Below, piece after piece: positions 1-64,000 of a stretch of 64,000 nt of DNA. The stretch is from Deltaproteobacteria bacterium (GTDB lineage Bacteria > Desulfobacterota > Syntrophia > Syntrophales > JACQWR01): contig JAPLJV010000004.1 in NCBI GenBank assembly GCA_026388415.1, positions 530 through 64,529 on the forward strand. The letters run 5' to 3'. The notes under the pieces were generated by a model. That model did no database searches and was not told the origin of the DNA. It worked only from the letters and a program-made list of their open reading frames with translations. Positions within the stretch are counted from its first letter, which is position 1; each line of letters begins with the position of its first letter. The translations under genes were made by a program, and so were the position numbers.

Positions 1-211
1 TCACGACGCCATCCTGCACATTGGAATCATCACCAACATAAATGGGCTGCCCTTCATCACCGCGAAGTGATGCCGTTGGCGATACCATGATATTTTTCCC
101 CAAAATTACGTTGCCGATAACCGCGGCCAACGGATGAACATAGGACGATGGATCAATAACAGGTTCGGATACAGTCGCGTTGAAATCAGTTTTAACATTT
201 TTTCCAATCAT
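1..211 (-). CDS. gamma-class carbonic anhydrase (Cam-like, left-handed beta-helix); only the N-terminal 70 codons are present because the gene runs off the window
   Basis: Own translation from ATG at 211-209: MIGKNVKTDFNATVSEPVIDPSSYVHPLAAVIGNVILGKNIMVSPTASLRGDEGQPIYVGDDSNVQDGVV. GGAGGA lies 4 nt upstream of the ATG. The VSP.AS.R.DEG.PI.VGD.SNVQDGVV stretch matches my memory of Methanosarcina Cam. It is absent from the ORF track because there is no stop in the window. Confidence 0.7.
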   Translation of the reverse strand, partial: MIGKNVKTDFNATVSEPVIDPSSYVHPLAAVIGNVILGKNIMVSPTASLRGDEGQPIYVGDDSNVQDGVV

Positions 212-228
212 TTTATCCTCCACATATT

Positions 229-888
229 TTATATATTTTTCTCGGGGCGTCCAATTGGGAATAAGCCTGAAATTGTATCTTTATTTTCTTCCCGCGCCTT
301 GAGCTGCTGCCAGATTGCCGCCGCTTTTTCTTTAGTTTGTGAAACATCGCCTGAATTATCAATTACAATATCGGCAAGCCCGATCTTGTCCACGATGGGC
401 ATCTGGTTTTTTAGTCTTAACTGGGCTTCATCATAAGACAGACCATTTCGTCCCATCAGCCGGAATATTTGTTCTTCAGGAGATATTAAAATCAGCATTG
501 TCAGATCAAAAAGATATTGCATCTTTTCTTCAAATAACAATGGAACATCAGATAAAATAATGGCCTGCTCTTGCTGCCTTTTGATTTTATCCAATCGTTC
601 ATGCCAAAGATCAAAAACAAGCGGATGGACAATATTGTTCAGGGCTTCAAGTTTTTTTTTGTCCGTAAAAACAATTTGAGCTAATATATTGCGGTTAATT
701 GTATCATCCTGATTGAGAATGCCGTCGCCGCAAAACTTGACAATTTCATTCCAGGCCGGCTTTCCCGGTTCCTGCACTTCATGCGCCAGCTTATCGAAAT
801 CAATCAGATGAGCCCCCAGCGCCACAAACACCTGAGCTACCGTCGTTTTGCCGGAGGCAATCCCGCCTGTCATTCCCACGTTTAACAT
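229..888 (-). CDS. coaE: dephospho-CoA kinase
   Basis: ORF 229..1005 trimmed to the internal ATG at 888, giving MLNVGMTGGIASGKTT (P-loop at the extreme N-terminus, typical of CoaE). Length is about 219 aa. Confidence 0.9.
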   Translation of the reverse strand: MLNVGMTGGIASGKTTVAQVFVALGAHLIDFDKLAHEVQEPGKPAWNEIVKFCGDGILNQDDTINRNILAQIVFTDKKKLEALNNIVHPLVFDLWHERLDKIKRQQEQAIILSDVPLLFEEKMQYLFDLTMLILISPEEQIFRLMGRNGLSYDEAQLRLKNQMPIVDKIGLADIVIDNSGDVSQTKEKAAAIWQQLKAREENKDTISGLFPIGRPEKNI

Positions 889-1324
889 TGTTTTATACTC
901 ATTTGTTAAGGCATTGCTTTTGACGGTGCGGAGTATAGGGGGGCTGTTTTTGCTTGTCAAGGGATATCTGGCAACGCGAAAAAAGAGATAAATTAGGCAA
1001 AACACCTGCCACGCCTCTCAAAGATGCGCACCCCGGCGGGCATTTTTATGACCGCTTAACATCACACCGTCCGGTTTGTCATCATTTTATGGGATTCCCG
1101 CCGGAGACGGGCAGTAGGAAAAGCTTGAAAACGCCTGATGATATTGATACCGTCATGGTGTCCAAAACGAGGGCGCTGGTGCCTACTGGTCTGTTAACTG
1201 ACTTGTCGAGAATAGATGAATTTAATGGTCGAGCATCTGGGCTCCAAACACTAATGTTGGATACGGATGCCGAGAGCGTTTTGTTGAATGCCGGTCCAAA
1301 CATGCAATGCCTAAAAGAATCTAC

Positions 1325-1353
1325 TTGACGTAATCATGTATGTAGTGTATTGT
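1325..1353 (+). promoter_or_regulatory. sigma70-like promoter of the RHH/PIN operon with overlapping direct repeats
   Basis: TTGACG (1325-1330), a 17-nt spacer, then TATTGT (1348-1353). GCAGGAGG Shine-Dalgarno at 1357-1364 and ATG at 1373. TGTAGTG occurs twice (1341-1347 and 1351-1357), flanking and overlapping the -10 element. Confidence 0.45.
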
Positions 1354-1372
1354 AGTGCAGGAGGTAATGAAT

Positions 1373-1591
1373 ATGAGAACAGTCTTGTCGGTAAGCTTGC
1401 CGGATAACGTGGCGGCAGAACTTGAAGCCATTGCCAAAGAAATGGGCAGGAACAAGAGTGACATTGTAAAAGAATCCTTAGGATTATTTCTTTGGGAAAC
1501 GAAGTTCCGCAATGTAAAGAAGAAACTGTCCATCAAGGCTAAGGCTTCCGGTGTTGTTACCGAGGAGGATGTCTTTAAGGCGGTATCATGA
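1373..1591 (+). CDS. ribbon-helix-helix (CopG-like) antitoxin
   Basis: ORF 1355..1591 trimmed to the ATG at 1373, which sits behind a strong SD. MRTVLSVSLPDNVAAELEAIAKEMGRNKSDIVKESL is a typical RHH N-terminus. The stop overlaps the PIN gene start (ATGA at 1588). Confidence 0.75.
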   Translation: MRTVLSVSLPDNVAAELEAIAKEMGRNKSDIVKESLGLFLWETKFRNVKKKLSIKAKASGVVTEEDVFKAVS

Positions 1592-1992
1592 AGGCAGTTT
1601 TCGATACGAACGTCCTTATCGCCGCCTTCCTCACGGAGGGAATCTGTGCCAAGCTCCTGATCCGGGCACGCAGGCGGGATTTCGACATGATTTTATGCGA
1701 TGGAATACTTCAGGATTTTAAGCGTGTCCTTAAGAAAAAGTTTGCCGCCTCTCCTCATGAAATGTCCGAAGCACTGCTTATTCTATCTGCGGCCGCGCAG
1801 GACATTATCGGACAGACTGATCCAATTGTGCCCATTTGTAGAGATTCGGATGACGACTTGATTCTGGCCTGTGCCAGAGATGCTGTTGCAGACTACGTCG
1901 TTACCGGAGATGAAGACTTATTGGTTTTGAAGGATTATGAGGGCATAAGCATCCTAAACCCCAGGGAATTTGAAAAGCTTTTTCCAGATTGA
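1588..1992 (+). CDS. PIN-domain toxin (PIN_3-type putative ribonuclease)
   Basis: MKAVFDTNVLIAAF start; acidic residues in DTN, DSDDD and TGDEDLL contexts; 134 aa; translationally coupled to the upstream RHH gene. Confidence 0.85.
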   Translation: MKAVFDTNVLIAAFLTEGICAKLLIRARRRDFDMILCDGILQDFKRVLKKKFAASPHEMSEALLILSAAAQDIIGQTDPIVPICRDSDDDLILACARDAVADYVVTGDEDLLVLKDYEGISILNPREFEKLFPD

Positions 1993-2307
1993 GAAAGGGA
2001 ACATTCGTTAGCTTGCGTCAGTGCGATTGGTAGCCTGATTTGCCACCTCAGACCATGCGGTCAGATGCTTACCCTTAAAATACAAGTCAATAGAAAAATA
2101 ACACCTGCTAAATCAATGACTTCTGTTTGAAAGGCGCGGGGTAAAACTATAAATATTATCTCCTTACTTACTTGTCCATCTACCCCTGAAAGAAATTCTT
2201 GATATTATTCCTTAATCACTGATTTTATTTGTTCAATAATTGTGATATGCGTGACCGGACCGGTGGGCACCAGAACTATAGATAAAGAGCGAAACAAACC
2301 ATAGGAT

Positions 2308-3222
2308 TTGAACAAGGACCAAGTAATAACTATGAAAGACTTTCAGTACGCGTTAATGCTGATCGAAGCCCGGAAGTATGAGGGCGCTAAGGATCTGCTT
2401 GAGGAGCTGCTCCAGAGCGATCCCGGAAATAAGGACGTTCTGTACAATCTCGGCATGTGCTATACGGAAATGGACGAACCCGAAAAGGCCATAGAAACCC
2501 TGTCTGAATGCGTAAGGTATTACCCCCACTATTCGAATGCTTATGTGGCGCTTGGATTTGCCTATTCACGGCTTGATGAGGATGAAAAGGCCAAGGATAA
2601 TTTCCTGAGGGCTCTCGAGATCGAACCTTCAAATCCCTATGCCCTCAGGAACCTGGGCGGTCTTTATGGCAAAGAAAGCGATTACGAAAGGGCTGTCCAG
2701 TGCCTGGAGAAGTCATTTTTAATCAATCCGGATGACCAGCAGACGGCATACGGCCTCGGCTACAGTTATTTTTACATGGGGAGAACCGATAAGGCCGACA
2801 AGTATTTCACCGCCGCAATAGATCTGAACGAATCTACCAAGATTGCCGCCATGGCAAAAGATTTCAGGAGAGAGATAGCCGAAATCAACCTGAAGGCAAA
2901 AGGTTTCCGAACAGACGCCATGTTTTTCTGTCTTTCAGCCCTTCAATTCTTCAATGATAAAACACAAGAACAGGTCAAACAGGTTGCCTTTGAGATTGGT
3001 GACAAGGGCAGACAGGGACTTGATATCAATAATCCCGAAAAGAAATATACGCTCAATTCCATGGACGGTTCTTTTACAGCGTTGCAACTCGTCAGCTACA
3101 TGTTCGTGGGTTTCAAGATGATTGACCCGCAACTAGATATCGGATTAGATTTGTCCGAGGAATACCAGCAGGCCCTAAACCTGTTCAGTAAGGAAAGCTC
3201 GCGTGGATATACGCTTCATTGA
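2308..3222 (+). CDS. TPR-repeat protein with an uncharacterised C-terminal domain of about 130 aa
   Basis: Repeated TPR signatures (LYNLGMCY, YVALGFAY, LRNLGGLY, AYGLGYSY). The start is ambiguous: TTG at 2308 or ATG at 2332. Confidence 0.7.
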   Translation: MNKDQVITMKDFQYALMLIEARKYEGAKDLLEELLQSDPGNKDVLYNLGMCYTEMDEPEKAIETLSECVRYYPHYSNAYVALGFAYSRLDEDEKAKDNFLRALEIEPSNPYALRNLGGLYGKESDYERAVQCLEKSFLINPDDQQTAYGLGYSYFYMGRTDKADKYFTAAIDLNESTKIAAMAKDFRREIAEINLKAKGFRTDAMFFCLSALQFFNDKTQEQVKQVAFEIGDKGRQGLDINNPEKKYTLNSMDGSFTALQLVSYMFVGFKMIDPQLDIGLDLSEEYQQALNLFSKESSRGYTLH

Positions 3223-4009
3223 CCCCGTTCCCGCTGTTCTTGAAGAGGTCAAGAATGTTACGGGAAAGGGGATAGAATTTATTGAAAAAGAGAATCTGAC
3301 GACATTCGCGATGGTCAAGATGGCAAGAAAAGATATGCCGTCTCACCTCATATATTACAAGAAAAAGCATGACGAAATCATCAACCATCTGATTGTCCAC
3401 GAATGCGGGCATCTTTTCAGAATCTTCAAATGTCCGGAGAATCAGAGATTGATGCCGTACAGTGACCGGAAGATAAAATACAGCGCCCTCATGTCCATAA
3501 AGAAGGAGATCACGGCGTTGAATGATACTTTTTCGGAGGACCAAATCGCCCATATTATAGATATCTGGTACAACGGTCTCATACGACAGGTCACCAACTT
3601 GCCGCCTGACATCATGATCGAAAGGTGGATTTACGATCAATTTCCTACCCTGAGACACCTGCAATTGCAATCGCTGAAACATCAGCATTCAGAATCAATA
3701 CAAGGCCTTGCTGAAACGGTCCAGAGAATGACCCCCCGTACAATCTTGTTAGCAGCTAATGTGATGAATTATGCCTTTTACAGGATTATAGGTCTGCATG
3801 TCGGCCAGAACTTCATAAGGGAATACAGCGCAACCCGCTATCTGGGACAAGGCAAGGAACTGGCGTCCATGACGGAAAAAGATTACACTGACAGCCATGA
3901 AGGCGATAACGTCATGATCGACAAGTGGGCAAATTTCGTCAACATAGTCGGTTGGTTCAAATGGCGCGGATTTGAAGATGTTCCTCCGAATTATATAGAA
4001 ACAGTATAG
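3203..4009 (+). CDS. hypothetical protein with an HExxH motif (putative zinc metallopeptidase-like)
   Basis: 268-aa ORF with a GTG start that overlaps the upstream TPR gene by 20 nt. It contains LIVHECGHLF (HExxH). I recognise no family. Confidence 0.55.
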   Translation: MDIRFIDPVPAVLEEVKNVTGKGIEFIEKENLTTFAMVKMARKDMPSHLIYYKKKHDEIINHLIVHECGHLFRIFKCPENQRLMPYSDRKIKYSALMSIKKEITALNDTFSEDQIAHIIDIWYNGLIRQVTNLPPDIMIERWIYDQFPTLRHLQLQSLKHQHSESIQGLAETVQRMTPRTILLAANVMNYAFYRIIGLHVGQNFIREYSATRYLGQGKELASMTEKDYTDSHEGDNVMIDKWANFVNIVGWFKWRGFEDVPPNYIETV

Positions 4010-4022
4010 GCGATAGAAGCAA

Positions 4023-4811
4023 ATGAAATTATCCATTCCCCTGAAAGATATTATGCTCGCCCCCGGCAAACGGTTTGATCCGGCGGAACATAGTGAACAG
4101 GACGTTACTACCCGCATCAAGAAACTTTATGGCATGATTGCGCAAGTAATGAATATCGTGATTGACAATGGAATGGCTCACATTGAATTCCGGGACGCGA
4201 CACCGGAGAAATTTGCCGAAGCCATGAAGAAGCTGGCAAGGGGAGTTGACGAGGCCGGGAAAAGCAGGCTCCCCGAGGCTCTGAAACTATTTCAGGAGGT
4301 CCTCGCCGTTATTCCCGAAAACGTGGCCGCCCGCCGCAATATGGCCAAGATTTACCTGGAGCAAGGCAAACTGGAAAAAGCAAAACAGCACCTGCAAGAA
4401 TGTTTGCAGATCGCTCCGACAGATGCCTACAGCTACGTAATGCTGGGTAACATCTATTTGCATCACGAAAACAACCTGGACGTAGCCGCTTTCTATTACG
4501 AGAAATGTCTGGAGCTCTATCCCGACGATGCCATGGTCTTGACCAACTACGCCGGCTTGATGACGCAAAAGCAAGAGTTTCAAAAGGCGGAGATCCTTTT
4601 CAAGAAGGCCATCAAGATCCATAATGTCCCAAACGCCTATTACGGTCTGGCTCTTCTTTATCGGATGGCAGGAGAACTTGAAGAAAGTAAAAGCGTTCTG
4701 GAAACGATGTTTGCCCGGATACCTCAGCAAACTTTAGCAAGAGACCATGCTGGGATATACGCGGAAGCCAATGCCCTATACAGTGAATTGAGCAAAGAGA
4801 AGAAACATTGA
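4023..4811 (+). CDS. TPR-repeat protein with an uncharacterised N-terminal region of about 80 aa
   Basis: 262-aa ORF starting 13 nt after the HExxH gene. TPR signatures: RRNMAKIYLEQGKLEKA, YVMLGNIYL, LTNYAGLM, YYGLALLY. Confidence 0.7.
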   Translation: MKLSIPLKDIMLAPGKRFDPAEHSEQDVTTRIKKLYGMIAQVMNIVIDNGMAHIEFRDATPEKFAEAMKKLARGVDEAGKSRLPEALKLFQEVLAVIPENVAARRNMAKIYLEQGKLEKAKQHLQECLQIAPTDAYSYVMLGNIYLHHENNLDVAAFYYEKCLELYPDDAMVLTNYAGLMTQKQEFQKAEILFKKAIKIHNVPNAYYGLALLYRMAGELEESKSVLETMFARIPQQTLARDHAGIYAEANALYSELSKEKKH

Positions 4812-4938
4812 GCTATATAGTTGCTTTTTATTGCTATTTTATAGAGATAATATCCTACCGCGCCATTAGTTTCATGTATCTATAGAAAACTACCTGTTAC
4901 CTTGCTTTCAACATTCATGGTTGCATGTCGGGATTAAA

Positions 4939-4955
4939 TGTGACATTTTGTCACA
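4939..4955. promoter_or_regulatory. perfect palindrome TGTGACA-TTT-TGTCACA upstream of the methyltransferase gene (candidate operator)
   Basis: Read directly from the sequence: a 7-bp inverted repeat with a 3-bp spacer, ending 19 nt before the ATG at 4975. Confidence 0.45.
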
Positions 4956-4974
4956 AATAATCCTTGAGGTTTTT

Positions 4975-6309
4975 ATGGATAAAAATCCCGTCCCACTTAT
5001 CAAAAAAGCAGTTGATGTACATGGTCTGGAGACTGTAGCCGACAATATGGGCAAATCTCCGCGAACCATCAGGCGATGGATGGCCTACGAGACGAAAATG
5101 TCGGTAAATGACTGCCGGGTTATGGAGCAGCTCTACCTTGATCTCTATGAAGCATCTCCGAAAAAAGCTGATTTTACGTTCATTGACCTGTTTGCCGGAA
5201 TAGGCGGGCTCCGGTTGGGGTTTGAAGATATCGGCGGACAATGCATTTTCACCAGTGAATGGGATGCATATTCACAGAAAACGTACCGGGCCAACTTCAA
5301 CGACAATCACGAACTTGCCGGTGATATAAACGACATCATGGGAGATATCAGAAAACATATTCCGGTCTCTCCCGATGTCTTGCTGGCCGGTTTTCCCTGT
5401 CAGCCTTTTTCCATTGCCGGCGTCAGCAAAAAGAATGCCTTGGGCCGTCCGCATGGTTTCGCATGCAAGGAGCAGGGCAACCTGTTTTTCCATATTGCCT
5501 CTATCCTTGCTGAATTGCGGCCGCCTGCCTTCCTGCTGGAAAATGTCAAGAACCTCGAACGGCATGACAAAGGGAACACTTTCCGGGTCATCATGGATAC
5601 CTTGGTGAATAAACTGGAATACAAGGTTCATTACAAGGTGATAGATGCAAAGGGGTTTGTTCCCCAACACCGGGAACGGATTTTTATTGTCGGATTCGAT
5701 GGCGATACCGGCTTTACCTGGGATGATCTCAACCTGCCGGACCCGAAAGCCCTGACCCTGAAAGACATCCTTCAGCCTGCCACGGAGGTTGACAGCAAGT
5801 ACATCCTGTCAGACCACCTGTGGCGCTATCTGCAAGACTATGCAGCAAAGCACAAGGCTGCCGGTCACGGGTTCGGTTTCGGGTTGACGGGAGAAAATGA
5901 AACTACCCGACCATTGACGCCACGATATTTCAAGGATGGCAGTGAAATACTTGTCTATCGAGGAACAGGAAAGAATCCGCGGCGTTTGACACCTCGCGAG
6001 TGTGCTCGGCTGATGGGATTCCGGGATGACTTCAAAATCCCGGTCTCAGATTTGCAAGCTTACAAACAATTCGGCAACGCATCCGTAGTGCCAGTTATTA
6101 GGGAGATTGCAAGAACGATGAATCCGCATATATTGGAAGCGGCGAAAAAAAACAGCGATAATTTGGCTATATTTTTGATGACAGACCAGCCCGAAACTTG
6201 TGGAATATGTGGCGCGCGAACTAACTGGATTGACTACAAAAACGGTCAACAACTGCATACTTGTCCAAGCTGCAATTACATCTATCTGCTGGAGGAATGT
6301 GATGAATAA
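4975..6309 (+). CDS. dcm: DNA (cytosine-5)-methyltransferase
   Basis: m5C MTase motifs in canonical order: FIDLFAGIGG (I), FPCQPFS (IV), ENVKNL (VI), QHRERIFIVGF (VIII), LTPRECARLMGF (IX), QFGNASVVPV (X). There is an extra N-terminal region of about 65 aa and a C-terminal CGIC...CPSC zinc-ribbon-like tail. ORF 4921.. trimmed to the ATG at 4975. Confidence 0.9.
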   Translation: MDKNPVPLIKKAVDVHGLETVADNMGKSPRTIRRWMAYETKMSVNDCRVMEQLYLDLYEASPKKADFTFIDLFAGIGGLRLGFEDIGGQCIFTSEWDAYSQKTYRANFNDNHELAGDINDIMGDIRKHIPVSPDVLLAGFPCQPFSIAGVSKKNALGRPHGFACKEQGNLFFHIASILAELRPPAFLLENVKNLERHDKGNTFRVIMDTLVNKLEYKVHYKVIDAKGFVPQHRERIFIVGFDGDTGFTWDDLNLPDPKALTLKDILQPATEVDSKYILSDHLWRYLQDYAAKHKAAGHGFGFGLTGENETTRPLTPRYFKDGSEILVYRGTGKNPRRLTPRECARLMGFRDDFKIPVSDLQAYKQFGNASVVPVIREIARTMNPHILEAAKKNSDNLAIFLMTDQPETCGICGARTNWIDYKNGQQLHTCPSCNYIYLLEECDE

Positions 6310-7054
6310 ATGGACTATTGAGGAACTGAAACTTGCGCTTGCGCTGTATTGCCAAATTCCCTTTGGCAAAATGCACTCCAGAAACCCCGATGTTATCAGA
6401 TTAGCAGATAAAATAGGCAGAACAGCTTCTGCTGTTGCCATGAAGTTGGTGAATTTTGCAAGTCTCGACCCAGAAATAACAGCGTCTGGCAGGACAGGTC
6501 TTGGAAATGCTTCTGCAACGGATAAAATGGTTTGGGAAACATTCCAAACTGATTGGGATAATGAGTTGCTAAAAGCAACAAAGGATCTTCCTGATTTTAA
6601 AATTCTTTCTTACGAGGATACTGAAGAACCGCTTGTTATTTCTGGCGACACGACTCGTAAGGCTGAAGTAGAAATCAGAATGAAGCAATCCATTTTCCGG
6701 CGCATGATTTTAAGCAGCTATGCTGGCGTATGTTGTATAAGTGGCCTTTCCGAGCCAAAACTACTCATTGCGAGCCATATTGTTCCGTGGAACAAGGACA
6801 GTGAAAATCGGCTGAATCCGCGCAATGGCTTATGCCTATCAGTTTTACATGATAAGGCGTTTGACAGAGGATTGATTACCGTTTTGCCTGATTATACTGT
6901 CGTTGTATCAAAGGAAATTACCAAATTAACAGACGATCGTTTTGCTCAAATCACACTTGTGGCAAATAACGGCCAAAAGATCAAAATGCCGGAAAAATTT
7001 CGTCCATTACCGGAATTTTTAACATGGCATAACCAGAATATGTTCAAACAATAA
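6302..7054 (+). CDS. HNH endonuclease (HNH_2-type, candidate restriction nuclease)
   Basis: ORF 6200.. trimmed to the ATG at 6302, which overlaps the dcm stop by 8 nt (ATGAATAA). C-terminal ASHIVPWNKDSENRLNPRNGLCLSVLHDKAFDRGLITV is the HNH_2 signature as I know it. Confidence 0.8.
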   Translation: MNKWTIEELKLALALYCQIPFGKMHSRNPDVIRLADKIGRTASAVAMKLVNFASLDPEITASGRTGLGNASATDKMVWETFQTDWDNELLKATKDLPDFKILSYEDTEEPLVISGDTTRKAEVEIRMKQSIFRRMILSSYAGVCCISGLSEPKLLIASHIVPWNKDSENRLNPRNGLCLSVLHDKAFDRGLITVLPDYTVVVSKEITKLTDDRFAQITLVANNGQKIKMPEKFRPLPEFLTWHNQNMFKQ

Positions 7055-7061
7055 CCCATGA

Positions 7062-7622
7062 CCGACTGGTAGTTATTACAAGGCAGCCGGTGTTGAAGCA
7101 TTCATCCGGAAATATGGCTACCCGGATATGACAGGGCAAGCCGGACGGGAAGACCGGCTGAATTTTGGCGGCATACATCGAATAGACAGTTATCACGAGC
7201 GAACAGGCTTGGCCATAATGCTGCTCGGTTATGACAGGGAGGCCGGCAAAATTCGTGACGCCACGGGCGGGATTGCACTGATGAATCTCAATGGTGAAGA
7301 GGCAGCCGTCTGGCGCTACACCGAAATTATGGCGCACTGGAATCGCAAGCATGCGCAGGCTGTCTACATTCCCAGCATGAGCAATAAAATTCCCGACCTC
7401 AGATACTGGTACGGCAATCTGGTACGATTGGGGATGGGAACAGATTTCCTGCTTTACCTCAAGGCAATATCGGCAGGACATATCTACTATGATCCGGGTA
7501 TTAAACTGGAAAATGCCTCGACGGCTCCCCATACAAAACAAAGAAGCCAGTTCCGCATCAGGTCGGTGTACGTGCCGTCACTGTATCACGAGATGAAGAC
7601 GGTTGATTTACTGGCTGAATAG
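7062..7622 (+). pseudogene. 5'-truncated MvaI/BcnI-family restriction endonuclease remnant
   Basis: HWNRKHAQAVYIPS, GTDFLLYLKAISAGHIYYDPGIKLE and KQRSQFRIRS resemble the C-terminal part of the MvaI/BcnI family (full length about 240 aa, from memory). The frame is open only from 7062, just after a TGA at 7059-7061. The first ATG is at 7128. The remnant begins 7 nt after the HNH stop. Confidence 0.55.
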
Positions 7623-8030
7623 TAATGAAACCAATTTTCTCTTGCCGCTTCAAGGTGGACAGGTGTAGTTGAAAGTTCTTAACGATAATCCTCATTTTCT
7701 CCAAAATGTTAAAAAACAACGTCTTGGATGTTGTGCAATAACTATGCGATTATTGTAAATCAATAGCACTTATCTATCCGAATATATAAGCGAATAATCT
7801 TAGTGTTGAATATCATTGAAAGACAGCGCATCCATCGTAGATATTCCATGTATATCAATCAGTTATTGCTCTGCTCCTCGAAAATTGAGGAGCTTGAATT
7901 TTGCACCGGCCCGGGGAGGTCTCTCCGACGGTTCCCGCTCGTGGCAGACGCCAGCACTTGAAGAAGGGTGGTTTGTTAAGGCAAAAGGGGAAAGCTCCGC
8001 ACTTGTCTTTTTTTCAACCGCAACGAAGGT

Positions 8031-9533
8031 TTATCCGATCATTCCCTGAGTAGTCACGGTCCGATTTTCCACTATAGTTTGGGTTTCCGGATAAACGTCA
8101 AGCTCAATAGTGAATATTGTTCCTTCGCCCATCTTGCTTTTCACACCTATCTTGCTGCCATGTCCTTCAATTATGCCATAGGCCATACTCAACCCGAGCC
8201 CGGTGCCTTTTCCTACGTCTTTAGTCGTGAAAAATGGATCAAATATCCGCGAAAGATTCTCTTCGGGAATGCCCTCACCCGTATCGGCGAATTCAATGGT
8301 AATGCTTTTCCGTTCAGAAGAGAAGGCGGTTGAGATGGTTAAAGTGCCGCTGCCGTGAATGGCTTCCGCGGCATTGACCAAAATGTTCATGAATACCTGT
8401 TTCAACTGGCTGCCGTTACCCCGTGCAAAAGGTAACGCCGGATCGAGGTTCTTCACTATCTGAATGTTGTGAAATAAAGCCTGATTCTCCAGGAAGAACA
8501 AGCCATCGGTAATGGCGCGATTGATATCTACGGGGTCCATAATTGGTTCGCTTTGACGAGCAAACTCGAGGAGGCTTTTCACTATTTCCTTACATCGGCC
8601 CGCTTCATGAACGATGCGGGTCAGACCCTGGCGCTGGGGATCATCTTCCGGTAGATCCTCAATTAAAAGACTGGCATAGATAAGAATACCTCCCAAGGGG
8701 TTATTTATTTCATGGGCGATCCCGGCAGCAAGCTTACCAAGAGAAGCAAGTTTTTCTGAGCTTGCCAATTGCAGGAGGGTTTCCTTTAATTTCCGTTCCA
8801 TCAGCAACCGGGGTCGTAAATCGGTAAAAATACCGACACTGGCCGTTTCGTTCCCGGAACTTCCATAAATCAGCGCAGCGGACAACTGGCAGGGTATCTC
8901 CTCGCCAGCCTTATTGATGAGGTTAAGGTGAGAGGGTATAAGTTTTCCCACTCCACCGAAATCAGGGCTGCGCAGCTTCTTCATTGTCTCTTTGGTAACA
9001 CCTGCGGGATAGATTTTGGAAATGTGCATCTTCCCAATAACCTCTTCCGCCGGATAGCCCGTCAGGGTCTCGGCGCCCTTGTTGAATATTATGATATTAC
9101 CCTTCATATCGGCAGCGATAATGCCATCCACGGAGCTGGCAATCAGGTTGGCAAAGAATTCATTTGCTTCCCGGAGCTCATTTTCAATCCGCTTTCTCTC
9201 CGAAATATCACGTATATAGGCGTAAACCTTGCGCTCGCCTTCCAATGTTATCGCCTTGGCGATGCACACCTCTACATCCTTTGTCAGCCCCCCGGCGGTG
9301 CTGAGCTTGCCCTCTGAACAGCTTTTCTCACCATAGCGTTCCGGGTGGGTAAAAAGCTCCTCCACTAACTGGTGAAAATAGGTACCTAAAAGAGAAAGGG
9401 CATTACTTCGTTTTAGTTCCCTATTATCGTAGCCGGTAATAACTGCTGCCATCTGATTGGCAAATTCCACTTTATATCGTTCATCAAAAACCAGGATAGC
9501 GTCGTTGGCCAGTTCGATAATGGACTTATACAT
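8031..9533 (-). CDS. soluble PAS-PAS sensor histidine kinase
   Basis: Two PAS-like segments; H-box AAGIAHEINNPLGG; HATPase_c GTGLGLSMAYGIIEGHGSKIGV; no TM segments seen. It starts 16 nt downstream of the metV stop. Confidence 0.9.
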   Translation of the reverse strand: MYKSIIELANDAILVFDERYKVEFANQMAAVITGYDNRELKRSNALSLLGTYFHQLVEELFTHPERYGEKSCSEGKLSTAGGLTKDVEVCIAKAITLEGERKVYAYIRDISERKRIENELREANEFFANLIASSVDGIIAADMKGNIIIFNKGAETLTGYPAEEVIGKMHISKIYPAGVTKETMKKLRSPDFGGVGKLIPSHLNLINKAGEEIPCQLSAALIYGSSGNETASVGIFTDLRPRLLMERKLKETLLQLASSEKLASLGKLAAGIAHEINNPLGGILIYASLLIEDLPEDDPQRQGLTRIVHEAGRCKEIVKSLLEFARQSEPIMDPVDINRAITDGLFFLENQALFHNIQIVKNLDPALPFARGNGSQLKQVFMNILVNAAEAIHGSGTLTISTAFSSERKSITIEFADTGEGIPEENLSRIFDPFFTTKDVGKGTGLGLSMAYGIIEGHGSKIGVKSKMGEGTIFTIELDVYPETQTIVENRTVTTQGMIG

Positions 9534-9548
9534 CGTGGTTTACTCCTT

Positions 9549-10223
9549 TCATTTGGTATATCTTTCCTTATAAGCTTCCTGAACCAGAGTTCCCTGAGTT
9601 TGATTTCGCCATTCCCTGGCAGGTTTTATCCTGAGAATGTTTTCCAACCTGTTCTGTTGCTTTAGACGTTTATGAATCTCAAACCAGGCACAAGGGGTGT
9701 CTTTGCTCACTTCACATTTACCTTCACGAGATGTTCCTCCGCATGGTCCGTTGAAAAGACTCTTGGCGCATCTTGTTACAGGGCAAATTCCTCCTGTTTC
9801 TCCAAGCACACATTCTCCACAGTTTCGGCAACTCTCCTCAAACCATCCGAGATCTCGATCCACTCCGACAAACATGGTGTTTAAAGCCGGAAAGACAGGT
9901 TTTTCAGGATAGCGGTCCGCGATGAACTGGACCCCGGCGCCACAAGCCATCGAGATGATAGCCTCAGAGGATTTTATCCTCTCATCCAGCAGGAAATAAA
10001 AATCGGCATTGCATTGTCTCTCAATCGTAAAGCCATCTATCTGGGGTGAAATATGGTCCGGTTCAAAAGCTTTTTTCAGTTCTTCATTTAAGAGATCAAC
10101 TTCCCTTTGACCCCCTGAAAGACAAATGGAAGTACAACCCCCACAACCGACATTCAAAACTTTCCTGAAGTGTTTTACCATATCCCTGATTTCGGCAAAA
10201 GGCTTTCTTTCCGCAACGATCAT
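9549..10223 (-). CDS. metV: methylenetetrahydrofolate reductase small subunit (MTHFR C-terminal-domain protein)
   Basis: ORF 9549..10400 trimmed to the ATG at 10223 (GGGAGGGAGAAA SD). MIVAERKPFAEIRDM..., VGCGGCTSIC and CPVTRCAKSLFNGPCGG are MetV/MTHFR_C hallmarks as I recall them. Confidence 0.8.
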   Translation of the reverse strand: MIVAERKPFAEIRDMVKHFRKVLNVGCGGCTSICLSGGQREVDLLNEELKKAFEPDHISPQIDGFTIERQCNADFYFLLDERIKSSEAIISMACGAGVQFIADRYPEKPVFPALNTMFVGVDRDLGWFEESCRNCGECVLGETGGICPVTRCAKSLFNGPCGGTSREGKCEVSKDTPCAWFEIHKRLKQQNRLENILRIKPAREWRNQTQGTLVQEAYKERYTK

Positions 10224-10252
10224 TTTCTCCCTCCCAGGTAAATGTCGAGAAA

Positions 10253-10663
10253 TTATCTCCGGATATGGCACTCCCCACAATACCGGGGACCTGTTTTTTT
10301 CTTTTCCTTCTGGTGGTACCCTGCGTGGCAACCGATACACTGGTCGTGAAAGGCCTGCTGCAAATTGAGGCGCAACTTTGAACCATGGCAATTTGAACAA
10401 CGGATATCCGCATTTCCCGCCTCCAGTTTACTTTCGTCGAGAACATTTTTCCCCTTTTGATAAAGATGATGACACGCTTTACAGTCCAGTCCGGCCTCGA
10501 TGTGCTGGTTATGGGGAAACGTCACTACCGGACGTCCTTTATTCTTAAAGGTATTCGAAGAATCTAATACCATCTTGTCCTGCTGCGCCATGAGGACGGA
10601 TCCGGTTAAAGCGATCATGGCCGCCAACGTGATCATCAGAATCATGACGCATTTCCATTTCAT
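10253..10663 (-). CDS. periplasmic tetraheme cytochrome c (c3 family)
   Basis: Signal peptide MKWKCVMILMITLAAMIALTGSVLMA. Four CxxCH motifs (CKACH, CSNCH, CIGCH, CGECH) in a mature protein of about 110 aa. Confidence 0.85.
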   Translation of the reverse strand: MKWKCVMILMITLAAMIALTGSVLMAQQDKMVLDSSNTFKNKGRPVVTFPHNQHIEAGLDCKACHHLYQKGKNVLDESKLEAGNADIRCSNCHGSKLRLNLQQAFHDQCIGCHAGYHQKEKKKTGPRYCGECHIRR

Positions 10664-10680
10664 ACCCTTACTCCCTCAAT

Positions 10681-11082
10681 CTACAACCAGCTTTCCGAAG
10701 AGACCTCATCTATCTGAGGGTACACATCCTGAGATCGGCAGATGCTACGGGTAAAAGCGATCATACTCGGAATGTTAATGCCGATTGGGCAATAACAACG
10801 GCTACAGAGGACACAGTTTCTCCACACGATCCCCTTGATCTCTATCAAAAATCGGCGATCCACTTCACCCCGCTTTTTATATAGTTTTCCTAAAGATTGA
10901 ATGACTTTGTAAGAGGGCATGTATTGGGGATCTTTGTTATGAGCCCTATATAAGAAACAGCTTTCCGCACAAAGGCTGCAATGGGAGCAAAAAGACAGAT
11001 ATCGTTTCATTTTGCCTTTTTGACGATTCAACATCTCTTTGATCGTTTCGGTATCAATGGGCTTTATTTCCTGGTTGGACAT
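10681..11082 (-). CDS. HdrC-like / DsrK-N-terminal-like iron-sulfur protein (two putative [4Fe-4S] sites, no CCG domain)
   Basis: 133 aa. Contains CSHCSLCAESC (CxxCxxCxxxC) and CVLCSRCYCP (CxxCxxCxCP). No signal peptide, so predicted cytoplasmic. Confidence 0.7.
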   Translation of the reverse strand: MSNQEIKPIDTETIKEMLNRQKGKMKRYLSFCSHCSLCAESCFLYRAHNKDPQYMPSYKVIQSLGKLYKKRGEVDRRFLIEIKGIVWRNCVLCSRCYCPIGINIPSMIAFTRSICRSQDVYPQIDEVSSESWL

Positions 11083-11123
11083 TTTGCTCTCCGTTATTCC
11101 CTATGACATCGTAATCATTTGCG

Positions 11124-11762
11124 TTACCACGTCCTGCTTCCCCGGGTGAAACTGTATTCGCTCCCGATCAAGAAACGATACAGGAAGAAAAAGAGCATGT
11201 GACCCAATTTCGTAAACGGGATGGCTATGAGCAGGAGTTCTCCCGCGAGAATGTGAAGGATCATGATAATATGATAGTCAAACCACTGATGATATGCCAG
11301 AAATCCGGTTAAAAAGGGGGCGACTGCTATGAGCAGAACAACATAGTCGTATAGCGAAGTGATGGCTCGAACCCGAGCCAGAAAAAGGCGCCGCATCAGG
11401 AAAAACGCCGCGCAGATCAGTACCGCTATCGTCAACCCGTCGGTGAAAGATTCAGGGAGATTCCCAAGGCTTACCCCCCAAGACTGATTCAGGAGAATAT
11501 TATGTCCCAGCAAGAAAATGGGCGCGAGGATCAGGCAGACATGGAACACCGATGTCGCAATCATCATGAGGGGATCGGTTTTCCATAAAGTCCATTGCCG
11601 GGAAGTAAGGGCGAAGAATGGTTTTTCCATGCCGGCGAGGGGTGGCAAAATCCATTCTTTTTTTTTCGTCAATTTGAAAAATTGGCTCCCCTGATAGAGC
11701 AGCCCCAAAACAAATATGATAAAAGAGGTGGATACTAACTGGCCTCCGATCAAATCGTACAT
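11124..11762 (-). CDS. NarI/DsrM/HdrE-family membrane cytochrome b-like protein
   Basis: 212 aa with about 5-6 hydrophobic helices. His residues in helix contexts (FHVCL, LGHNIL, ILHILAGE, FTKLGHMLFF); the C-terminal P-F-T-K-L-x-H motif is typical of the nitrate-reductase-gamma family. Confidence 0.7.
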   Translation of the reverse strand: MYDLIGGQLVSTSFIIFVLGLLYQGSQFFKLTKKKEWILPPLAGMEKPFFALTSRQWTLWKTDPLMMIATSVFHVCLILAPIFLLGHNILLNQSWGVSLGNLPESFTDGLTIAVLICAAFFLMRRLFLARVRAITSLYDYVVLLIAVAPFLTGFLAYHQWFDYHIIMILHILAGELLLIAIPFTKLGHMLFFFLYRFLIGSEYSFTRGSRTW

Positions 11763-11776
11763 GAACCTCTCCTTAT

Positions 11777-12700
11777 CTAAACTTGAGGTCTGGGAAGGAG
11801 CTTGGCCCGTTCAGCGATTTCCGGCACCCGATGTTCCCATTCAATGGCCATCAGATGAATCCCATGTAATCCCTTAATTTGCTTCATCTCCTCAATCTGC
11901 TCAAGGCAGATTTTAATTCCTTCTTCGGCGCCGGCGCCCTTGGGCGCTTTTGCCATCCGGTCTATGATATCATCAGGGATAGTAATGCCGGAGACATTAT
12001 TTGCCATGTATCGGGCCATACCGACTGATTTAAGAGGGGTCACTCCCGCCAGAATGTGCACCTTTTCGGTCAGTCCCATATCGCTGGCCTGTTTCATCCA
12101 TTCCCGGAACAGTTTCATGTCATAAATGCATTGAGTCTGGATAAAGTCTGCCCCCGCGCTTATTTTTTTTGCCAAACGATGGACCCGCCATTCAAAAGGT
12201 TCAGCAAAGGGATTGGCAGCAGCGCCGATGAAGAGCTGAGGCGCCCCATCAATATCATCGCCGTTAAGAAATTTTTTGTCATCCCGCATCCTCTTTACCA
12301 TTTGGACAAGTTGGATGGAATCAATGTCGAAGACCCCTTTGGTAAAAGGATGGTTGCCAAATTGCTGGTGGTCGCCTGATAGACAGAGCATATTCCGGAT
12401 ACCATGAGCATAGGCGCCCAGGATATCGCTCTGCATGGCGATACGGTTGCGGTCCCGACAGACCATCTGATAGTTCGGTTCCAACCCTTCCTGAATGGCA
12501 ATTAAAGCCGCCGCCCAACTTGCCATTCGCACGACAGCAGTTTGGTTATCTGTGATGTTCACCATATCGGTGATCCCTTTTAGGTAACCGGCTTTCTTTC
12601 GGATCGCCTCCACATTGGCCCCCTGGGGCGGGCCGAGTTCAGAAGTGAAAGCAAAATGTCCAGCTTCGAGAACTCTTTCAAGACGGCTTCCTGACTTCAT
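11777..12700 (-). CDS. metF: 5,10-methylenetetrahydrofolate reductase (acetogen-type MetF)
   Basis: ORF 11777..12733 trimmed to the ATG at 12700 (MKSGSRLERVLEAG...), which removes the overlap with acsE. MetF-family sequence throughout (NITDNQTA, CLSGDH, FIQTQ). Confidence 0.9.
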   Translation of the reverse strand: MKSGSRLERVLEAGHFAFTSELGPPQGANVEAIRKKAGYLKGITDMVNITDNQTAVVRMASWAAALIAIQEGLEPNYQMVCRDRNRIAMQSDILGAYAHGIRNMLCLSGDHQQFGNHPFTKGVFDIDSIQLVQMVKRMRDDKKFLNGDDIDGAPQLFIGAAANPFAEPFEWRVHRLAKKISAGADFIQTQCIYDMKLFREWMKQASDMGLTEKVHILAGVTPLKSVGMARYMANNVSGITIPDDIIDRMAKAPKGAGAEEGIKICLEQIEEMKQIKGLHGIHLMAIEWEHRVPEIAERAKLLPRPQV

Positions 12701-12717
12701 GGATATTTCCCTTTTCG

Positions 12718-13620
12718 TTAAAACTCCAACCATGAATCCGAGTAAAGGGTCTTCCCGATCAAGACCTTGGTCGTCTTGATAAAGTTCACCTGTTCCTTCG
12801 TCAGCGAGGCAACAGCAATATCCTCGCCATCCATCGTACGGGCGACAATATCCCGGAGTTCTGGCCTGCTGCCGCTGGCAAGGGCCTTAATTTCTTCGTC
12901 GAAGGCATCTACGATGCAGCTTACCATGCCGTATCTCTCCAGCATCATCATGTAGGTCTGATTAATGATGGGGCGCAAATGGTCCGGGGCGCCGTTGGAA
13001 ACATTGGAAAGACCGCAGGTTGACTTCAGCCCCGGGGCCATCTCCTGGAAATCCTGAAACATCATCATGAATTCCACACAGCTCGGCACCTGCACCTGGC
13101 TTTGGGGGCTGGTAATGGGTGTGACGATGGGATCAATCCACAAATCCTCATTAGGAATGCCGAATTCCGCGGCCTTCAGCATTAACTCCGCTGCCAGCAC
13201 GCCTCTTTCACTGGCATCCCGGGGCAGCCCGGAAGGTCCCCAGAGGAGGGCCACCAGGCCGGCATTGTATTTCTGGGCCAGGGGAAATTTTGCGGCCATG
13301 CTCTCCGGGCGAGCCATCACCGAATTGATGACGGGTTTGCCCTTTTTGTTTTGGTACACCTTCAAGCCCGCCTCGATGGCTTCGTTGTTAATCGTATCTA
13401 AGTACAAGGGAGTGTCAACAACTTCCTGCACGACTTTGACCACCCACTCCATTAATTCGGCGCCATCTTTCCGCGCCGGTCCCAAGTTGATATCTATATA
13501 GTCAACCCCAGCTTTGGCCTCGGCGATGGCCAGTTCCTGGATCGGCTTGGGGTCCCTGTCCTTCATCGCCGTACCTATTCTCTTAACCATTACATTAAGG
13601 TTTTCTCCGACACGAATCAT
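12718..13620 (-). CDS. acsE: methyltetrahydrofolate:corrinoid/iron-sulfur protein methyltransferase
   Basis: 300 aa. Pterin-binding fold sequence (IGENLNV..., DYIDINLGP, PLYLDT, GLSNVSNG). GAGGAGGAG SD. Sits in the ACS gene context. Confidence 0.9.
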   Translation of the reverse strand: MIRVGENLNVMVKRIGTAMKDRDPKPIQELAIAEAKAGVDYIDINLGPARKDGAELMEWVVKVVQEVVDTPLYLDTINNEAIEAGLKVYQNKKGKPVINSVMARPESMAAKFPLAQKYNAGLVALLWGPSGLPRDASERGVLAAELMLKAAEFGIPNEDLWIDPIVTPITSPQSQVQVPSCVEFMMMFQDFQEMAPGLKSTCGLSNVSNGAPDHLRPIINQTYMMMLERYGMVSCIVDAFDEEIKALASGSRPELRDIVARTMDGEDIAVASLTKEQVNFIKTTKVLIGKTLYSDSWLEF

Positions 13621-13654
13621 CTGCTGCTGCTCCTCCTCAATTAATTTCTAATTA

Positions 13655-15001
13655 CTAAACGCCCATTTTCAGGAACGGTGCCAGGTGAGCAGCTTCGCGC
13701 GGCCCGATCTTCACTTCCCATTCCGGTCCCAGTTCCTCTTCCAGATCGCCGCTGACGGCGGCCACAAATCCAGGAATGATGAGCTTCTTATGCTTGACTC
13801 GCTCGGTAATGCCACATTTCTTGACAAACTGGCCAATAGCATCACCGACAAATTTACCGGCAGCCCAGGCGGTAAGAACGGACAGTCCTTCCGTGTCCAT
13901 GACCAAAAGCCAGCTCGACACGCGGCTCGCCTCTATTTCACCGGACACGATAAAGTAGGTCAAAGCAAAATTGGTGGTAATCAGTACGGGGGAATCCTCC
14001 GTGGGATTGCCGATCGGATAGATGCCCTGCTTCATCATCATCGGACGTTGCGGGTCGGTGTAGATATTGAGTCGCGAGACTAAAAGGGGGAATAAGACTT
14101 CTCCCTGGAAGTCGGAAAGAACTATAATTCCAGCATATTTGGCTATGAACATGGCAGCTATGAGCGCCTCCTTAGCTGGATTGGCCGTCATTTCGCAGGG
14201 GAAGGTGATCGTGGGAAATCCCAGGGAGCGATTCTTCTGCACCAGGGCGGCGCGGCGTAAAAATACCTGATCCTCGAAGGCGCGACGCACTGTTCGGGCG
14301 CCGGTGTCCAGGACGATGTCCTTTATTCCGGCCGCACTCAGTTTATCCGTCAGAGCGCTCAGGCTATCCATATTATCGGCCCTGGCAGCCAGCGGACATT
14401 TGTATTCCCTGGCTAAGGCCGCCAGCGCATCGCTGTTGCCATCGGTAGCGGCGTAAATCAGCGGCAGGCGAGCTGCCGATACCTTGACCGCAGCCGTCAT
14501 GGCCTCCACATTGGTGCTCATGAGGACCAAAGCGGCATCCGTCTCATCCATGACCTTTTTGACCAGCGCTTCATACTTGCCGGCATCCCCGGATTCATTC
14601 TTGAGGGCGATCATCTCGGGACGCAGCACGAGTCCAATCCACTCATACCGCAATTCCTTAAAGCGTTTGATCCGACCCGCGACCTCGTCTGCGGCCATGG
14701 CATCGCTAATGAGAATAGCGAACCCCGGTTTGTTGACGAAGGTTTTTTCATGACGGAAAAGAACCGTTTCGCCGCCGATTTTCACCACGTTATCGCCCGG
14801 GCCAAAAGCAATCGGTCGAATGGGCGGCGCCGATGCTTCCGAAAGCTGAGCACTTGATTCCTCTGATATATGCGGGCATGAGGCTAATTCCGCCTTGGCT
14901 GCCGCCAGATTCATGGCAAAGGCCAGACAGGTAGGCACCCCGCATTCACCGCAGTTTGTTTTGGGCAATAACTTAAATATCTGAATCCCCGTCAGAGCCA
15001 T
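13655..15001 (-). CDS. acsC: corrinoid iron-sulfur protein large subunit
   Basis: The N-terminal LPKTNCGECGVPTCLAFAMNLA [4Fe-4S] motif is typical of AcsC/CdhE. 448 aa. Confidence 0.9.
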   Translation of the reverse strand: MALTGIQIFKLLPKTNCGECGVPTCLAFAMNLAAAKAELASCPHISEESSAQLSEASAPPIRPIAFGPGDNVVKIGGETVLFRHEKTFVNKPGFAILISDAMAADEVAGRIKRFKELRYEWIGLVLRPEMIALKNESGDAGKYEALVKKVMDETDAALVLMSTNVEAMTAAVKVSAARLPLIYAATDGNSDALAALAREYKCPLAARADNMDSLSALTDKLSAAGIKDIVLDTGARTVRRAFEDQVFLRRAALVQKNRSLGFPTITFPCEMTANPAKEALIAAMFIAKYAGIIVLSDFQGEVLFPLLVSRLNIYTDPQRPMMMKQGIYPIGNPTEDSPVLITTNFALTYFIVSGEIEASRVSSWLLVMDTEGLSVLTAWAAGKFVGDAIGQFVKKCGITERVKHKKLIIPGFVAAVSGDLEEELGPEWEVKIGPREAAHLAPFLKMGV

Positions 15002-15020
15002 TTCTACTCTCCTTCCAGCT

Positions 15021-15092
15021 TAAAAAAGTGCTGAGTTCCGAGTACTGAGTGCTGAGTACTTTCTTTTACTTAGTCCTCAGCACTTAGCACTC
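15021..15092 (-). repeat. intercistronic palindromic repeat, copy 1 (terminator-like hairpin plus U-tract, between acsB and acsC)
   Basis: Plus strand: TAAAAAAGTGCTGAGTTCCGAGTACTGAGTGCTGAGTACTTTCTTTTACTTAGTCCTCAGCACTTAGCACT. On the minus (mRNA) sense the AGTGCTAAGTGCTGAGG arm pairs with the downstream arm and is followed by UUUUUU. The element ends 19 nt before the acsC ATG. Confidence 0.8.
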
Positions 15093-15116
15093 TTCCTTTA
15101 TATGATCTATTAGACA

Positions 15117-17330
15117 CTATCCCAGTATTGATTCCATGGTAAGCGCCGGGTGGTTCTTTTCCGTCAAGAACGGCAGAATCTCATCTTCTGTGACCCCGAT
15201 CGTCTCATCGGCGATCATATCAACAAAATTGGCAATTCCCAGTTCGGCCGCCCGTTTCTCCAATCGCTCCCTCAGCTCCTCTTTGAGTATCTTGGGCATC
15301 CACACTAATCTTGGCAATCCTCCGTCGCCTGTCACCCACTTGCGCTGGGTGATATTGTACTTGCTGTGACCGAGGAATCCGGGCGTGACGCCGCCGCCGC
15401 CGGCTGTTCCGGCCAGGGTGGAGAACTTCATTCCGGAGGGGGTCATGCCGTTGAAATCACGGTTCACTGTCATGATGCCATTGCACATGGGCATAACGGC
15501 GGCGATACATTCGCAGCATCCGCAGGTGGTCATGGGATCGTTCATGAGGCTGTACATGCTCACCGCTTCGATCTTCTGCCGGGAAGCGTTGAACACAAAG
15601 TCGTTTACGCCCTTCCACTGGCCGTAGCGATCGTTAAGTGTTTCTCCCTTGGGTACAGGCTGGTTTGGTCCCGTAGGATTGATCTCGAAGGAGGCCTTGC
15701 AGTCCATCCAGTTATAGGCGCCGCAGAGCCCGGTCCGTTCGGGGCTGATAACGCAGACGTGGCTGGGGGCAAAGGACTGGCAGAGGGTGCAGGAGTAGAA
15801 AGTATCGGTGGTCTCGTCGGTCATGCCCTCCACCCGGGCGTCCCGCTTGGCGTAAACTGTCCGGGCCTTGGTCACAAGCTCGCTCACCTTTGCCTTTTCC
15901 GTATAGATCTTTACCTGCACCTTGTCGAAGATGGCTCCGAAATCCTGGTGGAACCTGGCATGAAGGATCCGGCCAATATCGGCCAGGCGGAACCCCTTAT
16001 CCACCGCGGCCTTGCCGACCCTCAACCAGGCAATATCCCGCTGACCAATATGCATGATACCTTGGGCATAATTGATCAGGTGGTGAATCTGACGTTCCAG
16101 GATAGGCTCGAAATCCTCCTGCATCTTCCGGCCCGCCACCTCCGCCACAATGGCTAAGGGGAGCTGGGCCGGCGGAGTGAGTTGATCCAGATCGGGACCG
16201 ATAACCTCTACCCTGCCGTCTTCGACTTCGGCGATGCTCATGGAGGTAACCCACTCCACAGCCTGGGTCCGGCCACCGCCGCACTCCAGATAGATATCCT
16301 CGCCGCGGACCCGTTCGCCTTCAAAGGCCGGTCCATAGGCGACCGGCACCGGGACATTGGACACCGTAACCTTCAGGCCCCTTACCTCGACGGACCGCTG
16401 GACTATCTGGTCGTGAGGGACATTGGCCACCACATGTTCATAGGTACACACGCCCGTGGGCAGGATTTCCGGGATATCCGTATCGGCGATGGTGGGGAAG
16501 CCCCAGTTCACGCAACCCGCAGCGTTGGCCGCCCACTCGGCGCCTACATCGCCCAGGGCGTTGACAAAGGCAAATATCCGGTCCTTATTGTAAAGAAGCA
16601 TCTTCTTGGCGTCGCCTGGTTGCACCCCGCCAAAGGCCATGGCAGCCCGGTTGGCAAAACCCAGGGCGAAGACGGCGGCGGAGATATCCGGTCCGAAGGG
16701 GACCAGACGGGTGTTCCAGCCGATCTGCACCCCTGCTTCGCGGAGCTGCTCCGAGAAGGTGGTGCCGTTCTGGTTGCCGGCCATGAATACATAGAGGTTC
16801 TTTTTCTGATATTCCTCGGCAATCATCTTTGCCGTTCCGGGATCGGGGGCGGCGCCCACAATGGCAGCAAAGCCCGGGGCGGAGCCGTCCACAAATTCGA
16901 TCCCCCGCTTCCGGAAGATCACGTCCCCGGCAGCGCCCAGCCAGATCTTGCCGGAGACCTCGTCAATCTCCTCGCTCGTGAGGTAAAAATCGGGATCCTC
17001 GATATAGCGAATGGCCTCCACTATTTCCTCGGCCAGGATGGCCGCCATGCCGGCATCCAGCAGGGGGCCAAGGTAGGGCAGGTGATAAACATTCTTTATG
17101 TGGGACGGGAGCAGACCCCGACAGATTTCCATAGGTTTCCTGGCATCGCCCAGGGTCTTGACCGGGATGCCCAGAATCGAATAGATAATGGGCAGGTAAT
17201 AGGCGGTATTGGGAAATTCCAGTTTCTGTTCAGGTCCGTATTTTTCCAAGGCCTTCTTCAATTTACCCTCGGCCTTGGAAACGATATTGTATGCGCCCTG
17301 AATGGCGGCAAAGGCAACTAATTTGGACAT
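15117..17330 (-). CDS. acsB: acetyl-CoA synthase (CODH/ACS alpha subunit)
   Basis: 737 aa. A-cluster ligand regions CTLCQSFAPSHVCVISPERTGLCGA and TTCGCCECI. N-terminus typical of bacterial AcsB. Confidence 0.95.
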   Translation of the reverse strand: MSKLVAFAAIQGAYNIVSKAEGKLKKALEKYGPEQKLEFPNTAYYLPIIYSILGIPVKTLGDARKPMEICRGLLPSHIKNVYHLPYLGPLLDAGMAAILAEEIVEAIRYIEDPDFYLTSEEIDEVSGKIWLGAAGDVIFRKRGIEFVDGSAPGFAAIVGAAPDPGTAKMIAEEYQKKNLYVFMAGNQNGTTFSEQLREAGVQIGWNTRLVPFGPDISAAVFALGFANRAAMAFGGVQPGDAKKMLLYNKDRIFAFVNALGDVGAEWAANAAGCVNWGFPTIADTDIPEILPTGVCTYEHVVANVPHDQIVQRSVEVRGLKVTVSNVPVPVAYGPAFEGERVRGEDIYLECGGGRTQAVEWVTSMSIAEVEDGRVEVIGPDLDQLTPPAQLPLAIVAEVAGRKMQEDFEPILERQIHHLINYAQGIMHIGQRDIAWLRVGKAAVDKGFRLADIGRILHARFHQDFGAIFDKVQVKIYTEKAKVSELVTKARTVYAKRDARVEGMTDETTDTFYSCTLCQSFAPSHVCVISPERTGLCGAYNWMDCKASFEINPTGPNQPVPKGETLNDRYGQWKGVNDFVFNASRQKIEAVSMYSLMNDPMTTCGCCECIAAVMPMCNGIMTVNRDFNGMTPSGMKFSTLAGTAGGGGVTPGFLGHSKYNITQRKWVTGDGGLPRLVWMPKILKEELRERLEKRAAELGIANFVDMIADETIGVTEDEILPFLTEKNHPALTMESILG

Positions 17331-17343
17331 GCTGCATCCTCCT

Positions 17344-17426
17344 TAAAAAAGTGCTGAGTTCCGAGTACTGAGTACTGAGTACTGAGTGCTGAGTACTTTC
17401 TTTTACTCAATCCTCAGCACTCAGCA
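17344..17426 (-). repeat. intercistronic palindromic repeat, copy 2 (longest copy, between acsA and acsB)
   Basis: Same core as copy 1, with extra GAGTACT heptamer units (CCGAGTACTGAGTACTGAGTACTGAGTGCTGAGTAC). It lies 7 nt after the acsA stop and 13 nt before the acsB ATG. Confidence 0.8.
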
Positions 17427-17433
17427 TTTGCAT

Positions 17434-19521
17434 TTACCCCGCGGCCAGCTTCTGCCGATCCGCCATATCCATCAGGACCCGTTCACGGGCCTTGTCAATA
17501 CCTAAGGCCTTGCGCTTCTTGTCAATGTGGGCCAGCATCCGGCGGGCCATTTCGTAGGGATCCGAAACCACATCCCATTTGCCGCCCACTATCTTTTCCA
17601 AACCATTGAAGAGGTAATCCTTGAATACAGGCGACCCATCAATGGGCAGACCGGCGCCGAAGATGACATATACACCGCTGCCGACAAAATAATGTCCGAT
17701 GGCCACCGCCTTTTCACTCATCCATTCGGGGGCGCACCCCGCCAACGGCAGATCGCTCAGATCGTTGCCCAGGCCTCCCGCAGCCACTACTGCGGAGGCA
17801 GCCGAGAGCATCCGGCTGTTATCCACGCAGGAACCCATGTGCAGAATCGGGGGGATGCCCACGGTCTCACAAACTTCCGCCAGACCGGGTCCACAATAGA
17901 CCATCGCCGCCTCGGGTGTCAAAAGGCCCGCCTTGCCGAAGGCCATGGCGGCACAGCCCGTAGTCAGGATAATTACGTCATTTTTGAGCAGCTCCTTAGC
18001 CAGAATCAAATGGGCGTTGTCGTGCATCGTCCGGGCATTGTTGCATCCCACAATGGCGGCGATACCCCGGATCCGTCCATTGATGATGTTGTCATTCAGG
18101 GGGACATAAGAGCCGCGGAAGGTTCCGCCCAGGTTATACTCTATGGCCTCGTAGCTGAAACCCACGACCATCTTCTCTTTCTCCCGGGGGATCATCGCTT
18201 CCCCGCGACGATTGGGGAAGTTGTCAATGGCAATCTTCACTATCTTTTTGGCATCTGCCAGGGCGTTATGTTCGTCAAACTCCACATGGATCGTTGCGCC
18301 AGAGGCGATTTTGCAGCGTGTATTGGTGGTGATAAGCTTCGTATGGTAGCAGGCGCAGACATTGGCCAGGCTTTCCATGATACACTGGACATCCACCGTC
18401 ATGGCATCCACCACGCCGGTAACGATAGCCAGTTCCTGCTGCAGGAAGTTCCCGGCAATGGGCAGTCCGTGGCGGAGCAGAATTTCATTGGCCGTACAGC
18501 ACATACCGGCCAGGACAATGCCTTTGGCGCCCTTGCTTTTCGCATAGTCAAGCATCTCAGGATCCCGTACGGCCGCCACGATCATCTCCGGCAGCAACGC
18601 CTCATGACCATGGACGATAATATTTACGTGGTCTTCCTTCAGGACACCGAGGTTGATCTCACCGAGAATGGGCTTGGGAGTGCCGAACATGACATCCTGC
18701 AAATCAGTGGCAATCATCGAACCGGCCCAGCCATCCGCCAGGGCGGCGCGGAAACACTGTTTGACAAGGTTCTGGTAATCCTGATCTACCCCCATATGGG
18801 TCCGGTGCATGATCTCGACGATCTCCCTGTCTATTCCCCGGGGGATAATGTCCAGTTTCTTCCATAGGTCATACCGCGCCTGCGGAGCGCGTTTGGCGTA
18901 ATAGATTTCACCCTCCTGTTTGCCCCATTCACCCAAGGCTTTTTCCCCGACCTCCACAGCGATTTCGTATTTATTCCGCGGTGTTGCCACACTATCAACT
19001 GTGACGCTGATGGCCACGCCGAAGTCCGGGGCAATCGCCCGCAGTTTTTTCTCATCCACAATGTCATAATCCGGCGATTCGCGACGGGCTGCCGCCAGGA
19101 ATACCGCGGCGACGGTGCGACCGTGGTCGGAATGAGAGGCCGAGCCGGCGGCCACCATCCGGGAAAAATTTCGGGCCGCAATTGTTTCCGGCGTGGCGCC
19201 GCATAGCCCCTGCCGGGTATCTTTTCCCTCTGTATTTTCCAAATCCCCCCTTAAACCCCCTTTGGTAAAGGGGGGGATGGGGGAGTTTTTGGTCAGGGGC
19301 AGGCGGCAGGGCCCCTGGGCGCATAGCTTGCAGCAGGTGCCCTGGGCGCCGATATTGCACGGTTTCATGTTTTCGGCACGATCAAATATGGTCTCCACCC
19401 CATCGGCCTGTGCCTTGTAGAGCATCTTGATGGTAGCCTGATCCACCGACTTTTCTTCCGGTTTAATCTGTTTCTTTTCCTTCTCCAGGGGCCTTATCTT
19501 GTCTTTTATCTCGTCCGACAT
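17434..19521 (-). CDS. acsA: Ni-Fe carbon monoxide dehydrogenase catalytic subunit (CODH/ACS beta)
   Basis: 695 aa. CNIGAQGTCCKLCAQGPCR (B/D-cluster Cys) and a CooS-family body. Carries an extra segment between PCR and GLCGA (see findings). Confidence 0.95.
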   Translation of the reverse strand: MSDEIKDKIRPLEKEKKQIKPEEKSVDQATIKMLYKAQADGVETIFDRAENMKPCNIGAQGTCCKLCAQGPCRLPLTKNSPIPPFTKGGLRGDLENTEGKDTRQGLCGATPETIAARNFSRMVAAGSASHSDHGRTVAAVFLAAARRESPDYDIVDEKKLRAIAPDFGVAISVTVDSVATPRNKYEIAVEVGEKALGEWGKQEGEIYYAKRAPQARYDLWKKLDIIPRGIDREIVEIMHRTHMGVDQDYQNLVKQCFRAALADGWAGSMIATDLQDVMFGTPKPILGEINLGVLKEDHVNIIVHGHEALLPEMIVAAVRDPEMLDYAKSKGAKGIVLAGMCCTANEILLRHGLPIAGNFLQQELAIVTGVVDAMTVDVQCIMESLANVCACYHTKLITTNTRCKIASGATIHVEFDEHNALADAKKIVKIAIDNFPNRRGEAMIPREKEKMVVGFSYEAIEYNLGGTFRGSYVPLNDNIINGRIRGIAAIVGCNNARTMHDNAHLILAKELLKNDVIILTTGCAAMAFGKAGLLTPEAAMVYCGPGLAEVCETVGIPPILHMGSCVDNSRMLSAASAVVAAGGLGNDLSDLPLAGCAPEWMSEKAVAIGHYFVGSGVYVIFGAGLPIDGSPVFKDYLFNGLEKIVGGKWDVVSDPYEMARRMLAHIDKKRKALGIDKARERVLMDMADRQKLAAG
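19243..19278. repeat. G/C-run palindromic element embedded in-frame in acsA
   Basis: ATCCCCCC TTAAA CCCCCTTT GGT AAAGGGGG GGAT. The inner hairpin CCCCCTTT/AAAGGGGG (19256-19274) and the outer ATCCCCCC/GGGGGGAT arms were read directly from the sequence. Confidence 0.6.
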
Positions 19522-19534
19522 CTACGCTCCTCCT

Positions 19535-19584
19535 TAAAAAAGTGCTGAGTACTTTCTTTTGCTCAGTCCTCAGCACTCAGCACT
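19535..19584 (-). repeat. intercistronic palindromic repeat, copy 3 (shortest copy, between acsD and acsA)
   Basis: TAAAAAAGTGCTGAGTACTTTCTTTTGCTCAGTCCTCAGCACTCAGCACT. On the mRNA sense AAGUGCUGAGU pairs with ACUCAGCACUU and is followed by UUUUAAGGAGG. The element ends 13 nt before the acsA ATG. Confidence 0.8.
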
Positions 19585-19623
19585 TCTCCTTATATTTCCA
19601 GGCCATGAGCCGTAAAGGGTTCT

Positions 19624-20568
19624 TTACGCGGTAAAATCATTGATCATCTCTCGCACCAGCCGTACCGCTTCGGGGTGTCTCATCACCAGCACATCCGCCC
19701 CGGCCAGAAGAAGCAGGGTCGCGGTCATGGCCTCCATGATGATGCCCCGTCGGGTAGCATCCCCGAGGTGGGGGGCGTCTTCTGTTTTGGCCTTGGCCTC
19801 TTTGGTCTTCCAGACCTCCCCGGCCAGGTTGCAGATGATGGGGAATTGCAGTCTCTCGTCCTGTTGGGTAAGAGCGGCCATACGATCGCGCTCCATTACC
19901 GAGTAGGTATATTCGATTCCGTAACCCAAGCCTCCGGTAGTTGGATCTACTATGAGTTGACGATCCGGCACGCCAAGATTGCCGAGAAGTATGTTGAGCT
20001 GCTTGGCCAGGTTAATATCTATCGGCGTGTTGGCAGAGACGGTATGCTTATAGGCAATCGCGCCGGCGCCGATCTGCTTGTAGTTGTCCGCTACCACCGG
20101 ACCGAGGACCAGATTCATCCCGTCGCTTGCTTCGGCAACTTTGCGTAGTAAATCAGAATCCTTATCGGAGTTACCGCTTCCATAAACAACGACCGGGACA
20201 TCAACCGCCGCGGCCACTTTTTTGGCTGTCTCCGTTGCCTCTTCGCTCGATTTGTTGAGACCATTAGGATCCGTACTGACGAGCTGCAAAGCTATCAGTT
20301 CAGCGCCGTAAACATCTACCGCCTTCTGCGCCCACGCTACCGGATCATTAATAACGTCGAGATAGGGCTCTAATGCCGCCGCCGCCCAATTATCAGGCGC
20401 TACATCGTAAACCTCGATGGCAATTCTCGGGGCGTGGGGCATCTCTCCTTCAAAAAGATGAAAGGGATAGGATGTTTCTCCCCCCACGGTCACGGCTCTG
20501 GCGCCTTTTCCCAATACTACTTCCTTGATCTTTCCCGTATAGACCGCTTTCGGTATTGTGAATGTCAT
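19624..20568 (-). CDS. acsD: corrinoid iron-sulfur protein small subunit
   Basis: 314 aa. The MTFTIPKAVYTGKIKEVVLGKG... N-terminus and TIM-barrel-like body are typical of AcsD/CdhD. Sits in the ACS context. Confidence 0.9.
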   Translation of the reverse strand: MTFTIPKAVYTGKIKEVVLGKGARAVTVGGETSYPFHLFEGEMPHAPRIAIEVYDVAPDNWAAAALEPYLDVINDPVAWAQKAVDVYGAELIALQLVSTDPNGLNKSSEEATETAKKVAAAVDVPVVVYGSGNSDKDSDLLRKVAEASDGMNLVLGPVVADNYKQIGAGAIAYKHTVSANTPIDINLAKQLNILLGNLGVPDRQLIVDPTTGGLGYGIEYTYSVMERDRMAALTQQDERLQFPIICNLAGEVWKTKEAKAKTEDAPHLGDATRRGIIMEAMTATLLLLAGADVLVMRHPEAVRLVREMINDFTA

Positions 20569-20572
20569 TATT

Positions 20573-21472
20573 CTACTCCTTTATGCCTGCTGCCAATTTG
20601 GCCGCCTTAACGGTATTCATCATGAGCATCGTAATGGTCATGGGACCAACTCCGCCTGGAACAGGGGTAATGGCGCCGGCCTTTTCTTTCACGGAGGCAA
20701 AATCAACATCGCCGCACAGCCTGGCCTTGCCTTCCGCAGTCATACCAATCCTGTTCACCCCCACATCAATCACAACGGCGCCTTCTTTCACCATATCAGC
20801 CGTGATGGCGTTGGGCTTGCCGGCCGCAACGATCAGGATGTCCGCCCGCCGGGTATGAAAGGCGATGTCTTTGGAACCGGTATGGCAGATGGTTACCGTG
20901 GCATTAGCCCCTTTCTGTTTCTGTAAAAGGATATTGGCGATGGGCTTGCCCACAATGTTCGAACGGCCGACGACAACCACTTCGGCGCCGCTCGTTTCTA
21001 CTCCCGTACGCATGAGCAACTGCTGAATCCCGGCTGGTGTGCAGGGAAGATAATCAGCCGCGCCGATCATTAGTTTACCCAAATTGACGGGATGAAATCC
21101 GTCCACATCCTTCCGGGGATCAATGGCACAGAGGACTCTTGTTTCATTGACATGCTCCGGCAAGGGGAGTTGCACTAATATACCGTGGATTTTCGGATCC
21201 TGATTATACTTCTCAATCAAGGCCAGTAAATCCGTTTCGGCGACATCCGGAGGCTGGTTGTCCTGCAAAGAGTAAAATCCCAGTTCCCTGGATGCCTTCT
21301 GTTTGGCGGTCACATAGCTGATGGAGGCGGGGTTTTGCCCCACCAGAATCGTTACCAGACCCGGAACGACATTACTTGCTTCCTTGAGCTGCGCCGTCTC
21401 TTCCTTGATCTCTTCCCTGATCTGCGCAGCAATCTCATTGCCGTTGATTAACTTTGCCGTCATATCCTGCAT
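20573..21472 (-). CDS. folD: bifunctional methylene-THF dehydrogenase / methenyl-THF cyclohydrolase
   Basis: 299 aa. LVTILVGQNPASISYV, GILVQLPLP and VVVGRSNIVGKP are FolD signatures. An alternative start is at 21463. Confidence 0.9.
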   Translation of the reverse strand: MQDMTAKLINGNEIAAQIREEIKEETAQLKEASNVVPGLVTILVGQNPASISYVTAKQKASRELGFYSLQDNQPPDVAETDLLALIEKYNQDPKIHGILVQLPLPEHVNETRVLCAIDPRKDVDGFHPVNLGKLMIGAADYLPCTPAGIQQLLMRTGVETSGAEVVVVGRSNIVGKPIANILLQKQKGANATVTICHTGSKDIAFHTRRADILIVAAGKPNAITADMVKEGAVVIDVGVNRIGMTAEGKARLCGDVDFASVKEKAGAITPVPGGVGPMTITMLMMNTVKAAKLAAGIKE

Positions 21473-21483
21473 TTCCTTCTCTA

Positions 21484-22230
21484 TTATAAAATATACTGAT
21501 CAAAAATGCGCCATGCCGCCTGTATCGCTGGAACGGACGCGGGAAGCTGAAAAGTAGGCGTCCCGCTATGGTCAAAGCGGCTGATTTCATCGTCAACAGG
21601 GATAACGCCTGCGAGCACCAGTCCCCTCCTGCCAATTTCTTCCCTGGTATCATCCTGCAGGGGGCCTGTCAGGCGATTCAAGACCAGTACATCTTTGGTG
21701 ATATTCAACTTGAGCTCTCTGATCAGATCGCGGATGCGGGCCGCCGTAATAATGCCGCGGCGGCTGGAATCGGACATGATAAAAAGCAGATCCACATCCT
21801 GAGTTGTCAGGCGGCTGAAATGCTCCATTCCCGCTTCGTTGTCAATAACAATATAAGGGTAGTTTGCCGTCAACATATCTATGTACTTCCTGGCAAGGGT
21901 ATTGGCAGCGCAGTAGCAACCCGCGCCTTCCGGTCGCCCCATTGCCAGCAGATCAAAACCCCTGGCTTCCGTCAAGGCTTCCTGAACCTTATATTCAAAC
22001 CACACATCTTTCGTCATGCCGGCGGGAACTTCCTCTTTCATCGCCTCGCGCATTTGGCCGATAGTGGTCTTGACGTCAATGCCCAGCACTTCATTAAGAT
22101 TGGCATTGGCGTCGGCATCCACCGCGAGGACAGGTCCTTTATTTTTTTCCAGGAGGTAACGAATGACCATGCCCGCAAAGGTAGTCTTGCCCGTTCCTCC
22201 TTTTCCCGATACTGCGATGGTAAAACTCAT
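21484..22230 (-). CDS. cooC: CODH/ACS nickel-insertion accessory ATPase (CooC/AcsF family)
   Basis: P-loop AVSGKGGTGKTT and a CxC motif (GAGCYCAAN). 248 aa. Confidence 0.85.
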   Translation of the reverse strand: MSFTIAVSGKGGTGKTTFAGMVIRYLLEKNKGPVLAVDADANANLNEVLGIDVKTTIGQMREAMKEEVPAGMTKDVWFEYKVQEALTEARGFDLLAMGRPEGAGCYCAANTLARKYIDMLTANYPYIVIDNEAGMEHFSRLTTQDVDLLFIMSDSSRRGIITAARIRDLIRELKLNITKDVLVLNRLTGPLQDDTREEIGRRGLVLAGVIPVDDEISRFDHSGTPTFQLPASVPAIQAAWRIFDQYIL

Positions 22231-22246
22231 GATCTATACCGCCCCT

Positions 22247-22317
22247 TAAAAAAGTGCTGAGTTCCGAGTACTGAGGACTGAGTACTTTCTATTACTCAGT
22301 CCTCAGCACTCAGCACT
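22247..22317 (-). repeat. intercistronic palindromic repeat, copy 4 (between the RACo gene and cooC)
   Basis: TAAAAAAGTGCTGAGTTCCGAGTACTGAGGACTGAGTACTTTCTATTACTCAGTCCTCAGCACTCAGCACT. The perfect 12-bp inner stem is GAGGACUGAGUA/UACUCAGUCCUC. The element ends 16 nt before the cooC ATG. Confidence 0.8.
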
Positions 22318-22347
22318 TCTCCTTAACAAAGTTCTGGATTCCGGTTT

Positions 22348-24351
22348 TCACCGGAATGACGATTTTTGGGCATTTTCCCTGCTCAAATGCAGCCGCTCCT
22401 GTACCTTCGGAAAGGCTGACGCATCAGTGTGGGGCAGAAACAGTGCCGCCATAAATTCATTCATGAAACCGCCGTGATTGCTCAATTCCAGATTGGTCAT
22501 CATGAGTGAGATCCTTTCCGCTTCCTTAAGCAGATCTTGCGAAAAGGAAAGCAGCCGGGCACCCAGCAGGGAACCGTTGCCGACAAAGATGAATTTGCTG
22601 ATCTCCAATTCCGGCAATAAACCTATAAAAATAGCCTTTTCCAGATCGAGATGTCGGCCAAAGCCGCCGGCTATAATGACCTGCTCCAGATCCTTGAAAC
22701 CCAAGCCCAGACTTTCCAGTAGTATCTTGCAACCGGCATATATGGAACCTTTGGTACGGATGAGGTTTTCGATGTCAATCTCCGTCAGGACAATATCTTC
22801 ATGAATTTGCGTTTGTTCTTTGTAGGCCAGCACGTATTCATAACCGTCCCCTCCCCTCCTTACCCGCCCGGTCGGAAGATCGAGGCGAAACTTGCCATCT
22901 TGATCAATAAGGCCTGCCTCCAGCAGTTCGGCTACAATATCAATCAAGCCTGATCCGCAGATGCCGAGTGGCCTGGTGCGGCCGATGGTCAAGATCATCG
23001 GTTCACAGGTGTGCGGGTTGATACTGACTTCTTCAATGGCGCCGCGGGTCGCCCGCATGCCGAATTTTATCCCTGCTCCCTCAAAGGCCGGTCCCGCTGA
23101 GCAGGAAACACTGGCCAGCCAATCCTTGTTTCCCAAAACAATCTCCCCGTTGGTGCCAATATCCATGTAAAGGGTCAAGGCTTCCCGCTGGAAAATGCCG
23201 GAGCCGAGTACGCCGGCGACTACGTCACCGCCTACATAACTGGCCACCGATGGAAAGATATACATATAAACATGTTCGCCGATATTGATGCCCAGATGGA
23301 CCGCTCGTACCGGGGGGATAAAATTGGCGGTGGGCACATAGGGGGCCTCCCGGATATACTTCGGGTCAACGCCCAACAGCAATTGCGTCATGGTCGTATT
23401 GCCGGCTACGACGAGATGGGAAATCAAGGCGCGATCAATGCCGCTCATTTTCAGAAGCTCTTCAATAATGCCATTGATCGTTCCCACCACCGTTTGCTGG
23501 AGCTTCATTAGACCGCCCGGTTTCTGAGAGTGGACGATCCGGGTGATAACGTCTTCTCCGAAATTTATCTGGGCATTATAATCAGAGGCCTCGGCGAGGG
23601 CAAAGAGAGTTGCGCCATTACAGTTACCATCGGGGCAAGCGACAACCTTGCATTCGTTAAGATTGAGGATCTGACCGAAAACAGTGGTGGTGCCGATGTC
23701 CAGTACGATCGAGTAATTCTGCTGGCAATTGTCTCCGGCCGCCACGTTGATTAATTTTGCTCCCTTTATGGTCAGCACCAGGGTAACGGTTACCTTCCAA
23801 TCCGCCTCCCGCAGCAGGCGGCTTAATTTCATAATTACCCGGAAGTCGGTGGAAATGCCGTTAATGCCATGCTGGCGATTGATGGCACGAATAAGGCGCG
23901 TCAGATCGCTGACATTATCGCCCAGAGAAGGAGGCTCTAATTCCACATATATTTTAAATACCGAAGGGTCAACATCCCAACCCTGCACTAATTGGTAAAT
24001 GTCTTTTGGAGAAAGAAGATAAGAGGCAAGGCCCCGATCGCCCTTGAGTGCCAGCGTAGATCTGTCAACCTGCGATTCCGGAGGGATTTCGATATCCACC
24101 GGAGCGATTACGGAAGTCAGGCAAGCCAGCCGATAGCCGTCTGCGTACTCAAATGAGGACAACTTGGCATGCAGCGGCGAGGCGACCAAACCGCCGCTAA
24201 TCCTGACCTTGCATTTGCCGCAGTTTGCATTGCCACCGCAGGAGGCATTGATATGTATCCCCGCGGCCATAGCCGCCTGAAGAAGGTTCTCTCCTTCATC
24301 AACGGAGATGGCTCTCTCGCTGGGATGGAATGTTACCTGATATTTCCCCAT
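22348..24351 (-). CDS. reductive activator of the corrinoid Fe-S protein (RACo-like; [2Fe-2S] ferredoxin domain plus ASKHA ATPase)
   Basis: ORF 22348..24405 trimmed to [25 protein letters not shown]-terminal [12 protein letters not shown] ferredoxin motif and a long ASKHA-like body. Alternative starts are at 24378 and 24405. Confidence 0.8.
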
Positions 24352-25135
24352 CACCTGAACAATCCCTCTTTTTGACATTGATGTTGTAGATGATGCGCAA
24401 ACCATCTAAAGTCAGCATCTGTTCCACTACGTCAATAGTTGCCGTCTGCGCAGCAATGACAGTTGCCAGCCCCCCTGTCGCCACCACCAGAGGATTGCCG
24501 TCCACTTCCTTTTTCATACGCCCCACTATGCCGTCCACCAGGCCGGCATAGCCGTACATAATGCCGGCCTGCATGCTGCTCACGGTATCCTTGGCAACAA
24601 TGTTCCTGGGTTTGGTAAGTTCCACTCGCGGCAGTTTGGCGGTGCGTTCAAACAGAGCTTCCGTGGAGATCATGATCCCTGGTGCGATGCATCCGCCCAT
24701 ATATTCACCCTGGGGAGATATATAATCAAAAGTGGTGGCGGTGCCGAAATCAACGACGATCAAGTCCCGCGCATACTTATTGTAACAGGCGACGGCATTA
24801 ACAATGCGATCGGCGCCTACTTCCTTCGGATTATCGTAAAAAATCGGCATGCCCGTCTTGATACCCGGGCCAACAATCATCGGTTTGATATTAAAATATT
24901 TCCGGCACAGAGGTTCCAGGATATTCAGCATGGGCGGCACGACACAGGAAATAATGATATCCGTAACCGCCTGCGAACTGAGGCGGCTTGACTTATAGAG
25001 ATTGTAAATAAGGATGCCGTATTCATCTACCGTATGACTGGCATTGGTGCGGATTCTCCAGTCATGCACCAGTTCTTCGCCATCGTACACACCCAAGACG
25101 GTATCGGTGTTTCCTACATCCATGACTAATAGCAT
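24299..25135 (-). CDS. coaX: type III pantothenate kinase
   Basis: [17 protein letters not shown] start and FGTATTFD are CoaX signatures. A C-terminal tail of about 25 aa overlaps the RACo start. Confidence 0.85.
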
Positions 25136-25138
25136 TGG

Positions 25139-25939
25139 CTATCCTCTATACCCTTCAATTAACTTGACATCGCCTGCGATGACGCGGCGTTGCTCACCAT
25201 TTCCATCCCTGATAATGAGCGCTCCCGCGTCGTCCATACCCGTGACCATCCCCTGATAAACTTCCTCTCCGAAGGTTACCCCGACGCATCTTTCCATTAG
25301 TTGCGAAGATGACAACCACAATTCCCGGATGGGTTTGATTCCTTCCTTGAGGAATAACTGATATAAATCAGCCATAATTTCAAATAACTTAACTGTCAAC
25401 CCGACACGATCAATCGTCTTCCCCATCTCTATTCGAAGCGATGTGGCAATCTCTTCGAGAGGCGGCGGGAAATCATTTTTTTGCATGTTGATATTGATGC
25501 CGATCCCGACAATGACGAATTCAACCTTATGACCTGCCGTTTTCATTTCCGTCAGAATGCCGCTGACTTTCTTATCATTGATCAGCACATCATTCGGCCA
25601 CTTGAGCCGCACCCGTTGAGGGCAATAGCCGTTTAGGAGTTCGGCGACGGCCACTCCGGCCATGACAGTGAGGGGAGAGGATAAAGCCGCCGCCAAGGCA
25701 GGCCTAAGGATCAAGGATGTATAGAGGTTGACAGCCGGCGGAGACTGCCACACTCTCTGCATACGTCCCCGACCACAGGTCTGATGGTCGGCAATAATGA
25801 CCGTTCCTTCCGGCGCCCCCTCCCCCGCCAACTTGAAGGCCAGTAAATTAGTTGAGTCCGCACTGGGGGAAAAATAAAGCGGCGAGCCAATCGCTTTTCC
25901 CGACAGAGCGGCGTTCAGGTTTTCCGCATTAAAGTCCAT
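25139..25939 (-). CDS. birA: biotin-[acetyl-CoA-carboxylase] ligase (no HTH domain)
   Basis: The HQTCGRGRMQRVWQSP (GRGRxGR-type) motif, then KWPNDVLI. 266 aa. Confidence 0.85.
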   Translation of the reverse strand: MDFNAENLNAALSGKAIGSPLYFSPSADSTNLLAFKLAGEGAPEGTVIIADHQTCGRGRMQRVWQSPPAVNLYTSLILRPALAAALSSPLTVMAGVAVAELLNGYCPQRVRLKWPNDVLINDKKVSGILTEMKTAGHKVEFVIVGIGININMQKNDFPPPLEEIATSLRIEMGKTIDRVGLTVKLFEIMADLYQLFLKEGIKPIRELWLSSSQLMERCVGVTFGEEVYQGMVTGMDDAGALIIRDGNGEQRRVIAGDVKLIEGYRG

Positions 25940-26818
25940 CTAATGTATCTCATCGCGGCATTCCACCCGCAGAGATATGTCCGCTGCCATCACGGAATGG
26001 GTAAGCGCCCCGGATGATATGTAATTTACCCCCGTTCCGGCTATCTCTTTCACATTAGCCAGCGTCACGTTGCCAGATGCCTCCAAAGGGATCCGACCCG
26101 CAACAATTGTTACCGCTTTTTTCATATCGGCAATGCTCATATTGTCAAACATGATCACATCGGCGCCAGCGCTAAGTGCTTCTTCCACCTGTGGGAGATT
26201 TTCCACTTCCACCTCGATCTTGACGGTTATGGGCACCCGGCGACGCACATTGGCTACCGCCGCGGCAATGCTGCCGGCGGCGGCAATATGATTTTCCTTG
26301 ATCAAGGCGCCGTCAAAAAGACCGAAACGATGGCTGTAACCGCCGGCAACGCGGACAGCATAGGTATCCAGGATTCTTAATCCCGGCGCAGTTTTTCTGG
26401 TATGAATGATTTTCACGCCACTGTCTTTCACGGCCTCTACCAAGCGACGCGTGTGGGTGGCAATGCCGCACATCCTTTGCAGAAAGTTCAGCGCCGTCCG
26501 TTCGGCCATTAATATGCTCCCCAGCCGACCCTGAATTACGGCAATGACATCACCTTGCTGCACTTTATCACCGTCTGCAACCGAGGCGGTAAATAGGAGG
26601 TCCGGATCAAGAAACAGAAATGACTCCCGGAAGACATTAATGCCGGCAACAATCGTCTCGGATTTCGCCACCGCTTTTGCGAATCCTGTTTCGTTACCCT
26701 TCAGGGCGCCGCCTGTAGTTACATCCCCGGAACCGATGTCTTCGGCAAGGGCCATCGCGATCAATTTATGCACCGCTGGTTTATATGCCATCAGGTCATC
26801 ATTCATCATTGCTTCCAA
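25940..26818 (-). CDS. nadC: nicotinate-nucleotide (quinolinate) pyrophosphorylase
   Basis: 292 aa. ERTALNFLQRMCGIAT, TRKTAPGLR and IMFDNM are NadC motifs. Confidence 0.9.
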   Translation of the reverse strand: MEAMMNDDLMAYKPAVHKLIAMALAEDIGSGDVTTGGALKGNETGFAKAVAKSETIVAGINVFRESFLFLDPDLLFTASVADGDKVQQGDVIAVIQGRLGSILMAERTALNFLQRMCGIATHTRRLVEAVKDSGVKIIHTRKTAPGLRILDTYAVRVAGGYSHRFGLFDGALIKENHIAAAGSIAAAVANVRRRVPITVKIEVEVENLPQVEEALSAGADVIMFDNMSIADMKKAVTIVAGRIPLEASGNVTLANVKEIAGTGVNYISSGALTHSVMAADISLRVECRDEIH

Positions 26819-26822
26819 TGTC

Positions 26823-29492
26823 TTAGATAATTGCAGCCGCGGCAGATTGGGCGATGTCCTGAAATTTCTTTAAAGCCGCCTCCAGGACATTATGTTTCCC
26901 CATCAAATCGCGATACTTTTCTTCCTCTTTACTTACAATTGCTTCGGCCGCTTTGGCGCGGAAATCGCTGTTGCTGAGCTTCTTAGAAACAAATGACAGG
27001 TCTTTGGCTACCTTGGCAATTTCCTTTTCCAACCTGAACTTTTCGGCGGGAATATCAATGAGCCCTTCGAGGAGAACATATATCATCATGTCCGCCGCGA
27101 CGGCAGTGGCCGCCTCTTTCGCTTCCACTGCCGCGGTAACAATGGTCAGCTCTACCAGATTGGCTAAATGGTAAATATAGTCTTCCGCGCTTAAAATAAC
27201 AGACCGGGATTTGTCGTCTGAGGCATGGATAATTACCTTGAGCTTTTTAGAGGGGGCAATCCCCATTTCTCCACGAATGTTACGGATGGCGGTAATTATC
27301 TCCACAATATTGCGTACTTCCTGCTCGGCAGCGTCATCCCGAGCGGTGTCATTGGGGACGGGAAATTCACTGACCATGAGGTAACCGTCATTGCTGATCA
27401 AATGCTGCCATATTTCCTCGCTCACAAAAGGCATGAAGGGGTGCAGGAGTTTGAGCGATGCCTCCAATACCTGAAGTAACGTGCTCTGAACCGCCCTTCT
27501 CGATCCGGCCTGGCTCTTGCCATAAAGAACCGGTTTTACTAATTCCACGTACCAGTCACATAATTCATGCCAGATGAACTGATAAATGGCTGCGGCCGCC
27601 TCATTAAACCGATACTCATCCAAAGCCTTGATTACTTCCACGACAGTTACGTTCAAACGGGATTTGATCCAGCGGTCAGCGAGCGATAATTCCCCGGTGT
27701 TGACTGGCGATGCGGAGTCATAATCTTCGATATTCATCTGAACGAACTTGGCCATGTTCCAGATCTTGTTTACGAAAAATTTGTAACCCTCTATTCTCTC
27801 CTCGGACATGCGCACATCCCGGCCCTGAGCAGTAAAAGCGGCCAGGGTAAACCGGAAGGCGTCGGCGCCGAACTTGTCCACCATTTTTAGGGGATCTATG
27901 CTGTTGCCCTTGGACTTGCTCATCTTTTCGCCTTTTTCGTCGCGAACGAGGGCATGGAGATAAACATCGCGGAAAGGGACTTCCTTCATAATGTAAAGCC
28001 CCATCATCATCATCCGGGCAACCCAGAAAAAGAGGATATCAAAGCCCGTGATCAACAGGGAAGTTGGATAGAAGGTTTTCAAGGCGGGCGTTTCGTCCGG
28101 CCAGCCCAGCGTGGAAAATGGCCAAAGGGCGGAACTGAACCAGGTATCGAGGACATCTTCATCCTGCTTTAAGTTCGTTTTGCCACAATCCGGGCAGGCA
28201 AGCGGTTCAGCGGCGGCGACAATAATCCTGCCGCATTCGCAATACCAGACGGGGATGCGATGGCCCCACCAGATCTGCCGGGAAATGCACCAGTCACGGA
28301 TATTATTCATCCATTCATAATAGGTGCTTTCCCACATTGAAGGGATTATTCTTGTTTTCCCCTTGGTGACCGCGTTACTGGCTGCCTTGGCCAACGGCTT
28401 GACCTTGACGAACCACTGGCGGGAAACGGTTGGCTCAATATCCGTATGACAGCGATAGCAGCGCCCGATATTATGGTTGTAGGGCTCTTTGTGATCCAGA
28501 TAACCGCCGCTTTCCAAATCCTTGATAATATTTTTTCGGGCCTCGTAACGGTCCATCCCTTCATAAATGCCGCCCTCGGCGTTGATAACGGCGTCTCCAT
28601 TCATGATTTTCAGAATGGGCAGTTGATGCCGTTCGGCCATAGAGAAATCATTGGGGTCGCAGGCCGGCGTAATTTTCACGGCGCCGGTGCCGAATTCCAG
28701 GGAAACATAGTCATCGGCAATGACGGGTATTTCTCGATTAACAAGCGGCAACATGACTGTTTTGCCAATCTTGCCCTGGTGCCTTTTGTCATGGGGGTTA
28801 ACGGCGACGGCCGTATCGCCAAGCATGGTCTCCGGACGCGTTGTTGCCACCACGATCTCGCCCCGGCCCTGGGTAAGAGGATACCGAATATACCAAAGTG
28901 ACGACGGCTCCTCCGTATACTCCACCTCCAGATCAGAAATGGCCGTATGACAGCGGGGACACCAGTTAACAATATAATCACCTTGGTAGATCAAACCGTC
29001 ATTATATAAACGCACAAAGGCTTCCCGGACCGCCCTGGACAGACCTTCATCCATCGTAAAGCGTTCCCTGGACCAGTCGCAGGAACAACCAAGTCTTTTC
29101 AACTGATTGATGATAGTCCCGCCTGATTTGGCTTTCCATTCCCAAACCCGGGCCAGAAACTTTTCCCTGCCCAGATCATGCCGGGATATGCCTTCGGCCG
29201 CCAGTTGCTGCTCCACGACATTCTGGGTGGCGATACCCGCGTGATCCATACCGGGCATCCAAAGCGTGTTGTAACCCTGCATGCGCCGGTATCTGATCAT
29301 AATGTCCTGGAGGACATTATTCAAGGCATGGCCCATGTGCAGAATTCCTGTAACGTTAGGAGGCGGGATGACAATGCAATAGGGTTTATTGGGACTGCTG
29401 TCCGCGGCATGAAACAAATTGCCGCTGACCCAGCTCTGATAATAACTGTCCTCAGAACCATGCGGTTCAAAAGATTTACTCAATAATTTCAT
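26823..29492 (-). CDS. valS: valine-tRNA ligase
   Basis: 889 aa. PPPNVTGILHMGHA (HIGH) and KMSKSKGN (KMSKS), with a C-terminal coiled coil. Confidence 0.95.
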   Translation of the reverse strand: MKLLSKSFEPHGSEDSYYQSWVSGNLFHAADSSPNKPYCIVIPPPNVTGILHMGHALNNVLQDIMIRYRRMQGYNTLWMPGMDHAGIATQNVVEQQLAAEGISRHDLGREKFLARVWEWKAKSGGTIINQLKRLGCSCDWSRERFTMDEGLSRAVREAFVRLYNDGLIYQGDYIVNWCPRCHTAISDLEVEYTEEPSSLWYIRYPLTQGRGEIVVATTRPETMLGDTAVAVNPHDKRHQGKIGKTVMLPLVNREIPVIADDYVSLEFGTGAVKITPACDPNDFSMAERHQLPILKIMNGDAVINAEGGIYEGMDRYEARKNIIKDLESGGYLDHKEPYNHNIGRCYRCHTDIEPTVSRQWFVKVKPLAKAASNAVTKGKTRIIPSMWESTYYEWMNNIRDWCISRQIWWGHRIPVWYCECGRIIVAAAEPLACPDCGKTNLKQDEDVLDTWFSSALWPFSTLGWPDETPALKTFYPTSLLITGFDILFFWVARMMMMGLYIMKEVPFRDVYLHALVRDEKGEKMSKSKGNSIDPLKMVDKFGADAFRFTLAAFTAQGRDVRMSEERIEGYKFFVNKIWNMAKFVQMNIEDYDSASPVNTGELSLADRWIKSRLNVTVVEVIKALDEYRFNEAAAAIYQFIWHELCDWYVELVKPVLYGKSQAGSRRAVQSTLLQVLEASLKLLHPFMPFVSEEIWQHLISNDGYLMVSEFPVPNDTARDDAAEQEVRNIVEIITAIRNIRGEMGIAPSKKLKVIIHASDDKSRSVILSAEDYIYHLANLVELTIVTAAVEAKEAATAVAADMMIYVLLEGLIDIPAEKFRLEKEIAKVAKDLSFVSKKLSNSDFRAKAAEAIVSKEEEKYRDLMGKHNVLEAALKKFQDIAQSAAAAII

Positions 29493-29507
29493 ATATTCAG
29501 ATATTCA

Positions 29508-29548
29508 GATGGGGAGGGGGCTGATTTGAAATCAGCCCCCTCCCCATC
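29508..29548. terminator. very stable GC-rich hairpin between the TPR/SLH gene and valS
   Basis: GATGGGGAGGGGGCTGATTT-G-AAATCAGCCCCCTCCCCATC, with perfect 20-nt arms. It lies 20 nt after the upstream stop (29569) and 15 nt before the valS ATG. No clean U-tract follows it on the minus sense. Confidence 0.4.
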
Positions 29549-29568
29549 TGTCCCCTCGGCAAAAAAGA

Positions 29569-30729
29569 TCAGAATTTCAGTTCTTCCTGGATTTTTCTGA
29601 TATAAAGCAACGCATCTACGCCAGGCACGTCACCTAAGGGCGCAAATTCCCCGGACGTAAAATCTTTTACCCCCATGATCTGCCTTGTGGTAACAACCAT
29701 AACGGCGTTGAAATAAGGAAGATCGGAGCGCAAATCCGGGAAAGGCGAGGTCTGGCCGATAAATTTTGTCGCCAAAGTATTATCGCCCGTCACCTTGATG
29801 AGAATGTCTTCCAGCATCATGGCATAAGTAGCACGATCAATATTCTCTCCTGGATGGAATAAACCATCAGAGTAAGTCTCCAGCCCACGTACGCCAACTC
29901 CCAGAATTCCTTCTATATCTACCTTTAAGGGATGATCGGCAATATCTTTGGGCATTGCTGCCGCTGCGGGGGCATTCTTCGCCTTCTCGGGATCCTTGAA
30001 AGAGGTATCGAACGTTTTAATACTGCGCTTCTTGTATAAAACGTCAATTTTAAGCTCTTCCATAAACAAGGCAGCCACATCGGCCCGGGTAATGCGCTGC
30101 AGGAGGGCAATCTTTTTACCGGCTGCTGTTCCGGGCATGGCCCGCAGGATCTTCTGGATCAGATTCCATGAGATATCGGCGTCCTTTACATATTCCTTCT
30201 TCAGATCAATAACTTTCCGGAACATCTGACCGGCCTGTTCAAAGTCCTGTACCGATATGTAGGCAATACCCATATAGTAATAAGCGGCTGAAGACTGCTT
30301 GTCAATCTTGACAGCACGTTCGAATTCATCGCGGGCGTCATCCAACCATTTACCGCTCATACCCTTGTAAAAAAGTCTTATCCGCGCGATGTGTACAAAT
30401 AATTTTTCCTCTTTGGTGTTGGCATTGCTCCAGGCCTTTTTAATCGCCTCGGCGGCTGCGTCATGATCACCCGTGTAGGCCTTGACCAAGGCAATCCCGG
30501 CATGGGCTTGAGAAAACTCGGGGGCTATCTGGATGGCCAGAGTGAACTCCCGCTCTGCCTCTATATATTTGTCCTCTTCGAGTAAACGCAGGCCGGCAAC
30601 ACTATGGTGTTCCGGTGTGTCCATCGCGCTGACAGGCTTTCGTAATTCCGGCGCACAAGCAAGCATTGCCATCGTCAAACAAATTAACACAACCGATAAT
30701 ACCGATTTTCTGATCTTGAACCGTTTCAT
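29569..30729 (-). CDS. lipoprotein with TPR repeats and SLH-like C-terminal repeats
   Basis: Lipobox MAMLAC; TPR-like N-terminal half; two segments resembling S-layer-homology motifs (ITRADVAALFMEEL, IDRATYAMMLEDIL). Confidence 0.65.
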   Translation of the reverse strand: MKRFKIRKSVLSVVLICLTMAMLACAPELRKPVSAMDTPEHHSVAGLRLLEEDKYIEAEREFTLAIQIAPEFSQAHAGIALVKAYTGDHDAAAEAIKKAWSNANTKEEKLFVHIARIRLFYKGMSGKWLDDARDEFERAVKIDKQSSAAYYYMGIAYISVQDFEQAGQMFRKVIDLKKEYVKDADISWNLIQKILRAMPGTAAGKKIALLQRITRADVAALFMEELKIDVLYKKRSIKTFDTSFKDPEKAKNAPAAAAMPKDIADHPLKVDIEGILGVGVRGLETYSDGLFHPGENIDRATYAMMLEDILIKVTGDNTLATKFIGQTSPFPDLRSDLPYFNAVMVVTTRQIMGVKDFTSGEFAPLGDVPGVDALLYIRKIQEELKF

Positions 30730-30815
30730 ATTGAGCTCCTTTCGTCCCGACTAATAATCCCTTGTTTCACCTCAATAGTAACAACAATCTGGCTATGATT
30801 ATCTTTATGCCCTAT

Positions 30816-31799
30816 TTAAGTCAAGATATTTCGGGTATCCGCTCCGGTCATAAATTCCTCCACCAGTTTTGACAACGATGTGAAATCATCATAACTGAAC
30901 CAGTTGATCTCAGGGTCCGCCTTGAACCAGGTTTCCTGACGTTTGGCGTATTGCCTGGTATCGCGCTTCATTGCGGCGACGGCCTCTTCCAGACTGTAAT
31001 CCCCATGCAGGTAACCTGTTAGATGACGATAACCTAGGGAATGCATGGATTTAAGATCCTCGTGATAGCCCTGTGCAAGCAACCATTTAACCTCCTCAAC
31101 GAAACCGCGGTCAATCATGTCCTCCGCCCGACGCTCTATGCGCCTGTAAAGCTGTGACCGCTCCATCTTCAGCCCTATCTTGAGATAATGATATGGACGC
31201 TCGGAAAAATGGTGCTCTCTTTGCTTGACGACAATAGATTTCCCGCTTTGGTGCCAGACTTCGATGGCGCGCATAATGCGGTTGGTATCGTGCGGATCAA
31301 TCAAATTTGCGGCCAGGGCATCTTTTTCTTTCAGGATAGCATAGAGACTATCCCTGCCGGAGACTTTGAGTTGCATTCGCAAGTAGTCTCTCAAATCCTT
31401 ATCAGCTCCTGCATCCGCAACCAGGCCACCCAGCAGAGCCCGTATATAAAGACCGGTGCCGCCCACGACAATAAAAAGTTTTTGATTATTTCCTGGCACC
31501 GCGATGATCTGACGGGCCAAATTAATATATAAAGAAACATTAAACACCCCGTCCGGATCCACGACATCAATCAGATGGTGGGGAGTATTCTCCCGCTCCG
31601 TTTTGCCAGGTTTGGCCGTACCGATATCCATGTAACGGTAAACTTGCATGGAATCGGCGCTGATAATTTCCGCCCCCCAAGTATGGGCGAGCTTTAAAGC
31701 TAACTGAGTTTTACCAACGCCGGTAGCGCCGACAAGAATCAGCAAACGAGGGGAATGGGGAATAAACACGGGATAATCACCCTTAATAACTATCCTCAA
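30816..31799 (-). CDS. miaA: tRNA dimethylallyltransferase
   Basis: P-loop GATGVGKTQLALKLA and a MiaA-family body. Its start overlaps the mutL stop by 4 nt. Confidence 0.9.
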   Translation of the reverse strand: MRIVIKGDYPVFIPHSPRLLILVGATGVGKTQLALKLAHTWGAEIISADSMQVYRYMDIGTAKPGKTERENTPHHLIDVVDPDGVFNVSLYINLARQIIAVPGNNQKLFIVVGGTGLYIRALLGGLVADAGADKDLRDYLRMQLKVSGRDSLYAILKEKDALAANLIDPHDTNRIMRAIEVWHQSGKSIVVKQREHHFSERPYHYLKIGLKMERSQLYRRIERRAEDMIDRGFVEEVKWLLAQGYHEDLKSMHSLGYRHLTGYLHGDYSLEEAVAAMKRDTRQYAKRQETWFKADPEINWFSYDDFTSLSKLVEEFMTGADTRNILT

Positions 31800-33640
31800 C
31801 GTCTCTTAAACATTTTTTCGATGTCCCACAGGGTGTAAGTAAGAAAGACAGGACGTCCGTGGGGGCAGGAAGCGATGTTTGGTATCGCGTCAAGATTCTT
31901 GACCAGAGCGGCAACTTCCAACGGCGAAAGTTTGTGATTGGCCTTGATGGCGCCCTTACAGGCTAAAAGAGCATATATTTTTTCTCTTTTTTCATCCAAT
32001 GACGCGCCTTCCCTTTCGATGAATTCAGCCAGCAAATCGCTTATCATCGCCTGGGGCGGCAAAGTCGCAAAGAGCGACGGCAGAGACTTGACCACTACCG
32101 TATTCAGGCCAAAGGGTTCTACTTCAAAGCCACAATCCTGAAGAAGCGGCAGACAATCCATCAACAAAGCATAATCGCGGGGCGGCAAGGTGATTACCTC
32201 CGGCAGGAGCAACCGCTGACTCGAAATATGGCTATGGGGAGAAGTCTTATTCTTTAAATTTTCGAATAACAGCCTTTCATGGGCGGCATGTTGATCCACC
32301 ATAACCAGTCTCTCGGCATCAGCAAAAATAAGATACGTCTCCATAACCTGACCTATATACTTATAATCACTAAGAACCATGTCCGGAATGGTTACAGCAG
32401 CCTCTTCCGCCTGTACCGTATGATAATTTTTTGCCGGATAAGATTCTCGCGCCTGCCAGGCAGCAGCGGCGTTTGCCGGGGGAGCTGCGGAGGAAATGCT
32501 GTACCTTTTCAGCGCTTCCTCCACGCGGGAATGGTACTGGGAAAGCGGGACCGTGTGCGGCGCACGGGGCAAATACTCCCCTGCCGGCCCTGCCGTTTGC
32601 GCAGGAACGCCGCTCAGCGCACCGGCCAAACACTCCACGATTGTCTCGTAAACCGCACGGGGATTACGAAAACGAACCTCCATCTTGGCCGGATGGACAT
32701 TTACATCAACTTCATGCGGCGGTAGCTCAAGCAAAAGGACGGCGGCCGGGTATCTTTTAGCGGGAATCAGATTCCGGTAGGCTGTCATCACCGCGTGATT
32801 GATCAGGTGATCGCGGATAAAGCGTTTATTGACGAAGGGGTAGATATGTTTGGAATTAGAGCGGGTGAGCGACGGCTGAGAGGCAAAACCCTGCAGAGTA
32901 AGCCCTTCTCTCTTTCCCGAAATAAAGATCATCTGATCGAGAAAATCGGTACCGAGAACAAGCGCCAACCGTTGGTCGGCTGCATCCGTGGCCGGTATAT
33001 TCAGTATCAATCGCCCATTGGCCGTAACTTTCAGACTCAAAGCAGGATGAGAAAGAGCCAATCTGCTGACCACATCCAGGCAGTGACCCTGTTCCGTCTG
33101 TTCGGACTTGAGAAATTTACGACGCACCGGCACGGGTCCAAAGATATTGGTAACTAATATCGAGGTCCCCACCGGACAGCCGGCCTCGCTGATTTCTTTG
33201 ATGCTGCCAGCTTCCGCGGCTACTCTCACCCCAGCCAGGGCGCCCTGCTGCTTCGTCACCATCTCGACATGGGCTATAGAGGCAATACTGGGCAGGGCCT
33301 CCCCCCGAAATCCGAAGGAATGAACCTTATAGATATCGTCGAAATGATATATTTTGCTGGTGGCAAAACGGGAAAAAGCCAATACCGCATCCTCAGGATC
33401 AATGCCTGCGCCGTTATCGGTTACCCGGACTGATTCGCAGCCACCCTGGCGGAGCTCTATGGCAATGTCGGTCGCCCCCGCATCCAGGGCGTTTTCCAAC
33501 AACTCCTTGACGATGGAAGCGGGCCGTTCAATTACCTCCCCGGCGGCAATTTTGTTTGTTAAATCATCTGGTAAAATAAGAATACGGCCGGGCAAAATCG
33601 CTCCTCCTCCCGGAAGATGATGCAAAAAAATGACAGGCAA
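31796..33640 (-). CDS. mutL: DNA mismatch repair protein MutL (endonuclease-type)
   Basis: The KIAAGEVIERPASIVKELLENALDAGA ATPase N-terminus and the C-terminal DQHAAHERLLFE endonuclease motif. Confidence 0.9.
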   Translation of the reverse strand: MPVIFLHHLPGGGAILPGRILILPDDLTNKIAAGEVIERPASIVKELLENALDAGATDIAIELRQGGCESVRVTDNGAGIDPEDAVLAFSRFATSKIYHFDDIYKVHSFGFRGEALPSIASIAHVEMVTKQQGALAGVRVAAEAGSIKEISEAGCPVGTSILVTNIFGPVPVRRKFLKSEQTEQGHCLDVVSRLALSHPALSLKVTANGRLILNIPATDAADQRLALVLGTDFLDQMIFISGKREGLTLQGFASQPSLTRSNSKHIYPFVNKRFIRDHLINHAVMTAYRNLIPAKRYPAAVLLLELPPHEVDVNVHPAKMEVRFRNPRAVYETIVECLAGALSGVPAQTAGPAGEYLPRAPHTVPLSQYHSRVEEALKRYSISSAAPPANAAAAWQARESYPAKNYHTVQAEEAAVTIPDMVLSDYKYIGQVMETYLIFADAERLVMVDQHAAHERLLFENLKNKTSPHSHISSQRLLLPEVITLPPRDYALLMDCLPLLQDCGFEVEPFGLNTVVVKSLPSLFATLPPQAMISDLLAEFIEREGASLDEKREKIYALLACKGAIKANHKLSPLEVAALVKNLDAIPNIASCPHGRPVFLTYTLWDIEKMFKRR

Positions 33641-33672
33641 AAAGCAAACGCCATCGGGAGATAGATATGAAA

Positions 33673-33703
33673 GACCGCAGCACCTTGACAGGTATCTGCG
33701 GTC
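33673..33703 (-). terminator. candidate intrinsic terminator of the 10-kb envelope operon
   Basis: On the minus sense GACCGCAG-N15-CTGCGGTC is followed by UUUCAUAUCU, about 30 nt after the stop at 33736. Confidence 0.5.
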
Positions 33704-33735
33704 CTCATTTGCTTAACCAACTGAACAAATAAATA

Positions 33736-34659
33736 TCAGTCCAAAACGATCATGACACGGCATTTCTTCATAAAGGACAGGTTATCAGCGGCTGATCTGA
33801 GCGCGGCAGCATCAGCATTACTGATTATGATGTCGGATTTCCCCGCTCCTTGCGCCCTGATAGCCTTGACCGTAAGAGGATTGTTGGTTACGCGCTGATT
33901 ACCCTGCGCCGACGTCAAATCACGGGCATATCCGCTCATGCCCTGCTGGACGGCAAATTCCCGCTCCACTATCACGGAACCGTAAACTTCCTGACCATTT
34001 TCATCAAGAATCTTCGGCGACATCGCCGGTCGCGTCTGCATACCACGCGCATCTACCACCATGCCCGTGTAAACCGCCCCGGAAGATGGCTTTCTTGGCT
34101 CGGAAGTGTAGGAACGGCCTTGCGGTGCAGTTTGAACGGGAGGCGCAGGAGGTGTTACCTGCGGCTGCGCAATTGGTTTTTTCTCCAATGCTTTCGGCAT
34201 GATGGCCGAAGAAAAGTCACCTAAAAGGGGCATGCGCACCGTGACCTCAACTGAGCCATCGGACATATAGTCCTGTTTTACCACCACCGCCCCTTTTACG
34301 ATACCTTCAACCTGGCTGTTGATGACATCGCTCTCGACGACAAAATCCTTCACTAAAGTTGTCGAGTCAATTCTTACCCCCTTGGTAGTTTCAAGCAGAT
34401 TCCTTTTTGCCACAAGTTCAGCGGCCCGCAAGGCCATGGGGCGGGCCTGAATCTTGCCGATAAACCGCTCCGGAGGAGCTCCAATGCCCACTGCTTCGAT
34501 ATATCCGGCTGACCAATTGATACTCCCGGTGCCAACTTTTTCGATGATCTGTTTCCAATCCGACATACTGACAGTATCTTCACAAAAAACCGTATTTGTT
34601 GATAAGATCAGCAGTCCCATAACCAACAGAGCAACAACGTAACGTAACTTCATTTTCAT
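33736..34659 (-). CDS. secreted LPP20/FlgP-like protein with a Pro-rich linker and an uncharacterised C-terminal domain
   Basis: Signal peptide; GYIEAVGIGAPP...ARPMALRAAELVAKRNLLETTKGVRIDS...DGSVEVTVRMPL fits the LPP20-family pattern as I know it; PQVTPPAPPVQTAP linker. Confidence 0.6.
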   Translation of the reverse strand: MKMKLRYVVALLVMGLLILSTNTVFCEDTVSMSDWKQIIEKVGTGSINWSAGYIEAVGIGAPPERFIGKIQARPMALRAAELVAKRNLLETTKGVRIDSTTLVKDFVVESDVINSQVEGIVKGAVVVKQDYMSDGSVEVTVRMPLLGDFSSAIMPKALEKKPIAQPQVTPPAPPVQTAPQGRSYTSEPRKPSSGAVYTGMVVDARGMQTRPAMSPKILDENGQEVYGSVIVEREFAVQQGMSGYARDLTSAQGNQRVTNNPLTVKAIRAQGAGKSDIIISNADAAALRSAADNLSFMKKCRVMIVLD

Positions 34660-34684
34660 TCCTCCCTACTTAAGTTATTGATAC

Positions 34685-37432
34685 TTATTCTTTAAACGCC
34701 TTTTCTTCTGCCCTCTCCAACCAGGGCTTGATATTTATGCTGTCATCATTATTCTTCAATATGTAATTATCATCAGGCGGAGCGCTGCCCCACCAATTGT
34801 ATCTCGCGTCTATATATATGGTAGAACGCGCCTGTATGGCAAATGTGTTTTTGAGGAAATTATTGTAATTGATAACCGGTCTGGACATACCCACACTCTG
34901 GATGGCGGCCTCACCATCGTTATTCAAAAAGGTGCTGTATGTAATTTTCGGCGCGGCGTCATGACGACAGAATACGCCGTTTTGGGAATTATTAGCGATC
35001 AGACAATAGGAAATCTCCGGCGCTCCGTAGTGAATATCAAAGGCCGTCTCGGCGTATTTGACAACACAGTAGGAAAAAGCGCTATTTACCTTGGTCTGTT
35101 TGGTGAACCGGACTGCGGAGGAGTAAGAGCCAGGCAGGAGAGATTTTGCCGAGGCAGTGAAAATAATGGGCAATTCCTTCGTGCCTTTGGCCATCACACC
35201 GCCATCCTCCACCGTGATCGCTCTCCCCTGGTCGTAAAGCAGGGTAACGCCCGGTTCGATGTAAAGGGTAGCTCCATTAATAATAACGATATCTTTGGCT
35301 ATCCGGTAGGGACTGTTAGAGAGGATAAGGAAGGAATCTTTGTCAACAGGTCCGCCTAACTGGGAATCCAGAATGGGCAGCTTGATGGGTTTCCCGGCGG
35401 GCTTATCACCATCAAGAATCGCGGCGATATTAACTTTTCCCCTGATCCGCGCCAGAATGTTAATTCCGCTGACCGTTCCCCACCAGTTTTCCAGCGCCTG
35501 AACAGGCTCGCCGGACATATCGGCCTGCATATCGAGTGGGCTGTTGTCCAAAATCTTGTTTCCCGTAATAACGGCATTGCTGGCTTGCACCCGGATGCCG
35601 ATTCCTTGATTACGGGCAATAACATTATCCCGTAGTAATGGAGAAGATGACTCAATAACAACACCCTCCCGCAGATTATCGCTGATCGTGTTTCCCGATA
35701 ATTTTGGCTGGGCGCCGTCTCGAATCAATACGGCGTTTTGCATGTTTTTGTGGATGGAGTTACGCTGCAATTCCGGCCGGGAAAAAGCGCCCACGATCTT
35801 CAGCGCAATCAGGTTCGCCGTTAACTCGGAATCTTCTACGCGTGGTGAGGAAGCTTCGCAACTGATGGCCGTCTTGGCATTTGATATCCGCAAGTAGGCC
35901 AATTGCTGTTCTTTTTCTTTGGTGTTTATAAATAATATACCCTCCCAGACCTTTCCCTCTTCTGTGGAAGTTAAGGTTATCAGATGCTCTTTAGTTCCTC
36001 TGGCCTTGATCTGCCCCTCAATAATTAATCCGCCTCCCGAGGAGCGGACTTCCGTGCCCGGCTCAATGGTCAGTGTCGCCTTGTCTTTGACCAATATGGT
36101 TTGATCAATGATATATGGGCTGGCGCCGGAATACCAGGTGGTATCGGCCTCAATGGGACCATTTACGGCAGTAGGACCGGGTGCGATCGGCAAGCCAATA
36201 ACAGGGTCAATTTTTTCGCTTTCATTTCCCGCCCAGTCAATGGCCGTCAGGAAATAGTAATATTTCTGACCATTAGTTACTTTATCATCGCGCCATTCAT
36301 TTACCTCGCTTCTGCCCACTTCCTGGAAACCTGAAAGTGGAGTTAAGCTGCGGTAGAGGCGATACCCCGCCAGATCAGTTGCCGGAGATTTGTCCCAGTT
36401 CAGGAGCAACAGATTGTTTCTCCCGACTGTTTGCAGGTTATTAATCTTATCCGGAGGTGTGGTATCAAGCGTCACGGTACCGAGAGCATCTACCCATTGC
36501 GAGGCATTGCCGGCATCATCGGCAAGATATCCGACAATCATGGCGTGAGATACGTTATCGCCGGGCAGGACTTTGTATGTGCCGAGATACCAGCCCGGTT
36601 CCATTTCCTGCATGTCAATGTGCTTTTTGAATTCACCGATGTCAAAATAGGCTTGCATTTTCGGCGCGCCCTGGATGACGACGTTGATCACGTCGCCAGC
36701 TTTTTTGGGCAAGTTTTTCGTATCCTGGGTTAAAAGTGAAATTACGGGCGGGCGCAGCGCTTCCGCGATGGTCGGAACGGGTATCGTTTTAACCATATCC
36801 CGGAAGAGGTCGTCACAGGCCCGTAGCAACTGAATGTCGCGAACATTCATCGCGGTCGCAATCACGGTCGCAATAATGCCGAAAGGTGTGACAGAGAGGC
36901 CGCCCTCATGGATTCTTACAGTGTGCTGTCCGCTCCAGAGGAAATTGCCGGTTTTAGTGTCATACATCTTAATCTCTGCCCCTACGGCAACCTGTGAGTA
37001 CATGACCGCAAACAGCTTGTCAAAATTAGATATCTCGCCAAATACGACCGCATCAACATTCAGTAACTTACCCAATTCCTGGGGTGAAGTTTTATATAAC
37101 GCCTCAGTGTCCCCAAGGTTGGCCTTGCTTAGCAGGTTATCAACCCTTTGCAGTTCCATATCCTTAAAGGGAAGAGAACTGAAATGGTTATAAAATCCTT
37201 TTCTTACAGCCACAGCGCCTTCTTTTTTACGAGACTGATCTATAAAAGGCAGAACGGCTACCGTAACTGGTCTGTGACCCTCCATATATGGGTCAACGAT
37301 AGATTTCCCCTGAAAAAGGTCTCTGATCACGGGTGTGATGACCGTAGTCTCGGTAGCAACCACACAGCTCTGTATGCTGATCATGACCAGTAAGATCCCC
37401 AACCATGAAACTTTACTTAATATCTTTGCCAT
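34685..37432 (-). CDS. lipoprotein: DUF799-like N-terminal module, Ig-like domain, Fn3 domain and two parallel beta-helix regions
   Basis: ORF trimmed to the ATG at 37432 (MAKILSKVSWLGILLVMISIQSC lipobox). VTVAVLPFIDQS...DAVVFGEISNFD...KMYDTKTGNFLW is DUF799/CsgG-like. One Fn3 (LNWDKSPATDLAGYRLYRS...YYYFLTAIDWAGNES). PbH1-like repeats (GNTISDN..GVVIE..DNVIARNQGIGIRV). Confidence 0.7.
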   Translation of the reverse strand: MAKILSKVSWLGILLVMISIQSCVVATETTVITPVIRDLFQGKSIVDPYMEGHRPVTVAVLPFIDQSRKKEGAVAVRKGFYNHFSSLPFKDMELQRVDNLLSKANLGDTEALYKTSPQELGKLLNVDAVVFGEISNFDKLFAVMYSQVAVGAEIKMYDTKTGNFLWSGQHTVRIHEGGLSVTPFGIIATVIATAMNVRDIQLLRACDDLFRDMVKTIPVPTIAEALRPPVISLLTQDTKNLPKKAGDVINVVIQGAPKMQAYFDIGEFKKHIDMQEMEPGWYLGTYKVLPGDNVSHAMIVGYLADDAGNASQWVDALGTVTLDTTPPDKINNLQTVGRNNLLLLNWDKSPATDLAGYRLYRSLTPLSGFQEVGRSEVNEWRDDKVTNGQKYYYFLTAIDWAGNESEKIDPVIGLPIAPGPTAVNGPIEADTTWYSGASPYIIDQTILVKDKATLTIEPGTEVRSSGGGLIIEGQIKARGTKEHLITLTSTEEGKVWEGILFINTKEKEQQLAYLRISNAKTAISCEASSPRVEDSELTANLIALKIVGAFSRPELQRNSIHKNMQNAVLIRDGAQPKLSGNTISDNLREGVVIESSSPLLRDNVIARNQGIGIRVQASNAVITGNKILDNSPLDMQADMSGEPVQALENWWGTVSGINILARIRGKVNIAAILDGDKPAGKPIKLPILDSQLGGPVDKDSFLILSNSPYRIAKDIVIINGATLYIEPGVTLLYDQGRAITVEDGGVMAKGTKELPIIFTASAKSLLPGSYSSAVRFTKQTKVNSAFSYCVVKYAETAFDIHYGAPEISYCLIANNSQNGVFCRHDAAPKITYSTFLNNDGEAAIQSVGMSRPVINYNNFLKNTFAIQARSTIYIDARYNWWGSAPPDDNYILKNNDDSINIKPWLERAEEKAFKE

Positions 37433-37454
37433 AAATGGCCTCCTGCTTATCTGA

Positions 37455-38252
37455 TTAGGCTTGAAAGACCCTGACTTTTTCCAAAGGCTTGCCATTGTCT
37501 CTCAGTACCTTGCCGTGGCCCGGATAAATAGTTTTACAAGCTATTGACCGGCGGAGCATTTCATAAGAGCTGGTCAGTTTCTTTCGATCCCAGTGAAAAC
37601 GATTCAACTCACCGGGGCCGTTTTCGTCGCGGTTAATTATTAAATCACCACAGATCAACTCCTCCGAAGAAGCATTAAAAAAACATACCGAATCCTCTGT
37701 ATGACCAGGCGTTTCAAGATATTCCCATTGATCAAAGCCGAGAAGAGTGCCCGGCGAAGTTGCCGCTGTCGCGAGCGGCTGCCGTTCTGATGCCGGGCCG
37801 AAATATGAAATCCGTTGCCTGTAGGGTATGTTGATAATATTTCTCAGGACGGGCAAGGGAATGCCCGCCAGTCCGGCAAACCCCAGATGGGATATCTTTT
37901 TCACCTGACCAAACCCCACAATAGCAGCTGGCAAAAGACCGCAGCACCAATTACGGATGAGGGAAAGCTTTTTTCTTCCTTCCAGATAACTTTTCACCAG
38001 TTGGTGAAATAACACCTTAGTCGTTGGCGGGCATTTTTTCAGTAGCACCGCGATCCCGCCTATGTGATCAATATGAAAGTGCGTCGCCGTAATGCATTTC
38101 ACCATATCGAGGGACATACCAGGCTGATTATACAAGTAATCCTCCACGTCCTGTGCCGCGCCAATACTCCCCACGTCAACAACCATCAACCCGCCTGACT
38201 CGGAAACGACATATGTATTAGCAAAACCACAGTTGGGAATCTTATGAACCAC
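37455..38252 (-). CDS. MBL-fold metallo-hydrolase
   Basis: The ATHFHIDHIGG (HxHxDH) motif. 265 aa. No signal peptide seen. Confidence 0.8.
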   Translation of the reverse strand: MVHKIPNCGFANTYVVSESGGLMVVDVGSIGAAQDVEDYLYNQPGMSLDMVKCITATHFHIDHIGGIAVLLKKCPPTTKVLFHQLVKSYLEGRKKLSLIRNWCCGLLPAAIVGFGQVKKISHLGFAGLAGIPLPVLRNIINIPYRQRISYFGPASERQPLATAATSPGTLLGFDQWEYLETPGHTEDSVCFFNASSEELICGDLIINRDENGPGELNRFHWDRKKLTSSYEMLRRSIACKTIYPGHGKVLRDNGKPLEKVRVFQA

Positions 38253-38298
38253 AAAACAGCCCTCTTCACATTCATCTGCCTGAAAACTCTAAAAAAAG

Positions 38299-40554
38299 TT
38301 AACGTCCCGTAACGGTTAATTCCCGACTGGGATTGCTTTCGAGGCCGTCTGCATCAACCGTGGTAATCAGATAAGTCTTGGTTTTGCCTTTGGGCGGCGA
38401 GGTCTCGCTGAAGGTATTGGTCTTTTCGTCGGCTATCTTTTCGTTGCCGAAGAATTTTTTTTCATACACACTGTAATTAGCTATATCAGGCTCACGACCT
38501 CGATCCCATTTGAGAATAACCTTACCATTGCGCACATCACCGGATAGACCGGCGGGACTATTTGGTCGAGGCTTGGTAGGTATTTTTACGGTCTCCGAAA
38601 ATTCGCTGATGAGGCCGTCCCGGTCTTCCGCCCGGAGTTTGTAACTATAGGACACGCCATCCTGCAACTCCTTGTCCACATAACCCGTCCGGGCAGGTAT
38701 TTTAGCAACCTGCTTAAAGTCGCCTCCTTCGGAACTCAGTCGCCATAAATGGTAAGTTGAAATATCATTCTCCGGATTAGCTCCCCAGGAAAGGGGGACT
38801 TCCTTCACCTTCAGGGATTCACCCTTAAGCCCCTGCGGGCGTGAAGGCCGGGACTTTGTTGTCGCAGAAACCTCTACCGATGGACTTTCAATATCAACCT
38901 TGTTATAGCACGTTAGACGATAATAGTACTTGCTGCCATCATCAAGCCTGGTTCCGTCCTCATCAACAAATTTATTATTGTTTCTGCCCTCCAGCTTTTT
39001 TATCAGCAAAAATTGACCATCACTCTGCCTGGCGGCATATAGTTTATAGCCTTCCACATCCTCGGTGTTACTGGGAGTACAACTGATTTCGATCTTTTTA
39101 ACGAGTCCGCTAACGGCACGAACATTTTGAGGTGCGGACGGCTTACCCTTCGTGATCGCTGCAACGGTAATTTTCGAAGCTGTTTCCGCTGTTGAAGATT
39201 CAAACACCGTGATGCGGTAGAAATAACGTACCGAGTCCGCCAGACCGTCTATGTCCTTGTATTGAAGTTTTTTTTCACTCGCGTTAGCAGGCTGATCAAT
39301 CACTGCAATCTTCTTGAACCCATCATTTTCCATCGTAGAGCGATAAACATTGTAACCTTTGATATCAGGGCCCTCAAGCGCCGCCCAGGACAGCCTGACT
39401 TCTCTGACCAGATCGCCTTGAGCGTAAATGTTGGTTACAGGCGATACGGTAAGGCCTCTTATGGGAGACGAGTATTCGCTTTCCAAATTTTTTTCATTGT
39501 AGGCGGTTACTTTGTAATATGTTGTTTCTCCGTCGGCAAGCCCCTTATCCGTAAAATCTACCTTGAATATTCTATCGAGGGTGGTGGCCGTATCCACACC
39601 AATGCCCAGATCCTTACCCACAATATTAGCTACTTCTTTATACGGGCCTGGCTCGTTTTTGGAACGGTAAACCTTGTATCCTCGCAATTTCAACGGATCG
39701 CTGCTGCTCATGGGGCTTGGTGTCCACGTAATCTGGATACTCCGAATATGACTTTCCGCTTTCAAAATTACCGGGGAATTGGGTGTTAATACTGTTTCGG
39801 CAAAAAAAATCTCGGAGAATTCACTGCGGGCGCCTTTTTCATTATAGGCTCTGATTTTGTAGTAGTAGAGGACATTTTTTTCCAAATTCTGATCCACATA
39901 TTCCGGTACCGTCACTTGGGAAACCTTGGCGTAGGGACCAGACTGGTTCGTTGCCCGGAATATCTCATAAGACACCGCCATGGCCGGCCCATCCCAGCTC
40001 ATCTGTATCTGTTTGTTGCCCGGACGCACGATAATGTTGACAGGACCGGAAAAATCGGCTTGTCCATCGCTACTGTGAGCACTGATAACAGTTGAGACAA
40101 GCGCTTTACTGAGATCGCTTATTTCACTACCCAGACTGGCGTCGCCGAGCGATCTTATCTGCTTGGAAAAGATGACTTTTTTCTGTTCTATACCAATGGC
40201 ACGGCAATTGATTAAGAGGATGGCACCCTTCTTTTCAACCGATCCTACCACGATCAAATTTAATCCGAGACGGGTGCCGATATTTATTACATTGTCCAAT
40301 TTATCATTTTGCTGCAGGTCATTAAGAGTCATGAATGCTTCCAGGTCCTTACGGTCGAGAACGTTCAGGCTTCGCTCGGAAGTCAGCGAAGTAAGAAGCA
40401 TATTTGTTACGGCGGTCCCCTGACCGGAAGCCTCCATGTTCACCGTTTGAAAATTGAAAATCGCCATCTTCACGGGCGCTGCCGTCGCCACTTCCGTCAG
40501 ATAGAAAATGGCAACTATCAACAACGATATAAAAGCTGCTGCTCTTTTAACCAT
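38299..40554 (-). CDS. secreted protein: CsgG/FlgO-like N-terminal module followed by six Fn3 domains
   Basis: Signal peptide ending ATA-AP. VKMAIFNFQTV...LDRKDLEAFM...LIVVGSV module. Six repeats, each with a W/Y...YRS/YRA...YYYK/YYYR pattern. Confidence 0.7.
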   Translation of the reverse strand: MVKRAAAFISLLIVAIFYLTEVATAAPVKMAIFNFQTVNMEASGQGTAVTNMLLTSLTSERSLNVLDRKDLEAFMTLNDLQQNDKLDNVINIGTRLGLNLIVVGSVEKKGAILLINCRAIGIEQKKVIFSKQIRSLGDASLGSEISDLSKALVSTVISAHSSDGQADFSGPVNIIVRPGNKQIQMSWDGPAMAVSYEIFRATNQSGPYAKVSQVTVPEYVDQNLEKNVLYYYKIRAYNEKGARSEFSEIFFAETVLTPNSPVILKAESHIRSIQITWTPSPMSSSDPLKLRGYKVYRSKNEPGPYKEVANIVGKDLGIGVDTATTLDRIFKVDFTDKGLADGETTYYKVTAYNEKNLESEYSSPIRGLTVSPVTNIYAQGDLVREVRLSWAALEGPDIKGYNVYRSTMENDGFKKIAVIDQPANASEKKLQYKDIDGLADSVRYFYRITVFESSTAETASKITVAAITKGKPSAPQNVRAVSGLVKKIEISCTPSNTEDVEGYKLYAARQSDGQFLLIKKLEGRNNNKFVDEDGTRLDDGSKYYYRLTCYNKVDIESPSVEVSATTKSRPSRPQGLKGESLKVKEVPLSWGANPENDISTYHLWRLSSEGGDFKQVAKIPARTGYVDKELQDGVSYSYKLRAEDRDGLISEFSETVKIPTKPRPNSPAGLSGDVRNGKVILKWDRGREPDIANYSVYEKKFFGNEKIADEKTNTFSETSPPKGKTKTYLITTVDADGLESNPSRELTVTGR

Positions 40555-40582
40555 TTCATTCCTCCGGCGCTTTACTTTACCT

Positions 40583-42568
40583 CTACTTGTCCTGAATCAA
40601 TTTATTGATGCTTTCCTGCGATTGTTGTGAAATTGGTGTCGTAATGCTCTTGAGCTTTTCATCGAACGCGGCATCGGTATATTTTTCCACCGCCTGTTCG
40701 TAATTGCGCCTCTTTTCATACTGTTGAGCGTCATTGAAATATTCTACTTCCAGACTCTGGAATGGCTTGAGGACACTTTGACCGACCTCGGATATCTTCG
40801 CGTTGGTCAGTTCATCAATAACCTCCAGCTCCGATGGAAGGGTCAGAGGATCGTGGGGAATATTGGCCAGGGCAACACCATCCTGATACGCATCTTCCTT
40901 TATGGCTTTACCTGATGTTGTATTAGTAAACATATTTTCACCCGTCGTTGTGTTGACGAGTTTGTACGACACCTCTATCATCGCCGTGACTTTGGCAACA
41001 CCCCGTTTATAGGAGATGAATTGATAAGTCGGTTTTCTGATCGTGCGCGAGGGTGCATGGGCCAATTCTTCCCTACTTGGCTTGGGGTTAAGCATTCTCC
41101 AATCGGAGAATTCGGGGTTAGGCACATCTTCTTCATTCACGAGCACCTTGGCCTGGCCGGTGCTGGGACTGTCCGCATAGTTGGTAGAATATTGCATGAC
41201 ATCACCCATGATGAAGGTATCAATGCCCCGCATTTTACCCATACTTTGAGCTGTTTTAATATCCACCAGACCGGTCTGTCCAAGTTGCATTTCTCTCAAA
41301 ATATTTTCCAGATTCGCTCTTTCAATGATGCGTAAATCACCACTGGCATTCTTATGCAAAAAAGCAGTCAATTTATTGGCGGCAATCTTGCCGGCGTCTT
41401 TATTATTGCCTGGCGAACCGAATTCAAAGACGGCAATGGATTTTTTTATTCTCTTGTTGATGCTATCTCGGGCATCCAACAGTTTTTGGAACAAGTTAGG
41501 GTAGCTGGGATTAAACATCTCCGCCTTTTGCAGCCAGATATAGGCATTGCCCCAAAGCTCCTTTTCCGCATACTTCTCCGATCGCTCCATCAATTTAGCG
41601 CAAAATTTACCTATGAATTCTCTGTAAACCGGATCACTCTGCATCGTCGGTGTATAGTTCCTGGCAGAGTCCAGCAGGCTCATCGCCTTAAAAAGGACAC
41701 CTTGATTTGCCAGCTTGACGGCGTCGGAAAAATATATCTGGCTAACCTTAACCTTCATTGATTCTATCTTGTTGCGGAGGTCTTGGTTATCTGCTTGATA
41801 TTCTGAGGCTTTTTCCAGCATCATAATTGCCCGGTCCCAATTTTGGTTGCGACCAGCATTCTCCCCCTCGGCGATATAGTACTGGATATTGTCCCGATCC
41901 TGTGCCTCTTGATAAAGCTTGGCCACGTCATAATAATTCGGGTTAATCTCAATCAGCTTTTTAAAAGTCTGGACAGCCAATTTCCAGTCTTCCTGTTTTC
42001 TTAAAGCCATTCCCTGCTGGTATAAACTTTTTGCTCCCTCCTGCTCCACCTTTGTCAGCCGGGCGCCGGTATCTTCGTAACTCGGATATATCTTGTTTAT
42101 CTGCTTGAGTTTTTCAGCCGCTGCCGACCAGTCTTCCTTCTGCATATCCGCATCGGCCTGCGCATAAAGTGACTGGAGCTTGCCTTTTAAAATTGAAATT
42201 TTCCCTGCCAGGCTGGTGGCAAACGACTCAATTGTTTGATTAAGCGGATCAAGTCGGCGAGCCTTTTCCGCAGTCACGCTGATCTGCTCCAGGCTGGTTA
42301 AATTCTGATCGGATGCTGCAATCAGTGCCTGCCTGGCTTTTTCATAAACGCTTTTGGCAGCTTCCTGATTGGCTTTACTGAGGGCATCCTTGTATTCTTG
42401 ATTGCCCGGGCTTTCACTCAAAGCCTTTTCAAAATAAATGGCCGCCTCTTCCCAGCGTCTCCCGCTGGCCAGTTCCTGTCCCATTTTGTAACTCTCGCTT
42501 ACAACGCAACCAAAAAACATAAAAACGACAAAGACCAGCAGACTTGTTCCATATGTACTCTTTTTCAT
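40583..42568 (-). CDS. lipoprotein: long TPR array followed by a C-terminal CsgG-family domain
   Basis: Lipobox MFFGC. About 340 aa of TPR-like repeats. Then SIAVFEFGSPG...LRIIERANLENILREMQLGQTGLVD...GIDTFIMGDV...YKLVNTTTGE, a CsgG pattern. Confidence 0.7.
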   Translation of the reverse strand: MKKSTYGTSLLVFVVFMFFGCVVSESYKMGQELASGRRWEEAAIYFEKALSESPGNQEYKDALSKANQEAAKSVYEKARQALIAASDQNLTSLEQISVTAEKARRLDPLNQTIESFATSLAGKISILKGKLQSLYAQADADMQKEDWSAAAEKLKQINKIYPSYEDTGARLTKVEQEGAKSLYQQGMALRKQEDWKLAVQTFKKLIEINPNYYDVAKLYQEAQDRDNIQYYIAEGENAGRNQNWDRAIMMLEKASEYQADNQDLRNKIESMKVKVSQIYFSDAVKLANQGVLFKAMSLLDSARNYTPTMQSDPVYREFIGKFCAKLMERSEKYAEKELWGNAYIWLQKAEMFNPSYPNLFQKLLDARDSINKRIKKSIAVFEFGSPGNNKDAGKIAANKLTAFLHKNASGDLRIIERANLENILREMQLGQTGLVDIKTAQSMGKMRGIDTFIMGDVMQYSTNYADSPSTGQAKVLVNEEDVPNPEFSDWRMLNPKPSREELAHAPSRTIRKPTYQFISYKRGVAKVTAMIEVSYKLVNTTTGENMFTNTTSGKAIKEDAYQDGVALANIPHDPLTLPSELEVIDELTNAKISEVGQSVLKPFQSLEVEYFNDAQQYEKRRNYEQAVEKYTDAAFDEKLKSITTPISQQSQESINKLIQDK

Positions 42569-42611
42569 GCGTGCCTCCCTTAAATGGCAGTATTTGTGAG
42601 TAAGTAAATTG

Positions 42612-43742
42612 TTATCGTGGTTGCGGCAAAAAAATGGCCTTTACCATGTTCTGCGTAATGGCAGATATCTTCAATTTACGTCCCTTCATAACGAAGACGG
42701 AAAGGTCATCAGCTACTCCCTGAATATCGCCCTTAACTTCAATATCCAGCTCGACGGTCCCCTGCTGATAGCTACGTTGATACAAAACTTTAAACCCTTT
42801 CAGAACGAGTTGCAGGTGATCCTTGAAACCTACCAGATCCTGATATTCGTCCAAACCGGAAACCACTAATTTAATGGTGGTGGTGTTGGTAAGTTCAGAG
42901 GACCAGCGTTCCAACGTATCTTCCAGGATTTTCCCGGCCAATTTGCCGGCTGCCTCCTCTGCGAGGCGGCTGATGTCTCCCTTAGCGCCCGGCACTGATT
43001 TAGACTCACTGCCGGTGGTAATAACATCTCCGGTATCGCCATTGATTACCTTTACGGACACACTGACCTTATTAGTAAACATTTCAATGCCGCTGACCGT
43101 AAAGGAATTACTCACGGCCTCAACGGAGCCGAAAATTACAACTTCTGCTCCGTAAGTGCGCGCCAGATTGGACAAGGCTTTTTCGTTAGTTGCGGAAACA
43201 GCCACATTGATTTCACCGCGGCTCTTCTTGACAATTGATGAATCAACAAGTTTAAAACCCTTCACGAGGAAGAACTTGCTCATGGCGGCCTCCGCGATGG
43301 CGTCCTTCTGTCCAGCCTCGTTGAAAACAACCATCAGGCGAGGCCTTGATTTCCTGCTTATGAGGAGTTGCATAGCCTGCAGGCGGTCCTGCAATTTGCC
43401 GGCCCCCACCTCTGCTTCAACGTTAACCTCATAGTTATCGCCCTCCCTTTTTTCGGACAGGATGCGATAATTTTCAACGAATCCCTTGGATTCCGAGAGG
43501 ATACGATCCATCTTGAGCTGGAAATTCTCGACCTCCGTGCTGCCGGTAACCATTACCCCCACTACCTTTTCCACTACATTGCGCAGTGCATTATCAATGG
43601 CCTTGTCTCGGGCAATATCCACAATATTGTTGTGAATTGTGGCCATGCCTACGGCACGGATCTTATTGTTTTCCTGGGCTGCCCAGGTAAGCGTCACCCA
43701 AGTAAGGCACAACAACACAATCAGGCAGACTATTTTTTTCAT
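42612..43742 (-). CDS. secreted FlgT-like three-domain protein
   Basis: Signal peptide ending TWA-AQE. IRAVGMATIHNN..ARDKAIDNALRNVVEKVVGV... is an LPP20/FlgT-N-like domain, followed by middle and C-terminal domains. The assignment is by pattern only. Confidence 0.55.
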   Translation of the reverse strand: MKKIVCLIVLLCLTWVTLTWAAQENNKIRAVGMATIHNNIVDIARDKAIDNALRNVVEKVVGVMVTGSTEVENFQLKMDRILSESKGFVENYRILSEKREGDNYEVNVEAEVGAGKLQDRLQAMQLLISRKSRPRLMVVFNEAGQKDAIAEAAMSKFFLVKGFKLVDSSIVKKSRGEINVAVSATNEKALSNLARTYGAEVVIFGSVEAVSNSFTVSGIEMFTNKVSVSVKVINGDTGDVITTGSESKSVPGAKGDISRLAEEAAGKLAGKILEDTLERWSSELTNTTTIKLVVSGLDEYQDLVGFKDHLQLVLKGFKVLYQRSYQQGTVELDIEVKGDIQGVADDLSVFVMKGRKLKISAITQNMVKAIFLPQPR

Positions 43743-43796
43743 GTCATCAATCCATTTCTCATATTCAGTGCGTGCTTAACTGCTAACTCTACTCGA

Positions 43797-43825
43797 TTTA
43801 TAGGTCAATATACCCGGGCTGTCAA
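43797..43825 (-). promoter_or_regulatory. near-consensus sigma70 promoter of the envelope operon
   Basis: Minus sense: TTGACA (43825-43820), a 17-nt spacer, then TATAAA (43802-43797). This lies about 55 nt upstream of the ATG at 43742. Confidence 0.5.
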
Positions 43826-43910
43826 GCAACAAATTTGGCTCGAATTGATGCTACAGCCAAATCACCAATGCTATTGTATATATATCCTTATTTACCTCAA
43901 AAGCCCTAAA

Positions 43911-44837
43911 TCAGGGGAGAAAAAATAACGGGTTACGTGCTTTATTTTTATAGCGAATCTCGAAATTAAGCAGGCCATCTCCTTTAGTTTCCGACCGCGC
44001 CACGGTGGCTATCTTATCCCCTTTTTTAATACGATCGTCGCGTTTTACCCGACGTTCGCCTAACTGAGTGTATACAGTGGCATAATCATTATCATGCTTC
44101 AGAATGATGGTTTCCCCATAATCCTTTAAATGAGCAGAGAAAATAACTGCTCCACCTGCTGCGGCGGAGACGGGAGCGCCCTCCGGCGCCGCAATTTTAA
44201 TCCCGTTGTAAAACATACCGTTAGGCTGTATTCCGTATCGAGAAACGACCTTTCCGGCAACGGGCCAAATAAAAAACATTTTATCCCGTTGGATTTTATC
44301 TTGTTCCGCATCGGGAGGTAAATTTTCACCTTTGCTGCTCTCCTTTTGCAAAACCGGGGGCAGTTTCAAGGGGAAGATGGTTTTATCAGGTTGCGAGGCA
44401 ATTTCGGATTTGCCGGCGGCGGGAAGTCGGGATTTGTCTCTTTCCGCAGAGTGCTTTTCGTTTAACGGCGGATCAACCCCAGGCGCTTCTCCACCGGGTG
44501 TCAAAGCAACCACATCTCCCTTCCTGCCCGGCGTCCTGGCAGTTTTCTTCTCTGCTTCCTGCACCTTCACGGCAACCAGGATGTCATCTGCAACCGCTTG
44601 GGCATCGGGAATAAAAAGAACTCGGCCGGCTTCCAAGATATCTATATGATCAATATTATTCACTTCCGCGAGTTGCTGCAAGCTGACATGATAAACTTGC
44701 GCTATCCTGTACAGGGTCTCTCCCTTTTTTACGCGATGATAAACGCCGCTGGCCTGTTTGCTTCCGGTTAACGAGCCGGCACAGGCGGTGACCAGGACAA
44801 AAGCGACGATAATCAGCAACTTGCAGATGCGTTGCAT
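43911..44837 (-). CDS. nlpD: LysM / degenerate-LytM (M23) lipoprotein, NlpD-like
   Basis: ORF trimmed to MQRICKLLIIVAFVLVTAC (lipobox). LysM YHRVKKGETLYRIAQVYHVSLQQLAEVNNI. An M23 fold whose metal ligands are replaced (YNGIKI instead of HxGxD, LLNFEI instead of HLHFE). Confidence 0.85.
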   Translation of the reverse strand: MQRICKLLIIVAFVLVTACAGSLTGSKQASGVYHRVKKGETLYRIAQVYHVSLQQLAEVNNIDHIDILEAGRVLFIPDAQAVADDILVAVKVQEAEKKTARTPGRKGDVVALTPGGEAPGVDPPLNEKHSAERDKSRLPAAGKSEIASQPDKTIFPLKLPPVLQKESSKGENLPPDAEQDKIQRDKMFFIWPVAGKVVSRYGIQPNGMFYNGIKIAAPEGAPVSAAAGGAVIFSAHLKDYGETIILKHDNDYATVYTQLGERRVKRDDRIKKGDKIATVARSETKGDGLLNFEIRYKNKARNPLFFLP

Positions 44838-44883
44838 ATCCGGCAACAAATGAGTCTCTTTTCGAGACGGATACAATGAGTGC

Positions 44884-45537
44884 TTACGCTTTCCAGCCAT
44901 AGGCCCCGATAAGATCTACAAAACGACAGCCCACCAGATCTTCTTTTTTCAGATCACCAGCATTTTCGGAAAGGCGGGTAATCCTGGTCAGGGTCTGATA
45001 ATGGCGATCGCCCACCGGTATTATCAGACATCCACCTAATGATAGCTGTTCCACAAGGGTATGGGGTACTGCCGGTGCGCCTGCGGTCACGATAATGGCA
45101 TCAAAGGGCGATTCTTCGCGCCAACCATAAGTACCGTCGCCAACCCTGACGACTACTTGATAATAACCAAGTGATTCCAACAGCCTCCTGGCATTCACAG
45201 CCAGTTGGGCAATGCGATCAATGGAATAGACCTGCGCTCCGAGTTCCGCCAGGACGGCCGCCTGGTATCCGGAACCTGTGCCTATCTCCAACACCTTTTC
45301 GCCGCCCTTCATCTCCAGCAACTCCGTCATCAGGGCTACCATATAAGGCTGAGAAATCGTCTGACCCTCCTCAATAGGCAGCGGGCTGTCGTGGTAGGCC
45401 TGATCCCACATACACTCCGCCACAAACAGGTGACGCGGAACCTTTTCCATGGCCGCCAATACTCGTTGATCCAGGATACCCCGCGAGCGGAGCTGACTAT
45501 CAACCATCCGGGTGCGATTTTTATTGAATCTTTCCAT
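44884..45537 (-). CDS. pcm: protein-L-isoaspartate O-methyltransferase
   Basis: ORF trimmed to MERFNKNRTRMV. QTISQPYMVA and VLEIGTGSGYQAA motifs. Classic pcm-nlpD adjacency. Confidence 0.9.
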   Translation of the reverse strand: MERFNKNRTRMVDSQLRSRGILDQRVLAAMEKVPRHLFVAECMWDQAYHDSPLPIEEGQTISQPYMVALMTELLEMKGGEKVLEIGTGSGYQAAVLAELGAQVYSIDRIAQLAVNARRLLESLGYYQVVVRVGDGTYGWREESPFDAIIVTAGAPAVPHTLVEQLSLGGCLIIPVGDRHYQTLTRITRLSENAGDLKKEDLVGCRFVDLIGAYGWKA

Positions 45538-45551
45538 AAATGATCCAATTT

Positions 45552-46628
45552 CTATCTTGCTAATATATCGCTCACAGCGTTGAAGACTGCATCTACCGTA
45601 ATGCCGTGCATACATTCCCGGGTGGGACACTTTTTCCGGAAGCATGGGCGGCAGGGGATATCAACGCTTACCACGCGATGCCCCTTTCCGTAAGGACCGG
45701 TCCGTCTGGCATCAGTAGGTCCGAAAAGCGCAACAACCGGGGTTCCGACCGCCGCGGCGATGTGCATCGGCCCGCTATCCGTGGTAATCACGAGCGCTGC
45801 GTGCCGGTATAGACAGGTCAGTTCCCGCAGTGACGTTTCCCCGGCCAGGTTAACGGAAGGAACGGACATGAGAGATTGAATAGGGCTGATTTCCTGCTTC
45901 CGAGTTCCGGTAAATACCACCGGTAATTTTAATTCTGCGACAATCCGGTCGCATAAGCGGGCAAACCCTGCGTCATCCCAGAGCTTCGTCTGCCATAAAG
46001 CTATCGGATTGAGAGCCACAAACCGGCCTGTCAAGCCGTTTGACAGGAGCAGTTGCGTTATCCGTTTCTCCTGAGCATCGAGAACAGGAATAATAAATTC
46101 CACCTTCTCCTGACAGTCACCGGCAGTTGCCGTCGCTTTACAGCTTCCACCGCCTGACATCACAAGTTTCTTAGTGTCAAGGTAGTGGACCAGGTCGAGA
46201 TAGCGGTCTACAGCATGCTTGTCCATATCTTCCGGAACTTTTTCACGAATAAAAAGGCCGCTCAGCTCCTGCATACTGTCATAACCAATCTTGCGCTCCG
46301 CCGTGGTCAATAATACGATCAGAGAACTTTTCAGAAGCCCGTGAAAGTCTATAACCAGGTCATAGCGGCGGCTCCTGAGTTCTCTTATGAAAGCCATGAT
46401 ATTTCCGACCGTTTTTAGATGTCCCCTTTTCAAGTCCCTGAGCCAGCGCTTACGGTGAGAAACAAGAACCTTGTCCAGATAAGGGTGGTCCTGGATCAGG
46501 TCGGCGGCTCCTTCCTCTATTACCCAGGTAATGAAGGCCTGGGGATAAAGTTTTCTCAAGGCGGCCAAGGCCGGTAGGGTGTGCACAACGTCGCCGATGG
46601 CGCTTAATTTTACGATCAGGATATTCAT
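45552..46628 (-). CDS. waaC: glycosyltransferase family 9, LPS heptosyltransferase I-like
   Basis: ORF trimmed to MNILIVKLSAIGDVVHTLPAL, a WaaC-like N-terminus. C-terminal TDSGPMHIAAAVG. ATGA overlap with gmhB. Confidence 0.75.
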   Translation of the reverse strand: MNILIVKLSAIGDVVHTLPALAALRKLYPQAFITWVIEEGAADLIQDHPYLDKVLVSHRKRWLRDLKRGHLKTVGNIMAFIRELRSRRYDLVIDFHGLLKSSLIVLLTTAERKIGYDSMQELSGLFIREKVPEDMDKHAVDRYLDLVHYLDTKKLVMSGGGSCKATATAGDCQEKVEFIIPVLDAQEKRITQLLLSNGLTGRFVALNPIALWQTKLWDDAGFARLCDRIVAELKLPVVFTGTRKQEISPIQSLMSVPSVNLAGETSLRELTCLYRHAALVITTDSGPMHIAAAVGTPVVALFGPTDARRTGPYGKGHRVVSVDIPCRPCFRKKCPTRECMHGITVDAVFNAVSDILAR

Positions 46629-47236
46629 TTTTGGCGGTCCTGCATGATCCATATTACAGCAGCAAGGATGTCATCGGCAACATAATTGAGACCGATGTCC
46701 GAGCACTCCGCTTCCGCTTCCCGGCCATAACCGGTCCGGACCAGGACCGCTTTTGCCCCGGCCTTCAGTCCCGCTTGCATATCCTTGCGAGTATCGCCAA
46801 TAAGGTAGGACCGCCCCAGGTCAATCCCCATATCTTGCGCGGCCGTAAGCAGCATTCCTGGCTCCGGTTTCCGACAGTTACATCCCTGACGGTAAATGCC
46901 CTGTCCCTCGGGATGATGAGGGCAGTAATAGAAAGCATCCAAGTGGGCCTGGTGGGGCGCGAGCAGCGACTGAATCTTCATGTGCACGTCCGCGACAAGG
47001 GCCGCAGTAAAATATCCTCGGGCCACGCCGGACTGGTTGGTAACGACGACTGATTTCATCCCGCTGACGTTGATCATTTTGATTGCCCGCGCCGCTTGGG
47101 GATAAAGCATCAGTTGGGCGAGGCTGCTCAGATGCCCGACTTCTTCATTGATTGTTCCATCCCGATCCAAGAATATTGCCTCCACCTTGTTTCCTGGATT
47201 CCCGTTTTCACCGGAATGACGTGTGTATGTTGTCAT
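46625..47236 (-). CDS. gmhB: D,D-heptose 1,7-bisphosphate phosphatase
   Basis: FLDRDGTIN (HAD motif I), CPHHPEG...CNCRKPEPGML (zinc site) and GDTRKD. Confidence 0.85.
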   Translation of the reverse strand: MTTYTRHSGENGNPGNKVEAIFLDRDGTINEEVGHLSSLAQLMLYPQAARAIKMINVSGMKSVVVTNQSGVARGYFTAALVADVHMKIQSLLAPHQAHLDAFYYCPHHPEGQGIYRQGCNCRKPEPGMLLTAAQDMGIDLGRSYLIGDTRKDMQAGLKAGAKAVLVRTGYGREAEAECSDIGLNYVADDILAAVIWIMQDRQK

Positions 47237-48315
47237 CGGTCACCTGAAATTAATGTACGGACGGGTTTAAAATCAGCCCCTACAATAGCTTTTGCCTGGT
47301 TGTAAACCGCCAAGGTTGAAATTGAGTCCATGCAACGGAAATCGGTGGGACAAGTTTCCCGCAGGCAAGGACTACAGTCTGTCTTATTATAAATAATTGT
47401 GTTGTTCTCGCCAATGGGACTGGTGGTAACGGGGTTAGTAGATCCGAAGATGGCAATAGTGGGAATATTCAACGCCCCGGCAACATGCATTAGCCCGGAA
47501 TCATTGGAGATAAAGAGAGCGCACCGGGCCATGAGCGCCACAGAAGTGCGCAAGTCAGTTTTACCGGCCAGATCAAGGAGCGGATATTTTGAGGATCTCT
47601 GGACATTCAGGGTGGTTTCACGGTCGGAGGCACCGCCGAAAAGCATGGTTGTGGCGCCAAATTCTTCCCTGAATTTTTCTGCCACGGCGCCGAAGCGATC
47701 GGGAAACCACTTCTTGGCCGGCCCATAGGTGGCGCCCGGCGCCATCCCGATGAGAAGCTGCTCATTATCAATTCCCTGATCCTGGAGCAACCGGCTGGCC
47801 GTCCTTTCATCTTCTCCCGTCAACTTGATAAAGGGTCCAACGCCTGGGTCTCCGCATCCCAAGCTCTGGGCCATTGCCAAATAGTAATGAGACTGATGGA
47901 CTTTTTTGATGGCTTTCGTCATTACAACAGGGTGAGAAAGCAGGCCGCCGCGGACATCAGTATTGTAGCCGGCGCGAACAGGAATGCCTGACAGCCGGGC
48001 AATAATAGCGGCCTCGATGGCGTTTTGGAGCAAAATAGCCATATCGAACCCCTGGGCCTTCAGTTCTCTCGCCAGCCGCAGCTTGCCCAGCATTCCGGCA
48101 TGGATCCCGGGGCTATGATAAATAATAACTTCATCCACCAGCGGGCAGAGTCGGAATATATCTGCCACCCAGGGCTTCACGAGGATAAATATCCGGGCCT
48201 CGGGATAGGTGTTCCTTATGGAGGAGACGGCGGCAAGAGTGAGTATGGCATCGCCGATCCAGTTTGTTCCCCGGATGAGAATCTTATTCACGCCGCTTGT
48301 TGGTAATTTCCTCAT
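47233..48315 (-). CDS. waaF: glycosyltransferase family 9, LPS heptosyltransferase II-like
   Basis: KILIRGTNWIGDAILTLAA N-terminus and NDSGLMHVAGALN. 360 aa. Confidence 0.75.
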   Translation of the reverse strand: MRKLPTSGVNKILIRGTNWIGDAILTLAAVSSIRNTYPEARIFILVKPWVADIFRLCPLVDEVIIYHSPGIHAGMLGKLRLARELKAQGFDMAILLQNAIEAAIIARLSGIPVRAGYNTDVRGGLLSHPVVMTKAIKKVHQSHYYLAMAQSLGCGDPGVGPFIKLTGEDERTASRLLQDQGIDNEQLLIGMAPGATYGPAKKWFPDRFGAVAEKFREEFGATTMLFGGASDRETTLNVQRSSKYPLLDLAGKTDLRTSVALMARCALFISNDSGLMHVAGALNIPTIAIFGSTNPVTTSPIGENNTIIYNKTDCSPCLRETCPTDFRCMDSISTLAVYNQAKAIVGADFKPVRTLISGDR

Positions 48316-48316
48316 A

Positions 48317-49429
48317 TTATTCCCTGTTAAGCGTTTTCAGATTATCCAGAATCAGTTTTAAAAAACCATCCCCGTCCGGGATGAAGGCCATCTCAATGCG
48401 CAAGAGAAATATCTTCGCCAGAAAATCTGGAAAATCGAGCAGTCTTACGCCATCTTTTTCTGTCGTCAGAATTATATCAGCCTGTAAAAGCTGGGCGTGA
48501 GCGGTAATGCCGGCAATCTCAGACGCACTGTAACAATGATGATCCGGAAAGGCTTCAAAACCGGACAGATTCGCACCCAGGTCTTCTATCGTCCGGCGAA
48601 AGGAAAGCGGATTACCGATGCCGGAAAAGGCATAAATTCTTTTACCTTGCAGAAAGGTAAGCGAAAGGGCATCCCTGTCGGCGTCAATGATTGCCCGGGC
48701 CCTGTGACAGCTCTGAAAACAAGGCGCCAAGCCCTTCAAAAATCGCTGCCGGCAGTCAGGCGAACTTGAACCTGCCGGGTTGCCGCTTCCTGTCATTACA
48801 ATGATATCGGCGCGCCGCAGACCGCGGGGCGGCTCCCGCAGGGATCCGCCCGGAAGCAGGCGACCGTTTCCCAGGGGCCGGCTACTTTCCAAAAGCACAA
48901 TATCAATATCCCGATAAAGACCACGGTGCTGAAAGCCGTCATCGAGAATCAGGATATCGGCGCCCAGTTCCTCTATTGCCTTCTTGCCGGTGAGAAAGCG
49001 GCAAGCGCCTACAATTACGGGCGCCTGGGGCAGCAAGAGAGACATCAGAAATGGCTCGTCGCCCGCTTGCCGATGGTCCATCAGGATACGGCAACCATCG
49101 GAAACAACGCCGCTACTTTGGCCTCCGCGGCGCCCGTAGCCACGCGAAAGAACTGCCGGTCGAAAGCCATTCTCCTTCAGCATGCCAGCCAGCAGGATTG
49201 CCAGGGGCGTTTTCCCGGTGCCGCCGACAGTCAGATTACCGATGCTGATCACCGGGCAGGGAAGTTTTTTGGACCGCAGCGTACCCTGGTCATAAAGAAA
49301 ATTCCTCGCGCCAACGGCAAACCGGTAAGGAATGGACAGGATACGAAGCAAGAGAGATAGCAAAGATATAGCTGGAACCTTGCTCTCTCCGTCCCAAATT
49401 ATCCTGATTATTTCGTGGCGGTTAATCAT
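48317..49429 (-). CDS. lpxK: tetraacyldisaccharide 4'-kinase
   Basis: The ISIGNLTVGGTGKTP P-loop in its characteristic LpxK context. 370 aa. Confidence 0.85.
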   Translation of the reverse strand: MINRHEIIRIIWDGESKVPAISLLSLLLRILSIPYRFAVGARNFLYDQGTLRSKKLPCPVISIGNLTVGGTGKTPLAILLAGMLKENGFRPAVLSRGYGRRGGQSSGVVSDGCRILMDHRQAGDEPFLMSLLLPQAPVIVGACRFLTGKKAIEELGADILILDDGFQHRGLYRDIDIVLLESSRPLGNGRLLPGGSLREPPRGLRRADIIVMTGSGNPAGSSSPDCRQRFLKGLAPCFQSCHRARAIIDADRDALSLTFLQGKRIYAFSGIGNPLSFRRTIEDLGANLSGFEAFPDHHCYSASEIAGITAHAQLLQADIILTTEKDGVRLLDFPDFLAKIFLLRIEMAFIPDGDGFLKLILDNLKTLNRE

Positions 49430-49431
49430 TG

Positions 49432-51180
49432 CTACGGTTTCCCGTTGGCCCGATGAGCATCTTCCTCGCGAAATTGCATGTTGTATAACTTGTAATATTC
49501 GCCTCTTACCTCGAGCAGCTCTTCGTGCGTACCTTCTTCCACGATTTCTCCACCCTCAATGACAACAATCCGGTTGGCATGACGAATGGTGGAAAGCCGG
49601 TGCGCGATGACCAGGGTGGTTCTCCCCCGCATAAGATTGTCCAAGGCCTCCTGAACTTCCATCTCCGCCTCCGTATCCAGCGAAGAGGTAGCTTCATCCA
49701 GGATCAGTATCGGGGCATCTTTAAGCAAGGCGCGGGCGATAGAGAGCCTTTGTTTCTCTCCGCCCGAAAGCTTGGTCCCCAGTTCGCCGATTACCGTTTC
49801 GTATCCCTGAGGCATATTAATAATGAATTCATGGGCATTGGCAGCCCGAGCCGCTCGCCTGATGTCCTCCTCAGTCTTGTTGATATCCCCGTAGGCGATA
49901 TTGCTGCGCACCGTATCGTTAAACAGAATGGTCTGCTGGGTAACGATCGCCATCTGGTTCCTGAGCGATTCCATGGTCACCTCGCGGATATCCACATCGT
50001 CAATCAATATTTGACCGGTCGTAACATCGTAAAAACGGGGGATCAAGTTCACCAGGGTAGTCTTGCCGCCGCCGCTCATACCGACAAAGGCAATAACGTC
50101 GCCCGCTTTTATTTTTAAATTGATGTTTTTTAATACCGGCGTTTCTTCGTAGCAAAAAGTGACGTCCCTCAGCTCTATCTCCCGGGATATTTTCGGCAAG
50201 GCCAAAGCCCCCGGTTTATTCTGAATATCGGGCACATTGTCAATCAGACTGAAGACACGCTCGGCGCCGGCGATGCCTTGCTGAATGGTATTATTGACGT
50301 TCGTCAGGCGTTTGATCGGTTCGTAGAGCATGATCAGGGCGGTTAGAAAGGAAAAAAAAGTGCCGGGCGTAGATTTACCATTTATTACCTGGTTCCCGCC
50401 GTAGAATATGATAGCCGCGATGCCGATCCCCCCCAGAAACTCCATAAAGGGGCTGGACAGGGCATTGATTGTCACTGATTTTAAAGTCAGGTTAAAGAGC
50501 CGTTCGTTGTTTTGGGCGAAACGCTGATTTTCGTAATCTTCCCGGCCAAAGGCCTTGACAATGCGGACGCCGGAAATGGTTTCCTGCAGCATGGTGGTCA
50601 ACGATCCCATTGTTACCTGGGTACGGGTGGCCACATTTCTCATTTTCTCGCCGAACTTGGCGATCGGGAAAACGGTGAGCGGGAAAACGAGCATCCCGAT
50701 GATGGCAAGCTGCCAGTCACGGTAGAAAACGACAAAAACCAAGAATATCAATGTGGAAGAATCGCGTAGCAGGCTGGTAACGGCTTCCGAAACGGCGCCT
50801 TGAACATACGCAACATCATTGGTAATGCGGGACATGAGCAGGCCTGTCGGGTTTCTGGTAAAAAACGCCAGCGACTGCTTTTGAATCTGCCAGTAAAGCG
50901 TATTTCTCAGATCGGCAATAATGCGCTGACCGATAAAGCTCATAAGGATGGTCTGAACATAATTACATATCCCCTTCAAGAGATAAAGCGCGATCACCGC
51001 CAGCGGAATCCACCTCAGCATCAAGCCGTTTTTATTGATAAATATCTCATCGAGAGCTGGTTTGACCAAAAAAGCCAACGACGATGTGAGGGCGCCCACC
51101 GTCAGCATGCAAAGCATTGCCAGGACGAATTTTATCAGGTGCGGTCGGGCCAGTTTCAGGAGGCGTTGGAATATCTTCAT
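49432..51180 (-). CDS. msbA: lipid A export ABC transporter (permease-ATPase fusion)
   Basis: Six-TM N-terminal half. Walker A GMSGGGKTT, the LSGGEKQR signature, and Walker B ILILDEATS. Sits between lpxB and lpxK. Confidence 0.85.
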   Translation of the reverse strand: MKIFQRLLKLARPHLIKFVLAMLCMLTVGALTSSLAFLVKPALDEIFINKNGLMLRWIPLAVIALYLLKGICNYVQTILMSFIGQRIIADLRNTLYWQIQKQSLAFFTRNPTGLLMSRITNDVAYVQGAVSEAVTSLLRDSSTLIFLVFVVFYRDWQLAIIGMLVFPLTVFPIAKFGEKMRNVATRTQVTMGSLTTMLQETISGVRIVKAFGREDYENQRFAQNNERLFNLTLKSVTINALSSPFMEFLGGIGIAAIIFYGGNQVINGKSTPGTFFSFLTALIMLYEPIKRLTNVNNTIQQGIAGAERVFSLIDNVPDIQNKPGALALPKISREIELRDVTFCYEETPVLKNINLKIKAGDVIAFVGMSGGGKTTLVNLIPRFYDVTTGQILIDDVDIREVTMESLRNQMAIVTQQTILFNDTVRSNIAYGDINKTEEDIRRAARAANAHEFIINMPQGYETVIGELGTKLSGGEKQRLSIARALLKDAPILILDEATSSLDTEAEMEVQEALDNLMRGRTTLVIAHRLSTIRHANRIVVIEGGEIVEEGTHEELLEVRGEYYKLYNMQFREEDAHRANGKP

Positions 51181-52373
51181 ATGGGTTTGTGCATATCATC
51201 GGAAGTGAAACAAGTATTCAACAGGTTGGCTACGAGATGAGCCGCCCGCTCGGAAGCACCGGGGGCGCCCAACTGGGCTTTAATCTGGGACAAGGCAATT
51301 TTCATCCTGTCTCTGGCGCTTTGGTCGCCAAGCAGCCGGTCTGCCAGTTCGGCCAGACGTTCCGGATTGGCCTCCGTCTGGACCAATTCGGGAACGATTG
51401 TTTTGCCGGCGATTATATTTACTAGACCGATATTTTTCACCTTGATAAGCATTCTACCCAGTAAATAGGTCAACCGGGAGACGCGGTAAATGATGATCAT
51501 CGGTGTTTCCATGAGCCCAGCCTCCAGGGTCGCCGTACCGGAAGCAACGATGGCCAGGTCGGCGGCAGCCAGAATATCATAAATAGCGTTGGAAACAACA
51601 GTAATCTTGAGATTATAACGATTAATGATGCTTTCCACAAAATCACGAGACAGAGTGCTGGCTAACGGCAAAATAAATTGCAGTTCTTGTTGCTGCTGCA
51701 TTATCGTGGCCGCTTGCAGGCATACCGGCAGGAGTTTTGCCACCTCGCCTGGTCTGCTGCCGGGGAGCAAACTGACGGTTTTTACCCCGGCCCGGAGCCC
51801 CAGTTTTTCCCTGGCTTCTTCCTGTGAAGAGGGAGGTGGAATCATGTCTAGGAGCGGATGACCGACGTATTCGGCATTCACGCCGGCCGACCTGTAGATA
51901 GGCGCCTCAAAAGGTAAAATAACTGCCAACTTGTCAACATTACGTCGAATGGTCGTTATCCTGCCCTTTCGCCAGGCCCATATTTGGGGGCTGATGTAGT
52001 AAAATACCTTGATGCCCCTGGCATGGGCTTTGCGCGCCAGGATAAGATTGAAGTCCGGATAATCAACCAGTATTACGGCTACCGGTTTTTTTTCCTGGAA
52101 AGAACGTACTAAACTGTTCATCACCTTGAGGATGACAGGCAACTTCAAGAAGACTTCCGTAAGCCCAATAACAGCCATCGCAGCGGAATCAGCGATTAAT
52201 TCAATCCCTTCCGCACGGAGCTTCTCACCTCCCACCCCGTAATACCGGTACCGGGGTTCAATTCGTTTCAGGGCCCGGACAAGAGCAGCGGCATGCAAGT
52301 CGCCCGAAGCCTCTCCGGCTACCACCATAATATTTTGATCTTCAGAAGAAACCGGCAGTTCTTTCAGCGGCAA
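51177..52373 (-). CDS. lpxB: lipid-A-disaccharide synthase
   Basis: [20 protein letters not shown]-terminus and an LpxB-family body. 398 aa. Confidence 0.9.
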
Positions 52374-53137
52374 ACACCTCTTTTGGACTTTTGGATAAAG
52401 TCCAGAAAATGTCGGACCTCGACAAAATCAGGGACATCGTTCCTAACCTGGGCGATGGCCTGAGAGAGCAACATACTGGAACGAAAAATAATCCGGTAGG
52501 AATCCTTCAGCGCCTGCAGTACTTCGGCCGAAAAGCCACGCCGTTTCATGCCGATCAGATTAAGGCCGTACAGCCTGGCATGATTGCCCGAGGCCGTGAC
52601 ATAGGGGGGGACATCCTTATTAACGGCTGAAGCGCCGCCAATCATACTATGGGCGCCAATATGGGTGAACTGATGGACACCTGTTAATCCGCCCACCACG
52701 GCATAGTCTTCGATGATAACGTGGCCGGCCAGGTTGGTGCCGTTGGCCAGGACTATGTTGTTAGCCAGGTGGCAGTTGTGGGCAACATGGCAGTAAGCCA
52801 TGATGAGGTTGTGATCGCCGATCATGGTGACGCCAATATCGTCAACAGTGGCTCTATTAATGGTGACGAATTCCCTGATGTTATTGAAATTGCCAATTAC
52901 TACCCTGGTAATTTCTCCCTTGAACTTCAGATCCTGGGGAACGCCGCCGATGCAGGAAAATTGCGAAATCTGGCAGTTTTCACCAATCTCGGTACCAGCT
53001 TCGATTACCACGTGCGAGGCAATGGCGGTGTTGCTGCCGATCCGCACCTGCCGCCCGATAACGCTGTAGGCGCCAATGGTCGCTCCTTCCCCGATATTTA
53101 CATCGGGGGATACTATTGCAGTTGGATGAATATTCAT
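52364..53137 (-). CDS. lpxA: acyl-ACP:UDP-GlcNAc O-acyltransferase
   Basis: [11 protein letters not shown]...; hexapeptide repeats; a C-terminal helical domain. 257 aa. Confidence 0.9.
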
Positions 53138-54177
53138 GACGGATCTATTATTTTACACTCCTCTTCCAGCTTATTTACCCTCATAGTCAGCAAAGACAGC
53201 ATATGCCTCATCTCCGGCAATTTTGCCATTGAGGCGACAACGCGCAACCACATTTTATGGGGCAGGTGCGGCGAGCCGGATACGGTCATGCCTGATGGGA
53301 CATCTTCGTGAATTCCTGATTGTGCGCCGATCATAACCCGATCGCCAATGGCGATGTGTCCCACTAAGCCGGCCTGACCACCAATAATGACACTTTTTCC
53401 CAACCTTGTGCTTCCGGAAATGCCGACTTGGGCGACAATGACGGAATCCTCGCCAATGACAACGTTATGGGCGATCTGGACAAGATTGTCAATTTTAACG
53501 CCCCTTTTAATCCATGTTTTGCCGAGGGTACCGCGGTCAATAGTGCTGTTGGAACCGATTTCCACATCATCGTCAATCTGAACAATGCCCACCTGCGGGA
53601 TTTTAAGGTTATCAGCACCCGGATTGGCATAACCAAAACCATCACCGCCGACCACCACGCCGGCATGCAGGATGACGCGCTTACCGATAATACATTTTCT
53701 GTAAACGCAAACGTTAGGGTAAAGGATCGAATCCTCGTCTATCGAGACATCACGACCGACAAAGACCCCCGGATAAAGAACCACGCCGCGCAATATTCTG
53801 GCGCCCTGGCAAACGGTAGCACCTGGGTAAACAGTGGCCTCCGGCGATATATCAGCGCCCTCCTCCGTGAAAGCCCGGCTGGAAATCCCTGGTGAATGAG
53901 ACTCCTCGGGGCAAAAAATCGCCAGCAGCTTCCCCAGAGCGACGTAAGGATCACCGACAATGATCAGGTTCTTACCGGGGCATTCCGTCCCCGGACGAAC
54001 CAAAATCGCATCCGCGCGGGTGGTTTCTAATTGGCGCAGATATTGCGGATTGGCAATAAAGGTAAGATCCCCTGCGCCTGCTTCTTCGATCGGGTACACA
54101 CGCTCAATTACCACCTCACCGTCACCGACGACGCTACCATTTAAAATACGGGCAATTTCCTTAATTTTCATGGACAA
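53134..54177 (-). CDS. lpxD: UDP-3-O-acylglucosamine N-acyltransferase
   Basis: N-terminal [10 protein letters not shown]...[11 protein letters not shown], long hexapeptide repeats and a C-terminal helix. 347 aa. Confidence 0.9.
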
Positions 54178-54198
54178 GTGATTTCCCTTTTAACAATT

Positions 54199-54747
54199 CT
54201 ATTTTTTAGCGGGGTTGGGTTTATAGCTCTTGTTAAAATCGTCCATGACGCGCTTCGTCAGATCTGCCGTTTTGTTGTAGTAGGGTATCGGCATCGCGCT
54301 CAAGTCAAAGATTACGGTATATTTTTCTTTTTCTCCGATGGCATTGACTACCTTTGAGATTTCGGGAATCATACTCTTGGACAGTTCCTGATCCTTCCCC
54401 TGCAAGTCATCATTGGCTTCCTTGACGAGAACCTGATATTCGCGGAATTTCGCCTGATAGGACGTTTCTTTTTCCTTCAAGGCCGCTTCCGTAAGGATCG
54501 AACGCTGCTTCTCGATCTCCTCCCTCAACTTTTGCAGTTCCGACTCCCTGCCCTGAACAATAAGTCTGTTTTTTTCATAAATATTCTTGAATTCAGCCGC
54601 CGCTTTCTTCCCGGACTCGGAATTCATCATGATCTCCCTGATATCCACAAAACCAATCTTCTCCGCACTGATCTTCTCCGCTGCCGGGGCCACCCCCGCC
54701 AGTAACAGGCTGAGCAAGCCGGTGATCAATAGAACATTTTTTTTCAT
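54199..54747 (-). CDS. skp: periplasmic chaperone Skp/OmpH
   Basis: ORF trimmed to MKKNVLLITGLLSLLLAG (signal peptide, AAGGAGAGG SD). A Lys/Glu-rich coiled-coil body. Sits between bamA and lpxD. Confidence 0.8.
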   Translation of the reverse strand: MKKNVLLITGLLSLLLAGVAPAAEKISAEKIGFVDIREIMMNSESGKKAAAEFKNIYEKNRLIVQGRESELQKLREEIEKQRSILTEAALKEKETSYQAKFREYQVLVKEANDDLQGKDQELSKSMIPEISKVVNAIGEKEKYTVIFDLSAMPIPYYNKTADLTKRVMDDFNKSYKPNPAKK

Positions 54748-54776
54748 AAAATCCTCTCCTTTATTGTTAATTGCCT

Positions 54777-57065
54777 CTACATAAACATGCCGATGGTAAA
54801 TTCCCACCTGTTGGACGATTCGTTTTTCTTCTGATCAAGAACATGGCCCCATTCCAGCCGGAGCGGACCTACGGGCGAGTACCAGCGCACACCGATACCC
54901 GCAGTTTGCCTCATATCATAAATGTCATATCTCGATAGCCAACTGTTGCCGGTATCGTAAAAAAGCACCCCTTTCATGCCGGCATCTTTTATCAGCGGGA
55001 AAACAAACTCGGCATTAAAGTTCATCATGGTCAATCCCCCGATCACGTCGCCGGTGAGAGGATCCATCGGCCCTACGGAACGAAGCCCCCGGAGCGAGTT
55101 GATGCCGCCCAGATAAAATCTTTCGTAAACGGGCACTTCCTTGCCATCCCTGCCCTGCAAATAACCCACGCGGCCTCTGACACCGAAAACAGTATCCAGC
55201 GGCAGCGGATAAAACCAGGCTGAAGTAAGCTGGTATTTGACAAAAGCGGCGTCTCCCTGAAGAAATCCGCCGGTATATTCCGTGGAAACACTGCTTTTCG
55301 ATCCCTTCGAGGGGAATATGTTATCATCCGTCGTATCACTGGTAAGCGTAATCGTCAGGCTGCTCGTGGTTATTTGCCCCTTCTGCTTTATTATGTAAGC
55401 GGAAGCCGTATCGGATATATCACCGACGTTATCCTTGCTCAGCTTGTATCCCGTGTACCAGGAGATGTATTGCCAGATCGGATAGCCAAAAGTAAAACCG
55501 GCGCCCTCGGAATCCATTTTGTAGGTATCATAGATGCGATACATTTTCCAGATGTCGGTCTTGGTCCACAGAGGCATGTCGAACAGCCAGGGCTCGATAA
55601 AGGAAAGTTCGTAATTCGCGGAACTGCCCCCGATATTCGCTCTCAGGCTCAAGCTTTGCCCGCGCCCGAAGAGATTCTGCTGGGCGATCTGGGCCGTAAA
55701 GATTGCGTTGTCCAGGGCGCTGTAACCGGCGCCGATACTGAACATCCCCGTCGGCTTTTCCCGGACGCGAATATTTACATTCGTGGAGTTGGCATCGTCA
55801 CCCTTTTCCGTTTGAAAATCAACTTCTTCAAAATACCGGAGCCGATTGATCGCCATGTAGCTCTTCTTTAGATTGGTCTTGCTGTAAAGATCGCCTTCCA
55901 CCACGGTAAGAAGTCTCCTGATGACCTTATCGCGGGTCTTGACGTTGCCGATAATATTTATCCTGTTGAAGTAAACCTGATTACCCTTCGCTACCTGATA
56001 AACGACATCTACCGTCTGCTCCTTGTCCTGGGGAACTGTACGGGGGACGACATCGGCATAGGCATAGCCCTCGTCACTGCAGGCCTGCTGAATTAAATCC
56101 ATATCTTTCATGACCGCTTCCCGGTCATAATAGCGTTTCTTGTTGATCATCAATTTGTCAAGCAGTTCCGCGCGGGAGAGCTTTATCTCATCACCGGCAA
56201 TGCTGACTTTTCCAACCTGATACCGCTTGCCCTCCGTGATCGTTATCTTGACATAGATGCCTTTCTTGTCGTGAATAATTTCCGGTTCACCGACCTGGGC
56301 ATAGATGAAACCATTGTTCAGGTAGAAGGCATTTATCTTCCCAATGTCCTGATTAAGCTGATCTTTCTTCAATAGCCCGGAATCGCTGATAAAATAAAAG
56401 AAGCCCTTTTCATCGGTGGTCATCAGTTTGCGCAGCTCTTTGGCGGTATAAGCCTCATTGCCTGTAAAGCTTATTTGTTCGATATACGACTGCTCGTTTT
56501 CGACGATATTATAGATTACCCGAGCGTCCTTTTCCCCCTCTTTTTCGACAACATCCACCACTTCAGCGTTGTAATAGCCTTTAGTATCGTATAGTTCCTT
56601 GATGCGTCCCGCATCGGCCTTAATTTTTTCACGGTTCAGGATCTGCTTGACCTTGACGACAATGACAGCATCAATATCATCTTTGGATATTTTCTTGTTG
56701 CCGGAAACCTTGATGGAACCGATAATGCCCTGCTCCTGCAAGGTAAAAGTTATTACCAGGCCCTCGGGGACATCGGTAGTCTGGGCGGAGACATCGGTAA
56801 AATAACCCATTTTATATATTGCCTTGATATCCTGGGCTAAATCCGCACTGGAGAAAACACTTCCCGCAGAACTCTTTATCACCTGGCTTATGGCCGGGCT
56901 TTCAATGCGACGGTTGCCCTTGAATTCAATGCGGGCAATTCTTTGCTCCGTTGCCACGCGCATCAGGATCTGTGAATTTTTTGTCTCCTCTGCAAACAGA
57001 CGGGGAGACGCGAAAAAAGGGAAAAGGAGCAACGCGCATATCAGCGACAATTTTTTCTTAGGCAA
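54777..57065 (-). CDS. bamA: outer membrane protein assembly factor BamA
   Basis: POTRA repeats and a C-terminal beta-barrel ending WEFTIGMFM. The start is uncertain: I chose TTG at 57065 (M/LPKKKLSLICALLLF signal peptide) rather than ATG at 57143, which would overlap lolD by 86 nt. Confidence 0.85.
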   Translation of the reverse strand: MPKKKLSLICALLLFPFFASPRLFAEETKNSQILMRVATEQRIARIEFKGNRRIESPAISQVIKSSAGSVFSSADLAQDIKAIYKMGYFTDVSAQTTDVPEGLVITFTLQEQGIIGSIKVSGNKKISKDDIDAVIVVKVKQILNREKIKADAGRIKELYDTKGYYNAEVVDVVEKEGEKDARVIYNIVENEQSYIEQISFTGNEAYTAKELRKLMTTDEKGFFYFISDSGLLKKDQLNQDIGKINAFYLNNGFIYAQVGEPEIIHDKKGIYVKITITEGKRYQVGKVSIAGDEIKLSRAELLDKLMINKKRYYDREAVMKDMDLIQQACSDEGYAYADVVPRTVPQDKEQTVDVVYQVAKGNQVYFNRINIIGNVKTRDKVIRRLLTVVEGDLYSKTNLKKSYMAINRLRYFEEVDFQTEKGDDANSTNVNIRVREKPTGMFSIGAGYSALDNAIFTAQIAQQNLFGRGQSLSLRANIGGSSANYELSFIEPWLFDMPLWTKTDIWKMYRIYDTYKMDSEGAGFTFGYPIWQYISWYTGYKLSKDNVGDISDTASAYIIKQKGQITTSSLTITLTSDTTDDNIFPSKGSKSSVSTEYTGGFLQGDAAFVKYQLTSAWFYPLPLDTVFGVRGRVGYLQGRDGKEVPVYERFYLGGINSLRGLRSVGPMDPLTGDVIGGLTMMNFNAEFVFPLIKDAGMKGVLFYDTGNSWLSRYDIYDMRQTAGIGVRWYSPVGPLRLEWGHVLDQKKNESSNRWEFTIGMFM

Positions 57066-57738
57066 TCGTGTAAATCCTTCCGTCTCCCAGGCCGATACGA
57101 CGCGACATCCGGTCAGCCAGGGATTTATTATGCGTGACGACAATTAAAGTAACACTTTTGGTTTGATTCAAATTGACGAGCATATCTTCAATTTTTATTC
57201 CCGTTGACCTGTCCAGGTTGCCGGTCGGTTCGTCAGCCAGAAGAATTTCCGGCTCCATCATCAATGCCCTGGCCACGGCGGCACGCTGCTGCTCTCCGCC
57301 GGACAACTCGCCGGGTTTGTGCGTCATCCTATCACCAAGCCCTACTTCGTTCAAGATAATTTGTGCCCGTTCCTTAGCCTCACGACGGGACATACCCTGC
57401 AATAAGGCGGGCATCATCGTATTTTCCAGACTCGTAAATTCCGGCAAGAGATTAAAGAATTGAAAGATAAAACCAATGCTGCGGTTGCGGAAACGGGCCA
57501 TTCTATTTTCGTCCCATTGAAAAACATCCACACCATCGAAGAGCACCGCGCCGGAAGTCGGACGATCCAGGGCGCCCAGAATATGGATCAGGGTGCTTTT
57601 GCCCGCTCCCGACACTCCCAGCACCGCCAGCGATTCCCCGGCGGACACGGTAAGATCGAGGCCCTGCAATACCTCAATTCTCTGGGCATCTTTCACATAG
57701 GTCTTCGTCAGATTTTTTATCTCTATCGCCGCTCCCAT
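57058..57738 (-). CDS. lolD: lipoprotein-releasing system ATP-binding protein
   Basis: Walker A GVSGAGKST, LSGGEQQR, ILLADEPTGNLD. 226 aa. Adjacent to lolC/E. Confidence 0.85.
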   Translation of the reverse strand: MGAAIEIKNLTKTYVKDAQRIEVLQGLDLTVSAGESLAVLGVSGAGKSTLIHILGALDRPTSGAVLFDGVDVFQWDENRMARFRNRSIGFIFQFFNLLPEFTSLENTMMPALLQGMSRREAKERAQIILNEVGLGDRMTHKPGELSGGEQQRAAVARALMMEPEILLADEPTGNLDRSTGIKIEDMLVNLNQTKSVTLIVVTHNKSLADRMSRRIGLGDGRIYTIA

Positions 57739-57759
57739 ATCTCCCTTATATACTTTTCA

Positions 57760-59043
57760 CTAATCATAACGCAGAGTCTCGGCCGGATCCAGACGTGAGG
57801 CACGCCAGGAAGGATATATAGTCGCCAGCAGGCTAATGAAGAGAGTGCCCAGAATAATTGTCGCCACATCCCTGTAATTAACCAAAGAGGGCAGAGCGCT
57901 CAAATAATAGACGTCAGCCGGAAGAATCTTGAAACCAAATATTCTTTCTACGAAAAGCGACAGCTTCTCCAGGTTATAGGCAACGGCCAGGCCGCCGATG
58001 GCGCCGAGGAAGGTGCCGATGACGCCGATAATCAACCCCTGATAAATAAATATCTTCATAATGCTGCGCGAAGTGGCGCCCATCGCCTTCAAGATGGCAA
58101 TATCACGGTTTTTCTCCATAACCACCATGATCAGCGTAGTAATAATATTGAACATCGCGACCAGCACAATCAGGCTGAGAATGATAAACATGACGCGCTT
58201 TTCCATTCTCAGCGCGGCAAAGAGATTTTTGTTCATTTCCATCCAATGCCGGGCCCAGTATGGATAGCCGAGCTTCTTTTCCAATTGCCGGGCGATGCTC
58301 CCGGCCTGATAGATATCGTTGACTTTAACCTCCAACCCCGTAACCAGCTCACCCATATTCAGGAATTCCTGGGCATCGCCAAGAGCCAGAAAGGCAATAG
58401 TGGAATCATATTCGTAAAAGCCGGAGTCAAAAACGCCGACCACGATGAATTTCTTCAGACGCGGCATCATCCCCATGGGCGAGGAAATACCCTGGGGGGA
58501 CATAATGAAAACGGTGTCGAAAAGAAATATCCCCAGATTTTTCGCCAGTTCCTTCCCCAGAACTACACCCGGCATCTTGACGCCTTCCGGGGTAAGTCGG
58601 AGCTGGAGACGGTTTTTTCCTTCCAGGTAGGCGATCTTACCTTCCTGCATCTTGCCCAGATTGATGACCCGGGAAGCTGTTTCGGTATCCATCCCCCTCA
58701 AGATGACACCACTGACGCTTTCACCCTTTTTCAACATGGCCTGCGAGTAAATAAAAGGCGTAACAGCGACTACTTCTTTTTCACGGGCGACTTGTTGCAG
58801 CACCTTATCATAGTCGCGCAGAACCCCGCCGTATTGCATCAGGACGACATGGGCGTTAATGCCGAGGATCTTGGTTCGGAGGTCCGTCTCAAAGCCATTC
58901 ATAACGGCCAGAACAATAATCAGGGCCGCCACGCCCAGAAAAATCCCGGCAATCGAAAACATGGTAATTACGGACACAAAGACCTGCTTGCGCCTGGCCC
59001 GGAGATAGCGCAGACTGATGAATAATTCGTAGGACATAGTCAC
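57760..59043 (-). CDS. lolC: lipoprotein-releasing system permease (LolC/E family)
   Basis: SYELFISLRYLRARRKQ N-terminus; FtsX-like four-TM architecture with a large periplasmic loop. 427 aa. Confidence 0.85.
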   Translation of the reverse strand: MTMSYELFISLRYLRARRKQVFVSVITMFSIAGIFLGVAALIIVLAVMNGFETDLRTKILGINAHVVLMQYGGVLRDYDKVLQQVAREKEVVAVTPFIYSQAMLKKGESVSGVILRGMDTETASRVINLGKMQEGKIAYLEGKNRLQLRLTPEGVKMPGVVLGKELAKNLGIFLFDTVFIMSPQGISSPMGMMPRLKKFIVVGVFDSGFYEYDSTIAFLALGDAQEFLNMGELVTGLEVKVNDIYQAGSIARQLEKKLGYPYWARHWMEMNKNLFAALRMEKRVMFIILSLIVLVAMFNIITTLIMVVMEKNRDIAILKAMGATSRSIMKIFIYQGLIIGVIGTFLGAIGGLAVAYNLEKLSLFVERIFGFKILPADVYYLSALPSLVNYRDVATIILGTLFISLLATIYPSWRASRLDPAETLRYD

Positions 59044-60539
59044 TCTTTTTTTCTCATGTGCGGGAAAAGGATAACGTCCCTGATCGAGGCTGAATCCGTG
59101 AATAACATGACCAGACGGTCAATGCCGATCCCCTCACCCGCCGTGGGCGGCATGGCATATTCGAGGGTGCTGATATAATCCTCATCCATCTCATGGGCTT
59201 CATCATCGCCGGCCGCGCGGTCTTGCAACTGCATTACGAATCGTTCCCGCTGATCAACCGGATCATTTAATTCTGAAAAGGCATTGGCAATCTCCCGGCC
59301 GCAGATATAAAGCTCAAAGCGATCGGTGAACCGGGGATCGGCAGTATTTTTTCTGGAGAGGGGCGAAACCTCCAGAGGGTAATGGGTCACAAATGTGGGT
59401 TGGATGAGCTTATCCTCCACCAGCCCCTCAAAAATGGTCATGATGATCTTTCCCAGGGGATCTCCGTCCTCTACCTCAAGTCGCATACTACGGGAATAAT
59501 CACGGGCCTTTTGCTCATCTTCGAGGATAGCGGGATCAAGCAGGGTATAGCGGACGATAGCCTCCTTAACTGATATGCGTTCCCAGGGCGGCTGCATGTC
59601 TATATCCTGCCCCTGATAAGTAAACCGGAGAGCACCGAAGATCTCCCGGCCCAGGAAGGTAAACATCTCCTCCGTAAAGGTCATCAGATCCTCATAAGTG
59701 GCATAGGCACAGTAAAATTCCATCATCGTGAATTCGGGATTGTTAAAAGCAGAGGTGCCTTCATTGCGAAAGTTACGGTTTATTTCAAAAACCCGCTCCA
59801 TGCCGCCCGTAATCAGCCGTTTTAAATATAATTCCGGGGCAATGCGCAGGTAGAGGTCCATCCCCAGGGCATTATGATGGGTTTTAAAGGGCCTGGCTAC
59901 AGCGCCACCGGCCTGGGGCTGCATCATGGGAGTCTCCACCTCCAGATACTCGTGGTCCTCCATGAACTTGCGCATCAGTTGGATGATGCGGCTGCGCCGG
60001 TAGAACAGCTCTGTTACCTTCGGGTTTGTTATCAGATCCAGATGACGTTGACGGTATCTCGTTTCTACGTCCGTCAGGCCATGCCATTTCTCGGGCAGGG
60101 GACGCACCGCCTTGGCTAAGAGCTTGAATTCGTCCACGTCAATGGTCAGCTCGCCCGTCCTGGTTTTGAATACTTTACCGGCTAAATAAATAATATCGCC
60201 CACATCCAGACGTTTAAAGATCAGGAAAGACTTCTCGCCGATTTTATCCTTCCGGAGAAAGGCCTGGATTTTGCCTTTCCGGTCCTGGATAATGACAAAG
60301 GCGCCTTTGCCGAAGTCACGGATCGCCATCAGACGGCCGGCTAAGGTAAACCGCTCAGCTATCTGCGCCAAGGCGTCCGTTTCGAGGGGGGAAAAGCGGT
60401 CGAGGAGGTCAGCTGAGTTATCATGGACGCGCACATCGTTGGGATATAGGTCCACCCCCTCGGTCTGAAGGGAAAGGATTTTTTCTTTGCGTTTCCGCAG
60501 CAACTCATTATCTTCCATACACATTTCCTTTATGGCCAT
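59040..60539 (-). CDS. lysS: lysine-tRNA ligase (class II)
   Basis: OB-fold N-terminus; class II motifs (FRNEG, MMEFY, GIGIDRLVM). 499 aa. An alternative start is at 60518. Confidence 0.95.
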   Translation of the reverse strand: MAIKEMCMEDNELLRKRKEKILSLQTEGVDLYPNDVRVHDNSADLLDRFSPLETDALAQIAERFTLAGRLMAIRDFGKGAFVIIQDRKGKIQAFLRKDKIGEKSFLIFKRLDVGDIIYLAGKVFKTRTGELTIDVDEFKLLAKAVRPLPEKWHGLTDVETRYRQRHLDLITNPKVTELFYRRSRIIQLMRKFMEDHEYLEVETPMMQPQAGGAVARPFKTHHNALGMDLYLRIAPELYLKRLITGGMERVFEINRNFRNEGTSAFNNPEFTMMEFYCAYATYEDLMTFTEEMFTFLGREIFGALRFTYQGQDIDMQPPWERISVKEAIVRYTLLDPAILEDEQKARDYSRSMRLEVEDGDPLGKIIMTIFEGLVEDKLIQPTFVTHYPLEVSPLSRKNTADPRFTDRFELYICGREIANAFSELNDPVDQRERFVMQLQDRAAGDDEAHEMDEDYISTLEYAMPPTAGEGIGIDRLVMLFTDSASIRDVILFPHMRKKE

Positions 60540-60709
60540 AAGGTGCGAATAGCTATATTTATTTTCTTTTTAAGTCAAGGAAAGATTGTTGCCGACAGCA
60601 GAGGTACACGTAAGCTCTGGAATGGATTGCCTGATGTTTACTGGAAAAGAGAAATCTCGCTGATTTTAATTCTCAAAATCTCATAATTTTAATCATTGCG
60701 GATTAGACT

Positions 60710-60901
60710 TTATGCGGTGCTTTTGACATTGTCCTCCACCAAACCCGATTCAGTTATCTCTGCATCCGCGTTCGGGGCGCTCGTTCCCATATTAGCCTTC
60801 TGCTGCTTGGCCGCCATGCGTTTTGACGCCTTGTCTAATTGTTTCTGCTGTCTTGCCTTTTCTTTCGTCTGTTTGCCAAAGTTGTACATGGATCTTCCCA
60901 T
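60710..60901 (-). CDS. small Lys/Gln-rich hypothetical protein (63 aa)
   Basis: ORF with GGAGCTGAAA directly upstream of the ATG; basic low-complexity sequence. I recognise no family, so coding status is uncertain. Confidence 0.35.
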   Translation of the reverse strand: MGRSMYNFGKQTKEKARQQKQLDKASKRMAAKQQKANMGTSAPNADAEITESGLVEDNVKSTA

Positions 60902-61140
60902 TTTCAGCTCCTGTTTTAGTCATCTTTACGCTCACGACTGGTGGAAGTCGCCGTCAGTATTTGGTCAGCTTGTACTTTACTCTTTGTTCATAGTCAAGGC
61001 ATACTTCCCGAATCGCCGCTCTTGTCAAGTAAGGCACGTTATGATAACGGGAACATCAATGAGTTATAGTCAAAACTTACCCCGATAAACGGGATAAGTG
61101 CGTTAACGAAATCATATCCTGCAAAAATACGCAGAATATG

Positions 61141-61200
61141 ATTTCTAACTTACTAATCACAAAGGACTAATAATAATTTCTAACTTTCTAATAACAAAGG
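61141..61200 (+). repeat. two imperfect 25-nt direct repeats in a divergent intergenic region
   Basis: ATTTCTAACTTACTAATCACAAAGG (61141-61165) and ATTTCTAACTTTCTAATAACAAAGG (61176-61200), 23/25 identical, 35 nt start to start, about 115 nt upstream of the NUDIX gene. Confidence 0.5.
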
Positions 61201-61313
61201 CGTCTGCTAAAAGCGGAAGGCATTTCGCACTTGATTCGTAACGTTAAAGCACTGGATGAATGTATATTTGATTTACGCCTAATTTTTAAAGATATTCCGT
61301 TACCGGCAGTCAT

Positions 61314-62159
61314 ATGGATGAACTAATACCGACCAATAAAGAACTTTTTCTGGAAATGGTTGTTGATAAATTGGGCAGCAATCAGCTCAACTTTGCGGAA
61401 AAACAAGGCCTGATCAGGAAGTCCGCCCCCTCCCCTGCTCCCTTCCAGGCGGCCGGAGTTCTGCTCCCCCTTTTCTACAGCGCAGGAGAGTTTTTTTTCC
61501 GGCTCAGTAAACGTTCCCACGGGATTCCCCAGGCGGGCGATCTCAGCTGCCCGGGCGGCCTTCTGCATGACCGCTGGGACATGATTATCAGGGGGTTGGT
61601 CACCAGCGGGGTCATTCCGGTGCTGCGAAACAAAGCCGGCCAGTTATCCCGGCAGAGGGACGCGGAAACTTTTCAGACCCTGTCCCTGTTTCTCGCCAAC
61701 GCCCTGCGCGAAGCCTGGGAAGAAATTCGCCTTAATCCTTTTTCGGTTCATTTTCTGGGGCCCCTGCCGGCCTATTCCCTGCAACTCTTTCAACGGATAA
61801 TTTTCCCGATGGTCGGCCTGGTGCCAAATATTTCCCGCTTCCGTCCCAATTTTGAGGTGGAATCCCTTGTTGATATCCCCGTGGCTGCTTTTTCTGATCA
61901 GGAAAATTATGCCACCTTGATCCGTGAGGTTGATAGCGGGCTCGGCCGAAGAGAGACAGAACCGCTATTAATGCCCTGTTTGATTTATCACGATCAGACC
62001 GGGGCGGATCATGTCCTCTGGGGCGCGACTTTTTTTGTCATCATAAGTTTTCTGGAAATTGTTTTTAACTTCGAGCTCCCGGAGTGGCGAAACAAACGGT
62101 TAGTCAAAAAAACAATTGACGCCCGTTACTTATCTGGTAAAGGTAACCTGAGACCGTGA
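61314..62159 (+). CDS. NUDIX hydrolase (CoA pyrophosphatase-like)
   Basis: CPGGLLH...ANALREAWEEIRL approximates a Nudix box (GGx5Ex7REUxEExGU) with the PGG context seen in CoA pyrophosphatases. 281 aa. Confidence 0.65.
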   Translation: MDELIPTNKELFLEMVVDKLGSNQLNFAEKQGLIRKSAPSPAPFQAAGVLLPLFYSAGEFFFRLSKRSHGIPQAGDLSCPGGLLHDRWDMIIRGLVTSGVIPVLRNKAGQLSRQRDAETFQTLSLFLANALREAWEEIRLNPFSVHFLGPLPAYSLQLFQRIIFPMVGLVPNISRFRPNFEVESLVDIPVAAFSDQENYATLIREVDSGLGRRETEPLLMPCLIYHDQTGADHVLWGATFFVIISFLEIVFNFELPEWRNKRLVKKTIDARYLSGKGNLRP

Positions 62160-62219
62160 AAAAAACGCAGACGGCGGCTATAAGCTGCGAATCGCCTTTA
62201 AGCAATAGGCAAAGGGAAT

Positions 62220-63626
62220 ATGGATCTTTTTGACCAGCCAGATAATTTCGCCTCCTCCCGACCTCTCGCCGACCGGATGAGACCGCGCACCCTGCAGGAG
62301 TTTATCGGACAATCACACCTCCTGGACGAAGGATGCCTGCTGCGCGGTCTCATCGCCGAAGACCGCATTATTTCCATGATTTTCTGGGGACCGCCCGGAT
62401 CCGGCAAGACGACGCTGGCGAGACTAATCGCCAGGGAGTCGCAGGCGCATTTCATGAGCTTTTCGGCAGTGCTTTCCGGCGTCAAGGAAATCCGCGGCGT
62501 TGTAGAAGAGGCTCAAAGCCAATTACGCTATCACCAAAGGCATACCATTCTTTTTGTTGATGAAATTCACCGCTTTAACAAAGCTCAACAGGACGCCTTT
62601 TTGCAGCATGTGGAAAGCGGCCTGATTACCCTGATCGGCGCGACGACGGAAAACCCTTCCTTTGAGGTCATTGCCCCTCTTTTGTCACGGGCGCGCGTCC
62701 TGCTGCTGAAGCCTTTTTCGGCTGAGGAGCTGGCGATTATTATTACCAGAGCAATAACTGACCAGGACCGGGGCCTCGGAATGCTGGATATAAAGATAGA
62801 AGAAGCGGCCCTGCAGCATATCGTCTGGTCCGCAGATGGTGACGCCCGCACAGCGCTGAACAGTCTGGAGGCCGCTGCCTCGATCGCCTCATCTCATGTT
62901 AACGGCCATCTTAAAGAAAATAATACCATTACGCTGTCCATTGTGGAAGAGGCCATCCAAAAAAAGGCCCTGCAATATGACAAGGCCGGTGAAGAACATT
63001 ACAATCTGATCTCCGCTCTACATAAAAGCCTGCGCGGCAGCGATCCCGATGCCGCTCTCTACTGGATGACCCGTATGCTCGCAGCCGGTGAGCCGCCTCT
63101 ATATGTCGCCCGCCGGATGGTAAGATTTGCCTCGGAAGATATCGGCAATGCCGATCCGCATGCCCTCCTCGTTGCCATGGCCGCTGTCCAGGCCTTTCAA
63201 TTGCTCGGACCACCGGAGGGAGAGCTGGCCCTCGCCCAGGCGGCGGTTTACCTGGCTACGGCGCCAAAAAGCAACGCCCTTTACACAGCCTATGGCCGCA
63301 TAAAGGAGACCATCCGTAAGACCGGTTACCTGCCGGTGCCGCTCCACATCAGGAATGCCCCCACGAAATTGATGCGCGAGCTGGATTACGGCCGCGGATA
63401 CCAATACGCCCATAACTTCGACAATGCCTACGTCCCGCAAGAATATATGCCGGAAGGCATAAATGGCCAGCAATATTATATTCCATCCGACCGTGGCTAT
63501 GAGAAAACAATTAAGGAAAGAATGCTCTACTGGGAAAAAATGCGCCACGCTAAAAAAGAAGGCCTGAAAAAGGAGGAGCCGGAAGGCCACAATGGCCCTC
63601 CGGCTCAGGGAGGAGTGAAGGACTGA
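62220..63626 (+). CDS. rarA: replication-associated recombination protein A (AAA+ ATPase)
   Basis: Walker A FWGPPGSGKTTLA and Walker B LFVDEIHRFNK. C-terminal MgsA domain (HYNLISALHKSLRGSDPDAALYW, YQYAHNF). Confidence 0.9.
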   Translation: MDLFDQPDNFASSRPLADRMRPRTLQEFIGQSHLLDEGCLLRGLIAEDRIISMIFWGPPGSGKTTLARLIARESQAHFMSFSAVLSGVKEIRGVVEEAQSQLRYHQRHTILFVDEIHRFNKAQQDAFLQHVESGLITLIGATTENPSFEVIAPLLSRARVLLLKPFSAEELAIIITRAITDQDRGLGMLDIKIEEAALQHIVWSADGDARTALNSLEAAASIASSHVNGHLKENNTITLSIVEEAIQKKALQYDKAGEEHYNLISALHKSLRGSDPDAALYWMTRMLAAGEPPLYVARRMVRFASEDIGNADPHALLVAMAAVQAFQLLGPPEGELALAQAAVYLATAPKSNALYTAYGRIKETIRKTGYLPVPLHIRNAPTKLMRELDYGRGYQYAHNFDNAYVPQEYMPEGINGQQYYIPSDRGYEKTIKERMLYWEKMRHAKKEGLKKEEPEGHNGPPAQGGVKD

Positions 63627-64000
63627 ACCTTCTGATCTCGGTATTCAACTATCGGCTAAGCATGCCCGTTCTACTTATCCGATAATTTCGTTTGATATGT
63701 TTACACAAAGTATGCCAAAGGAGACGCAGGGACGTGAATTTACTATTTGGGAACCACTAAAGTCTTCCCTATACGAACTCGTGCTTGCTCATGGACGCGG
63801 AAATGCTTTTATTACCGGTATGTTATTGATTTTAGCAGTTGCCGACACGATAAAATAAAATTTAGATGCTATTGTCATTCATTCCGTCAATGAAGACCAT
63901 GAGGCTGCGTTCGCGATCTTGATTGTAGTCCCGTAAGGCAAAAATTGTCGCCCCGGGGACGGTTCAATTTGGATACAATCGGCATATCCGATACTTATGA

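Follow-up and report, generated by a model that had tools for sequence, protein, structure and literature searches.

A gene cassette joining MetVF to a Tmc/Hmc-type redox module, a candidate membrane-bound methylene-THF reductase

This study analyzed a Wood-Ljungdahl gene cluster in a deltaproteobacterial DNA window (the whole 64,000-nucleotide stretch analyzed), in which metF and metV are separated by three genes for redox proteins. We propose that MetVF replaced the disulfide-reductase head of a Tmc/Hmc-type complex, giving one membrane-bound methylene-THF reductase encoded by five genes, and we assign this reading a probability of roughly 0.72. The genetic and evolutionary coupling of MetVF with a Tmc/Hmc-type module was supported by the comparison of loci, and we infer membrane-coupled catalysis by the cassette from the sequences. 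The linkage, conserved in several phyla, may supply the long-sought membrane connection of methylene-THF reductase.

Gene organization of the cassette

On the minus strand, the genes are ordered acsE, metF, cytochrome b, FeS protein, cytochrome c3, metV, and PAS histidine kinase (Table 1). The acsE gene lies directly upstream of metF within the CO2-fixation (Wood-Ljungdahl) cluster, and its product uses or produces the same methyl-THF that MetF produces or consumes. The initial annotation had described metF and metV as split by a cytochrome b, an FeS protein, and a tetrahaem cytochrome c3, with gaps of 14-41 nt between the genes. All of these parts were recovered in place, and the successive intergenic gaps from acsE to the kinase were 17, 14, 41, 17, 29, and 15 nt. 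An internal terminator was sought between metF and metV, and no terminator-like site was found in any gap from metF through metV; promoter and terminator counts across the cassette were at the level of shuffled sequence. Each gene of the cassette is preceded by a Shine-Dalgarno-like purine run. The profile searches placed the inserted ORFs and metV in the families that had been anticipated: the cytochrome b has the NarI fold, the FeS protein is of the 2x[4Fe-4S] type, the tetrahaem cytochrome c belongs to class III, and metV carries MTHFR_C.

Translation of metF probably starts from an ATG at 12700, yielding 307 aa (the ORF itself reaches 12733), and that of metV from an ATG at 10223, yielding 224 aa; the mechanically called metV ORF starts at 10400 and overlaps the c3 gene. 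The same five genes, encoding 307, 212, 133, 136, and 224 aa, were called in independent public assemblies. The window also encodes the outer-membrane biogenesis genes lpxABDK, bamA, and ompH, which indicates that a periplasm exists.

Table 1. Coordinates of the cassette and its neighbours in the window
Feature	Position	Strand	Basis
Cytoplasmic PAS-PAS-HisKA-HATPase sensor kinase	8031..9533	-	Pfam
metV, FeS/Zn subunit of MetVF-type methylene-THF reductase	ORF 9549..10400	-	Pfam PF12225 'MTHFR C-terminal' 1.7e-35
TmcA-like periplasmic tetrahaem cytochrome c3, 136 aa	10253..10663	-	Pfam Cytochrom_CIII 6e-11; NCBIfam TmcA
Short cytoplasmic 2x[4Fe-4S] protein, 133 aa	10681..11082	-	Fer4_17/Fer4_8; NCBIfam HmcF/TmcB N-domain
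TmcC/HmcE-like dihaem cytochrome b, 212 aa, 5 TM helices	11124..11762	-	NCBIfam TmcC, HmcE; Pfam Nitrate_red_gam
metF, flavoprotein catalytic subunit of methylene-THF reductase	ORF 11777..12733	-	Pfam MTHFR 4e-40, full length
acsE-like methyl-THF:corrinoid/FeS-protein methyltransferase	12718..13620	-	Pfam Pterin_bind 1e-13; NCBIfam NF005719 4.3e-66
Rest of co-oriented Wood-Ljungdahl cluster	13655..24405	-	ORF table and tblastn queries; Pfam on 13655-15001 and 19624-24405
acsC	13655-15001	-	Pfam run on 13655-15001
acsB	15117-17330	-	Named by eye from translation
acsA/cooS	17434-19521	-	Named by eye from translation
acsD	19624-20568	-	Within Pfam-scanned 19624-24405
folD	20573-21472	-	Within Pfam-scanned 19624-24405
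cooC	21484-22230	-	Within Pfam-scanned 19624-24405
RACo	22348-24405	-	Within Pfam-scanned 19624-24405

The redox subunits

The cytochrome b matched the NCBIfam models TmcC (6.7e-59; 199 bits, cut-off 240) and HmcE (1.7e-49) and scored 24.9 bits against Pfam Nitrate_red_gam (cut-off 22.9). His74, 87, 158, 170, and 188 were invariant among 12 aligned homologues. Lys and Arg residues numbered 7, 2, and 4 in alternate loops and 0, 0, and 0 in the others, and the topology predicted by the positive-inside rule has a periplasmic N-terminus and a cytoplasmic C-terminus. The AF2 model comprised five long helices, and a Foldseek search with it returned NarI chains as the top eight matches, although weakly (E 0.5-1.3, TM 0.43-0.49). 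Model quality (pLDDT 62 for the cytochrome b, 52 for the FeS protein) was too low for docking arguments.

The cytochrome c3 carries a Sec-type signal peptide, four CxxCH motifs (at 61, 89, 109, and 129), and five further His. It matched NCBIfam TmcA at 2.3e-25 (88.9 bits, cut-off 114), and its sequence matches in the PDB included HmcA (1.5e-15) and the 103-residue cytochrome c3 chain 3cao (1.2e-13). MetV contains 13 Cys, among them CxxCxxxC and CxxCxxC motifs.

The FeS protein carries the motifs C32xxCxxCxxxC42 and C90xxCxxCxC98P. Its matches to HmcF (2e-32) and TmcB (5e-27) covered only positions 38-154 of 457 and 22-137 of 430 of the respective models; judged from these alignments, nothing of TmcB/HmcF is present beyond its N-terminal ferredoxin domain, so that the catalytic CCG domains, which act as disulfide reductase, are missing. 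Eight invariant Cys, a conserved C-terminal tail (DEVSSESWL), and a mean column identity of 82% characterize the family, and the homologue length was 133-145 aa in all 120 database matches listed. Every FeS gene read beside MetVF was short (approximately 130-160 aa) and lacked the CCG motif, and all 17 loci without MetVF encoded a TmcB/HmcF-type protein of 380-499 aa, with a literal CCG motif in 13 of them; the loci in this 60-against-17 correlation are phylogenetically related, so that it counts few independent events. The second-cluster signature also differed, being CxxCxxCxCP in 59 of 60 MetVF-linked copies versus CxxCxxCxxxCP in 15/15 canonical TmcB proteins. The loss of the CCG domain is the strongest clue that MetVF may have taken over the catalytic position, and the FeS protein is proposed to act as an adaptor between the cytochrome b and MetV. 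Among the best 150 representatives, neither MetV nor MetF was found fused to the FeS protein, and the putative FeS-MetV contact is therefore argued from co-occurrence and domain loss only.

Conservation of the linkage

The survey covered 80 genome loci, each with a homologue of the cytochrome b. MetV and/or MetF was adjacent to and co-oriented with the cytochrome b in 61 of them, which excludes chance juxtaposition; the linkage seen in the initial annotation therefore holds beyond this genome, despite rearranged gene order. At least five orders were observed: metF-b-FeS-c3-metV, b-FeS-metV-metF, metF-b-FeS-metV, b-FeS-c3-metV-metF, and b-FeS-metV-metF without a c gene. The linked loci came from MAGs labelled as at least five phyla (Thermodesulfobacteriota/Syntrophales, Myxococcota, Planctomycetota, Fibrobacterota, and Spirochaetota). 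The exceptions were locus L008, which lacked metV, and Desulfosarcina variabilis (L047), which keeps metV and has no adjacent metF.

The cytochrome b and FeS trees each contained one split between linked and canonical copies, and a control from Desulfacinum encoded a full-length TmcB/HmcF together with a cytochrome b that scored as true TmcC, at 253 bits against a cut-off of 240. MetF copies linked to the cassette formed one clade apart from two paralogue groups of the same loci, and linked MetV was monophyletic relative to the Hdr-linked MetV' of the same loci. The distance matrices of the four proteins were correlated (r 0.73-0.93; 54 loci), and the FeS protein had co-diversified tightly with the cytochrome b as well as with MetF (r 0.93).

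Several variants bear on the architecture. In three Spirochaetota loci, the cytochrome b has an N-terminal extension made up of a signal peptide and a four-haem c domain (Pfam was run on one, L072), and in P0244 cytochrome b and short FeS protein are joined in one chain; both fusions agree with an N-out/C-in topology. The c gene is missing altogether in seven Spirochaetota loci, and the periplasmic cytochrome route therefore cannot be the whole story. HmcB- and HmcC-like genes follow the cassette in 14 other loci, 12 of which also have a 16-haem HmcA-like gene; at L029, HmcA scored 415 bits (cut-off 400), and HmcB and HmcC remained under their cut-offs. Complete HmcA-HmcB-HmcC sets after MetVF thus occur in lineages other than that of the window, and the same proposed graft therefore exists on an Hmc-type chassis.

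Proposed complex and alternative explanations

In the proposed complex, electrons would be exchanged between a periplasmic cytochrome c pool and the tetrahaem c3, and between the latter and the two haems b of the TmcC-like protein, with His87/His170 on the periplasmic side and His74/His188 on the cytoplasmic side. At the cytoplasmic face, the two [4Fe-4S] clusters of the short TmcB-like protein would connect the haems b with the MetV FeS clusters, the MetF flavin, and finally the methylene-THF/methyl-THF couple. In canonical Tmc/Hmc complexes, this ferredoxin domain feeds the C-terminal CCG disulfide-reductase domain, the place that MetVF would take in the cassette. The reaction would be electrogenic, because two electrons per C1 unit would cross the membrane and protons would be released and consumed on opposite sides. 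In the reductive direction, electrons from periplasmic H2 or formate would reach methylene-THF in the cytoplasm, spanning E0' -414 to -200 mV (PMC9430772), and the redox loop would build proton-motive force. In the oxidative direction, when acetyl-CoA or acetate is oxidised, methyl-THF electrons would be pushed by the membrane potential toward periplasmic acceptors of low potential. The sequences establish what the parts are, the positive-inside topology, the conserved linkage, the fusions, and the association of CCG loss with MetVF. Contact between FeS protein and MetV, the way electrons flow, the energy coupling, and any quinone use are predictions.

A quinone link of the cytochrome b is plausible, and menaquinone may be an additional electron partner. 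It is possible, though we hold this only tentatively, that the menaquinone pool is the physiological membrane partner of the same complex, which would then act as a methyl-THF:menaquinone oxidoreductase or in reverse; the cytochrome b would hold the quinone site, and the cytochrome c would form an optional side branch. The conserved core of cytochrome b, FeS protein, MetV, and MetF and the lack of any c gene in seven loci point this way, as do the quinone-interacting NrfD/HmcC-like subunit added by Hmc-type variants and the NarI fold of the cytochrome b, a family founded on a quinol oxidase. However, no quinone site was recognisable from the cytochrome b sequence, and most versions encode or fuse a cytochrome c, which favours periplasmic electron exchange. 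With methyl-THF at -200 mV and menaquinone at -74 mV (potentials from PMC9430772 and PMC8578096), electron transfer from the former to the latter is downhill and, if it occurs, would give acetate oxidisers a solution to the problem of oxidising methyl-THF, but a NarI-like quinone site on the periplasmic side would make the reductive direction doubly uphill. The menaquinone and periplasmic cytochrome routes are mutually compatible.

The small size of the FeS protein (133 aa), its lack of a membrane segment, the missing FeS-MetV fusion, and the in vitro donation of electrons by ferredoxin to purified type II MetVF enzymes (PMC8760232) would also suit a dissociable, ferredoxin-like shuttle from the cytochrome b to MetVF, and perhaps to other enzymes, without a stable complex. 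We regard this as unlikely: the protein is homologous to the membrane-docked TmcB/HmcF domain rather than to soluble ferredoxins, a natural cytochrome b-FeS fusion exists, the conserved tail and high column identity are typical of a fixed subunit, and the protein co-diversified tightly with the cytochrome b and MetF. Least probable, and by a long way improbable, is that the genes are mere neighbours under shared regulation of C1/energy metabolism, the redox trio serving another cytoplasmic acceptor and MetVF using a soluble donor. Some carriers do have a HdrA-like/MvhD/MetV'/MetF' set adjoining the cassette, which implies a soluble methylene-THF reductase route, and the D. variabilis locus lacks metF. 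Against this stand the adjacency and co-orientation kept across phyla through at least five rearrangements, and the portability of the cassette, which lies among unrelated genes where flanks were inspected, in a single Spirochaetota and a single Myxococcota locus. In addition, loss of the CCG domain from the trio coincides exactly with the presence of MetVF, so that the trio has no cytoplasmic catalytic site of its own left.

Comparison with known systems

[quoted passage not shown] As cited in PMC2702500, Pereira et al. (2006) described a role of Tmc in carrying electrons across the membrane from H2 oxidation in the periplasm. However, all three window proteins fell under the NCBI equivalog cut-offs and represent a sister clade to canonical TmcC/TmcB; the cassette lacks the TmcB CCG domains and TmcD, has MetV and MetF in the operon instead, and differs in the second cluster motif. 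The HmcE and HmcF N-domain models of the Hmc complex (HmcABCDEF, sulfate reducers) also match window proteins, but in the window a tetrahaem c3 stands in place of HmcA; HmcB, HmcC, and HmcD are absent; and the catalytic half of HmcF is gone wherever MetVF is present.

The initial annotation had likened the module to DsrMK/Tmc/Hmc/Qmo-type complexes. The Tmc/Hmc part of that comparison stood and the remainder did not: the DsrK match was marginal (30 bits, cut-off 400), and a Qmo identity was rejected on the TmcC, TmcA, and HmcF/TmcB N-domain matches. HdrDE and DsrMK follow the same two-subunit logic, in which an FeS protein on the cytoplasmic side, bearing 2x[4Fe-4S] in its N-terminal domain, docks onto a cytochrome b of the NarI fold, whereas the cassette lacks CCG domains and disulfide chemistry, its proposed substrate being a pterin-bound C1 unit handled by MetF.

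Acetogen MetVF enzymes contain the same catalytic pair, the flavoprotein MetF and the FeS/Zn protein MetV, and the window pair lies beside acsE in a Wood-Ljungdahl cluster. The statement in the initial annotation that characterized reductases use soluble partners agrees with the four-type scheme of PMC8760232, in which types II-IV are MetVF alone, MetVF-RnfC2, and MetVF-HdrABC-MvhD and none of the four types has a membrane subunit. Their partners are soluble (ferredoxin, RnfC2/NADH, and HdrABC-MvhD), whereas in the window the genes that separate metV from metF encode a cytochrome b, a proposed FeS adaptor, and a cytochrome c as candidate partners. The physiology proposed here matches that suggested for Sporomusa ovata, in which periplasmic H2 oxidation is coupled through cytochrome b and/or quinone to cytoplasmic methylene-THF reduction with chemiosmotic gain (PMC9430772); in the window, by contrast, the candidate membrane partner is encoded within the operon. 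No published description of a Tmc/Hmc-type membrane module linked to MetVF was found in the literature searched.

The sensor kinase gene, 15 nt past metV, follows metV or the metF paralogue after metV in most related Syntrophales-type loci, and its C-terminal part is approximately 70-88% identical among them. The PAS kinase is a conserved neighbour and possibly a regulator of the cluster.

Gene organization of the metF-metV region

The initial annotation described metF and metV as split by genes for a cytochrome b, an FeS protein, and a tetraheme cytochrome c3, and its account of gene order and parts proved accurate in every detail (ORFs, Pfam domains, motifs, and gaps). The families anticipated there, namely Nitrate_red_gam, Fer4-type, and Cytochrom_CIII for the three inserted ORFs and MTHFR_C for metV, were all matched. 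The window metF encodes the MTHFR TIM barrel of the MetF subunit of a MetVF-type reductase, and the window metV encodes the Cys-rich MetV subunit with its MTHFR_C domain (Pfam). From the acsE-like gene onward, the intergenic gaps were 17, 14, 41, 17, 29, and 15 nt, the last one leading to a PAS histidine kinase gene. A promoter and terminator scan, in which overall counts were at chance level, revealed no terminator-like hairpin in the cassette gaps. In public assemblies of independent samples, these genes were called with identical lengths. Genes for lipid A and for outer-membrane assembly are likewise present in the window, which marks the organism as diderm and is in keeping with a periplasmic cytochrome.

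Rfam and tRNA scans of the window revealed nothing associated with the cluster. Elsewhere in the window, an Rfam abiF RNA motif (47.2 bits; gathering score 37) was located on the plus strand at 1005-1041, directly adjoining a coaE-like gene at 229-1005. A putative restriction-modification island (4921-7622, plus strand) comes next to the Wood-Ljungdahl operon and comprises a C-5 cytosine methylase (4921-6309), an HNH_2 protein overlapping it (6200-7054), and a possibly truncated 164-aa protein (7128-7622) for which MvaI/BcnI endonucleases were matched in their C-terminal half only. On the minus strand, a series of large proteins predicted to belong to the envelope or surface spans 34685-43742, among them a beta-helix/NosD-like protein of 936 aa with a GNA1162-like lipoprotein domain, an fn3-rich protein of 751 aa, a protein of 661 aa with TPR and CsgG-like parts, and a FlgT_N-like protein of 376 aa. 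The plus-strand ORFs within 9549-12733 (60-107 aa) were antisense to well-supported genes and were regarded as spurious. In most Syntrophales-type loci, too, the kinase gene lies downstream of metV, and the C-terminal part of its product is approximately 70-88% identical. No response regulator gene was seen beside it in the window.

Positions of genes in the window and in loci carrying a homologue of the cytochrome b (L numbers)
Source	Feature	Position	Strand	Evidence or remark
Window	RACo	22348-24405	minus	first gene of co-oriented Wood-Ljungdahl cluster
Window	cooC, folD, acsD, acsA, acsB	between RACo and acsC, in that order	minus	Wood-Ljungdahl cluster
Window	acsC	13655-15001	minus	Wood-Ljungdahl cluster
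Window	acsE-like methyltransferase	12718-13620	minus	directly before metF
Window	metF	11777-12700/12733	minus	Pfam MTHFR PF02219, 4e-40, model 1-286 of 287
Window	cytochrome b, 212-aa polytopic protein	11124-11762	minus	Pfam Nitrate_red_gam, 24.9 bits
Window	FeS protein, 133 aa	10681-11082	minus	Fer4_17/Fer4_8; CxxCxxCxxxC and CxxCxxCxCP
Window	cytochrome c, 136 aa	10253-10663	minus	Cytochrom_CIII, 6e-11; signal peptide; four CxxCH
Window	metV	9549-10223	minus	PF12225, about 2e-35 (1.7e-35), model 1-95 of 95; 13 Cys
Window	PAS-PAS-HisKA-HATPase kinase, soluble	8031-9533	minus	Pfam; 15 nt after metV
L050	c-b fusion gene	7272-8489		signal peptide and four CxxCH
L057	c-b fusion gene	7563-8711		signal peptide and four CxxCH
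L072	c-b fusion gene	7446-8678		signal peptide and four CxxCH
L081	b-FeS fusion (P0244, metagenomic protein)	93-1220		375 aa
L004	HdrA-like flavoprotein, MvhD, MetV', and MetF'	1896-6964		flavoprotein in two ORFs, one with Fer4; FlpD 2.5e-40
L004	third MetF paralogue	10624-11496		Pfam MTHFR 2.5e-27
L008	MetF-cytochrome b-FeS-c3	4400-7200		bin labelled Acidobacteriota
L047	cytochrome b-short FeS-c3-MetV	NZ_CP159846.1, 7525568-7542242		Desulfosarcina variabilis str. Montpellier

Relationship of the inserted proteins to Tmc and Hmc subunits

The window cytochrome b aligned end to end with the TmcC model NF045723 (3-218/218; 6.7e-59; 199 bits against a curated cut-off of 240) and with the HmcE model (1.7e-49; NCBIfam), and it matched PF02665 above the cut-off of 22.9 bits. 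The canonical TmcC of the Desulfacinum infernum control locus, where TmcB/HmcF is complete, scored 253 bits, above the cut-off of 240. The window protein is homologous to TmcC but belongs to a sister subfamily, which the tree split described below separates from the canonical copies. Its AF2 model, which was only moderate in quality (pLDDT 61.7), displayed five long helices; Foldseek matches of this model to NarI were weak and not significant. Loops 29-65, 128-136, and 184-212 contain 7, 2, and 4 Lys and Arg residues, respectively, and the three alternate loops contain none; this positive-inside pattern indicates the topology of NarI (N-terminus outside, C-terminus inside). His74 and His87 lie on TM2, and His170 and His188 are 18 residues apart, as are His187 and His205 in NarI. 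On the cytoplasmic side lie His74 and His188, on the periplasmic side His87 and His170, and all four are invariant in homologues. The predicted protein has the features of a NarI fold, comprising five transmembrane helices, N-out/C-in topology, and putative haem-ligating His pairs on TM2 and TM5. At 212 aa versus 219-231 aa, the window copy is approximately 9-10 residues short in the first cytoplasmic loop (about residues 47-57), a stretch kept in all 11 aligned homologues.

The FeS protein matched only the N-terminal parts of HmcF (2e-32; model 38-154 of 457) and TmcB (5e-27; model 22-137 of 430) in NCBIfam. It ended at 133 aa, where the CCG (disulfide-reductase) domains would start, and the CCG motif was absent. 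The second cluster motif of the short form is two residues shorter, reading CxxCxxCxCP in 59 of 60 short copies versus CxxCxxCxxxCP in all 15 canonical copies. The AF2 model of the FeS protein was poor (pLDDT 52). Among 150 representatives, no FeS-MetV fusion of the Rosetta stone type was found; the longer FeS matches in this set were canonical TmcB/HmcF-like fragments and one cytochrome b-FeS fusion.

TmcA is an acidic type II cytochrome c3 with four haems that resides in the periplasm. The window cytochrome c matched the TmcA model NF045722 (2.3e-25) with 88.9 bits against a cut-off of 114, and the TmcA of the canonical Desulfacinum locus likewise fell under this cut-off (99.4). Its PDB matches were HmcA domains and the 103-residue cytochrome c3 chain 3cao. 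A PDB sequence search with the cytochrome b, the FeS protein, and MetV returned nothing useful, these queries yielding no Tmc, Hmc, or MetV structure. NCBIfam assigns all three inserted proteins to the Tmc/Hmc family, which comprises transmembrane redox complexes known from sulfate reducers; each protein scored under the curated equivalog cut-off.

Comparison with known complexes

The trio had been compared at the outset with DsrMK/Tmc/Hmc/Qmo-type complexes. The Tmc/Hmc part of this comparison held, whereas identities with DsrMK, Qmo, and NarI were rejected, with DsrK, QmoC, and narI reaching 30, 17, and 16 bits versus 199 bits for TmcC. The DsrK match covered an N-terminal part only (30.3 bits versus a cut-off of 400). 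The catalytic subunit of DsrMK(JOP) and HdrDE (DsrK/HdrD) carries CCG domains and a non-cubane cluster, and the FeS protein has no CCG domains. Within the Tmc/Hmc family, the window set also departs from the canonical complexes. TmcB carries an N-terminal 2x[4Fe-4S] domain and C-terminal CCG domains, whereas its window counterpart is devoid of the CCG part. Tmc further includes the Trp-rich cytoplasmic TmcD, whereas the window operon has no further ORF: its gaps measure 14-41 nt, and its other places are taken by metV and metF. The 16-haem HmcA, HmcB, and HmcC of the Hmc complex do not occur in the window. The role described for canonical Tmc is to carry electrons released by H2 oxidation in the periplasm into the cytoplasm (Pereira et al. 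2006, as cited in PMC2702500).

Four MTHFR types have been published, namely MetF alone, MetVF, MetVF-RnfC2, and MetVF-HdrCBA-MvhD, and their partners are all soluble (PMC8760232). Unlike in MetVF-RnfC2 and MetVF-HdrABC-MvhD (types III and IV), the partner genes do not adjoin the window metVF. No RnfC, HdrA, HdrB/C, or FlpD domain was found in the Pfam-scanned ORFs from 8031 to 24405 (acsA and acsB excepted), and tblastn queries with HdrA-like and MvhD proteins had no match anywhere in the window.

Conservation of the cassette across genomes

A profile of the cytochrome b was scanned against one genome per species, yielding 80 loci, onto which the window proteins were mapped by tblastn and in which ORF lengths were measured. 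The results revealed that in 61 of the 80 loci MetV and/or MetF adjoin the cytochrome b gene in the same orientation; two further loci stop at a contig edge. The conservation check proposed in the initial annotation was thus borne out across several gene orders and several phyla. The window's order, MetF-b-FeS-c3-MetV, was found in 29 Syntrophales-type loci. The order b-FeS-MetV-MetF occurred in nine loci of Thermodesulfobacteriota and Planctomycetota, MetF-b-FeS-MetV in seven loci of Myxococcota and other 'delta' MAGs, and b-FeS-c3-MetV-MetF in six loci of Fibrobacterota, Spirochaetota, and Leptospirales; seven Spirochaetota loci had b-FeS-MetV-MetF without a cytochrome c gene. The 17 loci without MetVF belonged to Desulfacinum, Desulfosoma, and Desulfobacterales.

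All FeS genes beside MetVF were short (about 130-160 aa) and lacked the CCG motif, whereas all 17 loci without MetVF encoded a TmcB/HmcF-type protein of 380-499 aa, with a literal CCG motif in 13; the loci are related by descent, and this correlation represents few independent events. MetVF-linked and canonical loci are parted by a single split in the neighbour-joining trees, both for the cytochrome b and for the FeS domain. The linked MetV and the linked MetF each formed one clade, with the paralogues of the same loci (the HdrA-like/MvhD-associated pair MetV'F' and a third MetF) outside, a partly circular result because linked and paralogue labels were assigned by position and an identity threshold. 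Pairwise distance matrices of the four proteins correlated, with r of 0.73-0.93 (54 loci). The trees and the correlated distances indicate that the cassette was inherited and moved as a unit. In the one Spirochaetota and one Myxococcota locus whose flanks were examined, the cassette lies amid unrelated genes outside any acs cluster, and this placement argues for a self-sufficient functional unit.

Fusions and Hmc-type variants

The cytochrome b of three Spirochaetota loci is extended at its N-terminus, with a four-haem c domain and a signal peptide in the same polypeptide (Pfam on L072). In P0244, a TmcC-like cytochrome b carries a C-terminal short FeS domain with CxxCxxCxCP; a c3 gene follows, and the contig ends before any metV is visible. 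Both fusions are consistent with the predicted topology, with the cytochrome c outside and the FeS domain inside. In the loci L058, L073, L075, and L077-L080, which are related to the three Spirochaetota loci, the position of the N-terminal c domain is taken by Ser/Ala/Thr-rich 'DATSSAS'-like repeats only, and there is no cytochrome c gene.

Hmc-like genes follow the cassette in 14 loci of the b-FeS-MetV-MetF and MetF-b-FeS-MetV orders. Matches to HmcA, HmcB, and HmcC were obtained in 12 of them (L029, L031, L033, L036-L038, L042, L043, L046, L048, L049, and L068), and partial sets in L035 (HmcA and HmcB) and L044 (HmcB and HmcC). The HmcA-like protein in these loci is a 16-haem protein; that of L029 scored 415 bits, above the cut-off of 400, with HmcB and HmcC of the same locus under theirs. 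These genes suggest the same head replacement on an Hmc-type chassis.

Proposed mechanism and significance

The sequences show the part identities, topology, linkage, domain loss, and fusions. Their most economical reading is a Tmc/Hmc complex in which MetVF substitutes for the CCG disulfide-reductase head. The earlier proposal of a membrane-coupled methylene-THF reductase is supported and sharpened to a Tmc-derived module with a decapitated TmcB. Electrons would pass from the periplasmic cytochrome c3 through two haems b and the two [4Fe-4S] clusters of the adaptor to the clusters of MetV, then to the flavin of MetF and on to methylene/methyl-THF. We infer the FeS-MetV contact, the stoichiometry, the direction of flow, and the energy coupling. 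Reported potentials are -200 mV for methylene-THF and -414 mV for H2 (PMC9430772) and -74 mV for menaquinone (PMC8578096). Inward flow would be exergonic and electrogenic, hence energy-conserving; in outward flow, the membrane potential would drive methyl-THF oxidation toward low-potential periplasmic acceptors. A quinone connection of the cytochrome b is possible in view of its NarI fold, the existence of variants without a cytochrome c, and the HmcC/NrfD subunits that some versions encode.

With a probability that we place slightly above one half, the system would constitute a fifth MTHFR type, a respiratory, chemiosmotically coupled MetVF that replaces the Tmc/Hmc disulfide-reductase head, encoded by a mobile four-to-seven-gene cassette in Thermodesulfobacteriota, Myxococcota, Planctomycetota, Fibrobacterota, and Spirochaetota and making the methylene-THF/methyl-THF step a direct coupling site. 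If so, this step of the Wood-Ljungdahl pathway would be energy-conserving in the reductive direction and driven by the proton motive force in the oxidative direction. The system is a new combination of known parts and not a new type of machine; it would have a clear evolutionary origin as a Tmc/Hmc complex with a swapped head, and Tmc/Hmc-type conduits would be modular and able to serve enzymes beyond those of sulfite reduction.

Whether methylene-THF reduction is coupled to the membrane at all, and by what means, is a long-standing question of Wood-Ljungdahl bioenergetics. In reviews, the membrane link is a hypothesis that calls for an as yet unknown membrane-integrated protein (PMC8578096), and in the best experimental case, Sporomusa ovata, the membrane partner was not identified (PMC9430772). 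The operon of MetVF, cytochrome b, FeS adaptor, and cytochrome c provides a concrete candidate for this coupling at the molecular level and would explain how acetate/acetyl-CoA oxidisers pass through the unfavourable methyl-THF oxidation and how cytochrome-containing CO2 reducers might gain energy at the methylene-THF step. A full-text literature search, with subscription journals and Pereira et al. 2011 outside its scope, found no paper in which MetVF is connected with Tmc/Hmc-type proteins or with a cytochrome b of any kind; the genome paper of Desulfobacterium autotrophicum mentions Tmc/Hmc-type proteins and MetVF separately. The nearest published arrangement found is that of 'Ca. Contubernalis alkaliaceticus', where one of the metF copies, the second, lies together with a membrane-anchored [NiFe] hydrogenase (PMC10608574), and it is unlike the cassette.

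Atypical loci

The sole cultured carrier among the 80 loci is D. variabilis (L047), and the hypothesis is therefore directly testable. No MetF was found within 8 kb on either side of its cassette version, in which the next gene is a 216-aa ORF of unknown function. In L008, MetF is 87% identical to that of the window; no metV was found, the sequence after c3 is unrelated, and the contig may be rearranged or chimeric. A third MetF paralogue (35-39% identity) lies between metV and the kinase gene in L004 and at the equivalent spot in about 20 Syntrophales-type loci and is absent from the window and L001-L003. Four loci (L004, L006, L011, and L028) carry a set of HdrA-like, MvhD, MetV' (45% identity), and MetF' (55% identity) genes directly upstream of the MetF-cytochrome b-FeS-c3-MetV cassette; these species thus have gene sets for a soluble Hdr-type and a membrane Tmc-type MTHFR in tandem.

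Follow-up and report, generated by a model that had tools for sequence, protein, structure and literature searches.

Several families of short bacterial repeats are close to the element described here. Like the present element, the MITEs Chunjie (Geobacter uraniireducens) and Correia/NEMIS (Neisseria) are small and non-coding, have terminal inverted repeats, form a stable hairpin, and vary in size, and bacterial MITEs likewise show filled and empty sites between close relatives. The long double-stranded RNA stems of Correia elements can be substrates of RNase III. Insertion of Chunjie inside an operon is not destructive (Chen et al., 2008, as cited in PMC10969869 and PMC3184786). REP/BIME and REPIN-RAYT sequences (PMC3116915) and the Escherichia coli malE-malF REP share with it the form of short imperfect palindromes and the location in intra-operon intergenic spacers, and REPs can stabilise upstream mRNA against 3′ exonucleases (PMC3116915; E. 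coli malE-malF REP). SPRITE is likewise a dispersed repeat, transcribed into RNA that resembles a terminator of hairpin plus U-tract. Finally, heptamer LSSRs have the same unit length of 7 nt, are intergenic, often inverted and hairpin-forming, vary in copy number among close relatives, and have a patchy distribution across phyla, as does the present element. Those compared were the cyanobacterial STRR, GGGAATC and GGGGAYT of Xanthomonas/Nostoc (PMC4692102), MTYCTGA of G. metallireducens (PMC2700814), and TAACTGA of Beggiatoaceae, whose arrays sit immediately ahead of start codons and cover the ribosome-binding site (PMC4679880).

In the window, that is, the whole 64-kb stretch of DNA analysed, the Pfam gene order of the Wood-Ljungdahl operon is RACo, cooC-folD-acsD (CFeSP small subunit), acsA (CODH), acsB (ACS), and acsC (CFeSP large subunit). 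The gene (minus) strand carries four copies of one palindromic repeat, each between a stop codon and the downstream Shine–Dalgarno (SD) sequence, and the genes downstream are acsC (copy 1, c1), acsB (c2), acsA (c3), and cooC (c4). An earlier note on this DNA had placed them at essentially the same coordinates. The features are as follows:

15022-15092, minus strand: c1, 71 nt, between the acsB stop and the acsC SD
15002-15021, minus strand: AAGCTGGAAGGAGAGTAGAA, AAG abutting the T-run plus the native acsC SD (GGAAGGAG), to the ATG at 15001
17345-17429, minus strand: c2, 85 nt, with the most heptamers, begins 3 nt past the acsA stop and ends at the acsB SD
17331-17344, minus strand: AAGGAGGATGCAGC, acsB SD, directly abuts the T-run
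19536-19585, minus strand: c3, 50 nt, the shortest, without three right-arm heptamers, inside the acsA SD
19522-19535, minus strand: AAGGAGGAGCGTAG, acsA SD, directly abuts the T-run, regenerated by the insertion
22248-22318, minus strand: c4, 71 nt, the most perfect hairpin, ahead of the cooC SD
22231-22247, minus strand: AAGGGGCGGTATAGATC, cooC SD-like AAGGGG abutting the T-run
22325-22377, minus strand: extra 53 nt co-inserted 5′ of c4, absent in all relatives

The start codons follow the T-runs at 14, 14, 17, and 20 nt, a range somewhat shifted from the 13–19 nt given before; at c1 the SD lies 7 nt past the T-run and the AAG itself abuts it. The blocks AGTGCTGAGGAYTRAG and ACTCAGCACTTTTTTAAG occur exactly four times each in the 64 kb, where shuffles expect 0.05–0.08 occurrences, and an unfiltered search with a profile of nine copies found no fifth copy in the window, in agreement with the earlier note. 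A scan of metagenomes with a degenerate central pattern returned one true extra locus and one chance match (L059); its coverage was partial, as the contig of L057 matches the pattern yet was not returned. The extra locus is not part of the pathway and sits between cheX and cheB of a chemotaxis operon. Lineages with 96–100% identical CheB carry the element there, and a 94% relative has an empty site. No extra copies were present in roughly 83 kb of unselected flanking DNA, and a viral scan for the element was empty. Copy number thus looks low in the DNA examined, somewhere between a handful and tens; of the five known copies, four fall within one 7.3-kb operon, with none at about 15 other usable junctions of the 52-kb co-directional gene run. 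The hundreds of 20–40 nt palindromes accompanied by a RAYT gene that define REP/REPIN-RAYT systems were not seen in the DNA examined, and Pfam revealed no transposase or RAYT-like gene among the approximately 50 ORFs of the window.

All four copies have a period of 7 (2.3–6.9 unit copies, Tandem Repeats Finder). The unit is a near-palindromic hexamer, AGYRCT, followed by G in the left arm (GAGTGCT, GAGGACT) or C in the right arm (ACTCAGC, ACTCAGT). The arms enclose a fixed loop (GAGTAAAAGAAAGT) and the element terminates with CTCAGCACTTTTTT. Every copy has the right end CACTTTTTT, followed without a gap by AAG(G) from the SD downstream; at all five loci, CACTTTT(T/A)T adjoins the SD of the next gene at its AAG(G). 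The left boundary differs among the loci, being AAGGAG-, TAG-, ATG-, or 53 extra nt. Terminal inverted repeats, GAGAAGTGCTGAG against CTCAGCACTTTTTT, are present in c3, c4, and the che copies, although imperfect (G/A against T). Orientation is gene-sense in all five cases. The copies, recent paralogues, differ from one another through whole-heptamer shifts in register. Alleles differ in length by 77, 56, 28, 49, and 7 nt, each divisible by 7, and in heptamer copy number by one to four units (by one heptamer between L058 and L060 at the che locus), so that the predicted polymorphism of heptamer number was borne out at both acs and che loci; tandem 7-nt units of polymorphic number are also the hallmark of LSSR/STRR. 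Such period-7 arrays and 7-nt steps would be expected if the repeats had grown in situ at each junction by polymerase slippage, with no mobility, and slippage has been proposed for the heptamer simple repeats that are over-represented in many bacteria (Mrazek, 2007, as cited in PMC4692102 and PMC4679880). However, five unlinked sites have both termini and the non-repetitive centre (GAGGAYTRAGYAAWAGAAAGTACTCAG) in common, and slippage could not produce these separately at each site. Slippage therefore accounts only for the copy-number variation and is very improbable as the origin of the elements.

On the mRNA sense, the copies fold better than shuffled controls, as anticipated, with z-scores of −4.2 to −8.6 against dinucleotide shuffles (−4.8, −4.2, −5.3, and −8.6 for c1–c4, at −31.9, −34.1, −25.8, and −46.3 kcal/mol). 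The hairpin had been described as immediately preceding the U6 tract in every copy; this is true for the minimum-energy folds of c2, c3, and c4, while in a 91-nt context that of c1 stops 17 nt short of the T-run, and the outer stem abutting the T-run is preferred in a shorter context. In c3 and c4, the T-run itself pairs with the upstream GGAGAA through G-U pairs. A stable stem-loop followed by a U-tract, as in intrinsic terminators, is thus present in all copies (depending on context in c1), all of them operon-internal, and the stems (17–30 bp, with loops of 8–18 nt) are atypically long for such terminators. The consensus promoter scan predicted no promoter within the elements, and Rfam 15 gave no match over them at the gathering threshold, only sub-threshold microRNA-hairpin noise. 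Folding energy of the sense and antisense strands showed no consistent asymmetry, which is uninformative or negative for selection at the RNA level and would be expected of a DNA-level palindrome.

In relatives of the same species, with 96–97% DNA identity (97% in acsA/acsB, 96% in the RACo-valS region), three of the four junctions are clean empty sites. The acsB-acsC junction (c1) reads CATGTAAAG/CTGGAAGGAG in L056 and L057, the slash marking the site; the acsD-acsA junction (c3) is uninterrupted in the same two relatives (ATATAAGGAG/GAGCATAGATG in L057); and the RACo-cooC junction (c4) is TTGAGCAGG/AAGGCGAGATAGATCATG in L065 and L066. Compared with the empty alleles, the inserted block is 15019-15095 at c1 (77 nt, 11 × 7) and 19533-19588 at c3 (56 nt, 8 × 7), the latter with TAAGGAG on either flank. 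At c4, the additional 53-nt segment gives RACo a new C-terminus and a new stop codon and contains a small hairpin (ATTCCGGTGAAAACCGGAAT); no donor of this segment was found among all fetched loci. The acsA-acsB site (c2) is represented in same-species relatives by divergent alleles rather than empty ones: L056 retains only the right arm and T5, and the L057 variant contains three ACTCAGC units. In L051 and L052, unrelated sequence takes the place of the element. This site is the oldest of the operon and is polymorphic. Both acsA-acsB and cheX-cheB look like replacements of the ancestral spacer, not simple insertions. The element is missing from every one of the four junctions in relatives with 92% and 87% DNA identity and an AcsB identity of about 80%, a profile search included. 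Filled and empty sites are therefore found in close relatives at c1, c3, c4, and the che locus. These alleles show that the elements entered the stop-to-SD spacers of an operon that was already functional.

Because the DNA comes from a MAG and the elements are breakpoints of short-read graphs, an assembly or binning artefact with misplaced or collapsed repeats was considered. This explanation is scarcely credible, since the exact element ends are joined to the same flanks in Logan contigs from at least seven runs (with contigs ending inside c4 and c3), and independent ENA and JGI contigs assemble full elements at the che locus and at acsA-acsB.

Considering these results, we concluded, with a probability of roughly 70%, that the four elements are low-copy, recently spreading REP/MITE-like palindromes (50–85 nt, non-coding, built of 7-nt units) of a Syntrophales-like deltaproteobacterium, which land at SD sites. 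The empty and filled sites together with the SD-abutting ends support what the earlier note had offered only as its alternative. Because the T-run is placed against the AAG(G) of the SD, a usable SD is kept or rebuilt and the insertion is tolerated by the operon.

The note's first suggestion was different, namely that the hairpins are adaptive intra-operon attenuators or mRNA stabilisers tuning the relative amounts of CooC, CODH, ACS, and CFeSP, either by ending part of transcription at the hairpin and U6 or by shielding the upstream segment from 3′ exonucleases. The strong hairpin with the directly following U6 in three of four copies, the uniform sense orientation, and the clustering in one operon speak for it, and protective intergenic hairpins are documented in differential operon decay, as at malE-malF (PMC5927463). 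In addition, a distant Syntrophales-like lineage (L053–55) independently has heptamer hairpins, T-runs, and SDs at Wood-Ljungdahl junctions, albeit with unrelated units. Against this, same-species relatives run the same operon without the elements, and the acsA-acsB alleles include one with no hairpin (L056, z = +1.1) and one with a weak hairpin (L057, z = −1.6). CODH/ACS is an α2β2 enzyme and CFeSP a heterodimer, so the products of acsA/acsB and of acsD/acsC are needed 1:1. As copies sit between exactly these partners (acsA/acsB; acsD...acsC), cumulative or graded attenuation would unbalance the complexes. A chemotaxis operon carries the element as well, the folding energies lack strand asymmetry, and the simple consensus terminator scan called none of the four copies. 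Regulation of subunit stoichiometry is thus an unlikely reason for the presence of the elements. Being missing from same-species relatives, they are recent insertions and not conserved expression control, as far as can be read from these alleles.

The long hairpin with U6 may nevertheless affect the mRNA, as it would be predicted to act as a leaky terminator, a barrier to 3′-to-5′ exonucleases, or an RNase III site. Some activity of this kind is probably exerted by the hairpins, and any such RNA effect would be a by-product of insertion, not a conserved regulatory design. The operon clustering, the sense orientation at five of five loci, and the independent hairpins of L053–55 could also reflect selection for function.

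Two routes of spread can be proposed for the palindromes. A trans-acting transposase with an AAG target may have moved them in the manner of MITEs, or they may have been copied and pasted by way of short stretches of AAGGAG homology next to donor and recipient sites. The latter alone would account for the placement at SDs, the orientation in gene sense, a left boundary that varies, and the grouping within a single operon. An IS200/IS605-like or IS91-like one-ended mechanism, suggested by the invariant right and variable left end, was considered too; the flanking tetranucleotides are inconsistent and GC skew is not separable from gene orientation. AAG flanks c1, c3, and c4 on both sides, with an apparent 7-bp TAAGGAG at c3, but the left AAG "copy" at c1 and c4 differs from the sequence of the empty site, and no left AAG is present in c2 or the che copies. 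Target-site duplication is ambiguous, being AAG, the apparent TAAGGAG, or none, which counts against the insertion view, as do the absence of a transposase or RAYT-like gene among the window ORFs and the replacement-like character of acsA-acsB and cheX-cheB.

Scanning a genome collection that did not contain the source genome with an invariant 18-mer yielded 43 loci in other phyla. Near-identical arms with the same ACTTTTTTAAG end were found in Acidobacteria (L034, L035, L009), many Nostocales, and one Clostridia MAG. The recurrence of these heptamers and their end in Nostocales and Acidobacteria would fit a platform for an RNA- or DNA-binding regulator that reads 7-nt-spaced CTGA/TCAG motifs beside the ribosome-binding site, and so would the constant position immediately 5′ of the SD. 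CTGA-core heptamers (here GTGCTGA, GGACTGA, and GTACTGA) recur as MTYCTGA in G. metallireducens, where protein recognition was proposed for paired heptamer sites (PMC2700814), and as TAACTGA immediately ahead of start codons in Beggiatoaceae, cyanobacteria, and Bacteroidetes, where the idea was put forward for the Beggiatoaceae (PMC4679880). Nevertheless, the analysis brought up no candidate binding protein, the alleles differ freely in arm content and in the number of heptamers, one of them being without an arm, the sites are wholly absent in relatives, and the L053–55 arrays have unrelated units; a binding platform therefore appears improbable. It is conceivable, though doubtful, that the spreading palindrome is one member of a cross-phylum class of 7-nt-unit hairpins (a palindromic hexamer plus 1 nt, often with a CTGA/TCAG core) that would colonise operon stop-to-SD spacers by dedicated machinery or by SD-microhomology copying. 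If true, such a process would explain the long-noted excess of intergenic heptamer repeats in bacteria, and strain-level empty and filled sites would make it testable.

These results mean that a terminator-like hairpin can enter an essential central-metabolism operon repeatedly at ribosome-binding sites without destroying it, and that close relatives should be checked before conspicuous intra-operon hairpins are called evolved regulators. If the elements alter transcript ends, the natural strains that carry or lack them already amount to an experiment on the stoichiometry of the Wood-Ljungdahl operon.

Compared with the known systems, the element is shorter than bacterial MITEs (50–85 vs. 100–235 nt), and its body consists almost entirely of 7-nt units. 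It is apparently low-copy and strictly SD-adjacent, with no cognate IS seen in the window, and its target duplication is ambiguous (AAG or none), in contrast to the 9 bp of Chunjie and the TA of Correia. REPs are 20–40 nt long, typically present in hundreds of copies, and linked to RAYT, while the present element is heptamer-built, ends in T6, and has no RAYT in the window. SPRITE, of about 105 nt, belongs to a Gram-positive lineage and is unrelated in sequence, whereas our element lies immediately 5′ of SDs inside operons. Records of heptamer-built repeats in cyanobacteria, Xanthomonas, Geobacter, and Beggiatoaceae go back decades, and the empty and filled alleles described here are unusually clean for a repeat of this kind. 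Unlike in LSSRs, the arrays belong to a defined element whose non-repetitive loop and ends are constant, and as this element appears as a unit at new sites, its mobility is evident directly from the empty alleles.

Four copies of a hairpin-forming repeat (c1–c4) lie in the CODH/ACS operon of the window, whose source is an NCBI metagenome-assembled genome labelled Deltaproteobacteria and placed in the Syntrophales by its CooC and CheB homologues. Pfam assignments gave the gene order RACo (24405–22348), [c4], cooC, folD, the CFeSP small subunit gene (acsD), [c3], CODH acsA, [c2], ACS acsB, [c1] and the CFeSP large subunit gene acsC, followed by an acsE-like gene and MTHFR.

Copies of the repeat in the window
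15022–15092, minus strand (gene sense): c1, between acsB and acsC
17345–17429, minus strand (gene sense): c2, between acsA and acsB
19536–19585, minus strand (gene sense): c3, between the CFeSP small subunit gene and acsA
22248–22318, minus strand (gene sense): c4, between RACo and cooC

Each of two blocks common to c1–c4 occurs exactly four times in the window (0.05–0.08 expected by chance), and an unfiltered search of the 64 kb with a profile built from nine copies detected nothing beyond these four. The exact cores, the block counts and the profile search thus confirmed the claim of the earlier note that four related repeats, and no further ones in the window, occupy junctions of this operon. 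The copies rank among the strongest inverted repeats of the window, and their RNA folding energies (−25.8 to −46.3 kcal/mol, z −4.2 to −8.6) speak against the possibility that they fold no better than shuffled controls. The T-run was found close to the start codon as proposed, at a measured distance of 14–20 nt rather than 13–19 nt, and in c2, c3 and c4 it is directly adjoined by a Shine–Dalgarno (SD)-like AAGGAGG or AAGGGG. The surrounding 52-kb co-directional gene run contains 41 junctions, about 19 of them with a spacer of at least 14 nt. Five of these spacers lie between RACo and acsE and c1–c4 fill four of them, hence by this post hoc test the repeats are clearly clustered in the operon.

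All copies are composed of 7-nt units, as seen in their alignment and in the period of 7 given by Tandem Repeats Finder. Copy c2 reads AAATGCT GAGTGCT GAGGATT GAGTAAA AGAAAGT ACTCAGC ACTCAGT ACTCAGT ACTCAGT ACTCGGA ACTCAGC ACTTTTT T, and, relative to c1, the right arm is three units shorter in c3 and two units longer in c2. Since each unit consists of a nearly palindromic hexamer (AGTGCT, AGCACT or AGTACT) with an added G in the left arm or C in the right arm, the arrays can pair in several registers. G-U pairs join the U6 run of c3 and c4 to an upstream GGAGAA. Overall, folding is about as good for the antisense as for the sense RNA, thus the palindrome gives no hint that one of the RNA strands has been under selection.

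The same junctions were then compared among related loci.

Relatives of the window operon (DNA identity unless stated) and state of their junctions
L056, L057: 97% in acsA/acsB; acsB–acsC empty in both, acsD–acsA empty in L057
L065, L066: about 96%; RACo–cooC empty
L051: 92%; repeat absent from all four junctions
L052: 87%; repeat absent from all four junctions
L053–L055: about 80% AcsB identity; repeat absent from all four junctions

The empty acsB–acsC and acsD–acsA sites read CATGTAAAG/CTGGAAGGAG and ATATAAGGAG/GAGCATAGATG, and the window is longer there by 77 and 56 nt, respectively. At the empty RACo–cooC site of L065 and L066 (TTGAGCAGG/AAGGCGAGATAGATCATG), the RACo stop lies 3 nt 5′ of the cooC ATG; the window has the 71-nt repeat here and 53 further nt, the latter creating a new RACo C-terminus and stop codon. 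In the 97% relatives, acsA–acsB is the only occupied site and its alleles differ: that of L057 combines a shorter left arm with three ACTCAGC units, while that of L056 is reduced to the right arm plus T5 and folds no better than shuffles (z +1.1). The empty sites and the differing alleles point to three young insertions and one older: three of the four copies are younger than about 3–4% sequence divergence, and the copy at acsA–acsB is older and has begun to decay in some strains. The operons also differ in gene content, as folD (20573–21472) lies between cooC and acsD in the window and L051, not in L052, and the region 5′ of RACo carries FTHFS in L051 versus coaX-birA-nadC-valS in the window and L065. 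The filled strain was confirmed in several samples: seven Logan contigs (L044–L050) with identical CooC, from at least seven runs, start inside c4, and the two longest, L044 and L045, end inside c3, thus the repeats break assembly graphs.

A metagenome scan with a degenerate pattern of the repeat centre revealed a further copy between cheX and cheB (L058). This site is filled in lineages with 100% and 96% identical CheB; there is a one-heptamer difference between L058 and a second carrier, L060, and further substitutions mark the 96% lineage, while a 94% relative has a 22-nt spacer instead, the length difference being 49 nt, that is, 7 × 7. Together with the L056 and L057 alleles of acsA–acsB, these data bear out the suggestion that heptamer number is polymorphic. 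The repeat is not specific to the Wood–Ljungdahl pathway. Since L060 and L065 originate from one sample and L058 and L066 from one metagenome, the strain with the empty RACo–cooC site already had the che copy. No copy was found in about 83 kb of this species' DNA outside the element-targeted places (L065 and what remains of the window and of L060), which by a simple Poisson argument suggests an upper limit of roughly tens per genome and makes hundreds of randomly located copies unlikely.

In all five loci, the repeat lies in gene-sense orientation and its end ...CACTTTTTT (TTTTAT in one lineage) directly joins the AAG(G) that starts the downstream SD. The left boundary varies: AAGGAG- in c1, c3 and c4, ATG- in c2, and, next to cheB, the TAG stop codon of cheX. 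The left side of c4 includes the 53 nt of foreign sequence (22325–22377) that was co-inserted with it, replacing the RACo C-terminus …SRKAR*; this segment contains a small hairpin, ATTCCGGTGAAAACCGGAAT, has no match in any of the loci compared and looks like a flank carried over from a donor junction. Two modes of spread fit these boundaries. A transposase could have used AAG as target with a 3-bp duplication, so that the element would begin with GAGAAGTGCT; among about 50 window ORFs, neither a transposase nor a RAYT-like gene was found. Alternatively, a donor junction could have been copied via short AAGGAG homologies flanking donor and recipient, which would also account for the carried-over flank of c4, the location at the SD, the invariant orientation and the movement to adjacent junctions within one operon.

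A long hairpin followed by U6 has the geometry of an intrinsic terminator. A stem of 25–30 bp might plausibly also be cut by RNase III, which has been shown for Correia elements (PMC10969869), and could equally block 3′ exonucleases, like the intergenic hairpin of malE-malF (PMC5927463). Strong termination is implausible: the downstream acsA, acsB, acsC and acsE belong to the core of the pathway, and at least seven sequencing runs contain the filled strain. The proposal that the repeats are conserved attenuators or a designed setting of subunit stoichiometry was not supported: they separate 1:1 partner genes, strains of the same species lack them, and one allele (L056, z +1.1) has no hairpin. 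Any RNA effects are regarded as side effects, tolerated because the SD is preserved. In contrast, the alternative of a REP/MITE-like element targeting SD regions, also raised in the earlier note, gained support from the empty and filled sites, the SD-abutting end in 5/5 loci and the che copy. Considering these results, the repeats are best classed as small palindromic intergenic repeats (REP/MITE-like), which are heptamer-built, SD-targeting and recently spread.

Several other features of the window were recorded.

19240–19287, minus strand, within acsA: 48-nt in-frame insertion (AACTCCCCCATCCCCCCCTTTACCAAAGGGGGTTTAAGGGGGGATTTG), itself a C-run/G-run palindrome
29506–29550: perfect palindrome with 22-bp arms (CAGATGGGGAGGGGGCTGATTT/AAATCAGCCCCCTCCCCATCTG) between a TPR gene and valS
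1005–1041, plus strand: abiF RNA (Rfam RF03085; 47.2 bits, gathering score 37)
4921–7622, plus strand: restriction-modification-like cluster (C-5 cytosine methylase, HNH endonuclease-domain protein, MvaI/BcnI-family fragment)

Through the acsA insertion, CODH gains 16 residues (NSPIPPFTKGGLRGDL) that directly follow the CxxCxxGPCR motif; the insertion has no second copy in the window and is absent from L057 and L051, where acsA encodes 679 aa versus 695 aa in the window. The TPR–valS spacer folds at −46.5 kcal/mol with no U-tract after the palindrome; L053 has a similar G-run/C-run palindrome that takes up its acsB–acsC junction, and the two may represent a second repeat family. The abiF RNA adjoins the start of a minus-strand coaE-like gene (229–1005) and lies upstream of a PIN-domain gene (1588–1992).

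Different heptamer-built arrays, inverted arrays or hairpins occupy almost every junction of the Wood–Ljungdahl operon of L053–L055, with the units AAATAGC/GCTATGC, GTGTCAG (two junctions) and CGCAAAG/CTTTGCG. Several have an A-run/hairpin/T-run/SD architecture with the T-run just 5′ of the SD, and copy number varies between L053 and L054 (AAATAGC ×4 versus ×5; the array downstream of cooC with and without T11). One array holds TGATAAC ×2, the TAACTGA unit described in Beggiatoaceae. An 18-mer scan of reference genomes also detected ACTCAGC/ACTCAGT arrays ending ACTTTTTTAAG in many Nostocales (about 17 loci), three Acidobacteria contigs and a Clostridia MAG.

Examples among these loci
L009, 3008–3048: array, then AAGGAG and ATG
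L010, 5159–5191: array of ACTCAGC/ACTCAGT units ending ACTTTTTTAAG
L034, 1356–1463: stop-to-start spacer occupied by a full inverted array in the opposite orientation
L035, 719–787: both arms almost base-for-base those of the window repeat

This cross-phylum likeness could result from horizontal transfer, mis-binning or convergence. Although the specific case is ordinary in kind, it provides clean evidence of heptamer-built hairpins moving as units and landing at ribosome-binding sites. Intergenic heptamer repeats are over-represented in bacteria (Mrazek 2007, as cited in PMC4692102 and PMC4679880), TAACTGA arrays occur directly 5′ of start codons with a patchy distribution across phyla (PMC4679880), and Geobacter metallireducens has paired heptamer sites, MTYCTGA (PMC2700814); the arrays of L053–L055 and of the other phyla match these published, unexplained observations.

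Follow-up and report, generated by a model that had tools for sequence, protein, structure and literature searches.

The stretch of DNA analysed here (64 kb, called the window below) carries on its minus strand the gene acsA/cooS, which encodes the catalytic subunit of an anaerobic Ni-Fe CO dehydrogenase (CODH). It is adjoined by acsB (15117-17330) and, on the other side, by the gene of a CdhD-family CFeSP subunit (19624-20568). A short palindromic segment lies within acsA, between the codons of two conserved cysteines. The features relevant to this segment are the following:

17434-19521, minus strand: acsA/cooS, anaerobic Ni-Fe CO dehydrogenase catalytic subunit, an uninterrupted open reading frame of 695 aa
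19201-19203, minus strand: codon of Cys107, which aligns with Cys70 of CODH-II, downstream of the insertion
19231-19239, minus strand: the three codons E95, N96 and T97 just 3' of the insertion, all non-synonymous relative to Q, D and I of the empty allele
19241-19288, minus strand: inserted element, 48 nt or 16 codons, delimited by alignment with the empty allele L001 and by the family profile
19241-19250, no strand: outer Y arm, AAATCCCCCC on the plus strand and GGGGGGATTT on the gene strand, which matches the family consensus
19256-19274, no strand: inner X hairpin CCCCCTTT-GGT-AAAGGGGG, with an 8-bp stem and a 3-nt loop
19279-19288, no strand: second Y arm, GGGGGAGTTT on the plus strand and AAACTCCCCC on the gene strand, with two mismatches to the consensus AAATCCCCCC
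19306-19308, minus strand: codon of Cys72, which aligns with Cys56 of the Carboxydothermus hydrogenoformans enzyme CODH-II, upstream of the insertion

To judge from its conserved Prismane/CODH domain and ligand cysteines, the host of the insertion is an intact CooS/AcsA gene. The domain PF03063 was found in all 120 of the 120 homologues among the matches listed (identity 73-99%), and the product matches solved CODH and CODH/ACS structures with E=1e-186, the best structural match quoted being PDB 6ytt_B (E=1.3e-186, AcsA residues 22-675). The protein reads ...CCKLCAQGPCR LPLTKNSPIPPFTKGGLRGDLENTEGKDTRQ GLCGATPETIAARN... in this region, and C55, C63, C64, C67, C72 and C107 are invariant in alignments of 15 and of 46 sequences. 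Roles in the D and B clusters were assigned to the N-terminal cysteines on the assumption that the CODH-II numbering can be carried over, and Cys56 and Cys70 of CODH-II are the third and fourth B-cluster ligands. The numbering itself (Cys39/47/48/56) follows a published description of CODH-II (PMC13543214).

The nearest allele (L001, protein P0001) is about 98% identical at the DNA level and is missing exactly these 48 nt. Among the 2040 other positions 42 differ between the filled and the empty allele, 33 of them in synonymous codons. The 15 members listed for the protein cluster comprise 11 proteins of 679 aa, three fragments and one protein of 695 aa (P0126), which is the window protein itself. 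In the AcsA clade the spacer between the third and fourth B-cluster ligands normally has 15 residues (LPLTK[KQ]D[LIM]EGKDTRQ), and the insert extends it to 31. The first-pass annotation had proposed an in-frame insertion of about 21 codons; the insertion and its frame stand, the gene being read through as one 695-aa frame, and the size is to be corrected to 16 codons. A difference of about 21 codons is obtained against the distant solved CODHs, in which the aligned spacer has 10-11 residues. The spacer of the clade is thus already longer than that of the solved enzymes, which would suit an ancestral loop of the AcsA clade that was lost elsewhere. However, the segment is absent from the nearest allele and from 43 of 43 further relatives whose loop could be read (77-99% identity), so that 44 loops bear out the earlier claim of a derived insert, and it matches a repeat family that is not part of AcsA (E=7e-13, see below). 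An ancestral loop is the least credible of all explanations considered here. The comparison with the empty allele and its relatives shows, at the level of sequence, that the 48-nt nested palindrome is a recent in-frame insertion in acsA of one Smithellaceae-like lineage.

Among the relatives, no part of the loop varies more than the tripeptide at the insertion site. Three non-synonymous changes (Q79E, D80N and I81T) directly adjoin the insert, a hint of flanking co-conversion, and differences between the filled and the empty allele are locally dense, with 8 of the 41 differing codons falling within codons 53-81; the segment could perhaps have been recombined in from a more divergent allele instead of being inserted in this lineage. 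A target-site duplication was not found at acsA, where the filled allele reads CCAA[48 nt]GGAAAAT and the empty allele CCAAGCAAGAT; this is a single pair.

Palindromes of G and C homopolymers are error-prone, and the related cassettes described below are mostly found on very short contigs, so the insert might have been a chimera or an artefact of assembly or sequencing, a point on which the first-pass annotation had advised a check. The insert is no assembly artefact, because the same 695-aa protein recurs in independent public assemblies: the identical product is encoded on Logan contigs of two unrelated run series (SRR20698650, with five samples, and ERR15302170) as well as on a 128,774-nt MAG contig at NCBI (MCX5830347.1). 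Moreover, the reading frame is kept, and copies of the family also occur in isolate genomes, namely those of Geomesophilobacter sediminis, Iodobacter arcticus, Chromatium okenii and Algoriphagus aquimarinus. An artefact is therefore highly improbable.

On the gene strand the insert reads AAACTCCCCC AT CCCCCCCTTT ACC AAAGGGGG TTTAA GGGGGGATTT and encodes the peptide NSPIPPFTKGGLRGDL, residues 79-94 of AcsA. A G/C-run palindrome had been annotated at 19243-19278, and the 36-nt string ATCCCCCCTTAAACCCCCTTTGGTAAAGGGGGGGAT is located exactly there; it occurs a single time in the 64-kb window, with 0 chance matches expected (100 shuffles). Four runs of at least five G or C inside 48 nt are unique to this copy across the 64 kb. 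No second copy was found in the window by searches for the exact string with up to 3 mismatches, for the core hairpin, by a census of G/C runs or by nhmmer --max, in which the next best match to the family profile had E=0.16. In Rfam 15 no family reached its gathering score for positions 19000-19500 (best E=1.4). Against dinucleotide shuffles the folding energy of the hairpin lacks significance (z -0.3 to -1.4), because such shuffles preserve the G and C runs. The case for an element therefore rests on homology and not on energy, i.e., on the profile match with E=7e-13.

The family to which this match refers has the layout AAATCCCCCC - n - CCCCCTTT-loop-AAAGGGGG - n - GGGGGGATTT and is built from two modules, the X hairpin (CCCCCTTT-loop-AAAGGGGG) and the Y arms (AAATCCCCC and GGGGGATTT). 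Copies were counted as members when the X hairpin had a loop of 2-6 nt, AAATCCCCC and GGGGGATTT flanked it at a distance of 2-6 nt and the total length was 42-48 nt. For the genome scan we applied the pattern CCCCCTTTN{2,6}AAAGGGGGN{3,7}GGGGG. It matched at least 120 loci in genomes, against about 7 expected by chance according to our own estimate, and at least 120 loci in metagenomes. The genome matches listed belong to Desulfobacterota, Nitrospirota, Beta- and Gammaproteobacteria, Ignavibacteria and Chloroflexota as well as to Omnitrophota, Patescibacteria, Cyanobacteria and Chlamydiae; as assigned from these matches, the family spans at least ten phyla. Copies also occur in host relatives, namely Smithella sp. 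M82 (L014) and a member of the Syntrophaceae (L035). In nearly all copies the G run is followed by ATTT, four letters that the search pattern did not contain, and 50 non-redundant complete copies of 42-47 nt among the loci listed end in AAAT/ATTT like the acsA copy.

A profile was built from 35 complete copies, with the acsA copy left out. It detects the acsA copy with 44 bits and E=7e-13 at 19239-19291 on both strands, and the copy aligns over its full length with the 35 others, its left arm on the gene strand being off at 2 positions. By this homology the insert is shown to be a member of a widespread family of G5/C5 nested palindromes. A repeated palindromic element with translations of the PPFxKGG type had been suspected from the window alone, and both scans and the profile support this. 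A sibling copy with the loop and spacers of the acsA copy was not present among the at least 120 metagenome matches listed. Nine element-bearing loci searched against Rfam gave tRNAs only. No description of the palindrome was found in the literature, which is weak evidence as most subscription journals lie outside the coverage of the search.

Insertion into a reading frame is not peculiar to acsA. About one in ten copies lies deep within a long open reading frame, and eight were confirmed in recognised proteins. Host proteins confirmed by Pfam are PurL, a radical-SAM protein, CbiG/methylase (with two copies), RecJ, GH3, a glycosyltransferase and a histidine kinase. The intragenic copies are mostly located between domains, and those in the PurL, RecJ, CbiG and radical-SAM genes yield PPFxKGG peptides as in acsA. 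Of the reading frames through complete copies, 68% are free of stop codons. Copies are found in intergenic DNA of many phyla, too.

For the enzyme, the site of insertion is of interest. It was proposed to lie next to the B/D-cluster ligands, which fits its position between the equivalents of Cys56 and Cys70, five residues after the arginine aligned with Arg57 of CODH-II. Arg57 is surface-exposed beside the D cluster, lies along a solvent path and is in contact with Cys39, a D-cluster ligand contributed by the partner subunit (PMC13543214). It might be argued from this position that the insert is adaptive, with the loop altering docking or electron transfer at the B/D-cluster end, or with the mRNA hairpin regulating acsA translation. 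The change of three neighbouring residues along with the insertion points in the same direction, as does the hairpin, which is 2.5 SD more stable than the mean 60-nt window of acsA. However, more stable hairpins than that of the insert exist elsewhere in acsA, the insert is present in just one of about 15 close alleles, and unrelated proteins and intergenic DNA of many phyla contain members of the same family. The structure model does not strengthen the adaptive case either: residues 78-98 are predicted as coil with pLDDT <50. Confidence is low for both the insertion and the Cys-rich N-terminus, because the model contains no metal clusters, and the model was used only for the statement that the loop is coil and unconstrained, not for its placement relative to the dimer. 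We consider an adaptive role improbable. At the protein level the insert is probably a tolerated, disordered loop rich in Pro and Gly with no dedicated function, as the model and the alignments suggest, and the site itself is probably a hypervariable, solvent-exposed loop. The CODH carrying it is presumably still under selection.

The same modules also occur in a second arrangement. Half-elements form the inverted termini of cassettes of about 450 nt, which encode an endonuclease of the DUF559 family (Vsr-like PD-(D/E)xK). In 6 of 240 element loci an open reading frame of about 125 aa is enclosed exactly by X n GGGGGATTT and AAATCCCCC n X, and in 2 more loci (L058 and L218) it lies beside element copies. 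Five of these frames were scanned, and they matched PF04480 with E=1e-31 to 1e-36. The motif PP[FL]x[KR]G[GDE] immediately follows the domain or precedes the start in 46 of the 120 DUF559 cluster representatives listed from a protein profile search. Four extra DUF559 loci were picked without this motif; three are flanked by both half-elements, and downstream of the fourth there is a complete copy. Pairs of half-elements (X - n - GGGGGATTT together with its reverse complement) are also found 10-20 nt apart without an open reading frame, and different palindromes accompany different DUF559 subfamilies. In protein searches the DUF559 family amounts to at least about 8,000 clusters. All-against-all clustering of 2402 open reading frames from the 240 loci revealed no transposase family near the elements; the recurring clusters were orthologous loci, common sensor kinases and DUF559. 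No account of a link between DUF559 and palindromes was found in the literature, again weak evidence given that most subscription journals were not covered.

The acsA copy (Y arm - X - Y arm) is a circular permutation of the cassette ends (X - Y arm ... Y arm - X). It has no open reading frame of its own and no DUF559 gene was found in the 64-kb window by tblastn; it is therefore a solo copy and not a DUF559-bracketed cassette. Taken together, the observations are best explained by an in-frame solo copy of a DUF559-linked palindrome family, carried in acsA as a tolerated passenger, and we regard this as probable. The acsA copy would be a non-autonomous passenger, spread by whatever process copies the palindromes. 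Its survival in an essential gene can probably be attributed to a length divisible by three, a frame without stop and a position in a hypervariable, probably solvent-exposed loop. The copying would most likely depend on the DUF559 nuclease acting at hairpin or cruciform ends without target-site duplication, a step to which we give slightly less than even weight.

More far-reaching is the proposal that the X/Y palindromes and the bracketed DUF559 gene constitute a new mobile system across phyla, in which a nuclease and not a transposase propagates hairpins of 45-90 nt without target duplication; the hairpins would routinely enter coding sequence and write PPFxKGG loops into conserved proteins, in CODH between iron-sulfur ligands. 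We put it forward tentatively only. The association with DUF559 is equally compatible with a nuclease gene homing into pre-existing palindromes. The palindromes would then be a REP-like family copied by other means, the DUF559 gene would be a homing-type parasite of the loop of the Y hairpin, and the acsA copy would be unrelated to the nuclease. Indeed, the nuclease gene is always located inside the GGGGGATTT...AAATCCCCC hairpin, where copies without an open reading frame have short spacers, and by a rough count in the fetched loci the elements outnumber DUF559 genes tens to one (756 profile matches on both strands versus 9 tblastn matches to DUF559). A precedent is IS1397, which targets the palindromic units of Escherichia coli specifically. 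DUF559/EDxHD relatives are, furthermore, an established family of homing endonucleases (PMC3424549, PMC9403480). On the other hand, no alternative mobilising gene recurs near the elements (2402 open reading frames, 240 loci), while the subfamily-specific palindromes fit a co-evolution of enzyme and substrate but equally well a target specificity. Homing into palindromes copied otherwise appears rather unlikely to us.

For the enzymology of CODH/ACS the allele is a natural experiment, with 16 extra residues rich in Pro and Gly between two B-cluster ligands, near the D cluster and the dimer interface; it identifies this loop as a permissive place at which the enzyme could be engineered or tagged. 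The interest to genome biology is that the 45-nt design is not confined to one genome: at least ten phyla have it, and it stands in physical linkage with DUF559 genes. Should the nuclease prove to drive the repeats, DUF559 would gain a function, the origin of the ubiquitous 'PPFxKGG' pseudo-peptides in annotated metagenomes would be explained together with one cause of assembly breaks, and a nuclease-based counterpart to REPIN-RAYT would be at hand.

Several known systems resemble the element in part. The Rickettsia palindromic elements (RPEs) were reportedly described by Ogata and co-workers in 2000. RPEs and the Coxiella burnetii MITEs (PMC5896051) share with the acsA element that palindromic repeats of non-coding type lie in frame in genes, including essential ones, that they are read through as an extra peptide, typically at the surface or in a linker, and that their presence varies between close relatives. 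RPEs are, however, about 100-150 bp long and confined to Rickettsia, whereas the present family has 42-48 nt, another sequence, a range of at least ten phyla and a tie to DUF559. By its 48-nt size and its Desulfobacterota host, membership of the acsA element in the RPEs is implausible, and the likeness would be one of function and not of homology.

The first-pass label 'MITE/REP-like' holds as an analogy. The acsA element shares with MITEs its small size, the lack of coding content, terminal inverted repeats (here a nested palindrome with Y arms of 9-10 nt) and the appearance of an internally deleted form of a longer, gene-bearing unit (PMC10969869, PMC3184786). In contrast to MITEs, no target-site duplication was seen at the one pair of filled and empty alleles, nor was one obvious at the ends of the DUF559 cassettes, and the longer unit is without a DDE transposase. 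With REP/REPIN-RAYT systems the family shares short, G+C-rich imperfect palindromes, inverted doublets with a short spacer and a small enzyme gene between two inverted repeats, with repeats far outnumbering the gene (PMC3116915, PMC3337134, PMC3733652). REPs carry a GTAG or CGTC tag (PMC3733652), whereas the palindromes lack it and end in AAAT/ATTT. REPs are extragenic and mostly inherited vertically within a lineage; the palindromes are often intragenic and cross phyla. Finally, the partner of REPs is a RAYT transposase of the Y1 (HUH) type, while no Y1 transposase was found beside the elements, where DUF559, a PD-(D/E)xK Vsr-like nuclease, is the sole recurring adjacent family besides orthologous loci and sensor kinases. 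The label thus fails as to tags, target duplication and a transposase.

IS1397 and ISKpn1 insert into the palindromic units of BIMEs and, like the cassette, represent a gene-bearing element in the loop of a repeated palindrome. IS1397 is a DDE element of the IS3 family that has inverted repeats of its own and duplicates its target; nothing like this was seen here. The nuclease domain itself is shared with the EDxHD/DUF559 family of homing endonucleases, I-Bth0305I (Taylor et al., 2011) being one of them, for which a selfish, site-specific life style is established (PMC3424549, PMC9403480). The known examples reside in group I introns or inteins, whereas the cassettes described here are free-standing units of about 450 nt with nested-palindrome ends and many copies without an open reading frame.

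The acsA gene (window 17434-19521, minus strand) is read without interruption into a product of 695 aa. This product is the catalytic subunit of a Ni-Fe CODH: PF03063 is present in all 120 homologues listed, and solved CODH and CODH/ACS structures match it with E=1e-186. In the acs cluster, the gene is neighbored by acsB and a gene for a CdhD-family subunit. The nearest relatives of the protein, the nearest named ones annotated as Smithellaceae, are 679-680 aa long. Its 90%-identity cluster has 24 members, and the 15 listed comprise one protein of 695 aa (P0126, the window protein), 11 of 679 aa and three fragments. Between CCKLCAQGPCR and GLCGATPETIAARN, the window AcsA contains the residues LPLTKNSPIPPFTKGGLRGDLENTEGKDTRQ. 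In the protein alignment every relative examined, at identities from 99% to 73%, shows a single clean 16-residue gap opposite NSPIPPFTKGGLRGDL. The first-pass annotation, which had proposed a palindromic insertion here, read the sequence correctly: the 36-nt string is present at 19243-19278, inside the uninterrupted frame, and alignment against the CODH family delimits the insertion. Its size of about 21 codons has to be corrected. The normal spacer of the clade already has 15 residues, compared to 10-11 in distant solved CODHs, so the event itself comprises 16 codons (48 nt) and the figure of about 21 is the difference from the distant solved enzymes. Within the same gene, a 27-nt imperfect direct repeat (window 19303-19356; GCGGCAGGGCCCCTGGGCGCATAGCTT / GCAGCAGGTGCCCTGGGCGCCGATATT) represents two adjacent Cys-motif codon blocks.

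The nearest empty allele, on the ENA metagenome contig L001, lacks exactly 48 nt in the DNA alignment (window 19241-19288). Over the remaining 2040 positions the two alleles show 42 differences, of which 33 lie in synonymous codons, as is typical of purifying selection on a gene. By these alignments, the 48-nt segment is a recent insertion. The filled site reads CCAA[48 nt]GGAAAAT and the empty site CCAAGCAAGAT, with no target duplication detectable in this single pair. All three codons directly after the insertion (window 19231-19239; E95, N96, T97) are non-synonymous relative to the empty allele (Q79E, D80N and I81T in its numbering), and allele differences are locally dense, with 8 of the 41 differing codons falling within codons 53-81 (29 codons). 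In this one pair, the abutting changes could reflect a compensatory change, error-prone repair at the insertion, donor co-conversion or recombination import from a more divergent allele. An assembly artefact is ruled out, as the identical 695-aa product was called in Logan contigs from SRR20698650 (one contig, five samples) and ERR15302170 and on a 128,774-nt NCBI MAG contig. Each of the two Logan gene sequences differs from the window acsA at 1 of 2088 nt.

The element, in which outer arms (Y) enclose an inner hairpin (X), reads as follows:

Inserted element, gene strand: AAACTCCCCC-AT-CCCCCCCTTT-ACC-AAAGGGGG-TTTAA-GGGGGGATTT

The 36-nt palindrome string is unique in the window, where none is expected by chance, and a census of G/C runs found four runs of at least 5 within about 50 nt nowhere else in the 64 kb. 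Compared with dinucleotide-preserving shuffles, the hairpin energies are not significant because the shuffles retain the homopolymer runs; folding energy alone does not set the element apart. In the acsA mRNA the hairpin reaches -28 kcal/mol in 60 nt, 2.5 SD below the gene mean. It is not the most stable structure of the gene, so a regulatory role is unnecessary as an explanation. Window-wide, the strongest local hairpin is located at 29491-29570 (core 29516-29550; GGGGAGGGGGCTGATTTGAAATCAGCCCCCTCCCC; on either strand about -46 kcal/mol per 60 nt); it resembles a bidirectional terminator and has no relation to the acsA element.

For identification of further copies, 185,579 species-representative genomes were scanned with the pattern CCCCCTTTN{2,6}AAAGGGGGN{3,7}GGGGG. 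The scan matched at least 120 loci, where we estimate about 7 by chance. The matches listed include several isolates and cover Desulfobacterota (among them Smithella sp. M82 and a Syntrophaceae MAG), Nitrospirota, Beta- and Gammaproteobacteria, Ignavibacteria, Chloroflexota, Omnitrophota, Patescibacteria, Cyanobacteria and Chlamydiae. Copies are thus also present in close relatives of the host. Nearly all of the 172 matches listed carry ATTT after the second G run, which was absent from the search pattern, and in many AAATCCCCCC stands ahead of the match. When metagenomes were scanned with ACC as the fixed loop, the matches listed again showed these unsearched flanks. Complete non-redundant copies (n=50) are 42-47 nt long. 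A profile built from 35 complete copies, with the window copy left out, matches window 19239-19291 on both strands (E=7e-13), which bears out the earlier reading as a small palindromic repeat; across the window, the profile gave no other match better than E=0.16, and a second copy was not found in the 64 kb. By sequence, the acsA segment is a bona fide member of a conserved cross-phylum repeat family. Rfam holds no model for this family, and no published description was found in the full-text literature searched. Short tandem heptamers (AGACAGA, CAGAAGT, CAAACTC, ATAGAGT, GCATAGA), which recall cyanobacterial STRR repeats, flank copies of the Nitrospirota type at these loci:

L022, about 2400-2930
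L061, about 6760-6850
L082, about 2390-2460
L089, about 2440-2500
L150, about 360-420

An all-against-all comparison of 2402 ORFs from 240 fetched element loci revealed no recurrent transposase. It did reveal a small protein family directly adjoining the elements, found beside them in 8 loci by tblastn. In 6 of the 8, an ORF of about 125 aa lies exactly between an upstream half-element [X - n - GGGGGATTT] and a downstream one [AAATCCCCC - n - X], about 400 nt apart. At locus L058 element copies flank the ORF on both sides, and at L218, truncated by the end of its contig, one copy lies upstream. Five ORFs were scanned and all are DUF559 (PF04480; E=1e-31 to 1e-36), a Vsr-like PD-(D/E)xK domain. 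As a homing-endonuclease family, DUF559/EDxHD domains are well established (PMC3424549, PMC9403480). Elements without an ORF but with the same two ends 10-20 nt apart (L083, L098, L048, L101) look like internally deleted derivatives, and the window-type copy is a permuted form (Y arm - X - Y arm). No DUF559 gene was found within the 64-kb window.

Two samples of DUF559 were picked via the protein, not via the element. Among the best 120 of at least about 8,000 cluster representatives, 46 carry PP[FL]x[KR]G[GDE] immediately behind the domain or ahead of the start, and many others end in ...IPP, ...NPP or ...SP, the translation of AAATCCCCCC. Most of these proteins (P0135-P0254) are encoded on contigs below 2 kb (0.5-2 kb), and several clusters have tens of member sequences; this fits multi-copy units at which short-read assemblies break. 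Four more loci were selected for encoding DUF559 proteins without the motif; the DNA of three contains both half-elements, and in the fourth a complete type-A copy lies downstream. Among the viral contigs, tandem half-elements precede the gene of the closest DUF559 relative (L247 80-190: direct repeats of [X n GGGGGATTT + GCCTACTCC], period about 42 nt), and no element was seen downstream of this gene. More distant viral subfamilies have different flanking palindromes (CCTCCCTTGTAAAGGGAGG...GGAGGGATTT; GGCTCCCC...GGGGAGC-TGTCAGCC...GGCTGAC), located as follows:

L248, 130-240 and 600-660
L249, 1820-1896
L253, 1390-1500
L255, 20-130 and 450-520

Repeat type thus seems to co-vary with the nuclease subfamily. 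At L270 (450-1210), the cytochrome-c maturation genes resB and ccsA are separated by a DUF559 cassette that has three half-elements on its upstream side and about five on its downstream side; half-element arrays thus accumulate around the nuclease gene. We could not find a description of this coupling in the literature searched.

Elements are depleted from frames of at least 200 codons (37%, compared to 75% of random positions in the same loci), and about 1 in 10 copies lies deep within a long ORF. In-frame copies within recognized proteins were confirmed by Pfam, as follows:

PurL, between the PurM-like and glutaminase domains
Radical-SAM protein, between N-terminal domain and core
CbiG-methylase fusion, two copies
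RecJ, within the DHH domain
GH3 hydrolase
Glycosyltransferase, between two domains
Hybrid histidine kinase

All encoded peptides are of the type (N/S/I)PP-x-PP(F/L)x(K/R)GG-x-GG(F/I/L), and the PPFxKGG-type peptides had rightly been recognized in the first-pass annotation as translations of such repeats. Of all frames through the complete copies, 68% contain no stop codon, so an insertion of 3n length has a good chance of read-through; the window copy is open in two of its three gene-strand frames. The PurL ORF of L117 (residues about 85-105 and 1113-1135) contains, besides a G5/C5 element copy, a low-complexity segment rich in Pro, Gly and Lys near the N-terminus, PPTHPSPSRGKGKGEGE, possibly an inserted repeat of a second kind.

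The acsA segment is shown to be an ORF-less solo copy of the family. The family would be propagated by a process using the hairpin ends, most plausibly by the DUF559 nuclease, in analogy to RAYT for REPINs. Alternatively, palindromes already present may serve as homing sites for the nuclease gene, in the way IS1397 inserts into E. coli palindromic units. The acsA copy probably persisted because it is 3n long, open in its landing frame and located within the most variable tripeptide of the loop (K/Q-D/E-L/I/M/T/A among relatives). The site lies five residues past the Arg aligning with Arg57 of C. hydrogenoformans CODH-II, which is surface-exposed beside the D cluster (PMC13543214), and residues 78-98 are coil with pLDDT <50 in the AlphaFold model.

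The acsA element is a palindromic selfish repeat inserted in frame, from a cross-phylum family coupled to DUF559. For CODH enzymology the event is a modest curiosity; of greater interest is the repeat family from which it comes. The family does not qualify as REP or MITE and is implausible as RPE: REPs are characterized by a GTAG or CGTC tag and a Y1 transposase, both of which the family lacks, MITEs by a target duplication, which is missing at the acsA site, and RPEs differ in size and host. Functionally, Rickettsia palindromic elements and Coxiella MITEs represent the same phenomenon, as they are read through in proteins, while the architecture of the family resembles that of REPIN-RAYT.
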